From Oculina patagonica (lineage: Eukaryota), in assembly GCF_052425735.1 (NCBI RefSeq), contig NC_135770.1, positions 8,990,001 to 9,054,000 on the forward strand: 64,000 nucleotides of DNA, in the 5' to 3' direction. This document shows positions 1 to 64,000 of the stretch, one piece after another. Position numbers and translations under genes: made by a program. Below the pieces are notes generated by a model that worked only from the letters and a program-made list of their open reading frames with translations, searched no databases and was not told the origin of the DNA. How positions within the stretch are numbered: the stretch's first letter is position 1; every line of letters starts with the position of its first letter.

Positions 1-699
1 TTAGTGGCCATTTTCTTATGTCAGATTGTTCGTCCAGTGACCTTTGGCGAATGTAGTTGATGATACTGTTCAAAAATCCTTTAAATTTCTATTGAGATGG
101 AAATTAACTTTTGTTCGACAAATTATTTGCGATTTTTCTCAATTTTTCCTTTTTGGGAGCATAAAACAGTTTTGGCTCTATAAATCTAAAAATTGAAAAA
201 TACAACAGATTTCAATCACTTCGAGTGCTAGATGTATGTCATACTAGAAATAGCCTCATAATAAGTTTTCGGGTTTTAAATTAATTAATCTGGGAACGAC
301 CGGAAGTGTATCTCAAACTGCACGTAACCTCACCTTGCGCCGTTTCAAGGAATGTCACACTACACTTTCACATTGTGTGCTATTATCCATGCGAAAAGTT
401 AATTGATTGGATAAGACCATAGGATAAGACTGGATATTTTTAAAATATTCCTTTTTGCAGTTTTTGGAAAATGGTTTCTAATATTGATCTCACATAAGCG
501 TATCTTATTAGACATTTTATTGAGCGTATAGTACCGCCCGTGTATAATTTTACGAGACTTGTAGTATTTCGGCAAGCCCGTAGGACAAGTCAAAATACAA
601 AAAACAAGTACGTAAACATTAATACTGATACTATACACACTTAAATATCTAATAAGAGTTTTATTATCACTGAATATTTTTTCCGAACGCCAAACTTTC

Positions 700-1793
700 T
701 AGGGCTTTCCAAAAGTTGCTCGGCATTTTTTTGACAACTTTTCATATTTCAAGGAACTTTTTACCCTTTAAGCAACTGTTTTTTTCTTTCTTTCTAGACC
801 GGAGAACTCCGAAGATTGTCCGAGTGTTGTCCGAAGGCCATATGAACGTTTCCGAGGATTAACGAAGTTTGCCAAAGATTTTCGTGGAACATCCGAAGAG
901 GTTTCGACTTTTAAAACATCACAAAATTAGTCACCAAACATGACGTCATCGATATCGTCACGATTTTGCTCAGTGAAAGAAATCCTTGTAGTGCAAGAAA
1001 TTTTTGCCTTAAAATGTTACCGTATTTACTCGAATAAGCGCCGCCCCCGAATAAGCGCCGCCCTCGAATAAGCGCCGCATTTGGGACAAAAAAGATAATA
1101 AGCGCCGCCCCCGAATAAGCGCCGCAGTCCCGATGTGACGCTCATTTGAGAAATTCCGTTAAACTAGTAACAGCACTACAAAGCAACTCTAAAGCAAACT
1201 TGGACATTTTTTTCAAAACCAATGTTTTGCAGTTCAATGTTTATGTTTTACAGCTCGTCCATTAGTTCTTCTATCCAACATTCTTGCAATACGCAGCTCT
1301 GTAAATGTTGTGAAGGCCGTGAACTTTGCCAAGACAGCTAGCGCTACTTCTTTCTTCAGCAAGAGACGAAGACTGACAATCAAAGGACGCTATTTTCAAT
1401 TACTGTAAAAGATTAGATTCTTTATGGCGTCACAAATTTTAAATAAGCGCCGCCCTCAAATAAGCGCCGCCCTCGAATAAGCGCCGCACTTGAGGCGTGA
1501 AAAATTTAATAAGCGCCGCGGCGCTTATTCGAGTAAATACGGTATTTAGTTACTTCTGTTGCAGTGAAATTGCATGAAACTGCTTGGAAATCTTACATTC
1601 AAAGGGAAATTAGCACATATTTGGAGAAATTTTCTTGATAAAAAGCAGCGTTTTGGATTTTTGGGGGGCAACTTTCGAGCAACCTTTTTAATTAAAAGCA
1701 GCCTTTTGGGTTTTTGGAGCAATTTTTGAGCACCTTTTTCAGAAATGTCGAGCAACTTTTCGAATAATTTCGAGCAACTTGTGGAAAGCCCTT
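700..1793. mobile_element. Non-autonomous hAT-like element, carrying a nested MITE
   Basis: TIRs TAGGGCTTTCCAAAAGTTGC...GCAACTTGTGGAAAGCCCTT. 8-bp TSD AAACTTTC at 692-699 and 1794-1801. A second copy lies at 33436-34015. Confidence 0.8.
1020..1542. mobile_element. TA-flanked MITE (Tc1/mariner-pogo type)
   Basis: Perfect TIR CCGTATTTACTCGAATAAGCGCCGC, TA on both sides and repeated AATAAGCGCCGC subterminal motifs. The sister host element has the empty site (AAATGTTATTTAG, ~33771). Confidence 0.9.
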
Positions 1794-2089
1794 AAACTTT
1801 CAACTGAGTTATGCGTTGCGCCTGCTCAGGAGAACTAAGAGGGCAGCAACTGACCGGCATCTGATAAATCTGTTTCCTGCAGTACAAGTATCGTGTGACA
1901 ATTGCAACCTCGTTCCCAATTGTACTGTTTTCGCATGTTGTTTTTGCTCTTCTGAGTGGAGTTAGATAGAGCCAGGCGCATGAAATCTGTTAGCATCTCA
2001 TTCCCAGAGGCCGCGATTCTTTTACAATTGCTGTCAATAGAAAACGCGCGAGCTCTGGCCAGGGACGAGTGGATTGTTGCGGATCAGCT

Positions 2090-2385
2090 CATCCTCGTCC
2101 CCAAGCCCTTCGTTCTCTTGCCGGCTAGGCCAGACGAGACAAGGGCTGGGACGTAGGATTTTGAATTAATTCGAAATTTTTTGATTGCGTCAGAAAAAGA
2201 TCCTAAACGGAAGCAAAAACGTAACGACTCTCTCATACATTCTTTTGATTCATAGTGACTGCATAAATGAAGACCGAAAGTCCTAGAATCTAGGACTGGA
2301 AATCCTGTCACGGCCCCAGAGCCTTAATTTCCGTGCCAAGGCCCAGCCGGCTAAGAGAAACGAAAGGGCTATGGGGACGAGAATG
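2090..2385. mobile_element. MITE
   Basis: TIR CATCCTCGTCCCCA...TGGGGACGAGAATG. Flanking direct repeat GGATCAGCT / GGATCAGGT. Confidence 0.65.
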
Positions 2386-3722
2386 GGATCAGGTCCATTC
2401 GTTTTCGCCTTTTCAAAATCCGGAAGTGAAGTGAAAATGGCTACGAGGCTGCGGGTGGTCAACCAGACAAAGGCCAGGGACCAGCAAATTTAAAATGGCG
2501 TCCCACTACAACTAATTTACATGTGACAATTGTTACAGTTGTTATCGTTTATTATTGCTTTATTTCCCGATTTGATTTGAAGGGATATTTGTGTTTTGTC
2601 TTCAAAAAGCATCAGAAGCAATGACGTCATGGTAAAAAGGTAGGCTTTCTTTTTAGTTTGTCGCTTATTGTAAATTATTTCCTAATTTTAAATACTACGC
2701 TCTTTAAATTTTCGTTGGAAGACGTATTAACGAGTTCTGTAAGACAATGTTTACGAAAAAGTTTACTGGTAAATTATTTTCCAACGGTTTCTGATCATGA
2801 GTTATTTCTTTTTTAACGTTTACTTTGAGGAACTACTCAATGTCACGTGTTTGTACCCGCATTCGCTCAGCTCTAGGTTCATTTACTCGTTTTATTACGT
2901 ACACCACACAAAACACGAGAAAGCAATAATACTGTATATTCTTGACTACACTCTGAAATTTACGGAGTGTAGAAGGTTATGAAGGAAGTCTAAAGGGAAA
3001 CCGTTTGCTTATAAGTCTTAAAATATTTGGTTGACTCGTTACAGTAATTCAGATGACACCGCTAGAAATTTTTCAAAAACTTGTTGCTAGCTAGCAGTAA
3101 CTGTGTGAAAGACGTCCGGCCGCGGTTCTGTGTATGAACAGAAATAATCTGTTTAAGTAGGTGTCAATGTTTTTAACAATTGCGTGCTTATTGTGGAAAC
3201 TGTATACGTTCTGCAACACAATAGTGTAAACTGGACACAAACTTGATAAGATCAACTGGTTGCAAGCTGACTGGTTGACTTTTAGCGTCGCCAGGGAAGG
3301 GTCTGAGTTTAGGCCCAACCGAGGGATTTGGTTTAGATTATTTGCTAACTACATACCGTCAAAAAGGGATAAAGTGAAAATAAAAAACATCGGGCCCACC
3401 ATTAACCAAAGGATGCATAACGCTATCCAATATAATCACTATCCAGTGGATAGCGCAGGAGTATGCAACGACTGTTTCAGAGAAAAATTATCCCACTATG
3501 TCGGCTACACTTTAACTTAGAGCCAGCAAAGTTAAAAATAGCAAAAGAAATACAAAGCCAGCCAGTGTGAAGAAACTTTTCCCATCTTGCCAGCAATCGG
3601 TCGCGTGTACAAGTTCTAAGTTCTTCTGACAGCGTGGCTTCCTCGTTATCTATCATTTTAACAACTTGGCCCTGAAACTGATCTTAATGTTGTTTCTTTT
3701 CTAATGACAGCAAGCTACTAGT

Positions 3723-6700
3723 ATGGCCCTTTCTCCAAAGCAAACAACACTATTACTGTCCTTGGTTTTCTACTTGTACGGAAACTCGACATTGGGACAA
3801 GACACCTACCAACAGTTTGAGAAGAACTGGTGCCGAGAGCGCATGCTGCGAACAGATTGGCAAACGTACACACACTCGTGCCCAAGCTACGCGCGACATT
3901 GGGCATTCGAGGTATGGTCTGACGACTTCAAGACCCACCCGAACCTGAGTTATATATCAGGCGCGGAAATCAATCCCGCGGGACATTTCAGTAAGGTTTA
4001 TATTCAGTCAGTGACAGTTTTGAATCACACAAAGACGTTTGGCGGAGATGCGTGGCGCGTGAGAGTGAACGGCCGGGCGGATCTTACAGCAACCGTACAC
4101 GACATGGAAAATGGGACTTATCAGGCCGTGTTTCTTCCCATGGAGCCTGGGACCTATTCGCTGCATATTGTATTGGACTACACGTTATGTCACGGGCTTA
4201 AAAATCCACCACCTGATTGGTTTAGGAAAGGTGAGATCGTGTGCCAAAATTGTCAAGTCCATCTAATGAAATGATGTCAACATAGAAATTGTTCATATCG
4301 TCTTCGCGATTTTATGTAGGACTATCTGGGAAGTTTTAATTAGTTATACAGTTTTCCCTCGACTTTTACTAGTAACAAGCTTAGGGACAGTTCATTTTTA
4401 TGAGGTAGGAGGGGCTGGTGGGATTGACGGGGGGGTCATCCAAAAAAATTCGCTCAAAGGGGGGGCCAGCCAAAAAAATATGTCTTAAGGGGTCACATTA
4501 GTGTTAAAGAGGCAGAGTAAAAAAGTCTCAAGAAGCCAAAATGGATTCGAGTCTGAAAACCGGGGAGCAAGCCCCGGACCCCCCTACTTGTTATGTACCA
4601 AACGCATAAATCCCCAATATTGTACAAATACAGTCAACACAACTAACAGACGGCATCCGCAAAGTTAGGCAATGCCAGCTATTTGGGGATGTGGTTTTTG
4701 TACAGTGATACATTCTTAGTCACAAGGCTCGATATATTTTAATTTTACTTCATAATTGTTTTCTTTTTTTTTGGGGGGGGGGGGGTCATCGAAAAAAATT
4801 GGATTTCGAGGGGGGGCCAGGTAAAATTTCGGGAGAAGGGGGGGCCATATATATAACAGTGACTATCTATCAAATCCCACCAGCCCCCCCCCTACCCCAT
4901 AAAAAAAGAACGGTCCCTTATTAAGCGTGCAAACAATAAAATGAAATGTTCATATTCACGAGGGGAAAAGTTGGTCCCCGATGGGAATCGAACCCATGGC
5001 CTCCCAGATACCGGGAGCCTCGACGTAGATGTGGGAGTGGCAGTAGTGAGCGTCCTACTGCATGGTCAATTTTCATGTTTATTATTTAACCGTGCTTGAA
5101 TTTTGCACTTGGAAGAAGTTACTGTTCACTTGTGCATAACTAATGGCGACAAAAAACTTATATAAAAGTTTTGTTTTCTAATTACTTTCTGTGTCGTTTT
5201 CCTAGGCTGTCGCCACGGATCGTTTCAAAGCCCAGGAACGTTAACAACATCAGATGACTATATTGACAGACCATTGTATTATGGTGCATATTTTACAATA
5301 AAAGTTCCACCTACAGTTCCACAGGACGCTCAATGTAAGTGAGAGTCATATCGAGTATTCCTGTGCACTAACAGCTTGGACAGCTGAGCATGGTTTGGAA
5401 TAAATAATAAATGAATTCAACATTTCCTTCAGTAGTGGTGCCTGAAAGCTGTGCGTCTTCTTTGAAGTGACGTACCAAACGTAACTTCTTAATTTGTTTC
5501 CAATTTGGTTCCCCTGACATGGCATTTTCTATACAAGAGTACGATTCAGCTCTGTCAGTTCATTTGTAAAAAATTGGCCTAGCAATTAATACCTTGCGAA
5601 ATTGCGCAGAATATCTCCTGACCTTTAGCTGACGAGGCCTTTGGCCAAGTTTACTAAAATCAAACGAGTGCAGTATTGCTGGAAATGGCTTTATTTGTTA
5701 AAATTGTGGATGAATAAGTGTTTACATGGTGTTCTATGACTATGATTTTCTCCAGATTTAGATTCTTTATTTAACACAAGTACCCAGTGGTGTAACGAAG
5801 GATGTAACTTGCTCTGGGATGGTTTTGGGAGATGGGTCAATAACAACTGGCTGCAGTATAAATCTAGTAAGTCAGAGTACTATTTCATTTTCTTGTCATT
5901 ATTACTTGTCCGTTTTCTTGACGTGAAGAATTAGGCTGCGAGCCCTCCGTTTCCAAACTGATCTATTTTCCGCTGCCGTCGCTTCCTCTGTCCAGGTTTT
6001 TAGACCTCTAGCCTTGAGTTTTCTTTCAACAGTTCTCCTTTAAGTTTCTCTCAGTCGACCCCGTTTAATCTTGCCTTCTGGTACCCATGTGAGAGCTGTG
6101 CGTGGATGAGAGAAGTGTTCCATTCTAAGGATTTTAATAGCCCATTAGTGTATCTCCTATCCTTGAGAAAAAACATAAACCTTTTTTTAAAACGTTCTTG
6201 GTTTTTTTATTCTGAATAAACAGGGCCGTAACCAGACCTTTAGCACAGTCGGAGGCAAAATCTTGCTAGAAGGGCAGGTTCTTTTTTCTGGGGCATGCCC
6301 TCCAGGAAATTTGGAGAACTACTCCGTCGAATCTCGGGTGATGACTACTGTTTTTAACAGTTTTCATACGTTTAGGTATACCTTTCTTGAGAAGAAAAAA
6401 ATAAATCTTGTTTTCAACGTTCTGGTAATTATTTTCTTCCCAATAAACAAGTATATTTTCGTGCACTTAAATTTTGGGTTCCACAACTCTGAAGACGAGA
6501 GTGAGGCTCGCCTCTTAGCTAGTTACGGTCCTGATAAACAACGTCTACAGATGACGTAGATCTACAGAAATCCGTGTAGCGTCTCTGATTGGTTGTTGCT
6601 CGGTTTTGAATTTTTGGCGCGCAAGTAACAACCAATCAGAGACGCTACATTGATCTCTGTAGAGCTATGTCATCAGTATGGAATTTTTCAAGTCGAATGT

Positions 6701-8793
6701 TAAATCAATGTCTTTCACAGATGATTACAGTTACCCGCGGTCAGGCCATAGGCAGGGGTCTGGTGTCCTTTGGATTTACGGCGACTCGCACAATCGACGG
6801 TTCTTCGAATCTCTTCAAGGACGGCAGCTATGCACTCGTGTATTCAGGGCGTGTTATCACACTGATGTGTGGGTCTACTGGTTAGATGCGGTGATCTCAA
6901 ACGAGATTGACCTCAGGTATTAGAATTATTATTAACTGCCTTTTTTAAAAAAAAAATATCTAAATTTCCTTTAAGTTCATTAGGAACTAAAGGGACTGTG
7001 TCACGGCTGAGTGAAGTTTATTTTATTTAGTTTTGCCAAATACTGTACTCGCTATGAACCTAATGTTTGCAAAGGAATAAAAATGGCTAACGTGTTACAT
7101 CGTTGTTGCCACCCATAGAAGAGATCCTTTGGGAGAATCGTCGTCATACTCCATGCGCTCAGTTACGTGTGACTTGCACATTGTAACCTCAAAGGAACTT
7201 CACTGGTCTGAATTTGGCAACAACTGTACACGCGTTAGCCGAATTTTGTCTATTATACTTGCATGGATCTAAATGACAAAACCATAGCTTCAATGAAACC
7301 AAATTTGTCTCCCGGGCGTTATAATTTAAAGTTAAAAGCAAACAAGATTTACTCCGAAAACTGTTCAGACTAATAGTATTTCTGTAACCCATATCGCACT
7401 CCGTTTAAATCTTCGTCACTTTTGGGCATCCGTACGTTCTTTTGTATTTGGTCTGTTATTGAAATGTTCCTTCACTGTTTTACAAGGTTATTTTTATATT
7501 CAACTGAATTTGATGGTCATTTTCCCATGCCTAAATTTAGCTAAAACCCGTGATACAGTCCTTTTAATGACTCGATCGGTTGTTGGTGTTTTTGTTTGCA
7601 GTCACGGAGGTAATGATATTAACATAACACGAATATTGGAAGAGCTCCGACAAGTCGTGACTCAGCCTTTAATGGACCAAGACAGCGCTTTGGTGCTAAA
7701 CGCTGGGGTTCACCTGTTAAAGAGCACAAGCTTTAGAAATTATCAGAAGATCATCAAAGGTTTTGTTCGACTTTTAAGGGATAATTACCGAGGAAAGGTG
7801 GTATGGAAGACAATACCCTCCCTCGGCAAACAGACCGAGTTGTACACTGGTTGTTCCCGACGCTTTCACACTGAACAGGTAATGAAAACTGGTAAAGTTA
7901 GTAAAAACTAGTATAACTAGTAAAGCTAGTTATAATTTCATTTAGGGAACACGAGACAAAACAAAATGAACCAATCGGGACTCGATACAAAGCTACAGAA
8001 CCGGTACCAAGCGCGGGAAAACACGAAACCGGTGCCAAGCTCAGAAAAAAACACAACTGGCACAAATAAAAGAGCGGGAAGAACTGCAACCGGCGCGGTG
8101 CCAAGCGCGGGAACCATGCGACCGGTGCTAAGCGCGAGAAAACATGCAACCGGTGTCAAGTGCGGGAAACATGTAACTGTCACAAAGAGCGGGAAAAATT
8201 GCAACCGGCGCGGTGCCAGCGGGGAAAGGACGGTAAGGGGAAAAGAGGAAAAAAAGCGCGAAAAAAACGCAACCGGTGTCAAGCTCGGGAAACACACAAC
8301 TGACACAAAGAGCGGGAAAACCTGCAACCGGCGCGGCGCCTAGCGCGGGAGACATGCAACCGGTGTTGAGCGCAGAAAAACATGCAACCGGTGTCAAGCG
8401 CGGGAAATATGCAACCGGTGCAGAGAGCGGGAAAAACTGCAATCGGTGTCAAGTGCGGCAACCATGCAACGGGTGACAAGGGGGGGGGGGGGGGCAAAAC
8501 ATGCAACCGGCGCCGAGCTCGGCAAAATCCCCTCCCTTTTCTTCTTTTTCCCCTCTTCTCCTTTACCAAACGCTAGACTCTCAACTTCATGCTTACTGTT
8601 TTTTTTTTCTTTGCAGAGAATCAAATTGTTCAACGCCTATGCATTGAAGAAAATGTGTGAAGCTGGTATCCCTGTGCTGGACGTGTATCAAATCAGTGCG
8701 GCATACCCCCAAGGCACTATTGACGACATTCATTATCCACACTCTGTGTTCTACCCGGCAGAGGACGCCCTGGAGAGATACTTTACCACGTAA
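3723..8793 (+). CDS. NXPE-family-like SGNH acyltransferase/esterase, paralogue 1 (~465 aa, 6 coding exons)
   Basis: Exons 3723-4230, 5206-5334, 5756-5866, 6721-6916, 7602-7878 and 8617-8793 all have GT-AG borders and join in frame (1398 nt). The protein has an N-terminal hydrophobic segment, an Ig-like region (FGGDAW..D.ENGTY), a GDS motif (IYGDSH) and DxxH (DDIHY). Confidence 0.8.
4384..4917. mobile_element. PIF/Harbinger-like MITE
   Basis: TIR GGGACAGTTC...GAACGGTCCC with internal inverted GGGGCTGGTGGGATT. 3-bp TTA on both sides. Confidence 0.7.
6556..6668. repeat. Short foldback element / MITE core
   Basis: TGTAGCGTCTCTGATTGGTTGTT pairs with AACAACCAATCAGAGACGCTACA. Confidence 0.7.
7995..8527. 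repeat. Intronic minisatellite, ~28-30-bp unit
   Basis: Degenerate tandem copies of GCGCGGGAAAACATGCAACCGGTGYCAA in the last intron of paralogue 1. Confidence 0.9.
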
Positions 8794-9511
8794 CCTCTGT
8801 CGCGTTGCCATTCTAATGGCCAATAATACTTGACTGTAAAACAGGGCTCGACAGTTTCAAACATTGCGTTTATAACTGCTGATTCATCGTTTTCGACGAC
8901 GTTTTAGGAAAGGTTAAAAACATTATAGTTCTGCAAGTCCAACACCTATGCAACTATAGCGAAAAATCTCTTAAGCATGCCCTCTAATTTCAGCCCTCAA
9001 ATTCCTCCAACACCCCCCCCCCCCCGACCCTCCTCCAACCCTCTACAAGACGGCAAACGAATACAACTTGCATTGTAAACAGGGTATTCATCAACTGCAT
9101 TTTTTTGTTAATTTTTGGAAGAGATGTGTTATTAAACAAAAATAAACATTAGACAGTTTATTACATCTTATATAGCTTACATCTATTACTTTTCATGTGC
9201 TTAGCTGATTCATTAATTTCTGTAGTGCTATAAAAACTAGCTGATTCATTAATTTCGCTTTCTTCTCGCGCGAAAGTGAAACAGAAAAAAAAAGAATAAT
9301 TACTGTAATCTTCTTTTATTGCGCAGCTCAAATGATATTCAGTGGCTTTAGCTAATAATTTTGCAGTGCTGTATTCTTATTTTAGAACAACGTTATTTTA
9401 TCGCCTGGCAAAGATTTTGCCTTCAGCTTTACCTGGTACACACAAAAAGAGGTTTGCTTAACTTTTACATAGATTCGTTCACCTCTAAAACCCTTCGTTG
9501 ACTGTAGAGTC

Positions 9512-9953
9512 TATACCTGCCAACTCTCACGCCTTGGGCATGAGTCTCAAGCCTTCGAGTTGAAAACTTCGATCTCACGCCAACTCACGCTTACCAACCA
9601 ATTTCTCACGCCTAGTCGAAAAATGTGAGTTTTTGCAACCAAAAACGACACATTTTGGAAAAAAAAATGTAATCTCAAACCAGTGTGAGAAAATAAAACT
9701 CCATGTAAAATGAGTTAATGGCGATACCTTCCCCGAAATGACAGAGTTTTGACGAAAAAAAGCATTGGGAACGAGGTCGTGTTTAGCAAAACATGTCCAC
9801 GTACTGGGATCGGTCCGGAGATGTTCGGAACGTCTTCGGAATATTTTGGACGTCTTCGGAAAACTTCGGACATTGTGGTATCGTCTTCGGAAATCCTGGC
9901 ACTCTCAGGATAAAAATCTCACGCCTTTGACCCAGGAAAAGTTGGCAGGTATA
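9512..9953. mobile_element. MITE with 6-bp TSD
   Basis: TIR TATACCTGCCAACT...AGTTGGCAGGTATA. AGAGTC at 9506-9511 and 9954-9959. Repeated TCTCACGCC motifs inside. Confidence 0.75.
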
Positions 9954-10009
9954 AGAGTCTGTGTTGCTCCCGTATTAGCAGAGCTCAGTTAACTCCTTTT
10001 TACGTGATA

Positions 10010-10190
10010 AGTAGTATTTCTACTACTTTCCCCTGGATGAAATGCTAGTCCCCGCAGGGTTACCCCCAGCGTTTAACTATAATTACACCTGGTTTGTCCA
10101 AGACAGAAACACGATGACCCCACCCAGGGCTCGACCCGAACAGTTAAATCCCGAGTCCAGACATGTACTGACCATTAGGACACTGCTTGA
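10010..10190 (-). mobile_element. Degenerate tRNA-derived SINE
   Basis: Shares GCAGGGTTACCCCC and AGGGCTC.ACC.G.AC blocks with the copy at 62270-62560 and is the reverse complement of the SINE at ~13905. Confidence 0.55.
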
Positions 10191-11362
10191 GTTACAAATG
10201 GTTTGAATAAGTGTTTTATTATAACAAAAACTCGCCTAGAGAAACAAAGCGAGACTAATGAATACCTGCGCTAGCAGCTTGACCTGTTTCATGACACCAT
10301 TTTACATGTGTGGCAATTGTTCAAGCGAGCCATGCATGAAAAATGAATAACACGAGATAGAATCACAAGTTCACGCCTTCCAGAAACGAGCCACTCAAAA
10401 CGGAATTCAAAGGAAATAATTGTGAAGATCTTTGAAGCGACAGTTGTAAGTACGTTCTATTATTTTATACGTAAAAACAACAGAAACCATGAAAATTGTC
10501 TTTCTTGAGGTCTCAAAACATAATGTTGCTATGAATATTTGAATACAACATCGTTTCGGCGTAGCAAATGTGAAAAACAATATTGTCGTACTGAAGAATA
10601 CAACATTAGTCAACCAGAACATAAAATGGAGACTCATGTCAAACCATTTACTTAGAAAGCTTTCACCGTTTTCGGCCCCAAGCTGAAAATTTTAATACTC
10701 CTTCCAGATTGCTATATTCTTCTCTTAATACACGTTTTAAAAATTTGGATTTACATCTTGACCCTATCACTTAGTTGATGGCCATCACCTGTTTGAGGTT
10801 TGTGGACAAGCTATTGATATAAATAGAATAGAATAACGAGAATGTAGACAAAACAAGAAAACAATGATAAATTTTTAAGGCATGCATAAGAGTTGTCAGA
10901 GTGAGGACCTCGATTTAGAAGCGAAAGGCACAATAAGTGTCAGTCCTGAGGCCCCAGTCCTGCACAGTTTAATGTGACAAATATGGTCTTACTGTATCAA
11001 GATCGAACAACAAACACAGTGTGGAAACCATTATTACTGTGCCGGTTAACCTGTCAAATGGTTGACAATAACCAAAGGTCGGGCATGAAGGGTTTCTTTT
11101 AGGGGAAAATGTGTAACCTGGGTTGAACTCGGTGAATCCTAAAACAGTGTGACCATGTTGATGTACTTGGAAAAGTATGTGATTAAATTTATTATCTTTT
11201 CAATTTCATCTACAGAGTTTCCCCAGGAACTGGAATCTGTGTCAGAACAAGAAAGGGGATCTTAAATCTTCTGCAATCAGCACCTTTAATGTCTCCGCGG
11301 CCTTAATTAACATAAACCAGTTTTAAGGAACTTTGAAATGTCTGTTCTACTGGCATTTTGCA

Positions 11363-14300
11363 ATGACTTCCCTGTCAATAATTACTCTTATCTATTTTAT
11401 TTTGTGTTCGGAAGCTAAAAAATCCTTCGAAAATGAAAGGTTGAACTACAGAAAAAATGTCGTGGATTTCAAGCTGGCCTGGTGCCAAACGCGCTTGCAC
11501 AGATACGACTGGAAAGACGTGATTGGTCATTGCTTAAAGGACGTGCCGTGGGGCGCAGCACCGCTGGACGGGAAGTTTCAAACGCGGGCTAGCAAAAGCT
11601 ATGTCAAACACATCGACATTAAACCTGCGGGATTCTTTAGCAAGATTTATATTCAGTCTGTTTCGGTGGATAACCTTAATAAGACTTTTGGAGGAGACTC
11701 CTGGCGGGTAGACATTCATGGCCCGTCTAATGTGGCCGCTACAGTATACGACAAAAACAATGGATTGTACGAGGCTGTGTTTCTAATAGAGGAGTCTGGG
11801 CTCTATACGGCAGAAATCGTCCTGGATTATTCGTTGTGCGAGGGATTCAAAGATCCACCTTTAGACTGGTTCATCAGAGGTAATACAAGCGAAAATCGTG
11901 CGTTATATTTTTTCTGTATGTAAAACTTTATTTGTTTTATGAACTCAATATGGCTATCTCTCTCCCCAGGCTGTCGTCACGGTTCATTTCAGCCTCAGGG
12001 GAGCCTGGGTAACAGGAATCACGATTTCTTGCAGGAGCCTCTGGGAGGAGGAAGAATCACGTTTACTGTTCCTACGTCATCAGTGATGATAGCTAAGGGT
12101 GAGATTACATCTTGATGCTTCAACATAAAGTATCACTATGTAACCAAATAACTGTCGAAAAAGTCCAGTATCTATTAGGCCTTTCTCGATTATGCTAGCA
12201 TTTTTTTCGGCATTTTTGGGGAAAACGAGCATTTTTTTCGTGTTTTCTTCAAAAAAGAATTGCTAGCATTTTCTGTCACTTTTCAAGACTGTGATCCAGA
12301 TTTTCAGCACTCAGAACTCAGAAGGATAAATAATCCTAAAGTTTCACAATTTTGATTACATATTTATTGTTTTCTGTCTGTTTCGACTGTTTTATGCGTT
12401 TGTTATTTGTATTGTGTTGTGTTACTTTGTGTGTGTTTTTTTATTTTTTATTTTTTTTATAAACAAACAATTATTAAGTATCACCTGTTGTTGATATGAG
12501 CATATAATGTGAAAGTTTGTACGTTTTTTTGAAATAAAATAAAGCATTTTTGGAAATCAAGTGGCATTTTTTAAGAAAATCAGGCATTATTTTAGCATTT
12601 TTTTGGCTTTATGCGAGAATTTCTAGTAGCATGCCAGTTTTACTAGCATAATCGAGAAAGGCCTAGTATCTATGCATCTACTTTAGTTATTTATTTACGT
12701 TTGACCCTCGGCTTAGCCGAAATTTTCATAGCAAAACAACTGCTTGCAATTGGCTTCTAATGTTTGGAAATATGTTGGTCTCAAAGTTCACTTCGCTTCT
12801 GGGAACAGAATCTGTCTAGAGAGAAGTGTCTGTGCATACTTTTTTTGCACCATCCGGACTTTTATAAATAACATTTCACATGTGAGCTTTGGCTATTGTT
12901 AACCACGTATAAAAGTTTAAACATAACCGAATGTACCAATGTTTTTATCTGTATGTTGTTTAGAACTCAACGCTTTCAAAGCAGTAAGCCAAACTGCCTG
13001 CCGGGAGAAGTGTAACCTGTTGGTAGATGGATACGGAGCCTGGGTAGGAGAGCAATGGCGGCCATATCAAACAGGTAATAACAACACGAGAAAAATAACT
13101 AACAAAGTCACCAACCTCATTTCCAGGTCTACTCCGTTCCAAGATGGCCGCTGGCCGCCATTTTGAAAACTCGTCGCCGAGATGACCCCGAGGACGAGGT
13201 TGGTACGTCACAAGTTGGTGAATGACTGCTCCACCAAAACCAAGAAAAATACAAGTTTAGCAAAACAAGTGTTAAGACTTAAGAGACTTTGCTTTTCTTT
13301 CTCTAACCAGGTTCTTCCATTAGCCTCGGTAGATCCGGACATCAACAAGGCCGCGGTGTATTATGGGTTTACGGCGACTCTCTTAACCGCTACTTCTACG
13401 AGTCTATCCTGAAACGACCTCTATGTTGGCAAGTGTTCCGCGCCTGTTATCACACAATGCTGTGGGTGTATGTATTAACACAGTCCGCTAAAAACGAAAT
13501 GAATTTGATGTTTGGACGGAAACCCATCAACATTCCCAGGATCCTTTACGAACTGCAGAGCGTTGTCACGCGCTCTGATATGGACCAGGACAGCGCGCTG
13601 ATCCTGAACGCGGGCGTGCATCTACTGAAGAGCGCTAGTTTTTACAATTATCAAAAAGTGATCAATGGATTTATTAGCGTGCTGAAGCGATATTACCGAG
13701 GAACGGTTATCTGGAAGAGTACCACTGCAATCCACGATCAGAGAGAGTTGTACAGCGGCTGCTTCAGGCGATTTCACACGGAGCAGGTGAGATTAGATTA
13801 ATCGTAGATTGTTTTTCAGGTAAGCGCAATGATTGGTGAGTAGGATGCGCTTACAGTGAAATCCCGATTCACATGGCAACCAAATGATTCGCAACCCTTA
13901 ATTTGGGGAGGGTGGTGGTGAAATGGCTGTCGCGATCCGCATCGAGATGTCCCGGTTTGAGCCCTGGCCGGGGACTTTGTGTTGTGCTCTTGCGCAAGAC
14001 ACTTGACTCTTACCGTACAGGTGCCTCTCTTCACCCAGCAGTACCAGTGGCATGCAATAACTTGCATCCATTCTACTGCTATGAGGGCTATACATTACAA
14101 AACCCCAAATCGGTTCATGCTGCAAAAGTCTGAGTTAATCCCCGGCAGCGATGACAAAGCTATCGATTTGGCTCCCCCTTTCGAATACAAATATTCCTCC
14201 GAGATAAGAAAAGCCTGTAATTTCAGTACCTGCGTGATTTGAGAGCCAGAAACAGTCTGATATGCTAACTTTTTGCGGACACAATTTCGATCAGACATTC

Positions 14301-14567
14301 TTTTGTTTAGTGTTCGTCTATTTTACCTATTTCATCAATTCTGAACAATTATTCATTATCTTAACACTCAATATGCTGTTTTATTTTTAGCGTATACAGC
14401 TCTTTAACGCTTATGCTAACTGGGCGATGTGCAAGGCTGGCTACATAGTGCTGGATGTGTACCCAGTTACTAGCTCCTACCCTGGAGGGACCTTGGATGG
14501 CGTGCACTTTAGAGATTCAGTGTTTTATCCCGCAGCAGACGCAGTGGAGAAATTTTTCCAAACTTAA
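11363..14567 (+). CDS. NXPE-family-like SGNH protein, paralogue 2 (~469 aa, 5 coding exons)
   Basis: Exons 11363-11879, 11970-12098, 12964-13074, 13311-13786 and 14391-14567 join in frame (1410 nt). Exons of 129, 111 and 177 nt match paralogue 1. Motifs FGGDSW, VYGDSL, DQDSALILNAGVHLLKS and LDGVHF. Confidence 0.8.
12176..12665. mobile_element. hAT-like MITE
   Basis: Perfect TIR TAGGCCTTTCTCGATTATGCTAG and perfect 8-bp TSD GTATCTAT. Confidence 0.88.
13905..14140 (+). mobile_element. Degenerate tRNA-derived SINE
   Basis: A-box-like TGGTGAAATGG and B-box-like GGTTTGAGCCC, followed by a core TGTGTTGTG.TCTTG.GCAAGACAC. Confidence 0.6.
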
Positions 14568-16246
14568 CAAAAGCTTGTGTTGGATCCAAGCAAAGTCCCA
14601 TTATAATAAAAAAGATTCCGTCACGCGAGGACTTGATCATAGCGTGGAGTGCAATGCAAGTGAATTTGTCACGCTTCCCGCGTGATCACGCAACAGAAGT
14701 TACAAATTAACGAAAGTATGATACGAATCCTTGACTTATTTTTATAAAATATGGATTGATATACGATGGAAATAGCTAAAAATGTTCCGTTACATAACTA
14801 AAACTGTTCCGTCACATGATCATAGCATCGAGTGCAAAGAAAGTGAATTTGTCACGTTTCCCGCGCAATCACGCAACAGAGGAAATTTAAATTACATGTC
14901 AACCAAAGTAAGATACGAGCCTTGTCTTTTTATTTTAGAAAAAAAAAATGGTTTGACAAAGGATGAAAATAACTAAAAACTGTTCTCGACAAGATGTTAT
15001 TTTCCTGTGATGTTAGTTCCTGTTCGTCTTCATTTGAGTGGATTTTCGTTACAAGGAAGGAGGAAAGTTAAAAATAAATATGAGTTAAGTTCAGACAAAA
15101 CCAAAGGGTTTGTGATTGACAATAAAGAAAAAGCTGGCTCCACGTGTTTTTTTTTTTTATTTCTTTATTATTTCTATTGTACCCTCTGCATATAATTATC
15201 CATGTCTCAAGCTTGCTAAATTGACATCACCTCTACATATGTATAATTTTCATATTATATGTTCGTTAATTTCTATTTTGTTAAAATTGAAATGCGATAC
15301 GTTGTATCTTGCCAAAATATAATAGACTAACGTATTAAAATAATAAAATCCTTCAACAAGCCCTATTATCTCTAGCCTTCTACACAGTCGCTCTTTAGGT
15401 TTGTCACGTAATCTTTCCTTTAAGGGGAAAAGAGTTGCGTGACGATTGCGTGACGAGTCCTAAGAGGGTCAGCCTTGGAGGCTACATAATCACAGCCCAG
15501 CCCTTACCCCAAACCTCCCCCTCCCCTCCCAGAGCACGCTAATAATTTTAAAAGTGTGTTTTTTCTGAAGTTTGAAGAAAACGTCATCAAACTATAAAAA
15601 AGAAGAAGTTGAGTGAAAAAAAACCAAAGAAGCCCAAGACACAGACCAACCAAACCACCCCGGCGATTGTTTTGTTTTAGTTTGATTGGCTAAGAAATGC
15701 GAGTTTTTAGCCTCCTGAGGTAGTAATGCAAAACCAAAGCAAACGCAATTTACCTTCGACACTCAAGTGAAAACCGCTCTAAGATCACCAAAAGTAAACC
15801 ATGCATATGACGTTACAGTTGATAAAGAATTAACGGACCCGCTGTATACCCCAGCTGAAAAATGACGAGTTTTAAAATTTACTGATAGCTACAATACTAA
15901 CTGATTGCTGAGAAATCACCGAAAATTTAACTTATAACTGAGTACTCATTACATCACTCCCATCCAGACCCTTTGGTAGGAGTGGGGTGGGGGGGAGGGG
16001 TCTTGAACCGAGAATTTTTTAGTTCACCACGTTATAACTAAAAACTAAAACATCCTATGGATCTATACTGCAAGCAGTTCTACCTTATCTTTAGTATTTC
16101 TCTAGAATAAGGCTATATAAACTCCATATATTAATAAGCTATAGTCTTTTGCACAGTATAAAATTGCGTGACATAAATCATATGCTCATTGAAATACGTC
16201 ACGCCAGTCACGGTGTAACTACTGCAAGCTTTTGACAAAGTAAACT

Positions 16247-18040
16247 TTAGAGTGCGTACACAAACACACTCAAGAAAATGCTGCAAAACAAGATGGTGAC
16301 GGTCACCTCAGTAAAACAGCCTTCGGCTTTCACTTCTGGCTTGGGTGCTTGTACTGTGGTGGGAGCCTCTCCACTCACTAACTTGTCAGGGTATCGCCGC
16401 AACATGTCCAGAACAACGCCATTGGTCCAGCCAAACCCGACCTGAATGCTGTACTCACCCCCTCCCCCTGGGGCGCCATGCACGCTCACGTTGAACTTCT
16501 CAAACATGTGTCCTGTAGAACTCCAGGCCTTGTAGTTAGTAGAGACCCAATTCTGTGCGAATTTCAAGGCTTCTTGTTTCAGCTCTTCACTGCTGGACTG
16601 AGCAAGACCTTCTATGAGCATGTGCTGCAACGGGGGCCAGGCATTTGGGAAATCCCACTGCTGACCGGATGACGCTAGGGAAGTCGGAAATCCCCCTGGG
16701 TAATCGAGAACTTTGAGTCGCTTTAGCGTGCGGAGAACAAGGCTTTCTCTTGTCGTGTTGCCCTGATGAACTCCAGCCCAGAGCGGTACCACACTTGAAG
16801 CGTAAAAATAATGCCTTTTCTGTTTTGATTGTCGATCATAATCGAGCCACAACCCCATTTGATTATCCCACAGAACTGCCTCGATAGCAGCCAGTCGCGC
16901 CTCTGAGAAATTCTTGTACTGATCTGCCTTAGCTGTGTTCCCGGCCATGCGAAAGAACTTCTCTAGAAGTTTTTCGTTGAGGTAGAGGACACTGTTCAAA
17001 TCCGTTGGTACAATTTGCCTTGTCCGGGTGCTACTTAGGGACCCCTCCCCTGAACTCGTACGGTTAAACCACCGGGTAGAAAAATCCCAACCACTCTCTG
17101 CAGCGGAAGCTATGTCTTGGTACAAAGCTGGCCTGGCGTCTTCGGGTACTTCTTGAGCTGTATGAAAATCTTCATAGTAAGACTCAGGCCTTGGGGTGTC
17201 CATATTAGCTGCGTAGATCGACAGGTTGTATTTCCCAGACGAGACCTCAACTTCAACAGCGCGATTATCCTTCCAGAAAGTGTATTCTTTCTCAAGGTCA
17301 TCTAAAATTGACTTCACGTACTCTTGGTCGCCAGTGTAATTGAGATAAAGGTCTACAATTGGGATCAAAAATGGAGGTTGACTTCGGTTCGTGTAGTATA
17401 TCCGACCGCCGTTCGGAACGAACCCATAGGTCTGCACCAACTGAATGAAGTTGTCAATCATTCCTTTGACGGTGTCCTTCATGCCGCAAACGAGCAAACC
17501 GTCTACGACCCAATACGAGTCCCAGTAATAATATTCGCGAAATCGTCCACCGGGGACAATAAATGGATTCTTAACCAAAATCAGGGAAGATCGGGCAGGG
17601 TTTTGGCGTGCTTCATCGCTGATCTTCCTTCCCAGCTTCTTCCATAATCCATTGAGCTTTGAGGCGAAATTCTTCAGATTAGCGTCCTTTATACGGTCAA
17701 TAAACTCGGGATTTTCTTTCCAATCGGGCGGGGACCACTCCTCCAAATCGTGTCCTACGGGATAGAAATTTTCCTTCACGAAGTTGATCACTTGTTCCTT
17801 GGAAGTATTTTGTTGTGGAAGAGCTTGGAAAGCCTTTAAAACATCCGCTGCATCCTTCTGGAGTCTCATGTCAACAAACGTCTTGGAATCGTTAAAAATA
17901 CGGGCCATTTGAACCGTGTCTAGAAGTTTTCCATGACAAAAGATCTCACTGCTACACGCATACTTCTCGGCTGTTACTTGATTTATGGTAAGGACAAGAA
18001 TAAACGGCACAAGGCAAAGTACACACTTGTACACCTCCAT
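16247..18040 (-). CDS. TREH: Trehalase (GH37) with signal peptide and C-terminal hydrophobic (GPI-like) tail; single coding exon
   Basis: 597-aa ORF containing both trehalase signatures (PGGRFREYYYWDSY, QWDFPNAWPP), plus DSKTFVDM, RSQPP, PRPESY, AAESGWDFSTRW and GGGGEY..Q.GFGWTNG. Probable 5'-UTR intron at ~18056-18162. Confidence 0.97.
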   Translation of the reverse strand: MEVYKCVLCLVPFILVLTINQVTAEKYACSSEIFCHGKLLDTVQMARIFNDSKTFVDMRLQKDAADVLKAFQALPQQNTSKEQVINFVKENFYPVGHDLEEWSPPDWKENPEFIDRIKDANLKNFASKLNGLWKKLGRKISDEARQNPARSSLILVKNPFIVPGGRFREYYYWDSYWVVDGLLVCGMKDTVKGMIDNFIQLVQTYGFVPNGGRIYYTNRSQPPFLIPIVDLYLNYTGDQEYVKSILDDLEKEYTFWKDNRAVEVEVSSGKYNLSIYAANMDTPRPESYYEDFHTAQEVPEDARPALYQDIASAAESGWDFSTRWFNRTSSGEGSLSSTRTRQIVPTDLNSVLYLNEKLLEKFFRMAGNTAKADQYKNFSEARLAAIEAVLWDNQMGLWLDYDRQSKQKRHYFYASSVVPLWAGVHQGNTTRESLVLRTLKRLKVLDYPGGFPTSLASSGQQWDFPNAWPPLQHMLIEGLAQSSSEELKQEALKFAQNWVSTNYKAWSSTGHMFEKFNVSVHGAPGGGGEYSIQVGFGWTNGVVLDMLRRYPDKLVSGEAPTTVQAPKPEVKAEGCFTEVTVTILFCSIFLSVFVYAL

Positions 18041-18762
18041 TTTGCAATTTGATGGCTGAAAGAAACCTCGCGTGATATTTGCCAGATGTTGTCAATGTAA
18101 TTTAATTTCACCCCGATTTTATTACACTAGCGTGACCGTGAGGTCACTGCGATCCAACATACCTTGCATTTCAGCTGTAATCCCAAGTAGATCGTTTCAC
18201 GCGTTGGATATATTTTGTGTAAAATAAGTTTTTTGGGGGAAATTTTTCGAAAAATTTTTCGGGCCCGGCGTTCTTTTTGTAAAAAATTTTTTTTTTTAAT
18301 TATTTTTTAAAAAATTAAATTTATACCCCTTTTTTTTTTTTTACCAACCAAACTATTTTGAATCTGATTTGCACACAGTGTTTGTTTTAATTCTAATTAA
18401 AGTTTAAGTATCACGTGGTCATACTTCTTAGAGAAGCTGACTGTGCTCTCTACTTTTCTAATCCGGTCCTAGAGGATTTTCCTGAGTTTGTAATAAGGCG
18501 GGAAAAGTAAAAAAAAAAAAAACTTTTAAAATTAGAGTAGTGTTGAAGTGAATTTCTCATGTGTTAAACTTCTTGATACCTAGAAAAAACGACAAATGAA
18601 CTTCACTGTTAAAGTTCAAAAAAATAAACAAATCAGGGAACAAATTGAACAAATTTTGTGACGTCTTCTCATGTTCCTCTTTGATTCTGCATTTCCGGTT
18701 CCGGTTGCGCTGAAAATCTGTGCATGCGCAGATGTGTGTTATGGGTTCGTACTCGTGGCAAT

Positions 18763-21700
18763 ATGGCGGACGGTGAACCCAATACCGAGATTGCCGAAAA
18801 TCCTCAAGATTTAACAATTACTGAGGACCAGAACACCTCTATTGAGGTGGAAGGAGCTCAAGAAAAAGAAACCAAAGAAGAACCTTACAATTATGGCTAT
18901 TCCTTACCAGAATATTACAAACTTTGTCTGCAGTACTACCACAAAGGTAAGTCTCTTCAGACCGGGAACTTCGACATTTCAGCACAGCATAAGTTCAATT
19001 AGTTTATTCTGATTGTTAATAACTTCTTAAATAGGTTTAGATTTCAACAAAGTATTTCGATGAAGCAATTTATTGATTCTCTGTTTTTGTTTTTATAAAA
19101 CACGTTAGCTTGAATACGGTGTAAACTACATTGTACATGTAAGCTTATTGAAATGCGCGTACGATAGGCTTACAGTATATTACGTAAAAGGAATTTTCAG
19201 GGAAATGATTACGTGTATGTACTGTAACTTCGCTGTCACGAAAAGATTTGAGTTGCCCTGAATCTTTGGGTTTCAACTGTCTTAATTACTAATTCTCGTT
19301 AATCTTGTTTGGCTTGTTTTTCTTGTTTTCTGGACGTCTGTGTCTGTGACAGAGGTTTCTCTGAGCTGAGCTAGCATTTTAATTTGTCCAGAATTGTACG
19401 TAGCTATGAGAAAAATTCTTCAATAATTCATTATGAAAGCAGAATAGCCTTTTTGGGTCTTTTGTACTGCATTAGTGACGCTGTCAAACTAGGGGTACCT
19501 CTATGAAATGAGATGTCACAATACCTTATTATAGGAAGTTAACCTTTGTTAATTAAATCAAAAATAATTTTTTTATTTCGAAATTCTTATTTTAAGACAC
19601 TATCCCAAAGTTTGAACCATATCAAGAAAAAACTCGCAATTTTATAAGGCCTGAAAGTTGCGCTATTTTGCCCTCAAAATTTCCTTCAAATCGCACGGTC
19701 AAAATGGGCGATGACGTATTGTTGTGGACAAGATCTTGGAATCAAATGGCGGAAAGAGGGAAACTAAGGTAAACTGCGAAGAGGAGAAAGATATTGCGTG
19801 GCTGGTGCCCCAAATAGTCTAAGTTGTGCAAATTCCCTTAGTTACCTTGTTATTAGCGACTAAAGCGTGATCAAGCTGTCCACAACAATACGTCACAAGC
19901 GCATAAACTCGCCCCAGTCTTCTGGACATTTTTAAACAGAAAATAAGGCTTTTTGCAGCGCCGAAATCACGACCAAATTTTATTTTTTAAGAGTTAAAAC
20001 TTTGCAGTTGTTGCCAACGAGACAGCCGAGCCAAGAGGGAGGCTGTCGAGGCGGCAGAATCATAGAGCCGTGTGCGTATGAGTGTATAGGCAGAGAAAAT
20101 CTTAAGTTCTGCGTAAGGGACTTTTTTTTACCATATTTGGGTGTAAGTAAACCCCATATTTGGGTTGTATTGTTCTTCCCAACTGGTTCCCAGTCTCTCA
20201 CTCCTTGCTAGAGAGCAAATGTCCAAAATGGCGCAATGCGGCCGCGTTAAAATTTTCAATGTGGTCATTCATCCCTTTACCGATCAATACACCTTTAGGG
20301 AAATAAATCGAAAGAGAATACCCTACAGAATATCGACCGCCGAAAAAATGAACACAAGGTCTTAAAGCGAGAAATAATGTTTGATGGAGTACGACGAGAG
20401 AGAAGAAATTAAAGCGGCTTTGACTCATAATGAAAGAAGCTAAGTCGGGTAAATGCTACCTTTTAGTGTTATTGTTTTTATATTTTGACCGATGATTTAT
20501 TCCAAATCAAATACCGTTTATATTTATTTGGCACGCATTTTCGCTCCGCGTAGGAATAACATCAATACAAAGCGACGCTCACTTAAGCATAACAGCTCTT
20601 ATTAAAACGGCATCGACGCAAGCATAAGCACAAGCACAAGCACAAGGATCAAAATTTTCCTTTTTTGTGCTTGCGTTCGTGTGAAAACAAACATCGCATA
20701 AGCACAAGAAAAGTGTTTACGTCTAGCCGTGTCTAGCCAATTGAAGTACTAGTTCCAGCATTTGAACAAAGCGGTTGATTTTGATAAACGTTTTACGAGA
20801 ATGTTCGGAGAAGTGTAGACAAAAAAACAAAAAGGCCCAGGCGCGGACTTGAGTAGCGAAAAAAACGGAGACGAATGCTTTCTTTAAAAATATTTATAAT
20901 CCCAAATGTTTATTAGTCGCTTTCACTTTCTTCGTCACACGAGTAGAGGAGAGATAGTTTCTGCCACAATATTTGCAGGGAGAACGGAGTCGAGAACGAA
21001 GCCTCTAACTAAACATATATTCTTATGCTAACGTGCTTGTGCTTATGTCAACGTTCGTTTTCACTTGGCACGAACTACTTATCTGCTGGTTTGTCTGCGC
21101 TGTGTTGCGTCGCAGTGAAAACCAGGCTAAAATTCGATGTCAACGCACAGAAGTAAACGTTTTTTGCTTTAACAGCAAATGTAATGTTAACTTGAATAAA
21201 AGTTTTTTTCCAAATAATCCTTGACCGTTCAAGTTTTTTTTCTCTCAATTTGCGTGAATGACACTCGACGAAAATACCCGTGGTACTTCTAACTGAAAAT
21301 TATATTTAAAAAAGCACTAGCAGTTTTATTTTGGGACTTGATTATAAGAAGTTGAAATGCAAAATGAGATACCACGTTGTATTAAAAAAAGTGATCCTCA
21401 TATGCATTGAATAAGTAAAAGAAAGATTGTAAGAGTTATCAATTTCCCCGTGCCTGCGTAGCAGAATCTGTGTACGTTTTTTAGTGTGTTTAAAAAAGTG
21501 CGCGATCGCGAGAATACGCGCGCTGGAAACTACAGCGCCTGCTACGCAGGCTATCAAGCCTGTGTCATTATGAACACCAGAGAAATAGCATTTTATTCGC
21601 ATATTACCTAAAATACAATTTACCATATTTTGTCAATCAAATATAGTTCTATCAAAAACCATTCAATATCTTTTCAGAACAAAATGAGTATTCGCTCGTT

Positions 21701-24700
21701 GGCACTTACCGAAGGTACAACTAGTTTTATTAACATATTGAAGGATAAAATTGTACAAAAGAAATTCGCTTCATATGCACTTTAAGTGAATTAACGCAAC
21801 AAATAGCGCGAATTAAGAAGAAGTTACTTCCCAATAAAGGAAATGAGGCAAAAGATGGGGTAACATTTCCATAGAAGGAAACAAGAAAACACAAAAGAAA
21901 AAACTTGTTGAGACAACAGGCAAAAGTTTATTTTAACACTAGATGTATAATCCTAAATGCAGGGGGAATCAAAGGAACTGAACGCCTGAGCATTCTCACA
22001 GGGCAGTGAAGGAGATCCACCCGATGAAATAATGCCCCAGGAGCCAAAACTGCTGGACGTAAGAGAAGGGCCCAAAATAATGGAAATAATGCTCCACTTA
22101 GTTAACGGCGCGGAAAAACGTAACAAAAAAACGGACGAAAAACGTGAAGAAATCGTATCATGAAGCGTAATTTCCTATTATAAGGTATTGCTATCCATAC
22201 ATTTAATAACTTAAAAATGTTGAATGGCAGTTCCTGGGAACATCCTAACAGTGCCTTTTTTTAATGTGTTTGTTGTACCGCGCGCATTAGTGATGCTGTC
22301 AAACAGGGGTACCTGTGATAAAATTGGGATTTCACAATACCTTATTATAGGAAATTAACGCTTGTGTTAATTAAGTATTTGAAATTAACGCAACTTAAAT
22401 TAACGCGAATTAAAAGAGAAGTTACTTCCCAATAAAGGAAATTAGCGCAAAAGATGGGGTAACATTTCAATAAATATGAAGGAAATTAACATGACAAACA
22501 CAAAAGAAACAACTTGTTGAGACAACAGGAAAAAGTTTATTTCAACACTAGATGTATAATCCTAAATGCAGGGGTTTAAGCAAAGGAATCTGAGCGCCTT
22601 GAGCGTTCTTCACAGGGTCAGTGATACTGGCAGATTTCCACCCTGATGAAATAATGCCTTTTCCTAGGAGCCAAAACCGTCTGGACTGTATCGAGAATTG
22701 GGCCCAAAATAATGGAAATTAATGCTCCACTTAATTAACGGCGCGGAAATTAACGTTAACAAAAATTAACGCGACTGAAATTAACGTGAATTTTTGAAAT
22801 TTTCGTTAATTTCATGAAGCGTTAATTTCCTATTATAAGGTGTTGCTATCCATACATTTATATGTCAGTGAAATCCAGTCACTGCAGTGTCGAGTCATTA
22901 CTTCATATTCTGAAGTCACTGATTTCTTTTTAGCAGATAAATCAAGATCAATCTTGATTTATCTGCTAAAAAGAAATCAGTGACTTCAGAATATGTACGA
23001 AGTCAATAAAATGGTAAGAGTTCTCAGATCTTATAAAAGTTATGAGTTTTTCAGGTCGTAATGGAAGAGGGTAGTGTGCGAACAAAATATCCCATTACTG
23101 TGAAAGATCTATTTAGGGCCTGTTTACATGATTTCAAAATGACTTGCATTCCAGAATCTGCATTCTGCATTCACATTGTCATGACAGAGTTGATGGCGCA
23201 TGTTTAACGCAAACATGTTATTGTACCCAGTAATGGCAGTATGTGCAATTTTAACAAGCAGTTTGATCATAGGGCTGCTTCTCTGCTTCTTTTGCTCTGA
23301 ATTTAAACTGTGGTCTCGGTTTACAATTTCATGAGATGTGATTTCATCTCAGAAGGAAATTCGTTCTGTGTTTACGTGATACCAGAATGAAATGATAACC
23401 GGAATGAATGACTTGACTTTCGTCTTGGTATCATGTAAACAGATAAATATAGATTACTTCATAGAAAGTGCGCCGTACGGATTGATATTCACGAGTTGCA
23501 AAACTTTGGAAAACAAACGAGTGAGCGTAGCGAACGAGTGAGTTTTCCAAAGTTTTGCAACGAGTGAATATAAATCCGTACAAAGCACTTTCTATGCTGT
23601 AATTTGTTTATTATATTTATAACGAGAATTCAACCATTGAACACTTGACGCCGATTTTTCCAGTTTATACCAATTGACATACAACAGCTGCAGTTAACGG
23701 CGCGAGAAAACTTGAAAGCTGCAAATGCACATAGCTTTACAAGCGAATTCGCTATTTCAATAATAAACATGTAAAAAAGAAAAATTACTGGCGACAAACT
23801 CTCCCAGACAAAAACTTTATTTAAATAAACAAACTGCGTTACATTTACGTTAAAAACTTCGTATCGCATTGAGGAAACCTAGCCACAAGCGAATAAACTA
23901 CTGGCGAATCAACTGGCGAATTGTGAACAAATTGTGATAACACAAGGAGTCGGTTAATTAAACAATAATTACGACGTAAATCCAAATTAAAAATGCAATT
24001 TACTTAACCAAGACGATCCCAAAAGTGGCTGAATATTCTTAGAATGTCCGCGGATGTGTTGTAAGTTCCGATGAAAGTCTTTTCTTCGCTTTCACTTATC
24101 GACACTTCGCCTTCGCCTTCGCTTGTCTTCACTTCGCCTTTGAAGAATGATTTTTATCACTGCTGTATTCTCTCTTTAGGTTTTGCTTAGCGTGTTTCTG
24201 TTGGCTTGCATTAAGTTCTTAAAAGGAAACTGTAAAGGAAGAAAACGTGTAGCCATGTTTTCAAAACATAAACTGCGGTCGAGAGCAAACGGCCTTGCCG
24301 CTCGCTTTCTCAGCCCCGTTGGAAACCATTTGAATTCTCACGCTGTGATTGGTTCAGTCGTACTACTCTAGACGCTGATTGGTTATATTTCTCACATGTG
24401 AAGAAAGCTATACGCGAAGCTGATTGGACGTATCGCTTTTTTCACATGTGAAATATAGCAAATATAGAATTCTATTTGCAAGGTTTATTGCTTAAAATTC
24501 TCGCTATATATATAATAAAGAGAAGTATATGGGGTATTGAGGAGCAGGAGGATTTATTATTAATTTTATTACCCTATTTGGTTCAATTAAGCGCCCTGGG
24601 CGCTTATTAAACTTTTGGACCTTGAGAGTGGGTGCTTATTTGAGGTGGGCGCTTATTCAAGGCTGGGTGCTTATTAAATTTTTCCCATTTTCAGCAAGTA

Positions 24701-27700
24701 GAAAATTGAAGTTGAAGATGTGCCAAAGCAGAATTTTAATTGTTCATGGAAGTTTCTGTAAAAAAAACTTACAAAAGACTAAGAAAACTCGGTCTTTGGG
24801 GAAGTCTCTTACTAGTACTTAGTCAGTTTCAAACAAATTGTCACTAAGGTCAATAAGCTAACTCTCTAGCGCTGCCTCCTGGATCTTTGGGGAGAAACAA
24901 AAAGAATCAGTAGTAATTATTGGTTTTTACTTTGGTCTGTAAATTTTATGCGTTCTTTTGTTGCAGAAAAGCAAATAATAAAACTGACGTATGATGATAA
25001 AGTTCAACTGACAGCTTATTGGAAACAAATTTCTAGTGGAGCTTATGACCCTGAAAAGTATCCAGATGTTGGGTATTTTGATGTTATTGGTAATGACAGA
25101 AGGTAAAATGTTATACGTACTGTTGGTCCTTTTTTGTGTCGCATGGTTTTTGTTAGGGCTGCAATTGTGCCACTACATGTATATGTTGTGGTTTAATTTT
25201 ATCTATGGTTTAAAATTTTTGAAACCAGTTTGATTTTCATTTCCCTTTGTTTCAGATTATGATAATGAACATAAGACAATGAAAAATAAAAATCAAGCTG
25301 GTTTGAAAAATTTTAAACCAAATATAAAATTGAACCACAACATATACGACAACTAAGAAACATGATATGTGCTATTTTTTACTACCTAAATTATGTTGGT
25401 AACTCAGTTTTTTCCACTTAATCAGCAGCAAAAACTTATTTGCAAAGTGAAGTTCTCAGGAACCGCATGTTTTTGCTTGTGGTCGTGCAAGGCTGCGTCA
25501 CTCGACAACTAATTGTTGCACATCTGATCGGAAATGAAGCAGAATTGAATTTCCTTGTCCCTCAGTTTAATTAATCACTATTGAGGGCTTTGACGTAGGT
25601 AAAAGTCATTAAAAACAGTAATTTCTGAATGGAGATGAAGAATATTTTATTGTTTCATGAAACTGCGATATTTTGTTCAAAATAGCGATATTCGTATCTT
25701 GACAAAAGGTATCTTGAGTCATCAGTGCACAAGGGTTTGGTTGCAGCCCTAGTTATCGTATGTAGGACATTACAAAGCAATCAGGGATTTCATTGTTTCC
25801 TGATGGTTCAAAAATTTTGGATTTTAAAAACAGTTACAATAACAGAGATACACTGTGTCTCTGATTGCCTGGAATAGTGAGAGATTAATCAGGAAAACTG
25901 AAAGACATAAACTCTGAAGTTCAAAACGCAACAGGAGATTGTGTTTTCCACTTCTGCCAATCATACAGTTGTAATTATGGCAACAGCAAACAAACTTTAA
26001 AAAGAGAAACAAAAACATGGATTGAAATCAACCAATCACAACTGACAGACAAGACCTTTTGAACCGGTTGAAGTGAACTTTTGTTTCTTTAAGGTCCACT
26101 TCAATGATAGACAGCAACAAAAAATTAATGTACCGGTAAACGTTGATTGGGCACAGATAGCAAAAGATGCAGTTATGTGTAGTACATGTAGTAATAGCCC
26201 TATTAATGGCTAATCACTCACTAACTGTTCAAATGGAAACTTACTAATAACTGTTCATAAATCAGAATACGTCAAGTCAGTAAATAATAATAATATTACA
26301 TTGCTGTGTAGCGCTTTGTTCAAGGTACTAAAAAAAATTTTCTTTAAAAGTGCTAATTTTTTTTCTTGTTTTGCAAACCTTTTCGGGAATGTCCTTTTCA
26401 TTAGTCACAAGTTCAATGGTTTTGAACTTTGCAGAATTTTGAGACTGATTAAGGTCATTCCTGAAATGTTTCGCATTTTAACATTTTAGCACTTTAACTT
26501 AAAGAAAAATTAAAACATTTTTATAGTAAGTCAAGTCAGTGCCTATTGTTATAATGAGTGAACAAACTGGTTAACTTATACATCTGTATGCCATGTTTGG
26601 TAATTTTCTCTGAATCAGGAGAGCATGGGAGAGTCTTGGAAACATGCAGCCAAGAGAAGCCATGAAGAAGTTCTGTTCATTACTGGGGACGTGTTCACCT
26701 GAGCTAGGCCCTTGGATGGAAGCACAACAGAAAGAGAGAGAAGAGAAAGAGAGAATAAGAAAGGAGGAGGAGGAAAGACTTAGAAGAGAAGCTGAAGAGG
26801 CAGCTGAACAAGAAAGACAAAGACTGCTGGCAGAAGATATGCGGAGAAAAGCTGAGGAAGAGGAAAGGTACAGTAATCATTTAATGTGTACACGTACCTT
26901 ATTACATGAAACTTTCATGACTCGTTTATTTTGCTATTTTGAGGTACGCATATTTCACGACACTTAAATTTCACGGTTTTGTGAAAATTTTGTATTTTGA
27001 ATCACTTAAATTTCGCATTTTTGAGTAAGTCATAAGGTACAATCATTTCCTTGGCAAAACTAACACAAACGCAACGGCGGGACTATATGTCTCAGTGTCA
27101 ACAGGCAGTTCATGGTTGTACGTGACTTATTGTTCTTGAGTCAATTGACAACAACATCCATTTACATTCAAAATTCCTTTCATCAATGGTACTAAACTAA
27201 TTCTTTCTTGATTATTGACATTATGAGGGTCACTTAATTTCCGCATCATGTTTTGTCTCGACACTTATTGTTCGCGTCACTTTTATTTCGCGATTTTTTT
27301 AAATTGCAGTACAGTACCTTTGCCATTTACATGTCCATTGATCAAATGTTATCGATATTTGAGTGCATGTAATATCGTATGATCAACGGTCAAGATGTCT
27401 GGCCAAATACATGTAAATTTTAGCTCGGCCATGCCTTGTTTCTGGCTGGTCAAATATACAGTACCGCTCAAATGTAAGTTGACAGTCCCTCGAGCCTCGA
27501 CATGACATTTCTCCTAATTAAATACACAATATTAACCCCCACCCTTAAAGCGATAGCCAACTTTTCTTCTGAAGCTGTTGAAAATGTTCTTCTTGTTGCT
27601 GCTTGTTTACTTTAATAATAAAAGGAAATGCAACGTGAAATCTACATCTTTTTCAAGTTACCTGTGAAGGATAATTAACTGACTTAATTTACTTGGCAAC

Positions 27701-30700
27701 TGCATGTAATTGTCTTTCTGAGGGCTTTCCGACTTCAGGCTGGGGTTCACAAATTGGGGGCTAAACGACCGGAAACCTTACAGGAAAGTCCATGTGTAGG
27801 ACAATACAGTCAACTCTCGTTATAGCGGACACGCTCGGGGCGTCGTTTAGTGTCTGTTATAGCAAGAGTCTGTAATAGCGGGAGTCATTTCCAGTCAAAC
27901 CTCTTTCACTGGGGATCTGGATTTTGTCCATAATAGCGAGTGTCCGTAATAGTGGGATGTCCGCAAGGCAAGAGTTGACTGTATTGTACTTTGTGTTAAT
28001 TAATGCATTCTCTAACAAATGTTTATGGTTCTTCCATCAATTTTCAGAAGAAAACAAGAAATAATAGTACAACAGCAACAACAACAACAGGATCAGTTAT
28101 TGCAGCAACAGGAACGTTTGCAACAACAACAGCAACACCAAAAACAAACTCCAGAGCAACAGGTAACATCATCATTATCATCATCAATCTTTATTGTACA
28201 CAATACACTGGTCGGAATACCATAAAGTTCTAAAAGTACCGTATTTACTCAAATAAGCGCCGCGGTACTTATTAAATTTTTTGCAAATCAAGTGCGGCCC
28301 TCATTCATCATCAATCTTTATTGTACACAATACACTGGTCGGAATACCATAAAGTTCTAAAAGTACCGTATTTGTACTCAAATAAGCGCCGCGGTACTTA
28401 TTAAATTTTTTGCGACTGGTCACAATATATGCCATGTCACACTGCAGCCCCAAGTTACATCATCCCCAACCAAATGTCAGAAACATATAAAGATCTAGAA
28501 GATGCAGGTTGCAATTAATCCATTAAACAGTGCCACCCAAGCACGGGGAGTAGGCATGGTTCGCACGTGGCTGGAATACTCCTTGAAAAACTGCCAAGTC
28601 TTTGAAAACTCCTTGAAAATGATTTTTTCCTTGAAAACTCCTTGTTATTGAATAAGAAGCACTTGTATTTTATAAAAAACACCTTGAATGCTTGAAACTG
28701 CAGCAAAATGAGCTCGTTTTGACAACGAAAGATTTGGGTAAATGTTTTTTTAACATCTACCATCGGTTGAGAAACGCATTTGAAGTCTCAAAAAGGTAAA
28801 GCTCTTTAAAGCGGGACAATTCAGTGTTTCTTATTCAATGTGTCGAATCAACCGCGCCTTCAATGGGGTTTCCCAAGTGAATTGTGTAGCCCCCCTCTTT
28901 GCAAATGAAACCACGAGGGAAATGCAGCTCGGAGCATGAAATTGTTTTGACTTTGGCCCTCTTTATAGTAGTCTAAAATGAATTCAAAAGGTCAAGGAGG
29001 AAACCAGTTATAATCGACAGTGGGAACTTAATTCCCAGTACAAAGTCTGGGTGACTGCATTTAAAGGTGACAGCAAAAAGGCCTTGTGCAGATGCTGAGA
29101 TCGACATTTCAAACATGGGCGAGAGTGCCTTGAAATCACACACGAAAAGTAAAAGACTAAAAAACAGCAGTGGAATTGAAAGCGGACAGCCAGTGACATT
29201 TTCATCATCATTTGGTTTTGTATCATAATTATAGGACATTATTATTCAACAGATGCGCGCGCTGCCCATATATGGTCAAAATGTTAACAATATCTGTCAT
29301 CCGTACATAACAGATATCCTGCGATATTCGTAGGTTGCGGAGATTCAACCGAAATCTTGTAAAGCACTGCATAATTACAGTTTTTCTATGTCCAAAATGT
29401 GTTTCGTTGACAATTTGTTGAATAATAAAACAATTATCCTGCTCAATCTTGCGGAATATCGTCTGACTTAAGCCAACTCAGCCTACAACCTCGTCGGCTA
29501 AGTATCAGGCGATATTCCGCGCGATTTCGCAGGATAATTGTTAATTATTTGCACTTAAAGTACCCCCCTCCCCCGTAATGGTATTGGTTTGTTGGCATTG
29601 CTATGTAAAATTGTGACAAAATAATTTCAGTGCATGAACAAACGGACTCCTTGAATGTTTGTTAAAAGTCCTTGAAAAGTTCTTGAATAAAAAGTTACGA
29701 AACCTGTATGAACCATGGTAGGGTAACTGGGTTACACGTAACATGATGAACTTAAGATGGTTTCCGCCCAACATTCAATTCGAGCAATACAGGCAAAAAA
29801 AAATTACCAAAAAGACCGCTAAGCATGGTATAAGTCTAAGTACAGCTAACAGATACCTGCCAAAAATTTAGCACCCAAGCTGACCCCACAAGAGAAAAAT
29901 GGATTTGAAATTTTCTATATTTCAGTTTAAACGGACGTTTCTCGCCAGTTCAAAACATAATGGCGCCCGTTTTAAACATTTTTACAAGGTTTGACTTTAA
30001 TTTTCTCGAGAATGCTTTAGAATTTAATTATGGGGTCACTAAGACAAATGAGTTTCGATAAGATCTTTTAAATAGTATACAAAATGTTGCCGCGGAATCC
30101 GTGTTAATACTCCCACTACAAATGTTATGTTTTTTTTTTTCTCTCTCTCGTTGATCCAGCCCAAGACATTAGCAGTGAATGGCACACCCAGATTAGCACC
30201 AGCTTCATTATGGACGCGCCCAAAAGTCCAGGAGTTTATTCAACATGTCAAGTCAGATCCGAGTTCTGTGTTAGTTGTTGGACGTGGTGAGACGATGACA
30301 GTTCGTGTACCTACACATGAAGGGGGTGAGGAAAAGATGCTTTAGTTACACGTTTGTCTCTATGTGCAAATAAAAATTTACAAACTTAAAAGGAGATTGT
30401 GTGTATAGAGATGGATAGTGGTAAAAATGAAAGGGACACTGTCCTACCAAAATATCACCCAGCTTATTTTCAATTTTATTTGAAAGTTTTAGAATTTAGA
30501 AGTGTAATTTTTATTGTAAATAGTTACTGAAAAGCCCTGTGGGGAGTATGCTATTAACGTTCTTGTCTTTTCTTTTTTTTATCGCCAAATGCTACCAAAT
30601 ATGCTGCTTTCTTGGTTAAAAAGATTCTATAGAGCAAAACAGAAGCAGTAGTTTCAAGATAAATTACAATATTGAAAGGATTGAAATGCGTTTCTGTTAA

Positions 30701-31797
30701 TGAAATTTGATTTCTTGACAGGATGTCAAGAAATCAGACTCGTCATTCTTGTGACAGTTTGACCTTTCTAGCTGTTATTGTGTCTGTTTTGTTTATATTT
30801 CTTTGGTTCTAACACTTTTGGTCATAATCATGAAACCACGATATTTCAGCGGGGACAGTGTCCCGCTTTAACTTGGTAAAAAAGTGTTAAAATTCTGATC
30901 AGTCAGTACAGATAACACTTGGAAAAAAGTTCATCCGACAGAAAAAGAATCTTTGACTGACCGGTCGGACACACTACCACTTGCGTATTCAGTACTGGTA
31001 ACACTTGAAAAAAAAAGTTCATCCGACAGAAAAAGAATCTTTGACTGACCGGTCGGACACACTACCACTTGCGTATCGGAGACTCGTGCGAGCTACGATA
31101 CAATGTAACTAGGTTCACTTTTTTTTTCAAGCACTAGACTACGAGCAGGTCCTTCTTTTTTGGTTAGACTGTTGAGCGTGAAGCGAAAACTTGCCGCGAG
31201 TGAAAAAACGGTCGTCACAAGATTCTTACAAGATCTTGTAAGAATCTGGGACGATCACAAGATCTTTAAGGAATCCGGTCCGGCCATAAGATCTTGTAAG
31301 AATCTGGGACGGCTGTTTTTCTAGTCACGCTCTTTTTCACTTCACGATCGACAGACTAAGAAAAATGAGGGGACTATCCAAGCACCTACATATGTTAAAA
31401 CCAACAGAGGCTTTGCATTCTACTAATATTCCCCCCTGCCCTCCCTCTCCCCCTAGGAACATGTCTATTCTGGGAATTCGCTACTGAATACTACGATCTG
31501 GGCTTTGGCGTCTGCTTTGAATGGTCTCAACCGCAAACCAAAAACATCACGGTCGCAGTCAACGAATCAGACGACGAGGAGTTTGCAGAAGAAGACAAAT
31601 CGACTGAAAACGAGTCCAGTCCCCCCAAGCCAAGAATAGACGAGGTTCTTCCTGTCGTTCGGAGGCCTTGTAACGAGGAAGTGATTGTTGGAAGTCACAT
31701 GTATCCGGGTCGCGGCGTGTATCTACTCAAGTTTGATAATTCTTATTCGCTGTTTAGGTCAAAGACATTATATTACCGTGTTTACTATACTCGATGA
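18763..31797 (+). CDS. ACBD3: ACBD3 / Golgi resident protein GCP60 (~396 aa, 6 coding exons)
   Basis: Exons 18763-18946, 24967-25102, 26619-26867, 28048-28162, 30160-30325 and 31457-31797 join in frame (1191 nt). Domains: ACB ([19 protein letters not shown]), E/R-rich coil, Q-rich tract and GOLD ([54 protein letters not shown]). Confidence 0.93.
19557..21781. mobile_element. TTAA-flanked insertion (Kolobok/piggyBac-type, left end decayed) with further nested repeats
   Basis: It interrupts copy A of the intronic duplication at a TTAA that appears on both sides. Copy B (~22370) shows the empty site GTTAATTAAGT. Confidence 0.55.
22350..22850. mobile_element. TA-type MITE within a local tandem duplication
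   Basis: TIR CCTTATTATAGGAAATTAACGC and repeated AAATTAACG motifs. The split and degraded twin lies at ~19524-19556 plus 21782-22185. Confidence 0.8.
22904..22995. repeat. Perfect palindrome with 45-bp arms and a 2-nt spacer
   Basis: 22904-22948 is the exact reverse complement of 22951-22995. Confidence 0.95.
23460..23596. repeat. Foldback element with CTCG-type loop
   Basis: CATAGAAAGTGC...GCACTTTCTATG arms around CGAGTGAGCGTAGCGAACGAG. Confidence 0.85.
28178..28413. repeat. Local tandem duplication, ~127-bp period
   Basis: TCATCATCAATCTTTATTGTACAC...ATTAAATTTTTTGC occurs twice. It includes one end of the CCGTATTTACTC MITE family. Confidence 0.9.
28555..29717 (+). mobile_element. Deleted hAT-like element with 5-bp TSD and a transposase zinc-finger remnant
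   Basis: TIR CATGGTTC...GAACCATG with GTAGG on both sides. Broken frames [19 protein letters not shown] and [20 protein letters not shown] at ~29040-29160. Confidence 0.7.
29421..29549. repeat. Foldback element with CTCG-type loop
   Basis: AACAATTATCCTGC...GCAGGATAATTGTT arms around CTCAGCCTACAACCTCG. Confidence 0.85.
30904..31076. repeat. Tandem duplication, ~87-bp unit
   Basis: CAGTAC...AAGTTCATCCGACAGAAAAAGAATCTTTGACTGACCGGTCGGACACACTACCACTTGCGTAT occurs twice. Confidence 0.9.
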
Positions 31798-33435
31798 TGG
31801 AGGACAATTATAGACCTTGGCCTCGTGCGAGAGACAACGAAGTTTGGACTCTGTTGTGGAATTTAGAACATGGGTATCTATGAGCAGGGAAGATTTTAGA
31901 GAAATAATCAAAACACGTTTATAATTTATCACGTTTTGCTTCAGTAAGGTAAAAGCTAATTCGACCTGTTCTCAATGAAGAACACTGCAAACGATCACTG
32001 GCCGTACATCCTCTGTGATTAGACCTGAATTTGCTATAAAACGGAAAAAAAATGTATAGCTATTTATACGATTTTCATTCCAAAAAGCATTTGCTACTTG
32101 TCCCATCTTCGAGATTCTACAAGGATTAACCGATTATTTAACAATAGCACTATTCGCGGTTAGAACGATAATTTTAAATATTGGATTAATAGGTACATAA
32201 ATAGGTTCGCCATGTCAAATTCAGCAAAATCGCAAAGTTTCTTGGAGATCAATTCAAAAATTGCGATTTTTACAAAGGAATGTATGGCGTGCGGGCAGTG
32301 TGTGCCCCCACGCCATAAATTTCTTTGTAAAAATCGTGAAATTCAACCTTATATATTTTCGAGGTTGAATCAGAACTCATCGAAAATTCGTGTTGTTGCA
32401 AAAAATGGTATGGTGATTCTATTCGTGAACCTGGGTTTTCATTTAATGCAATACTTAAAAATGTCACGCTAACCGCGAATTGTGCTATTAGACTGCGCGC
32501 TCGTGGTTTCAATCGGCCGAAAGTTAGCGAGGGGCGTCGAAAGAAACCGAGAGTGCATAGGCTAATTCCTTCAGTATAACCTAGTGGCCGATCTGTAAAC
32601 ATGGAATGTCCATTCAGTTGCGAATTTATAAATAGTCACTCGCTAGGTTTTGCTAAATGGGGACGCAAGTAACTTGTAAGACTAGGACTCATTCGATTAA
32701 AAAAATAATAAAATATATAGTGAGGTGATGTTATTAAGATGGAAAACATAACCATGAATGAAGGTTTAAAATATACTTTTGCCATTTTATTAGTCACACT
32801 GTAGCCTTTTTAACAGAAATATAATGCAAGGCATACCATTCTCTGGAGAGTTGAGTGAAAAATCTCAACAGCATGTTCTGAATGTGCGAGGGGGGCGTTA
32901 CTGTTTTTTTCGTGTAATTCTTCGAAATATTTCACGGCTTTCTGCGTGATCTTTCAACTGAAATTAATAACTGAATGTTCAAAACGTAAACTGAAACTTC
33001 GTTGAAGGAAAGACTTTAATTAACAGAGCAAATTACCAGAACAGTTACAGAACTAGTGTGCGTTTGTGGTTTGTGCTCTCGCATTCTTTGTAAGACTCCC
33101 CTCCACAGTCCCGTTACTAGATAACTCGCTTCATCTTCTGGTAGCGGTTTTGTTGAGAGGGGGATTACAAACTTGAGTTAATAGTGTTGACAAGAGAATA
33201 AAATAAGAATTATTTGTTACAATTGTAAATGTTTCACCTATCTCTTTTAAATTTTTATGCGAACTCAAACCCTCCGGATCCCCTACTGGGAAAGACGTCC
33301 CCCTCCATCTCCACCGTTTCCCGTCTCCCGCCTCGTACCTCATATATTTATCATTCAGACCTAACGAGTAACAATAGCCCTTATGCATGTTTACGTGAGA
33401 CTGGCTAATTTCACCACCAAGCCTCGCTTCCGAAG

Positions 33436-34015
33436 TAGGGCTTTCCACAAGTTGCCTGGCAACTTTTTGGCAACTTTTCCCCCTTTAAGCAACTTTTTTC
33501 CTTTTGAGTAACTTGTTGCATTATGAGCAATTTCTCGACCGAAGATCTCCGAAGATTGCGCGAATGTTGTCCGAAGGCTATACAAACGTTTCCGAAGATT
33601 AACGAAGTTATAATTAATATAATTAATCGAAATATTTTCGAGGAACATCCGAGGACATTTCGACTTTCGACTCGTTACAAAATATTAATTAGTCAGCAAG
33701 CATGACGTCATCGATATATTCACGATTTTTCTCAGTGAAAGAAATCCTTGTAATTCAAATTTTTGCCTTTAAATGTTATTTAGATGGTAAAATTCTATGA
33801 AACTGCTTAGAAATCTTACCTTCAAAGGGAAATCAGGATATACTCGGAGAAAGTTTCTTGAAAAAAAGCAGCGTTTTGGATTTTTGGGGGCCACTTTCGA
33901 GCAACTTTTTTAATCAAAAGCAACTTTTTTGGATTTTTGGAGCAACCTTCGAGCACCTTTTTAGAAATTTCGAGCAACTTTTCGAACAATTTGGAGCGAC
34001 TTGTGGAAAGCCTTA
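33436..34015. mobile_element. Non-autonomous hAT-like element, same family as 700-1793
   Basis: Same TIR and internal sequence as 700-1793. TSD TTCCGAAG / TTTCGAAG. Confidence 0.8.
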
Positions 34016-34475
34016 TTTCGAAGTGCAAACTTGTAAATTTTATCATGAATGAATTCCTAAAGTAGCAAAGATGAAAAGAAAACCCTCGTGAGAACTGCAT
34101 GAAGGTGGTAGAGGGTGGTGAATTTTGAGCTAATGTCGTTATCATGCATAAGGCCCATCCGATTACAAAAGCTTAACCGAACTGAAATGTCGGGCTAATG
34201 GCCTCTGTCGTTGTTAAAAGAGAGGTAAACTTTTGCTCCGCACCTCCGTTGCAACCCAACATGAGAACTCAAATTCTAGTCCCCTGTCTTTCTCACTGGG
34301 CTGGTTAGCTATCAGACTTAACCCCAACATGATCGATGACGTCATCTTATGGGTTCTGAACTGCCATGATCTAAAAAAAAATAGGACAAAAAACATGCGG
34401 GGGCTGGGGTACCTTGCTTTACCAAGGAAACGCGTGTTGTGTGGCGCGGTGGCCTAATGGTTATACGCGCTTTGT

Positions 34476-36866
34476 CTAGCTCCACTCGTAATCATCTGTT
34501 TCGTTTTCTGCCTTGCCATTTTTCCGTCTCTCCAGCAGTTTTGATATCGCCATAGAAGCAAGGAGCAAAAGGATCACAGTTGCAGTTACACCTCCGAACA
34601 CCAGGAACGTCCAGGACCCTCCAATGATATCCATTAGAAACCCACTAATTATGGACCCTAATCCATAGCCTATACCAAGGTAACATGAGTACACAATACC
34701 TGCAAATGGAAAAAAAAACACGTTCATTTTCAGTGTTCTGTTGCACGCAGTATGCGTCAGCTAAAACGAATAGAGCACTAATACTACGACATGATGACGG
34801 TGGCTCAAAATAAATTTCGTGTCGTTTGACATTGTATTACAGCTAAGTGGGTTATACGAATGAAAGAACAAAATTGAGTATTCTTGTAACGCATTTGGCA
34901 TGATATATAGTGAACTCTCTGTCTGCGTAGGAGGCTAACACCGTCGGGACCAGCTCTAACTGTCCATTTTAGAGAGGTATCCGTCTTATAGGAAGTTTTG
35001 TTGCAGTAAAATGACTGAAAAACGGCAGGGACGGGACCAACACCAGACGTCCGTCTTAAAGTGGTGTCCGTCTTATAAAGGTGTCCGTTAAGAGAGAGTT
35101 GACTGCATGTAACATATACGACTTTCATGTATTCATCGAGTCAAAACTTGCTACAATAACTATTTTAACCATTCAGTTTTCTTTTCCACCTGATTTGTTT
35201 CTTTTAACTGATACCGTAAAGTTCCGGTTATAAGCCCTCCGCTTTTAAGCCCCCCCCCCCGGTTATAGGCTCATCTATCTGAAAACAAAAAAAACACATC
35301 CGATTATAAGCCCCGCCGGATATAAGCCCCCCTCTGCCATGTCTGCCGAATGACAGTACTGAACATGGCTAAATGTTGCTTTATTATGCGTTTTTAACTT
35401 AAAACGTATTTCGATCAACACTCCCGTTTCTCGTTTTTTTTTTATTGCGCTTTTAAGCCCTCCCGGATATAAGCCCCTCCGCTTATAAGCCCACCCAAAA
35501 CCCCTTACGAAGTTGTATAAGCCTAGAGCTTATTACCGGCCGGGAATATTACGGTTTTATGCCCACCTTGTAATGTTGCTGAATATTCGTCCGGCGATCT
35601 CTCTTTGAAATACACGATGCAAGCGGGCATGGAAAAAGCGAACGCAGTTAATTGCATAACTTCTGGAATAATGGCTAACCAAACGTTTGACAGCAGTCCA
35701 TAGGAAACGAACGCTGCCACATAAATGGCAAGAGACAAGTTAATTGTGTTTAGAACTCCTAATTTTCGTATCACGCTTCCTGAGTAACCAAACGCAAAGA
35801 CAGCTGGGATGTTACGACTTGCACCAGCCACGCCCATGACCCACGTGCCTTGAGATGGGTCTACATCGGTCAGATACCAGAACATAAACGTAATAAATAC
35901 GCCTTCCACTATTCCAAGGTAAAGAACAATGAAAATGAATGCAATGTTATGGAAGTTGACCAAGACGTCCTTTAAGGCTGATTTTGGTCTTTCTTTTAAA
36001 ACCATACCACGCCACGTTGTTGCCCTTATTTCATCTTGCTTAAAGTCTATTTTTAGACCAATAACAAAGGCGCCCAGCATTATAATTGCAAAAGCGAACA
36101 TGGTTAGGCCGTAGTCGTCCTGAATAGGTACGTTGCAAACTTTCACAGTGTTTAATTTCGCCAAAGGCGTGACTATGATATAAAGGAGTGTTTGACCAAT
36201 GTTTCCCCACAGTCTAACCCTGCCATAGTTGGTCGATTCACTGTCAAGTTTTTCTAAAAGAGCTGAATCTGCAAGATTTTTTGTTGGTGCAGCAATGAAT
36301 TCTGTGGCAATGAAGAGCATCAAAAGAATAAGGAAAATCTGCAACAGATCTTGACTTTGATAAGGATCTACTTCATCGCTCGCCGTTTTTGAATTGAATT
36401 CAGGCAGTACAAGTCTGGTCTCATTTAAAAAGGAGTAATCGTTGTTGGTGTTAACTGAGTTAAGTAACAACGTCCCAATGCCAGTCTTGTTCTGAAATGT
36501 CCCGTTAAAGGGTTTCTCTAGCTTCGCCGTGGCAAGTTTTGATTGACATTCTGGCTCAGAGGGTCGTGGAATCAGTAGCAATAAAGGTGCTACTGTGCGC
36601 GTTGCTAGGCTAAAAAGAAAAACGAGTTTTCTCGAGTTTGTTTTGTCGGCCACGTATCCCATAATCGGCGCTGCTGCGCCTCGCGTAAAAGGAATCATTG
36701 CTAAAAGAATTCCTACATAACTTGCACTGAGTCCCAACTGTTTAAGATAGATGGGAAGATAAACCTGCTTCAAGCAGAAAGAAGAAAGAAAGCAAAAGTA
36801 AAACGCTGGAAATGTAAAGTTGATTCTGTCCAATGACCACTTGTTTCCCCTTTCATTCTCTGCCAT
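34476..36866 (-). CDS. MFSD6-like major facilitator superfamily transporter (~507 aa)
   Basis: Exons 36866-35567 and 34699-34476 join in frame (1524 nt). Motifs YLPIYLKQLGLS, GYVADKT, LADSALL, YGRVRLWG and ATLQG..YLGIGYGLGS, with many hydrophobic segments. Confidence 0.88.
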
Positions 36867-38598
36867 AGTCGGTGATCCAGTATTGAATTATAATTAGTTT
36901 CAAAATCTGCAACTGAAACAGAGGTAATGAGAAACATGAGACATAATAGGTATGGTTACTAATAAAATTGACAAAATAAAGAAAAGTACAACTTTTAAAG
37001 TTTCAGATTATTTTATGTTTTCGAAATATCTCGCGAAATGACTTCCGGTTATGGTGCATTGTTTCCTACAGACGGGTCGTGACAATTGGAGATGGACCGT
37101 CACCCCCATTGTCGACCCGAAGGATCGGGTGTGTTGGACAACCTTCGATAAAAGGCCATTTCCGAGTTACCCTTTCTCTGTCCCTTTGCCTCTGTTTCTA
37201 CGTGTGAAACCATTTGTATGAAAATGAGTTTCACCTTCAGGTCCATTTTCATGCAAATCAAGCTCATTTTTATTTGAACGGTTTCACACGTAGACTCGTT
37301 TTGAAACAGAGGCAAAGGATTACTCGGAAATGGCTTATTAAGCTATAAGGTCATTTCTCAGTTTTGCATTGCGCATCCCTACTGCGCATAATTTCACGCA
37401 TGATTAGCTCGCGCGCATTAAAAAATGTTTACGGCTGGACCTCGCCGGAGAGGTAAATTACCATTTTCTCAAAAACGAGTACGATTGACCGACCATTTTT
37501 TTCTGTTGATTTGAATTGAATAGTAACTTTCTTTTTGGCAGAGTAAATATGGACCAATTCTCAGTGTGGAATAAGGGACCGGTCATTATTTATTGCCTGG
37601 GGGGGGGGGGCAAAGGATTTTGTGCTAAACATAGTAAAATTTAGGTGATCCCCCCTTTAATTGTTTTCTTCACTGAAGTGATCCCCCCTCATTACCATCG
37701 ATAACTTTCGTGATCTCCCCCCCCCCCCCCCCTTGATGTCTTTGCACCCATATTCAGTTATCAGATATGGAGCCTTGGCAAAAGTTTACTGCAAAACCCA
37801 CACTCCACGAAAGTGGATTTTTTTAACAGCACTGCCCAACAGATTTACGGGTGTGTGTTTCGTCACAAGTAATCTGGGTTCAGGAACTACCTGTTTGAAC
37901 AACAGCAAATGCGATGGGCGCTAAATAAGATAGAGGAGCTGTCAAACTGAACAAAGCGAACAATTTACTAACGAGTGGTGTGCCGAAACGTAATAGTTTA
38001 TTTCAGGCATAAAGAGCTGCATTCGAAGGCGAAGAGAGCGCGTATTAATGTTAGAAGCAGCACAAAAGCGAATCACTGCGCTGTACACGGAACGTCAGTC
38101 CGCTTCAGACAGGTTAACAACAGCGCGTATCAACCTGTCAAAGAAGTTTCTTTATGCATATTCCCCAGTATGACAGCATCCGTTTTTTATATAAAGTTGA
38201 GTTAAAACAAATTGCAATTGAGACCGCAAATGCTATCATCTCCCAGTAGAATGGGTGTATAAAGCGAAAGCGACTACAAAAATGGAGGAACAAAACAATT
38301 GGGGTTATAGATATTTTTGAAGCAAGCATTCATCTCCACTTCTTTCGCTACTCGAGTCTACGCTTGTGCGTTTTAGTTCCTGCGAACAACCTCGGAAAAC
38401 GTTTATCAAAATCAACCGCGCCCTCTTCTACTTAGTTCAAATGCTGGATGGAACGAGTGCTTTAATTGGCTAGACACGGCCATACGTAAACAATTTTCTT
38501 ATGCTAATGCGATGTTTCGTTTTCACACAACGCAAGCACAAGCGCCGAGCACAAGAAAAGAAAAAAAATTTGATCCTTGTGCTTGTGCTTACGCTTGT

Positions 38599-39624
38599 CG
38601 GTGACGGTAAAAGGCGGAATGAGTTTATTATGCTAATGCGATTTGAACGGTGAAATGTTCCTTTTTAATATACAATCTTCGTTCACTGTCCAAAATCCAC
38701 GCGCGCCATTGGTTAAAATAGATCACGTGATTTTGCTTTACCTGTCGTCAGCAAACTCCGACAGTGCAGTATTGACAATAATGCACGAAAATCGTGCATT
38801 ATTGAAATTGTCTTCAGCTTTAAGGCTTGCAGAAGTGGAAGAAAAATATATTCCTCAAATAATCAACGATCCAGTACCAGACAAAATCGAAGAGGACAAC
38901 AACTTGAAGCGCTTTCACGTTCAAAGGTAAATAAAAGCTCAATAAATTCATTTTTGTGTGCGATTGACTTGCTTGTTGCTTGATTGACGACTTGATTTGA
39001 ACAAGCTTCTCGCTGACTGTATTTATGAACAACCACAGCTGATGAACGATTTTATGAACCATTTTAAGCTTTATTTCTATACGGCTTATTTGTGATTTTT
39101 ATATTAAGCTTATTGATCTAATCCTGTGTAATTATGTACTACACTATTTACTTTTAGGGCATTATTGTTTGAAGTTCGTTATTCGCTTGCAGTGTACTCA
39201 GATTGTATATTAAAAGGGTTAGAGTCTGTCCGTTCGTGTTTTGTTGACAAATACACGCACTTGCTGGCCTCACAATGAACTCGAAATTTTCAATACTGCA
39301 CTCGGCTACGCCTCGTGCAGTATTGAAAATTTCTCGTTCATTGTGCGGCCAGCGCGTGCGTGTATTTGTCAACAAAACACTCACAACAGTCTCTAACCCA
39401 TAAATATATTACATCGATGTTTAATATATGATGGAAATTTCCTCCTTGATGGTTTGAGCCCGCAGTATTTAAAAAGGCGGCTTCTCTTGAAAAACTGGCG
39501 CGCTTTTCAGTATAACTTATGTCATTGAGTCATTCCGCGAAAATTACATTCCGCATAATTATGCCATTCCACAAGTCATGCCACATGCCATTCCGCAAAC
39601 TCATTCCGCCTCTTACCCTCACCG
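38599..39624. mobile_element. Mutator-like non-autonomous element nested in another repeat
   Basis: TIR CGGTGA.GGTAA.AGGCGGAATGAGTTT and 9-bp TSD TACGCTTGT / TGCGCTTGT. The host repeat (~38340-39720) is an inverted relative of ~20590-21128. Confidence 0.75.
39216..39399. repeat. Foldback element with CTCG-type loop
   Basis: Imperfect arms of ~85 bp (GGGTTAGAG...CTCTAACCC) around CACTCGGCTACGCCTCGTG. Confidence 0.9.
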
Positions 39625-42600
39625 TGCGCTTGTGTTTATGCTTCCGTCGAAGCCGTTTTCACTATGAAATAAGAGCTGTAATGCTTGCGTTTGTGCTTGC
39701 GTCGCTAGTGAAAACCAGGCTTTAGTTGCAAATTTGCGTCCACTCACGTCTCCGTTTGGCTAGGACTTGCATCACTTGCGTTGACTTGCGTTCACTTTGT
39801 CGAGATCAAATTTGCACCCAAGTCAACGCAAGTTTTTCACCGTTTGGCCACCCAATTGCAGCGCGCGCAGTAGCATCGAAAACACAGGGAGCAGAGGAGT
39901 TCGGTTAGAATTGATCAATAAAATACGTCTTACCTCTTTGAAATGCACTCTTGCGTATATTTTATCCGTAATCAGCCCATTATGCAACTAAAAATGCACT
40001 CATTTGCGATGTTTCAATGCTTCCTGAATCTCAACAAAACCCGTACGATCGTTTTGACCGCCATTAGTTTGAAATGTATCGACCGCTGACTGATTTGACT
40101 GTGGTCTCTATAGGCGGCGTAACGCAAGAGTGCATTTCAAAGAGGTAGACCCATTTTAATATCGCTCTAGCTCCTCAGCTCTGCTCCCTGTGAGTAAACT
40201 TGTGAGTCCGTTTGGCCAGCCAACACAGGTCTGTACGCAAGTTCAACTTGCGACTACTTGCGTCTGCTTGCGTTAATGTTTGCCAATGGCCAGGGCTTAT
40301 AAATATTGCGAGAACTACGATTTCCAGAGTCAAAAAGCCATTTTCCCACTAGCTTGTGTTCATTTTTTAGCTTCACGCTCGAGGGACGAAATATAAAAGG
40401 TAGTGCTAGTAGTCGATTGAAATTCCATACAGCAAAGGAAACGCAAGCGCTGTCTGACAAATCTTTGTTGAAGCGCGTTATGTTTTAGGAGTAATAATGA
40501 TAATAATACTTTATTAATACTCCCGGGGGGGGGGGCCGAAATACTTTATTCAAATACAGAATACAAATGGTATTGTCAGTATTTGAAAGGGAGGACCATG
40601 ATGTTAGCCCTTTTTTTAGGTCCCCTAACTATAGCTAATATAACTATGGTTGGTATCTTTCTTTTCTTATTTTATTTTATGATGCGAGAAGAAAACGAAA
40701 TTTGAGAAAAATCGAGAGGCAAAGCTACAAGTAGCGTGAATTAACGATGCGAGAACTTTTTACCTCTGATTTGCATTTAAATTGAAAATTTCCGATCACG
40801 CCATCGTAGAATCTGAAGAAGAGCAGTATCTAACTTTTTAGATCCATCAAACATTTGCATAGCACCGAATAGTATCAGGTAATTTAAAAGTTCCAGTCGC
40901 TGTAACAGCTCAGCCGGTTGCACAAATGGTTTTCTACATTTACGGTTGATTCACTTTGAGCAGCCATCAATCCGACATCAGTCATTATAAAGATATGTAC
41001 AGAAAATACATTTCGAAACCCTTATGCTTTTACCATTACCGCTGTGCGTATGGTCGTTTGTCGGATCGGAGATGTTTCTTACCTTAGATGTTCCCAAACG
41101 GCGTCCAAAATTTCTGAGAAAGATTTTCAGTTGGGGAAAGATCTTCGTTCAGTCATGGTTCATGCTTTTTTGCTGTCCTTTTCGAGCAGAAGAGATGAAG
41201 CACATAGGAAAAACCAATAAGCAGCCAAGATTTTCATATTTAGACACTCATTAGTATAATTTATGAACGAAGGTTACGCTTCAGTGTACCCGACAAGAGA
41301 CCGGCATCTCTCCTTCCACAATAACTGACTTTAATGTTCATAAAAACGGTCCCGGTACTGCGGATAAGGGAAATGATTAAAGTCCCTTAAAAAAACCTAA
41401 TTTCGTATTTCAATTAAATGCTTCGTTTCAACTTGCATGTCCTCCAACATGTTCCACTTCATAAGAGCGGAACACTGAATTATTGTTGTGACCACTCGCG
41501 TCATCCTTCGCATGTCTTCAAAGGAAGCATTCGATCGTGCAAAGAAAATAAAACAATCCAGATTAGGCTTTCCACACGAGAGACTGTGACACAAATGAGT
41601 AGGGAATACATCTCCACACATCTTCACGCAGGATCGGGATTTTTTTTCGTGTGCGGGACACCCTATATATACTACATACCATAGAGATTGAATTTTTCAC
41701 CAGAGAGGATTGAAACTCACCACACGGCAGCAAATTTCCGGGTAGCCGGTCAGATAAATGAAGACTTGAGTTTTTAATTACTGAGGAGCGCAATGATGTT
41801 GAACGTTTCAAAGACTTTGACTCCAGGTTAAGAGTCAGAGATAGAGTTATTGTAAAGATCTGCAGCTTTTGTTCGAGTACAAGGTCTTTGTAGTGTTTGG
41901 GTATAAAAATTTTTCACCGGGATATTAGGTAGAGTATAAAACAAAATGCTTGAAGACCCTCTGACAGAAAGGCATTTGATTCCCCGTGCCATGTATTAAA
42001 GCCAAGACACGTCTATTAAATCCTTTCATATTAAAACAAGGGTTTAAAAGAATCCAAGTTTTAATACATTTGTTATTATTGTAAACAATATTAGGCACTT
42101 TAAGTGTTCTAATATTAAAATTACCTACCGCGCTCAAGATAGAGGTCTACGCATACGCGTTTATTGCATCCTTTCATACTAAAACACTGATTTACTACCC
42201 GGTGCACGCCTTAAAGCTAATATAATTACTCATGCGAAAAAGGTAGGTTTTTGCACGGTATGTAAATATTTTGATAAAATAATGAACAACGAAAGAGAGG
42301 AGGGGTACGGAAGTTGAGTAATACGTTTTGTTTCTGTCTGTTCGCGACGGAAAACTTGAGTGGAAAAGGAAAGCTCTTGAACAACGCGCAAAGTAGAAAA
42401 TTAATAACCATTAAGCTCGCAACTCGCCCTTTTTCGGCCCGTTTACTGACTAGGAGCCATGTAGGTCTGTTTCATTTGTTTCCCCGTGCCTGGTGTTAAA
42501 AGCCAAGACACGTCTATTGCATTCTTTCATATTAAAACAAGGGTTTCACTTGATATCACTTCAAATTTAGACTGCTTAAGTCAGTCTCACTGAATTGACA

Positions 42601-43473
42601 TCACTTCAAATTGGCCCAAAGAAGCCGGCAAACGAGAAAGAACATGACACAGCAACTGCGTAAGTCAATTTTATTCATAAAACGTTCGAATTTATACCTC
42701 GTAAAACAAAATTGTTTCATTCCCATATAACCTGGAAACCCTAATAAAATTGCGTCTTAGGGTACTTTGGCTCTTATATGTTAGCTTGGGCTGCCTGTGC
42801 ACAAATGCGAGAGTGCTTGTTTAGCCAGTTGGCCTAAATGCTTCTCTTTTCATTTTCAAAAGCCATTGTTTTTTCAGCTTTGGATTTGTTGGAAACTTTA
42901 ACGTACTTACTTTCAGTTCGACTTAGAATTATTTGTGCAGCTTATTGGTGCACAAAATACCATGATGTTAACTCAGGTGTGCTTCAAAACTGAAGGCTTT
43001 GAATTTCCCGAAATCTTACAGAACACCAATAATGACGTCATAATTTTTTTTCCGTCATTTTCTCGACAATTTTCCCGAGCACTCGACGATTATTAAGGCC
43101 AAACATAAGCACTTTTCAGCTTGCAATATCTCTGCGATGCAACGTCCAATTAAGTTGAAACTTCGGAATATGTTTATTTCATAACATGTACCAGCTAAAT
43201 AAAACTTACGTCTTTGTGGCCAAAGTATAAACCAAAAAACAGGTTAAAGCTATTGTGTTTTGTGCACGGACAAGACCAAAAAATGCGAACTAAACAATGA
43301 ACTTTGTCAAGCTATTCGCCATACCCAGTTAGCAACCATTCGACAGCTACTACGCACACTCGGTTGCCCGGCACCGTTATGCCGCATTTTTTAGTCGCGA
43401 AACAAAGGAAGTTTCTTCCCCCCCCCCCCCCCCGAGCTGTACCAAGAAAACGTGTGTTAAGAAAATGCTTTGT

Positions 43474-45638
43474 TTAGCTCCACTCGTCATCGTCTGTTTC
43501 GCTGTCTGCCTTGCAATTTTTTCGTCTCTCCAGCAGTTTTGATATCGCCATAGAAACAAGAAGCAAAAATATCACAGTTGTAGTTACAACCCCGAACACC
43601 AGGAACGTCCAGGACCCTCCAATGATATCCATAAGATACCCGCTTATTATGGTCCCTAATCCATAGCCAATACCAAGATAGCACGAGGACACAATACCTG
43701 TAAATGAAAAGAAACATTCATTTTCAGTATGGTTCAAAACTATAATCTTCTTGTAATTCATTTTCAGTGATCTGTTGCGCGAGCCACGCGCCACGCGCAA
43801 AAAACTTACAGAATGTTTTTTGTCGAATAAACAAAAAATTAACTTTCACCGCGTTGTCTTAATAAAGACTACCAGCCTTGCTGGGTACCAAAACTCAAAA
43901 AAGGAGGCCAATATATTTTTGACAAGCGATCTTGAGACCATAATGGAGCAAGAAAGGAAAAATCTGAGACACCGTTTTTTAGACCAATATATGTAGATCA
44001 AATTCCACATAAAAGTTTAGGCGCTCACGTAAATGTGTTCTCAAATAAAACTAATATTGCGAACATCATAATTGCAAACAAAATGCTGCCGTTGCTTATT
44101 ATGGTCTATATAATCAAAGCAAAATCGAAAATTATAATCTTTATTCAATAAGCTTTCAGAAAATATATACTTTATTGGGGTTACCATTGATGGTTTGCAC
44201 ACAATTTCACTTGGAATGCAAACGCCAATTTTCCTTCCGTGATACCTTAATAAGTCAAAACTTGCTACAATTACTATCATTACCGTTCATTTATTTCTAC
44301 CCAAATTGTTTCTTTTTAGAGATATTATGCCCACCTTGTAATGTTGCTGAATATTCGTCCGGCGATCTTTCTTTGAAATATAAGATGCAAGCTGGCATGG
44401 AAAATGCAAATGCAACATATTGCATTATTTCTGGAATAATGGCTAACCAAACGTTTGACAGCAGTCCATAAGAAACGAACGCTACCACATAAATGGCAAG
44501 AGACAAGTTAATTGTGTTTAGAACTCCTAATTTTCTTATCACGCTTCCTGAATAACCAAACGCAAAGGCAGCTGCGATGTTACGACTTGCACCAGCCACG
44601 CCCATGACCCACGTGGCTTGAAATGGGTCGACGTCAGTCAGATACCAGAACATAAACGTGATAAATACGCCTTCCACTATTCCAAGGTAAAGAACAATGA
44701 AAATGAATGCAATGTTATGAAAGTTGACCAAGACATCTTTTAAGGCTGTTTCCGGTTTTTCTTTTGAAATTATACGACGCGACTTTGTTGTCCCTATTTC
44801 ATCTTGCTTAAAGTCTATTTTTAGACCAACAACGAAAGCACCCAGCATTATAATTGCAAAACCGAACATGGTGAAGCCGTAGTCGTCCTGAATAGGTACA
44901 TTGCAAACTTCCACGGTGTTTAATTTCGCTAGAGGCGTGACTATGATATAAAGAAGTATTTGTCCAATGTTTCCCCACAGTCTAAACTTGCCATAGTTGG
45001 AAGATCCGTTGTCGAGTTTTTCTAAAAGAGCTGAATCTGCAAGATTTTTTGTTGGTGCAGCAATGAATTCTGTGACAATGAAGAGCACCGAAAGAATAAG
45101 GAAAATCTGCAACAGATCTGGACTTTGATAAGGATCTACTTCATCGCTCGCCGTTTTTGAATTAAATTCAGGCAGTACAAGCCTGGATCTCATTTAAAAA
45201 GGAGTAATCGTTGTTGGTATTAACTGAATTTAGTAACTTCGACGTCAGAATACCAGACTTGTTCTGAAATGTCCCGTTAGGAGGTTTCTCTATCTTCGCC
45301 ATGGCAACTTTTGATTGGCATTCTGGCTCAGAGGGTATTGGAATTAGTAGCAGTAAAGGTGCTATCGTGTGTGTTGCTATGCTAACAAGAAAAAAGAGTT
45401 TCCTCGAGTTTGTTTCGTCGGCCACGTATCCCATAATAGGCGCTCCTGCGCCTCGCGCGAAAGGAATCATTCCTAAAAGAATTCCCACATAACTTGCACT
45501 GAGTCCCAACTGTTTAAGATAGATGGGAAGATAAACCAGCTTCGCAGCGAAAGAAGAAAGGAAGCAAAAGTAAAACGCTTGAAAGGTAAAGTTGATTCTG
45601 TCGAATGTCCACTTGTTTCCTCTTTCTTTCTCTGCCAT
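43474..45638 (-). pseudogene. Second MFSD6-like copy with a +1 frameshift
   Basis: Collinear with 34476-36866 (exons 45638-44335 and 43697-43474). An extra base at ~45187 (CTGGATCTC vs CTGGTCTC) gives a stop at 45168. Confidence 0.75.
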
Positions 45639-46739
45639 AGTCGGTGATCCAGTATGAATTATAATTAGTTTCAAAATCTGCAACAGAAACAGAGGTAAAT
45701 AAAAAAGCTTGAAACATAAAAGATATAATTGTTACTATTAGAGTGTAAAGGAATAAAGAAAAGTGTGTCTTTTAAAGTTTCAAATCATTCTGCAGTAATT
45801 TACACTCAGCCTTAATTTTCAGAGCTGTCGTGTCAGAGTATGGCGAGACAAGCCAAACAAACCTTAAGGTGACTGATAACTGTTTTCAATAATTTACAGA
45901 CCTTACAGACCTTACAGAACTTTGATGGGTCAGTACTCAAACACATTATCAACTACTATTACAGAAATGGTTTGAAACAAATACCCTATCATTGGCCTAC
46001 AAGTTTTGATCATTTTCTTAAGTGGTTACCATAGCAACAATATAACCTGTTACAAACACCCTTAATTTTAGGTTTCAGTGCTTACAACTCGAAAATGAGC
46101 CCGGTGACCCCCATTTTTTATTGTTGAGTTGTGATCAGCACGTCATAATACAAAGTTTGGCAAAGTTTAAAGAACTTCTGTCAGAGCGGTTCCGAGCCAC
46201 CTTAATATTTTGATCCGAAGTCCGGAGTCCAGCGCGCTAGCCAATAGGCCACCACGCCTCCTATACGAACATATAAATTAAGGTACATGGCCCTAAATCA
46301 AGTGACGTTCACTACTCGTTTTTTTCTTTCTTTTCTTTTTTTTTCGTTCCATGTTGACTGTGACGGCAAAATGTTGATAATGCGATTTACAACAAAGACG
46401 CTTGCTTTGTTTTGGATTAAATCATTGTTATAAATAAAATGTGCATCATATGCATTAGCCCTTAATCACAGGTTTGACTGTCTGTCTATTTTAAATTTCA
46501 AAAGTTATTTACAATGTGGCTAGTAAAATTTTATTTGTGGAAGTTTTTTTAGTGTCTTTATGAAGTGTCATCCTCATAAAACAATCTTAAGGCTTTATGC
46601 AGCTTATTTTAGTTGTTACAGTCAAACTTCTTTTATTCAGCCTTTCCATACATGCAGCGTAGGAAGAACAAGCGCTGTTTGTGGATAATCTTGATGAAAC
46701 ACGTTATGTTTCAGCTCGACTAGAGAAGTTCTCTTCTTA

Positions 46740-47271
46740 CCTTATTACATGATTTTTTGGCGTCACGTTAATTTCGCGATTCTAAAAAAATTGCGAAATT
46801 AACGTGAAGCGAACAATAAGTGTTTCGAACATAACATGACGCGAAAAGATTGAATTTAGCACCACTGCCGGAAGGAAATAATTTTCAATGTAAATGGATG
46901 TTGTCGTTAATTGACTTAAGAACAATTACTCATGCACGTACGTACAAGCATGACCTACTTGTAGACATTATGAGAACGTTAACTGCTCTGTTGTCGCTAT
47001 TGCCGAGATTTAGTCCTGCCCTTGCGTTTTTGTTAATTTTTACGTTATTGTTCCTTTGATGAAGTAGTTTTATTTAATTCAAAGGCATGTTTTAACATGC
47101 CTTTGAATAATATTGCCAAGGAAATGTAGATTGGGTCTTACTCGGAAACGCGAAATTAAAGTGATTCAAGATACAAAATTTTCGCAAAATCGCGAAATTT
47201 AAGTGTCGAGAAACTGATGCGCACCTCAAAATCGCGAAATTAACGTGTCGCGAAAATTATATGTAATAAGG
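46740..47271. mobile_element. TA-flanked MITE
   Basis: TIR CCTTATTACAT. The paralogous site at ~40668 is empty. A truncated relative lies at ~26897-27300. Confidence 0.85.
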
Positions 47272-48790
47272 TATTTTGTTCTATGATGCGAGAAGAAAAC
47301 AAAATTTGAGAAAACTCGAGTGGCACAAGTAGCGAGAATAGCCGATGCGAGAGCTTTTTACCTCTGATTTGCATTTAAATTGAAAATTTTCGATCACGCC
47401 ATCGTAGGATCTGAAGAAGAGCAGTATCTAACTTCTCAGATCCATCAAACAATTGCAAAGTATCAGCTAAAGTACTTGTCGCTGTAACAGCTCGACCAGT
47501 GGCACAAGACAGAAAAGGTTTTTTGTATTTACGGTTGATTCACTTCGAGAAGCCATCAATCCGCTAACAGTCATTATGAAGATATGTACAGAAAATACAT
47601 TTCGAAACCCCAATGCTTAACCATTACCGATGTGCGTATGGCCATTTGTCTGATCGGAGAGGTTTCTTACCTTAGATGTCCCCAAACGGCGTCCAAAAAT
47701 TCCGAGAAAGATTCTTGAGGAAAGATCTTCGTTCAGTCATGGTTCATGCTTTTTTGCTGCCCTTTTCAAGCAGAAGAGATGAAGCACATAGACATTCATT
47801 AGTATAATTTATGAACGAAGGTTACGCTTCAGTGTACCCGACAAGAGACCGGCATCTCTCTTTCCACAATCATTCCACAATAACTTTTACCATTACCGAT
47901 GTGCGTATGATCATTTGTCGGATCGGAGAGGGGTCTTACCTTTTACCTTAGATGTTCCCAAACGGCGTCCTAAAATTCCGAGAGAGATTTTTGGGGAAAG
48001 AGCTTCGTTTAGTCATGGGTCATGGTTTTTTGCTGTCCTTTTCAAAATAAAAGAGATGAAGCACATAGGAAAAACCAATAAGCAGCCAAGTTATTTTCAT
48101 ATTTAGACATTGTTCACGAAAGAAGGTTACGCTTCAGCGTCCCGATAAGAGACCGGCACTTCTCTTTCCACAATAGCTGACTTTAATGTTCATAAAAACG
48201 CTCCCAATACTGCGGACGAGAGAAATGATTAAAGTCCCTTAAAACAACCTAATTTCGTATTTTAAAACGCTACATTTCAACTTGCATGTCCTACAACATG
48301 TTCCACTTCATAAGAGCAGAACACTGAATTATTGTTGTGAGCGCACACGTCATCCTTTTAATGCCTTCAAAGGAAGCATTCGATCGTGGAAGGAAAATAA
48401 AATAATCCAGATTAGGCTTTCCATACGAGAGACTGTGACACAAATGAGTAAGGAATACATCTCCACTTATCTTCACCGGATCGGGATTTTTTTTTCGTGT
48501 GCGGGACACCCTGTACTACATACTATAGAGATTGAATCTTTCACCAGAAAGGATTGAAACTCACCACACGGAAGCAAATTCGGTACCGGTATAAAAGAAG
48601 ACTCGAGATTCATTTACTGAGGAGCGCAATGATGTTGAAAGTTTCAAAGACTTTGACAAGAGAGTTATTGTAAAGATCTGCAGTTTTGTTCAAGTAAAAG
48701 GTCTTAGTAGTTTTGGGCTATAAAAAATTAGTCACTGGGCTATCAGGTAGATAAAAAACAAAATGTTTGAAGACCCTCTGACAGTAAGGC
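47272..48790. repeat. Duplicated upstream region of the MFS genes (paralogous to ~40670-41975)
   Basis: Long collinear similarity, including minus-strand donor-like sites (CAGAG|GTAAAA, CTAAG|GTAAG). This copy has an extra ~270-bp internal tandem duplication (~47620-48170). Confidence 0.9.
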
Positions 48791-48890
48791 ATAGGAACAA
48801 CTTCCAAATGAACTGTTGTGCAGCATATGTTACCACAAAAAGTACTAAAAAAAGGTGTCGAAGAAACAGCGAGAAAACAGTCCGGCTTAA

Positions 48891-49545
48891 GGACGTTCGC
48901 GCTAATTGTTTATGCGCATCCCTACTACGCACGTAATTCATGTCGCAACGTCATGCCACGCCATACATTGAGCGCGCGCGCTGAGTAAAATTTCTAAGAA
49001 CATATAGGGTGAGTTGTGGTTCCGCTAGCTTCGCTTGCAATTTCCTCTCTTAAATGGTCGGTGACCCCTACTTTTTTCTTAACGGATAACTTTTGCTAAT
49101 TAATATCTACGTTTTGCGAGAAAATGATTTTGATTTTGATTTTGATTTGATTTTTTTGTCAAACTGACGGTTTGAATTCCACTTTTTGAGCTTTCCTTTT
49201 TGCCGTACGATAGTTTCAAATGTGTTTTACCAGGGTTAGGTTTTCCAAAAAAGATGGCAAAACTAGGAGTTATTTACGCAACTGACGCACTTCTACAAAA
49301 TGTGACTAATATCGTTATCATCCGTTTACTCATCTTCGTTAGTTTTAACTATAAACCCTGTAAACCATGCTGAATTATGTGCGCCAATTTTTCGAAATCA
49401 GGGTAGTTTTCCACACGCTTTTTCTTTGAAACAAAGTCGGTGACCCCAACTTTTTTTTGCATTTCTGACACAAGTAACTCATCATCTGACCACAGCAAAA
49501 AAATTAAAGAAATCTATCGAGTAGAAAATTTTTGCGCGAACGTCC
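48891..49545. mobile_element. TTAA-flanked MITE (Kolobok-like)
   Basis: TTAA|GGACGTTCGCGC...GCGCGAACGTCC|TTAA. Confidence 0.8.
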
Positions 49546-49798
49546 TTAAAAGTGAAAAAACGAGCTTGCAAGTTCTTTCCTTAATGAGATGCAGTTTCAC
49601 CAAACCGGACTCATACGAGTTGACTTGGTCCCTTCTTTATAAATGAGACATAGTTTCGCCAAGAGGATGCCGCCTCTTCCGGCAGGCTATCTCATTTTAC
49701 TTCCAAAATTCTACTACTACTACTAATGCAAACTTCAGGCGATTTCATGACCAGTACTTTGAAACGAACTTCGTGCGCAATAAATGCAATTACTAATA

Positions 49799-50220
49799 CC
49801 TTTAGGTTACTATTGTTAGCGGTTACTAATTTTAGCGATTTTAGTGAGTAGGGCGAAAATCGCTAACTTTAGTACTCGCTAAAGTTGTCTAGATCAAATT
49901 TAATTCGCGTTTAATGTAAGTAACTCCCCTCCCCCCCCCCCCCCCCCCCCCATACACACTAAAAAAACCACAAAATTTAATATTTTGAAAAAGTTTTTAA
50001 AAAATAGATGCCTGACCCATTTTCCGACATTTGTATTGACTTTTTTCTTTTTGGCAATGCAAATGTTCGTAAAATTTCAAGTGAGTTTGTTCTTTTACTG
50101 AACATACTGACACGATAACGCTAATTTTTTGGAAAATCGCAAAATTAAATAGTCGCTAAATCTTGCTCAAAGAAAATCGCTAAAAGTGATTAGTAGCCGC
50201 TAACAGTAATAACCTTAAGG
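49799..50220. mobile_element. TA-flanked MITE
   Basis: TA|CCTTTAGGTTACTATTGTTAGCGG...CCGCTAACAGTAATAACCTTAAGG|TA. Confidence 0.75.
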
Positions 50221-51307
50221 TAGTTTTTGCGCTTTGTTATATTTAGCAAATCATCGTATAGAGTCAGCTATTTTTACTTCTTCTACCTTATAATTTTATT
50301 ATGGTACTATTATATCAGTTCCATAACCGCCTCTGACAACTTAAAGCGGGAAGTTGTACACATTGATTCAAAAAATAAAATCCTTAATGTTTTATTCAGG
50401 ATGTTTTTTGATGGCAGTATAAAATGCGGTGTGGTATATGATATTTTCTTCTGAACTTGTAGAGCGGGTTTAAAGCTAAATATCGACAGCCATTATGACA
50501 TGTCTTTCGCTTTCTTTTAATAATTGAGCGCTGGATTCTGATTTACTGGGTTTCCGATATTTTTTTCAGTTATATGAATTTTCTTGTTACAAACAATCCT
50601 ATATATACAAAAAATTGTGTTTGAGCAAAAGCTTGTGTTTGAACATCGTTCTCTTTTAATTGTCCTGTCTTTATTATCGTGAGTCGCAAATTAATATTGC
50701 CCAAAATGACCAGAAAAGTACACAGTTTTAAACTTGGTTTAATGTAATATCATACTTATATTTTATTAATTCACCTTGTTTGCGATAACTATAAAAATAC
50801 ATTAAACATCCAAAAGCTATATAATCCTAAAAAAATTAATAATCTTAACCTTTTTAATTCATTTGCTCTACCTCCTGTATAATAAAAATTATAATACACT
50901 TCGTTCAAATGCGTGTACCTTAGTGCCAACCGATTTTCAATTACATAGGAAAATGAAATTCAAATGTATTTCGTTTTTCATTTTTCTTCCCCGCTGTAAA
51001 AATGGAATTTAAGTCCTTTTTTCAAAATTCTTTTTTTTTTCACCCATGAAAAATGACATCCGACTTTCATTTTCGTTTTTAAATGTTCCTTACACGACGG
51101 AAAACGAAATTCGAATTCACTTTATGATTTTTGTTTTTCGTTTTTCTATATCTAAAAAAACGGATTTGAATTTTCTTTTTGTTTTGTAGTTTTCGGATGG
51201 AATTTGGAAAACAAACTGAATTTAACATTCGTTTTTCGTTTTTCCTTTTTGGCCAAAAGCATTGAAACTGACAATCTTTGTTTTGGCGGGAATATTTAAG
51301 AAACAAA

Positions 51308-53827
51308 ATGGCGGCGTTAGAAGCTGTTCTTGATGAAGACTTTGTCCGCCGGTTTCTTGTCGAACAGAAACATACTTTTGAAGAGCTGGTCACTGAAATC
51401 AAGACTCGATATCCGAATCTAAAGGGCTGTAGTTTAAGAAGCGTCAAAAGGTTTTGTAATCATCGGGGAATCAGAAAAAGAATGCCGGTTGCAGATGGAG
51501 TGCTCGACATCGCAGTACGAGCCGCCGTATCAGAGGTAAGGATGTGTTCCAAATTTAGAATAACAGTTATGGATAATTATGTATGTATAACTACAATTTA
51601 CTTATCCTTATTCGGATAATTTCTATTGCTTTCAATTTGCAATCTCTTATTCCCTTAACGGTGCTGTCGTCAAGTTATACTATTCACGATAGGATAACAC
51701 AACGAGCTCAATAACACTTTCAATTTTTAAACGAACCAAAACTTATGCATATCTTCAAAGTTCTTAAAGTTTTGTTTTCTTATTCAATTTAAAAATTATC
51801 TTATTCCAAGTTTGTTACAATTATGTTGAAAAGGGATTTTGTGGAAGTTATCTATATTCATTGGTAGTGGCGTCAAATTTGAGCTAATATAATTTGCAGT
51901 AGCCTGCAGAACAGGCGGATTATTTTTCGGGGGGATTTTGCGAGTCGCGCGAAAATAATCCGCCTGCTCTGCAGGCTAAATTTGCAGGGAAATTGTTACC
52001 TTTAATGTAGGGGCGTCATGTAAAGTGTTAGGCAAGGGCGCAGAAAATCAAAGGCCTCTTTTTTTGATTTTTCATGCGCTGAAAACTGTTCTCAATTCAT
52101 TGTAGGTGGGTCCTGTATTTGGAAGAAAAATGATGAAAGGATATCTAGATATGCAGGTTCAAGGTACATTCGCATCAGAGAGGCGTGTAAGAGAATCTCT
52201 GTCTCGGGTTGCTCCCATTTACCATCATCGTCGCCAAAGAGGTGTTGAAAGGCAAATCAACCCGCAACCATATACTGCTGAATACCATGGCCACAAGCTA
52301 CACATGGACCAGAACGAGAAACTTGTGAATTATGGTGTTGTCCATGTTTGTGCAATTGACGGGTTTTCTAGGTACATTCCTTCTTTTGCTTGCATGCCCG
52401 TGAAGAATAACGTCCTCATCTACGAACATGTTTACAGGTGGGTAGAGTTTCGTATTCGTAGCAGTGAAAACATTGCTTTTTTGAATCAAACTATCTAGCC
52501 TGTGTGTTTATTACCAAGGAAACGAATAGGAAAGGGTGCTGTAAAAAATATACAAAAATTGGAAAAGGAAATTACTGAGCAGCAATTTGACATCAGTTCT
52601 CTTTCTTCCTTTACACCCTTATCCCTGACTTGACCATCTTGTACGCGGTATTTATACCGGCGCTCACTAAAATATATCTTTGTGTCAATAGTGACCTCTA
52701 ATAATTTAATTTATGATACAGAAAAGCGGTGATAGAGGACTGCCTTCCAGATCAAGTACGAGTTGATCATGGCCGTGAGTTCTACTTGACCCTCTTTGGA
52801 CAGGAGTCACTGGCCTCCCTAAGGACAAATACACAGCGAGATCCTTACCGACAAACACAGTCGAAAAAGGTAAGCATGACTGTAAGTTTAATACGCATTG
52901 TCATTTAAGTTTGTTTCATTTGCAAACTAATTGGTCCACTCTTTTCCCTCTCTTGAAGAATCTTAGAATTGAGCGTTTTTGGGTGGAAGTCAATGCTCGT
53001 GTAAATTATCCGATTAAAAATGCCTTGAGAGATATGGAGCAAAGAGGTGTTATCGACATGGAACTTGACTTTACTAAGTTTTATGTCTCAAGTGTCTCAC
53101 TGAAAGTAGCAAGTGTAGGAATGAAACGAACAGTAAATGCTTGGAACCATCACCCAATCCCAGGTATGACTACTCAAGGTACACCAATACTGTAATATTA
53201 GCAGGGGGCATGGTTAAGGGTCTTAAGGTTAACCCGGCTCTTCCCTTTCGCTACTTGTAGCTCTTCATCACTAAACGCACAAAGTTTTTGTTTGACCCTG
53301 TTGACAAAATAAGAGAAGAATCACGTTTTTGGAGGATGAGAAAGCTATCATGTGTCATTCCTCTTTTTTGGCGCTCTCTACCCCCTTATTTTCCACTCTC
53401 CGTCTAATCAAACACAATCATTATTTTCAGTAGCTTATAAAACAGCCATAGAATTCACGTAAAATCCAGTGTTACCACTAAATTCACTACCCCCATGACC
53501 TTTTTCCTTTCTATTGCAGGAGTTGGGACACCAGTGCACTTGCGCAATGGCAACTTCCAAGGACAGAGAGTACTCGCTAATCAGATTCCCACAAGCATGG
53601 AAGCTGTCACTGCTTACGAAAATCTTGGTGGTACACTCACGGTTTTCCCTACTTTTGGCATTGACCCCTTAGCCGAAAATGCCGAACTTCAGGCTACACG
53701 AGAACAGCGCTTTAGTAATGAAACAAATGAAGAAGCCATCTTTGGAGAACTTGTGAATGGCAATTCTACTTCTTTTGAGCAGGCCATACAAAGATATGCA
53801 AACATTACAATTCAACTTCTGACATAA
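51308..53827 (+). CDS. DDE integrase-like transposase (406 aa, 5 exons)
   Basis: Exons 51308-51535, 52106-52437, 52722-52869, 52959-53163 and 53520-53827 join in frame (1221 nt). N-terminal HTH-like region (SLRSVKRFC, FGRKMMKGYL). Predicted triad LHM-D-QNEK, RV-D-HGREF and NLRI-E-RFW, with 38 residues between the second D and the E. Confidence 0.88.
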
Positions 53828-54079
53828 ATCCAACGTAGGTTTATTCCATCAGATGTTAGTTTGAATGCAATGGCAGAAACAAACATACAAGATATACTTT
53901 GGTTGACATCGCAGTTTTTTATATGTAATATTAAGGTTTGGTTAACATTAACATTGTTTTAAAAATGAAGCTAGGCATGTGGCTTTTAGCTGTTAAAAAG
54001 CCTTTACTGTTTTAACGTGATGTGAAAGACATATTCCTTTAACACAACAACAAGTAACGTTTTCTGATTTCGTCTGTCT

Positions 54080-57000
54080 TTAGCCAACTCTAGAAAAACC
54101 GTTGTTAAGCTTTGTGAGGATGTCAAATCCTTTTAGTTCAATTGCTACAAAATCAACTTCATTTCTGCATTTTGGACAACCTGAATTATTGGTTGTCCAA
54201 ATTTGAATGCATCCCTTACAGCCTATTACTGAGTCACAACAAGTACTCACTACAACTGGTGGTTGTATTGTTTCTTTGCAAATAATGCATTCAAAGCAAT
54301 CTAAAATCTCTTTCACAATGGCATTCTGTACTGCTCGTACAATGAAAAAATTGGCATTTAGTTTATCTTCAACACATTTTGGCAATTCTTGATGGATAGC
54401 TTCTGCCACTGCAATTTTCACGGCTTCTTTGATATCTTGCATGTTAACATCTACAGAGGACACAAATTATAAACAATGTCTTAATTATAGCTCATTCATA
54501 GTGTTAGATTGATAGCAGACTAGTATGCTGTAATCAATGTTTTCCCACAGTTATATGTGTATTTCCAATTGCGTGTATGTCGTGAGCATGGAAAAAAGTT
54601 TTGTATTTGATTTTTTGGTAAAATGCATTTTTTTGTATAAATAGTATCACAGTTCATTTTGTTTATTCAGTTTTCTTGAAATTATTTACAAAATTTTGAA
54701 CAACAATAAAGTCTTTGTGGCCAAGAACCAAGAAATTGAATCTTGTCAAATAAAACTGGTCAGAGATTACTCATAGTGACTACATGTACTGTACGTCATA
54801 CCTTGGGATTGTGCATTGGTCACATGTTCTTCATGTTCATCTTTAATAACAACTATTTCATCAGCTTTTTCTTTTGTTAAGTCTATAGCATAGACTTTAC
54901 GAGACGCTGATTTCCAAAAGCTTAGGCCTGTGGGGTAAAGACATTATAATTTAAAATAGTTTTAGTACAGGAAGGTATTCACAAATTTCACGTCCCCTTG
55001 TTAACCCTCGAACGTACAAGCGAATTCATACCCCCACCATTCTACAAGGGAGAAGGGGGGGGGGGGGGGGGCGGTGGTGGATGGAATCTCTCCCCAGAGT
55101 TTTCGTTCTGTTCAGGCGCAGCGAAATAATTTGCCGACATTGAGAAGAAAGCCTGTAGCTCACTCTACAAGAGGAGGCTATTTTTGTTGGCTGAGATGTC
55201 ATTTGACGCCACATGACGTCATTAGAGCCGCCATCTTGGATCCAACATCTTAGATTTCACAAATAACGGAAATTGATACAAAATCAAGCCAGAATGATTA
55301 TTGAATGTTAAAATTAAACAAATCGTACAATTCCGTTTGAAAAAAAAATAAAGAAAAATGTTAAAAATGACGATTTTTGGCAAGATCTGCTTGTAATTAT
55401 GGCATTGCCAAGGCAACGTCAAATATCATGGACACATGGTTTCCATATCAAAGTTTCCGCAAGGGATGAATGAACAGCTACTGAAAGTTTCACCATTGTT
55501 GAGAAAATCCTCTTTTCAAAATTTTGAAAAAACCTTACCAGGGGGTGGAATCCCCCCCCCCCACCCTTGTATGCCCGTCAACAGGTTAAAAATATAAATA
55601 CTGGCAATATGGACTTTACTGGGTTGCTTAGTACATCTCAATACAAACATATTCATTCGAGAACATCCAAGTTATAAAATACTCAACTTCTGAAAGATAA
55701 CCTCTCTGCTCTACTATTTGTAGGCAGCTATTTAAAGATTACGTGATGGGCTCTCGGCCAATGAAAAGGAAGAAATATACATCTACTGATAATACAAGTT
55801 ACCTCTAGTCCCGTTTGAATCCTCGAAAGGCAGCCCATTGGCACTGACAAGTTTTATTTCTTCTATACCTAGCTCCTCCTTGCATTTCAGCGTGATGTTG
55901 GGAACATTTGCGGTATCTTCTGTAATCAGTACATAAATTTGCCTTGTAGGTGTCTTAACTTTTCCTTTTTCAAGTGATGCCAACGTTACCTTCAGTGAGT
56001 ATCCACTTACTTTCACTCTTTTCGTAGAATGGGGGAGGTTAGAAAAAACGGAGCTAGAAAAAAAAATACAAAGTAATTAGAAGAGCGTCACATTGGCTAA
56101 TTCTGCTAGCAATGTCACATTTTTCATCTAATCAGTTAAAATCGGTTTTTAGTGAAACTGAAATGCATCAAATTAATCATCCGCTTGCTACAGTCGTGCT
56201 TTTTTATTTTCATAAAAAACAATGAAAATGCCGGGGTTGAAAAAAAAATTCCCAGACTCCCGTAATTTCTCGATCGACGGCCCTTTTAGTTCGATCGATT
56301 TGCGCGATATTTCTTGAAAGAAAATTTCAAGCCAAAATTTTACTTTGAGAAATTTTCTGCACATTCGTGCACTGTTTACATTACCTTTGTTGATTTTTGT
56401 TTGTGCTCTCTTGTACAAAGTGACCGTTGTCATGGAAAAGCACGTTGGCTCTTTCTTGCAAGCGTGAGAACAGAAGCTTCTTATTGGCTGACGAGTGAAC
56501 GTTACGAAAATAGATTGAAGAGATACATTCTGACTTCAGTAAAAATGTACATCTTTTTCGAAAATCTTAACGGCATATTTTAACCTTTTGCCTTTTGTTA
56601 TATTTTAAGCACTTTCGGGGATTTTTTTCGACGCAAACCAGCGCAATCAAGAAAGGCTTGACCACAACATGCATGCGATTTAACAGCTATAACTGTCTTG
56701 AGATTTAATGTAAATGTTCCCGAAATTTCGACAATCGAAGACTGAAAAAATCAAATGATTATACAAACCTGAACAAAGGAGAATAGTTGGAGCTTGCCGG
56801 TGGAGTACGAAGGCTGGCTGCTCCTTGGTGTTGATTCGACCGGGACGGGGTCCCTTGCACTTTTAGGGTTGTGTCTTTCCTAAAATCTGTAAGGTCAAAC
56901 CGACCATCGCGGTTCGGCCATTCGGTTGCCAAGCCAAACTCCTCCACAATGTGGATTCCTGGCACATCAAACTGAAACGGGTAATCAAATATTTTTTTAA

Positions 57001-57210
57001 ATAAATGTTAAAGTTCCTTCATCAACGGCGTTACATTCCGAGGAACCCGAAAGCACATGCTTGCAAGTTAAAAGCTTTCTCGCTTTATGACTTACCCCAA
57101 ACATTTGAGCCAATCTTTCGGCCGACACTTGAGATTTTTTTCACTCTCCTTTCCTCTCTTCCGTCTCCCTCGCCGGTGAAAAATATCACACAATCTTCTG
57201 AATCCGCCAT
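54080..57210 (-). CDS. Transposon-borne RING-finger protein (~350 aa, 5 exons; exon 1-2 junction ambiguous)
   Basis: Exons 57210-57096, 56971 (or 56958)-56769, 56053-55803, 54927-54802 and 54450-54080. Exons 2-5 join in frame with GT-AG. C-terminal CIIC...STCCDSVIGCKGC...CPKCR. Confidence 0.75.
55004..55585. mobile_element. piggyBac-like MITE in an intron of the RING gene
   Basis: TTAA|CCCTCGAACGTACAAG...CTTGTATGCCCGTCAACAGG|TTAA, with decayed TIRs. Confidence 0.55.
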
Positions 57211-57901
57211 GACCAAGATAGACAGCAGCTAAATACCATTCGCAGCTAAATACAATTCGCACGGTTGGTTGGGTTGGGAAACTGAGGGCAGCATAAGAGT
57301 CTGCCTCATTACGCGGTAATATGTCGTTTCGTGATTGGTTGATATTTCAGGGTATATGTCAGTTTCAATGCCTTTAGCCAAAAAGGAAAAACGAATACCG
57401 ATTAATTTTCAAATTCCATCCGAAAGCAAAAAATGAAAAGAAAAATTCAAATCCGTTTTTTCATATAAAGAGAAACGAAAAACAAAAATCAAAAAGTGAA
57501 TTCGAATTTCGTTTTCCGCCGTGTAAGGAACATTTAAAAACGAAAATGAAAGTCGGATGTCATTTTTCATGGGTGAAAAAAAAAGAATTTTGAAAAAAGG
57601 ACTTAAATTCCATTTTTACAGCGGGGAAGAAAAATGAAAAACGAAATACATTTGAATTTCATTTTCCTATGTAATTGAAAATCGGTTGGCACTAAGGTAC
57701 ACGCATTCGTTCACTCCAGTTTTAACAATGAATTACATTTTATGACTATAGAATATTGCTACAGAGTTGACGAACTCCCTTAACATTACCCGCAGTTAAC
57801 TACTTTTGAAAAAAAAAAATACCCATTCAACACAGCTATAGTGTATTAAATTAAATAAAAGAAAAAAATTAACTAATCGTCTTTTTTAACAGTCTCTAAA
57901 A

Positions 57902-58896
57902 CTAGTTTTCAGTTTCTTCTGCATCAGCGCTTGTCGTCTGTTTTGGTTCCTTGCCTGCTTCATCTTTTTCCATGGTGACCTCAACGGATCTCTTCTGCGG
58001 CAACAAAGCTGGATCACGTGTCGCTTCTATCGTCAGCAGTCCTTCCTTTGACAAACGTGACGTCAATGAGCTGAGATCTACGCCATCGGGCAGCAGAATA
58101 CGACGACTGCAGTCACGTGATCGGTGACCTTCTGACACCTGCTTTCCAGTGATGGTCAACTCATTTCCGCGCATCTGGATCTTGATCTCTTCTGGTTTGA
58201 AACCTCTGAAATCCAACTTGGCCTCAAATTTGTCGTCGTTTGCTTTCTCCTCCACGCGTTTCGTACCCTCGATTACGAGAGCAGCGCCATCTTGGGTAAC
58301 TCGAGATGTCACGCTTGTCGGATCGACACCCTGGGGTAGTTTGCGGAACCTCTTGAACTCGCTTTCCTCGAATCCATCTTCTCTGTCAATTCGATGCAGG
58401 CCATGTAAGGTCACCTTTTCGCTATCAACCTCGACCGAGATTTCTTCTGGTTTGTATTGACCCAGCAGCACAGAGGCGATCTTTACTGATCCCTGATGAG
58501 TTTGTGGGCAGCAATAGTCTCCTACTTGCTGTTCGTAAGCGTTAGCGAGAACGACCTCTCTCCATAGATCGTGAAAAAAATCATAGCCTCTGGGAGCTCG
58601 GTTGAAATAACTGTGATAGGAGGAGAAGAAAAAAAAAAACAATAAATAATTATTTCACAGTGACTTGAATATGCCAAATAAAAAATCATGAAGCAAGGTT
58701 TTCGGTTTAATAGTGTATTAAGAGATTGCGTCCAATGGCGCGATAAGGATCGATGATGAAGAGATTAGGTATTAAGATCTTTTTTTTTAAATTGTTTCAG
58801 ATTTGAACACACCACAACGGCAATTCTAATTTACAAAAGAAATAAAAGGAAATACCTGCTTGGATGAAAGGTTGGAAATCTGAAAACGAGAGCCAT
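57902..58896 (-). CDS. Small heat-shock protein with two alpha-crystallin domains (~249 aa)
   Basis: Exon 1 58896-58856 (MALVFRFPTFHPS) joins exon 2 58610-57902 in frame. Two ACD repeats: YKPEEISV...LPQGVDPTSVTSRV and FKPEEIKI...LPDGVDLSSLTSRLSKEGLLTIEA. Confidence 0.92.
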
Positions 58897-58996
58897 GCTG
58901 TCTTAAAATTCTTCTCTGGATATATTCCACTTCTTGTATCTTGCTTGTAACTTCTGATAAACTTTGTGAACTGTTGATCTGCAACTAAAAACCTCC

Positions 58997-59030
58997 TTTT
59001 ATACCCGACGATTTGATTCTAGAACGATCG
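58997..59030 (-). promoter_or_regulatory. TATA box and heat-shock element of the sHSP gene
   Basis: TATAAAA on the minus strand at 59003-58997. aTTCt-aGAAc-gATCg at 59016-59030 gives three inverted nGAAn units, one imperfect, 12 bp upstream of TATA. Confidence 0.75.
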
Positions 59031-59354
59031 AAAGTTACTAAAATTAAACCGTTAGTCAATGCTTCGTAAGAGTGACAGACAACCGATTCATCCTGACTCA
59101 ATGTGACTGGACAAAAATGATTTTATTTTCATTTTTTTCTGGCAAAAACGAGTAATTTCTCGAAAAAAAAGTTTGCAAAATCAGCATTTTTGTCGCACGC
59201 GAAAGGAATGTTGGGAAAACCTGACGTCATTTCCAAAACAACAACAACCTCATGAGGACAAAATGGCGGACATGCGAGAATTATGTTCTGCCGCGATTTA
59301 TACACCGAAAAACCCGATCTTAATAGATAGAATACCACGGAATTTATAGCAGCA

Positions 59355-62300
59355 ATGCCGTGGTTCTTCCCTTGGTCGGACTTCATCAAGAAAAGGGCCT
59401 GCAGATATCTATTACAGCATTATCTTGGCCATTTTCTGCAGGAAAAGCTGACGTTAGACCAGTTGACTGTCGATCTCTATAATGGCACCGGAAGAGTTGA
59501 CAAAGTACCTCTTGATGTTTGGGTGAGTAGCGACAATTAGTAGAAAGAAAAGAACGAGGAGAGATTGCTCTGCGCTTTTTTGCATGAAAATGGAACATTC
59601 TATAAACGCTTTCATTGCAGTCCGTGGGGATTCTTAAATCTCTTCGCAGCATTTGAAAATTTTTTCTTGTCACAAGTTATAATGTACAAATTTATTGGGT
59701 TGTCTGCAGAAATGATATTTGTAATGATTTACGGTTTATACGGTATTTGTCATGGATAACCATCAAATAATTCAGATCACATCGAGTATTCAATTCAATT
59801 CCTGTGTTCTGTGGCGAACTTCTCATCATGATGCATGCATTTTGTGGCTAATTATCGGTCAGTCTTGTTTTGAAAATATTTCTTAAAAGTTTAAATTTAC
59901 GTCAGCAGTGTTAGGTTTGCGTGGAATGGTGCCAGGGGATTATATTGATAATATAAACTAATGCATGTTTTAGCAGTTTGTTTTCATATTGTGTTTTGAG
60001 GCTTCTCAGTTAGAACTGAAATAATATCTGTCTGAGTGAATGCATCATATACATGTAGTGAACAGTGATTTTACTAAATTTGCATGCGATTTTGTATAAC
60101 TTTGCACCAATAATTATTGGCGTGAAAAGCTCAAAACAATGTGATAAATAATAATACATGATACATTTGCATGTATCGCATATGTGAATGAGACTCACTT
60201 TATTTTTTTTAATAATTATAAGAAAGGAATGAATGATTCTTGTTTGTAACAATGACAGAAAGAAAATTGAGAAAAAAAGGCATTTGCTCACAGCTCAAGC
60301 TTGCTTTACAAAACACTGGTAGAAGGTGGGTTCAGTTGAATCCTGGTGACTCAAACCTTCAAGGGAAAATGAAAAAGGTTTCAATCAGGGTTCAAAATAG
60401 CAGCCGGCTGTCGGCGGTAGCTGGCAGTCTGACGACACTTGCCGGCTACTTTTCACCGAAGAAATAGAAAATATCATGCCTTGATCGGCCAACTAAAATC
60501 AAAGTTGCGGTAATGTTGAAGTAAACATTCCATATCAGAAAATAAAGCAGCTACAGGGCTAGAAAGGGCGACTCACTGGTCGCTAATGCGACCAAAATTT
60601 CATCTTTGTTGACGAAAACTTCTGGTTTTACGGTTTAGTCGCCAATGTGGCGACTTCATTTCTGTGTTAAGATGAATAATGGGCCACCCTGGCACCTTCT
60701 CAGGTATTGTGTCCCTCCAGAAAATTATATTGGAGATCTTATTTGCTTCTCAGACATTCAAAATAAGAAAATAAGTCAATTCTTTTGTATCACTACAAAT
60801 GTATGTATCATCTATTGTATCACTTCGGAAAACTCACAAATGGCCGACTGTGTTTGAAATCGCCCCAGAATGCATCTGGGTACGTCATGTATGCAGATGG
60901 ATTGTGTCCCTTGAAAATGCATAGCTCTCTAACAGCCGGGAAAAAATGAGCCTTGACAAAAAAAGCCGACAAATTCAGGCTAAAAACAAAATTTTATTTT
61001 GAACCCTATTCAATTGAATTATCAATAGTTCGAGTTATCAATTAAGCAAGGTTCCAGTTAGCGGGAGGTTCAAGTTATTGAGGGTTTGAGTTATCGGGAT
61101 TCAACTGTAGTTTATGAGAGGCTCTGGGCTGGCTGGGTCTGATTTTATACAATTTAGTGTGCGATTATGGCTAATGAGCACGTATGGTCTGTTCACATGA
61201 TTTCAGTCAGTGAATGAGATGCTGGACAATGCTGGGTTACCAGTGGAGATCATTGATGGGTTCATTGGCAGCATCTCTGTGTCTGTTCCATGGACAGCTC
61301 TTCTCAGTGAAAGCTGTTGTTTGGACATCCAAGGCCTTGAAGTCACCATCACACCAAGACAGCGAGTGGACACAGGTACTCTGCTGTGAGCATAAACTGC
61401 ATAAAACGTCATATTATGAATAATATGAATAGAATAACTGATCCCTCGGAGAACCAGTTAATTTTGTTTCCCTCGAATCTCAATGTTTGCTTCGCCTTGG
61501 GAAACATTGAAATTCTTGGGAAACAAAATTAACTGTTTCCCTCGGGAACAGTTATTATAGCGGAGCTCCACAGCGGCCCGAAGGGCCGCAGGGCAGAGCC
61601 CCATACCCATAGAAAATCCACAGAAACAGGAAAACCAATGAACTTGAGTTTTCGTGGTCATCACGGCTAGAGACATGGCTCATGGGCGCGTACGTCTATA
61701 CCTATGTACGTACAGTACGTCGCCCACTTCAGAAATAGATTAACCCTAACCTCTTTGATACTGGGCATCCACGTTATGGTCAATTGACAGCTGTCAATAC
61801 AAGGTGTCTGATGACCAGTATCACGTGGCCATATCGCGGGCTCAGGTGTATATCTCCGATCCTCGAGGTAACGTGTTTTTATAAAGTTGACTCCTGACCG
61901 GAAAATGGTTTTATATTGTATTGTGGGCTCGACCTATTTTTTATGTCTATGGTCAGAGAATGCAGACATTTAAATAAAGGGCAAAGTAAATTAACGGGGA
62001 GCTATGCTATTTAATATACAATGTATATTATGTTTTATAGGAGGTAGCATGACTGATTCCATGATATGGAATGCAATGACAACAAGTATGCAACTGGCTC
62101 AGGAGTGCTTGAAGGAAGGTCCGTCCAGTGGAGAGGAACAAGCAGAAGCTACCCCGCCTTTTGAGGGTCTAGAGTCCTTTGCTCAAACCATAGAATCAGG
62201 TGAGTGATGGGGGAGTAAACTGTCCAATAACACAACCATAGTGGTGCCTTTAATTAAAGGAAAAGTTCTCATCAAGCTGCTACCACAAAAGGGTATCCCA

Positions 62301-62937
62301 GTTTCTGTAGCTTTCAGAGCAACTAGGAGATTTATTTTCTACTCCACCCTGTTTGGGATTACACTTCCATCGCAGGGTTACCCCCTGGCATTAAATTTGT
62401 TAGTACCCAATAAGTTTTATACACCTTGGTAAGGAGAGACACTAGGAAAGTACATGTATAGGGTGTTGACTAAGAACACAAGGCAGTAATCCCAGCTAGG
62501 GCTCATACCTGGACTGCTCAATCAGGAATCCAGCGCACTAACCATTAACCCATTGTATCTCCTACATAGTGTCTTTACCCGCTTTGTTTATCTGCTGATG
62601 CCATGATTTAAATTCAAGAATTTTAGAATTTAAATTCCTAGGTGTTTGCTGTTAATGCTACTTGTGCGCCTGTGAGAAGTAATTTTTTTTAACAAGTTTT
62701 CATTGTTTATGTTCACAGTATTGGCGAGAGTGAAGCTTTCCTTTACAGACACAGTGATTAGATTTGAACATTTACCAAAAGACACTATAACAGGGATTGG
62801 ATTAGAAATACACATTAAAAGGTAGGTTGAAATTATAGGCCTGCCAACTCTCACGCATTATGCATGAAACTTTGAAAACTTCAAAATAAATCTGTCAGTG
62901 ACTTTTTATATTATACACTTATAATAATAATAAAAAA

Positions 62938-62976
<39 letters not shown>

Positions 62977-63844
62977 CCTTTATTTAACCACGATCTGTTT
63001 TAAAGCAAATACATGCTTGAGGGGTCATGTGTACGTGTGACTAACTACCTACCTAAGAGAAATTAATATTACATTGTAATAAACTAAAATAAACGATATT
63101 ATATTTAAATAAGAATAAGATTTAAAATTGAAAATCACACATGTGTTTTGGAGTTGTCTGAATCGACAAACTGCCAAAATTAAGTTTTTTAAATATGGGG
63201 TCCATTCTCGTTTTTTTGCAAAACTGCTTGTGGTTGGTAGCGTTATTAAAGTAGCATGACACGAAATTCCATAAGACTGCACCTCTGTGCTGGATTGAGT
63301 TCTTTAAAAAGGACGTTGAAAATCGTGGGACAACCGCTTTTTTGTGTCCTCTTAAGTTGTAGGGTCCGTGTCTCCACGTTACTAAATCTGAAATCGTTTT
63401 AGGAATCTTTTCTTTTTTTGCTTAATAAATGAATCTACTCTTGTTGTCTGTAGAATTGATTATTTAGATCTATCCACTGAGCTTGCTGAGAGGGACAGCC
63501 ACTACAAAGCTAAGAGTGTCTATGAACCCGCTGCTTGTGCCTGCAAGAATCTCAAGATCTTTGGAGTGTCTATTCACCTGGATGAATTCCCAGAGGAATC
63601 AAGGACTATGCCTCAAGCCTCTGACTTTCCTCAATCACCTCCACCCTCCCCTGGTAGTGATTCATGTTCTCCACCCCTCCATCACCCCCACGGTCCTCTT
63701 GAAGGACTTTCATTGTCAGCTGAACAGTTCACCACCCCTCCCCTCTCAGGAAGTCTGCTACCACCAATCAAGATTGCAACATTTGCTGGCCACTCTGAAA
63801 TCAAACTGAAGCTAAAACAAAATGTTGCCGTTCCTGGGCCCAAG
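59355..63844 (+). CDS. ATG2: Autophagy-related protein 2, first five exons (continues beyond the window)
   Basis: Exons 59355-59522, 61207-61375, 62041-62199, 62719-62821 and 63454-63844 join in frame. Chorein-N start MPWFFPWSDFIKKRACRYLLQHYLGHFLQEKL, then MTTSMQLAQECL and FEGLESFAQTIESVLARVK. Confidence 0.95.
61433..61556. repeat. Foldback element
   Basis: AATAACTG..CCCTCGG..CAGTTAATTTTGTTTCCC arms around GCTTCGCCTTGG. Confidence 0.8.
62270..62560 (-). mobile_element. Degenerate tRNA-derived SINE
   Basis: CCATCGCAGGGTTACCCCC core and TCCAGCGCACTAACCATTA head. Another partial copy runs from ~63940 to the window end. Confidence 0.55.
62921..62975. repeat. (AAT)n microsatellite
   Basis: Interrupted AAT run. 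Confidence 0.9.
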
Positions 63845-64000
63845 GTGGGATTTGAAATGCTAAGAATTAAAAGCTGTAGTGTTTAATCAAACAATATAGG
63901 ATTTATAGAACTCCATCTTTATGGTGTGAGTCTGCGTTCCAGCTTAGTGACCCATCAGGGCCGAAGGTTATCCTGGTTTCTGTAGCATGAAGGGACTAGG

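Follow-up and report, generated by a model that had tools for sequence, protein, structure and literature searches.

An integrase-type DNA transposon of Oculina patagonica carries a gene for a predicted ubiquitin-like/RING protein beside its transposase

Introduction

The transposon described here most resembles the IS3EU/GingerRoot elements as known from published descriptions: like them, it has inverted repeats at its ends, a 6-bp target-site duplication and a DDE transposase that is related to integrases and lacks an HHCC zinc finger. IS3EU/GingerRoot elements are known from a range of animals that includes corals, sea anemones, Hydra and fishes (PMC6839031, PMC10045372, PMC11934779), and as late as 2025 IS3EU structure and function were said to "remain largely unexplored" (PMC11934779). 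Fungal IS3EU elements keep their accessory genes in a conserved order and in opposite orientation. Both these fungal elements and the GingerRoot elements of Selaginella have been described without a RING gene of the kind reported below, and in the literature covered nothing relevant was found on RING or ubiquitin-ligase genes of IS3EU/GingerRoot elements.

A second gene inside the inverted repeats is a feature shared with several other systems, including the Harbinger MYB-like gene, MuDR mudrB, VANDAL VANC and the alpha-kinase and TET/JBP genes of fungal IS3EU, none of which encodes a protein of the ubiquitin-like/RING kind. Unlike the TET/JBP genes of fungi, which pass from one superfamily to another, the RING gene described here was seen solely with transposases of the Pfam rva_4 type. 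A RING module accompanying a DDE transposase is found in RAG1 (Transib/ProtoRAG), the N-terminal RING of which has E3 activity. The RAG1 RING is fused to a transposase of a different superfamily, whereas here the RING has a gene of its own, which also encodes predicted ubiquitin-like domains; the association of the RAG1 N-terminal RING with a DDE transposase is covered by two publications (PMC1131882, PMC4411706).

Results and discussion

Organization of a two-gene transposon

The analysed sequence, hereafter the window, is a 64,000-nucleotide stretch of the O. patagonica genome (assembly GCF_052425735.1, contig NC_135770.1, positions 8,990,001 to 9,054,000). Positions 50908–57707 of the window constitute one intact two-gene cut-and-paste DNA transposon of 6.8 kb (Table 1), and no further copies or fragments of the element were found within the 64 kb. 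The outer 132 nt of its inverted repeats are 100% identical. The transposase gene and the RING gene both lie inside the inverted repeats and the 6-bp target duplication, begin just internal to the two repeats and are arranged tail-to-tail, in agreement with the initial annotation, which had described the RING protein as transposon-encoded. A scan for bacterial promoters and terminators, signals that carry no meaning in a eukaryotic element, yielded no more sites than shuffled sequence.

Table 1. Features of the transposon, in window coordinates.
Feature	Position	Strand	Evidence or remark
Left target-site duplication, CGTTCA	50902..50907		Same 6 bp directly beyond both inverted-repeat ends
Left terminal inverted repeat, terminus AATGCGTGTACC	50908..51273	+	366 bp, 91% identity to right repeat
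Transposase exon 1, N-terminal region	51308..51535	+	ORF/splice model; 80% aa identity to L001
Transposase exon 2, first catalytic Asp (HMDQNEKL)	52106..52437	+	Pfam rva_4; 92% aa identity to L001
Transposase exon 3, second catalytic Asp (RVDHGREF)	52722..52869	+	ORF/splice model, L001 comparison
Transposase exon 4, catalytic Glu (IERFW)	52959..53163	+	Pfam rva_4, E=4e-8, 33.6 bits
Transposase exon 5, C-terminal extension, stop codon	53520..53827	+	ORF/splice model, L001 comparison
RING gene exon 5, predicted long helix, RING and C-terminal helix, stop codon	54080..54450	-	Pfam, AlphaFold, Foldseek
RING domain proper, conserved Cys 1-8	54167..54289	-	Conservation; pLDDT 96-97
RING gene exon 4, final strand of predicted ubiquitin-like domain 2 (LSFWKSASRKVYA), acidic linker	54802..54927	-	Splice model, alignment
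RING gene exon 3, bulk of predicted ubiquitin-like domain 2	55803..56053	-	Splice model; P0097 fold
RING gene exon 2, remainder of predicted ubiquitin-like domain 1, low-complexity linker	56769..56958	-	Splice model; P0097
RING gene exon 1, start codon, beginning of predicted ubiquitin-like domain 1	57096..57210	-	Donor conserved in L001
Right terminal inverted repeat	57357..57707	-	Pairs with left repeat
Right target-site duplication, CGTTCA	57708..57713		Perfect match to left copy

The termini AATGCG..CGCATT are common to the window element and the Hydractinia elements, while a second full copy with the same layout (L001) ends in AATCCG and the elements of the fish Melanotaenia have the termini GGTCCGGG..CCCGGACC. 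Target duplications of 6 bp were identified for L001 (GTCCAC), for two Melanotaenia insertions (GTGCAT, ATAAAC) and, as perfect repeats, for five Hydractinia insertions (CAGGTG, CTTCCC, ATATAT, GTTAAG, ATTATT); the duplication is ambiguous in two fish copies, matching at five of six positions in L010 and being unclear in L013. These termini set the family apart from IS3EU/GingerRoot elements, which have TA..TA (occasionally TG..CA) rather than the AAT..ATT of the window element or the GG..CC of its fish relative. The inverted repeats differ as well, spanning 100–150 bp in IS3EU/GingerRoot, 366 bp in the window and 2.98 kb in the fish relative.

Judged by its sequence, the transposase gene is an intact gene of the integrase-type DDE class (Pfam rva_4): the model encodes 406 aa free of internal stops, and the rva_4 score in exon 4 exceeds the Pfam cut-off. 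No HHCC pattern was seen by eye in exon 1. Visual inspection of the same exon picked out a candidate helix-turn-helix-like segment.

Gene model and predicted ubiquitin-like domains of the RING protein

The RING gene (57210–54080, minus strand) is intact, with five exons and 350 codons; in its 1,053-nt splice model every junction is GT-AG and there are no internal stops. Splice positions are common to the window and L001, and the intron that interrupts a conserved motif block is common to Hydractinia too. This block, made up of LVSANGLPFEDSNGTRG and LSFWKSASRKVYA, straddles the junction of exons 3 and 4, where a phase-1 intron falls within a Gly codon, and in the alignment the W, K and A of its second part are invariant and the F and R nearly so. 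The initial annotation had noted a motif-like block ahead of the RING; the block is real, yet rather than a mere motif it is predicted to be the end of a second ubiquitin-like domain.

Two ubiquitin-like (beta-grasp) domains are predicted N-terminal to the helix and RING. The full-length fold was modelled on P0097, a relative from Hydractinia (mean pLDDT 70.6; residues 1–79 and 121–212 at pLDDT 67–89), and carried over to the window protein through the roughly 40% identity of exons 2 and 3 (40% for exon 2 against P0097 residues 41–91). Foldseek searches with the N-terminal region of the P0097 model retrieved the ubiquitin-like domains of USP7, ISG15, the tandem domains of OASL and di-ubiquitin, with E-values from 8e-6 to 1e-3. 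No Pfam family matched the ubiquitin-like region in the window protein or its relatives, and the domains diverge strongly between lineages, at 20–30% identity. A word-index search with full-length P0097 returned only P0097 itself; the same search with the alignment A2, among the 8000 candidates compared, returned at least 11 proteins and added little information. Scanning the exon pieces against NCBIfam yielded no useful match.

A variant RING with eight cysteines and no histidine

The RING encoded by exon 5 follows the pattern C-x2-C-x12-CC-x5-C-x2-C-x10-C-x2-C and contains no His. This departs from the canonical spacing, C-x2-C-x(9-39)-C-x(1-3)-H-x(2-3)-C-x2-C-x(4-48)-C-x2-C, in that no residue separates ligands 3 and 4, Cys stands in place of the His and five residues precede Cys5, and the adjacent Cys3-Cys4 pair would, from the sequence, impose an unusual zinc-ligand geometry. 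Alignments of the relatives show the eight Cys to be invariant or almost invariant, whereas a ninth, three residues upstream of the RING, is not conserved. In Pfam, the window protein matches zf-RING_2 with E=1.2e-5 at 25.9 bits, against a cut-off of 27.3, and most relatives likewise fall below the curated RING cut-offs. A family profile compared with solved structures matches PCGF5 (8e-12), RNF8 (7e-9) and UHRF2 (6e-9), as well as RING2-BMI1, UHRF1 and RAD18.

A RING fold is predicted for the exon 5 domain. The AlphaFold model places a helix of about 50 residues ahead of the RING and a short C-terminal helix behind it, with pLDDT 96–97 across the RING itself. The best Foldseek match to exon 5 is the coiled coil and RING of RNF8 (124 columns, E 8e-5), followed by TRIM37, RAD18, RING1B/BMI1, UHRF2 and BRCA1, the RINGs of RNF8, TRIM37, RAD18, RING1B and BRCA1 each scoring a probability of 1.0. 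The Pfam E-value, the family profile, the conservation of the cysteines and the confidence of the model together argue that the RING is not a chance pattern, and the eight-Cys, His-free variant RING and preceding helical segment proposed in the initial annotation are both borne out. A search of viral folds in BFVD retrieved solely ubiquitin-like and RING proteins of giant viruses.

The ligases that provide the best structural and profile matches (RNF8, RAD18, RING1B-BMI1/PCGF5, UHRF1/2, BRCA1-BARD1 and TRIM37) share the order of long N-terminal helix, RING and C-terminal helix. Their RINGs, however, are C3HC4 rather than eight-Cys with an adjacent third and fourth ligand, lack the two-residue insertion before Cys5 and show just 20–26% sequence identity to the present family; their other domains also differ, RNF8 carrying an FHA domain and UHRF1 a single ubiquitin-like domain with TTD, PHD and SRA. 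The likeness to RINGs of chromatin and DNA-damage proteins is one that helix-flanked dimeric RINGs have in common, and it points to no particular substrate. The CNOT4-type C4C4 RING also has eight Cys and no His and is still an active E3. It has C-x-C at ligands 3 and 4, in contrast to the CC followed by x5 seen here, and no specific similarity to CNOT4 was found in the searches.

Several further positions are conserved in alignments A2 and A3: an aliphatic residue before Cys2, an invariant Trp three residues after Cys6 and a Pro after Cys7. An Arg after Cys8 is conserved in the clade of the window element and absent from one subfamily. We take these positions to be E2 contacts, from the structures of c-Cbl and RNF4. 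The protein is probably a working E3 ubiquitin ligase. These same positions weigh against a non-catalytic adaptor, in which the ubiquitin-like domains, helix and RING would bind and dimerise and, with no ubiquitination taking place, deliver the transposase to the ends of the element or into the nucleus in the manner of the Harbinger MYB-like protein: a pure adaptor would not need conserved E2 contacts, and no DNA-binding domain is detectable with Pfam in the RING protein or its relatives. Such an adaptor would accommodate the non-canonical RING (adjacent Cys3-Cys4, no His, Pfam score below cut-off) and the small size of the transposase, and the dimeric RINGs that were matched include the catalytically silent partners BMI1/PCGF and BARD1, but we consider it quite unlikely.

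Linkage to the transposase and selection

Relatives of the RING gene occur in multicopy elements in coral-associated contigs, in Hydractinia and in teleost fishes, and an rva_4 transposase, or what remains of one, is linked to the gene in each of the eight lineages examined. The tail-to-tail arrangement of the window recurs, without being universal: it is present in six cases (the window, L001, a truncated copy in L002-L007, L008, Hydractinia and Xyrauchen), while Melanotaenia, L019 and L020 are head-to-head. The transposase survives as a 3' remnant in the truncated copy, and in L008 just its 3' exon is detectable; an inverted repeat beside the L008 RING gene is wrongly oriented and probably belongs to an adjacent element. 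Linkage holds at four of four places in Hydractinia (tail-to-tail, copies about 99% identical) and at four of four in Melanotaenia (head-to-head, on four chromosomes, copies 99.9% identical), and near-identical copies of the element are flanked by differing host genes. The RING gene has travelled with the rva_4 transposase in cnidarians and teleost fishes. Outside close copies the identity of the RING exon is flat at about 25%, so a RING/transposase co-phylogeny would resolve nothing.

Between the window copy and L001, two diverged full copies, the RING gene has a dN/dS of 0.17 (336 codons, no stops; bootstrap CI 0.12–0.25, dS 0.64) and the transposase one of 0.125. The RING gene is maintained by purifying selection, and the ratio is not close to 1, the value that would have spoken against a regular gene of the element.

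These data bear on the idea that the gene is chance cargo or a neighbouring host gene, that is, a one-off RING capture or a host gene beside a domesticated integrase. GingerRoot elements often capture host gene fragments, and the relatives appear in public annotations under the names 'uncharacterized protein' and 'RING finger protein 141-like'. The idea is contradicted by the inverted repeats and target duplication that enclose both genes, by linkage in eight of eight lineages and in two different orientations, by the near-identical multiple copies in different flanking contexts and by the purifying selection, and is very improbable. The RING gene is very probably an integral gene of the element, as the initial annotation had proposed in calling it a regular part rather than chance cargo; in the lineages examined, the relatives are not mostly single-copy host genes away from transposases.

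Possible role in transposition

The explanation that we favour overall, at close to an even chance but below it, is that this ligase of two ubiquitin-like domains, helix and RING is integral to the element and ubiquitinates a conserved target at the transposition site. The protein would be an active E3 ligase dimerising through its helices, as RNF8 does, and supplied by the element itself where transposition occurs. The preferred target, put forward tentatively, would be the element's own transposase, the strand-transfer complex or an adjacent nucleosome. Ubiquitination would then allow the complex to be cleared and the 6-nt gaps to be repaired, with the ubiquitin-like domains possibly acting as docking modules for the transposase, for the proteasome/p97 or for a deubiquitinase.

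The same ligase could instead act as a counter-silencing effector, the first suggestion of the initial annotation: it would tag for degradation the host factors that repress foreign or repeated DNA and keep the element transcribed, much as herpesvirus ICP0 does. ICP0 is likewise a RING E3 on a mobile genome, a functional analogy only, its architecture being different and the similarity weak and generic (herpesvirus RING 1chc, E=0.0015 with the family profile). Anti-silencing cargo is carried by other DNA transposons, such as fungal IS3EU with TET/JBP and VANDAL with VANC, and ubiquitin-like domains at such low identity between lineages are what a host-facing surface might look like. A dN/dS of 0.17 between diverged copies, however, gives no sign of an arms race, retention of the gene in both cnidarians and teleosts points to a conserved target, and no SUMO-interaction or other targeting motifs were identified in the RING protein. 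From the low dN/dS and this cnidarian-to-fish conservation we infer that a conserved target is somewhat likelier than a host-specific arms-race target, and regard counter-silencing as unlikely.

A negative autoregulator, in which the ligase would send the transposase to the proteasome and so limit transposition and host damage, corresponds to the second suggestion of the initial annotation, the tuning of transposase levels; it overlaps the favoured explanation of ubiquitination at the transposition site and predicts higher activity upon loss of the gene. The constant co-encoding of the two genes, each of which begins, in the window, close to the inner end of an inverted repeat, is compatible with it; the data do not separate a negative from a positive cofactor role, and we judge the specifically negative role distinctly improbable.

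Since GingerRoot elements of Selaginella and IS3EU elements of fungi are described without the RING gene, transposases of the rva_4 type are not universally dependent on it. That an animal clade of integrase-type transposons depends on its own ligase, with the ubiquitin-like/helix/RING protein as an obligate transposition cofactor that would ubiquitinate the transposase complex or the chromatin of the target site, is a bolder proposal that we think somewhat doubtful; if true, an element-encoded E3 ligase would for the first time have been shown to belong to cut-and-paste transposition machinery. More broadly, that cnidarian and teleost elements alike retain a ubiquitin-like/RING gene alongside the transposase suggests that the element needs the host ubiquitin system, which it might use to clear integration complexes, to select or mark chromatin, or to evade silencing. 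The high identity of the Melanotaenia and Hydractinia copies suggests that both elements were recently active, and these copies could seed a two-component transposition assay. In the genomes of fishes and cnidarians, dozens of gene models labelled "uncharacterized" or "RNF141-like" are, on this evidence, transposon genes and not host genes.

The RING gene lies in a two-gene transposon

The minus-strand gene flagged in the initial annotation as a transposon-encoded putative E3 ligase with a variant RING is convergent with a plus-strand gene, and both lie between two inverted repeats whose 366 bp show 91% identity, rising to 100% over the outer 132 nt. The hexamer CGTTCA, present directly outside both ends, constitutes a target-site duplication of 6 bp, and the element terminates in AATGCGTGTACC, as does the related Hydractinia element. 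The partner is a DDE transposase gene (406 codons, no stop), with recognisable catalytic motifs HMDQNEKL, RVDHGREF and IERFW. Each gene begins just within one inverted repeat, and 253 bp separate their stop codons. The five exons of the RING gene join through canonical GT-AG splice sites into a frame of 1053 nt (350 codons) with 0 internal stops; this joined frame served for the stop and length counts only, the protein being searched and folded per exon. The window (GC ~38-40%, no N) holds no second copy of the element within its 64 kb.

Coordinates of features in the window, in the Hydractinia relative P0097 and in related loci
Sequence	Feature	Position	Strand	Basis
Window	Left inverted repeat	50908-51273		Repeat scan
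Window	Right inverted repeat	57357-57707		Repeat scan
Window	Transposase gene, 5 exons	51308-51535, 52106-52437, 52722-52869, 52959-53163, 53520-53827	plus	Modelled; pieces match Pfam rva_4 "integrase core domain"
Window	RING gene, 5 exons	57210-57096, 56958-56769, 56053-55803, 54927-54802, 54450-54080	minus	Open segments and splice sites
Window	27-nt inverted repeat, transposase intron 1	51900-51978
Window	G run, RING gene intron 3	55047-55084
Window	C run	49925-49951
Window	Small heat-shock protein gene	57902-58642	minus	Pfam, E=1.6e-25
Window	Outermost repeat end	50908-50950
P0097	Beta-rich domain 1	1-79
P0097	Disordered linker	80-120
P0097	Beta-rich domain 2	121-212
P0097	Long helix	226-273
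P0097	RING	274-327
P0097	C-terminal helix	330-340
L010-L013 (Melanotaenia)	Element copies	~2853-18666 in each
L014 (Hydractinia)	Outermost repeat end	4385-4436
L014 (Hydractinia)	Outer copy, duplication CTTCCC	4385-14518
L014 (Hydractinia)	Inner copy, duplication CAGGTG	4659-9730
L008	Inverted-repeat end	375-451
L002-L005	HEPN_DZIP3 and zf-CHY genes	~8200-13200

Domain architecture of the RING protein

Exon 5 encodes the pattern C-x2-C-x12-CC-x5-C-x2-C-x10-C-x2-C downstream of a long helix, and both its sequence and its AlphaFold model bear out the initial description of an eight-cysteine, histidine-free RING following a helix. The Pfam RING match (E=1.2e-5) scores 25.9 bits, slightly below the curated cut-off of 27.3, while the family profile matches solved RING domains with a best E of 8e-12 and the model reaches a pLDDT of 96-97 across the domain (mean 86 for the exon, folded with a 24-row alignment); together these lines indicate that the pattern is a real RING and not a chance arrangement. 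The suggested structural comparison with Foldseek retrieved RING-containing proteins, the best match to full-length exon 5 being the coiled-coil plus RING of RNF8 (E=8e-5), followed by TRIM37, TRIM69, RAD18, RING1B/BMI1, UHRF2 and BRCA1. The family shows little or no variation at the eight cysteines, the glycine before Cys5, the tryptophan three residues after Cys6 and the proline after Cys7; the residue preceding Cys2 is aliphatic, and an arginine follows Cys8 in the window's clade. We take these conserved positions to be contacts to the E2 and to E2-bound ubiquitin, as in the c-Cbl and RNF4 complexes. Against this background, a non-catalytic adaptor with no role in ubiquitination appears improbable.

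The full-length fold was modelled on P0097, using a 16-sequence family alignment (mean pLDDT 70.6). Foldseek matched its N-terminal part to ubiquitin-like (UBL) domains in tandem, with hits to the UBL domains of USP7, to ISG15, to the OASL tandem domains and to di-ubiquitin (E 8e-6 to 1e-3), and window exons 2 and 3 share ~40% identity with it. The predicted architecture is UBL-UBL-helix-RING, a fold transferred from P0097 to the window protein. A motif-like block noted previously is indeed present, straddling the junction of exons 3 and 4, and the P0097 fold and the identity of exons 2-3 identify it as the last strand of the second UBL.

Linkage to the transposase and selection

A word-index search with the RING exon returned ten short relatives from environmental assemblies, and an exhaustive search with that exon yielded 513 proteins with E≤1e-3, of which 26 reached E≤1e-10. 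Several dozen of the retrieved proteins also share similarity in the N-terminal region or carry the motif FWK..RK.YA. Full-length relatives (320-380 aa) were found in Hydractinia symbiolongicarpus (many loci), teleosts (Melanotaenia boesemani, Xyrauchen texanus, Alosa alosa, Eleginops, Epinephelus, Zoarces and Knipowitschia) and ENA assemblies, under the public names "uncharacterized protein", "RING-type domain-containing protein" and "RING finger protein 141-like".

In all eight lineages examined, the RING gene was accompanied by an rva_4 transposase or its remnant, in either of two orientations. Tail-to-tail pairs comprise a complete second copy on the 345-kb contig L001 (both genes, both inverted repeats, its own duplication GTCCAC, and exons 79-82% identical to those of the window); a truncated copy on the Tara Pacific coral-associated metagenome scaffolds L002-L007, the contigs closest to the window (one inverted repeat, the transposase 3' end and a decaying RING gene that contains two stops); contig L008, where the transposase is detectable by its 3' exon alone; Hydractinia (4/4 places, ~1 kb between genes, five insertions with perfect 6-bp duplications); and Xyrauchen, whose downstream rva_4 coding sequence is unannotated. 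Head-to-head pairs occur in the ENA sequences L019 and L020 and at 4/4 places on four chromosomes in Melanotaenia, as a 15.8-kb element with 2.98-kb perfect inverted repeats whose copies are 99.9% identical and whose neighbouring host genes differ at each place. The gene is thus, as first proposed, a regular part of the element. The opposing reading, as chance cargo or a host gene, is contradicted.

Exon-wise comparison of the window and L001 copies, by Nei-Gojobori counting with bootstrap 95% confidence intervals (CI), supplied the dN/dS check envisaged earlier: 0.17 for the RING gene (336 codons, dN 0.109, dS 0.635, CI 0.12-0.25) and 0.125 for the transposase (402 codons, dN 0.049, dS 0.393, CI 0.08-0.18), with no stop in either L001 gene. 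The splice sites of the window element are kept in L001, and the phase-1 intron within the motif block is also found in the Hydractinia gene. The element is a two-gene transposon whose RING gene is co-inherited with the transposase and under purifying selection.

Relationship to known transposons and proposed function

The closest described group is IS3EU/GingerRoot, whose members encode integrase-related DDE transposases, carry inverted repeats and duplicate 6 bp on insertion; they have been recorded in animals that include corals, sea anemones, Hydra and fishes (PMC6839031, PMC10045372, PMC11934779). The window element likewise has an integrase-type DDE transposase, inverted repeats and a 6-bp duplication, but it lacks the TA..TA termini said to be constant in IS3EU; we therefore call it IS3EU/GingerRoot-like and not a member. 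GingerRoot has been described with a single transposase and fungal IS3EU with alpha-kinase and TET/JBP cargo; no RING or ubiquitin-like partner was found for either in the published papers searched.

Ubiquitin-system modules in transposons have precedents, ULP1 and OTU protease domains occurring in MULEs and Ginger1. RAG1, with its fused RING, provides another (PMC1131882, PMC4411706).

The RING protein probably acts as an E3 ligase: it would dimerise via its helices, as RNF8 and RAD18 do, recruit an E2 and ubiquitinate a target that would be conserved between cnidarians and fish. Complexes of the integrase type are highly stable, and repair of the 6-nt gaps has to wait until they are gone. 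This stability, with the retention of the gene at low dN/dS in very different hosts, tentatively points to the transposase or strand-transfer complex of the element itself, or an adjacent nucleosome, as the target, which is the weakest step of the proposal. An effector acting against host silencing is an unlikely alternative, though less so than the adaptor role, and a negative autoregulator of transposition is the least probable of these.

Additional features of the elements and their surroundings

The gene for the small heat-shock protein (246 aa, two Hsp20/alpha-crystallin stretches) has its stop codon only ~195 bp from the transposon right end, which places the element in or near the 3' flank of that gene. 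The inverted repeat in transposase intron 1 is 96% complementary around a 25-nt loop. The long G run in RING gene intron 3 is matched by a C run ~1 kb left of the element, and the intron sequence around it occurs only once in the window.

The window element and the Hydractinia element on L014 differ little over the outermost ~40 nt of their inverted repeats (first 12 nt identical, remainder ~85% alike), yet their transposases share only ~55% identity; this suggests either horizontal transfer or strong constraint on a binding site there. On L014 one copy is inserted inside the inverted repeat of another, creating an apparent tandem pair. The four Melanotaenia loci (99.9-100% identical, with different host neighbours on four chromosomes) suggest that the element was very recently active.

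On L008, a repeat end faces away from the RING gene beside it and probably belongs to a neighbouring element; the element's own inverted repeat was not found on the RING gene side. Downstream of the truncated element, L002-L005 carry genes with HEPN_DZIP3 and zf-CHY domains, other ubiquitin-ligase-related modules that are probably host genes, and the shorter L006-L007 carry the HEPN_DZIP3 part only. Two longer relatives of the RING exon, P0024 (501 aa) and P0032 (712 aa), have two matched stretches each and a different architecture.
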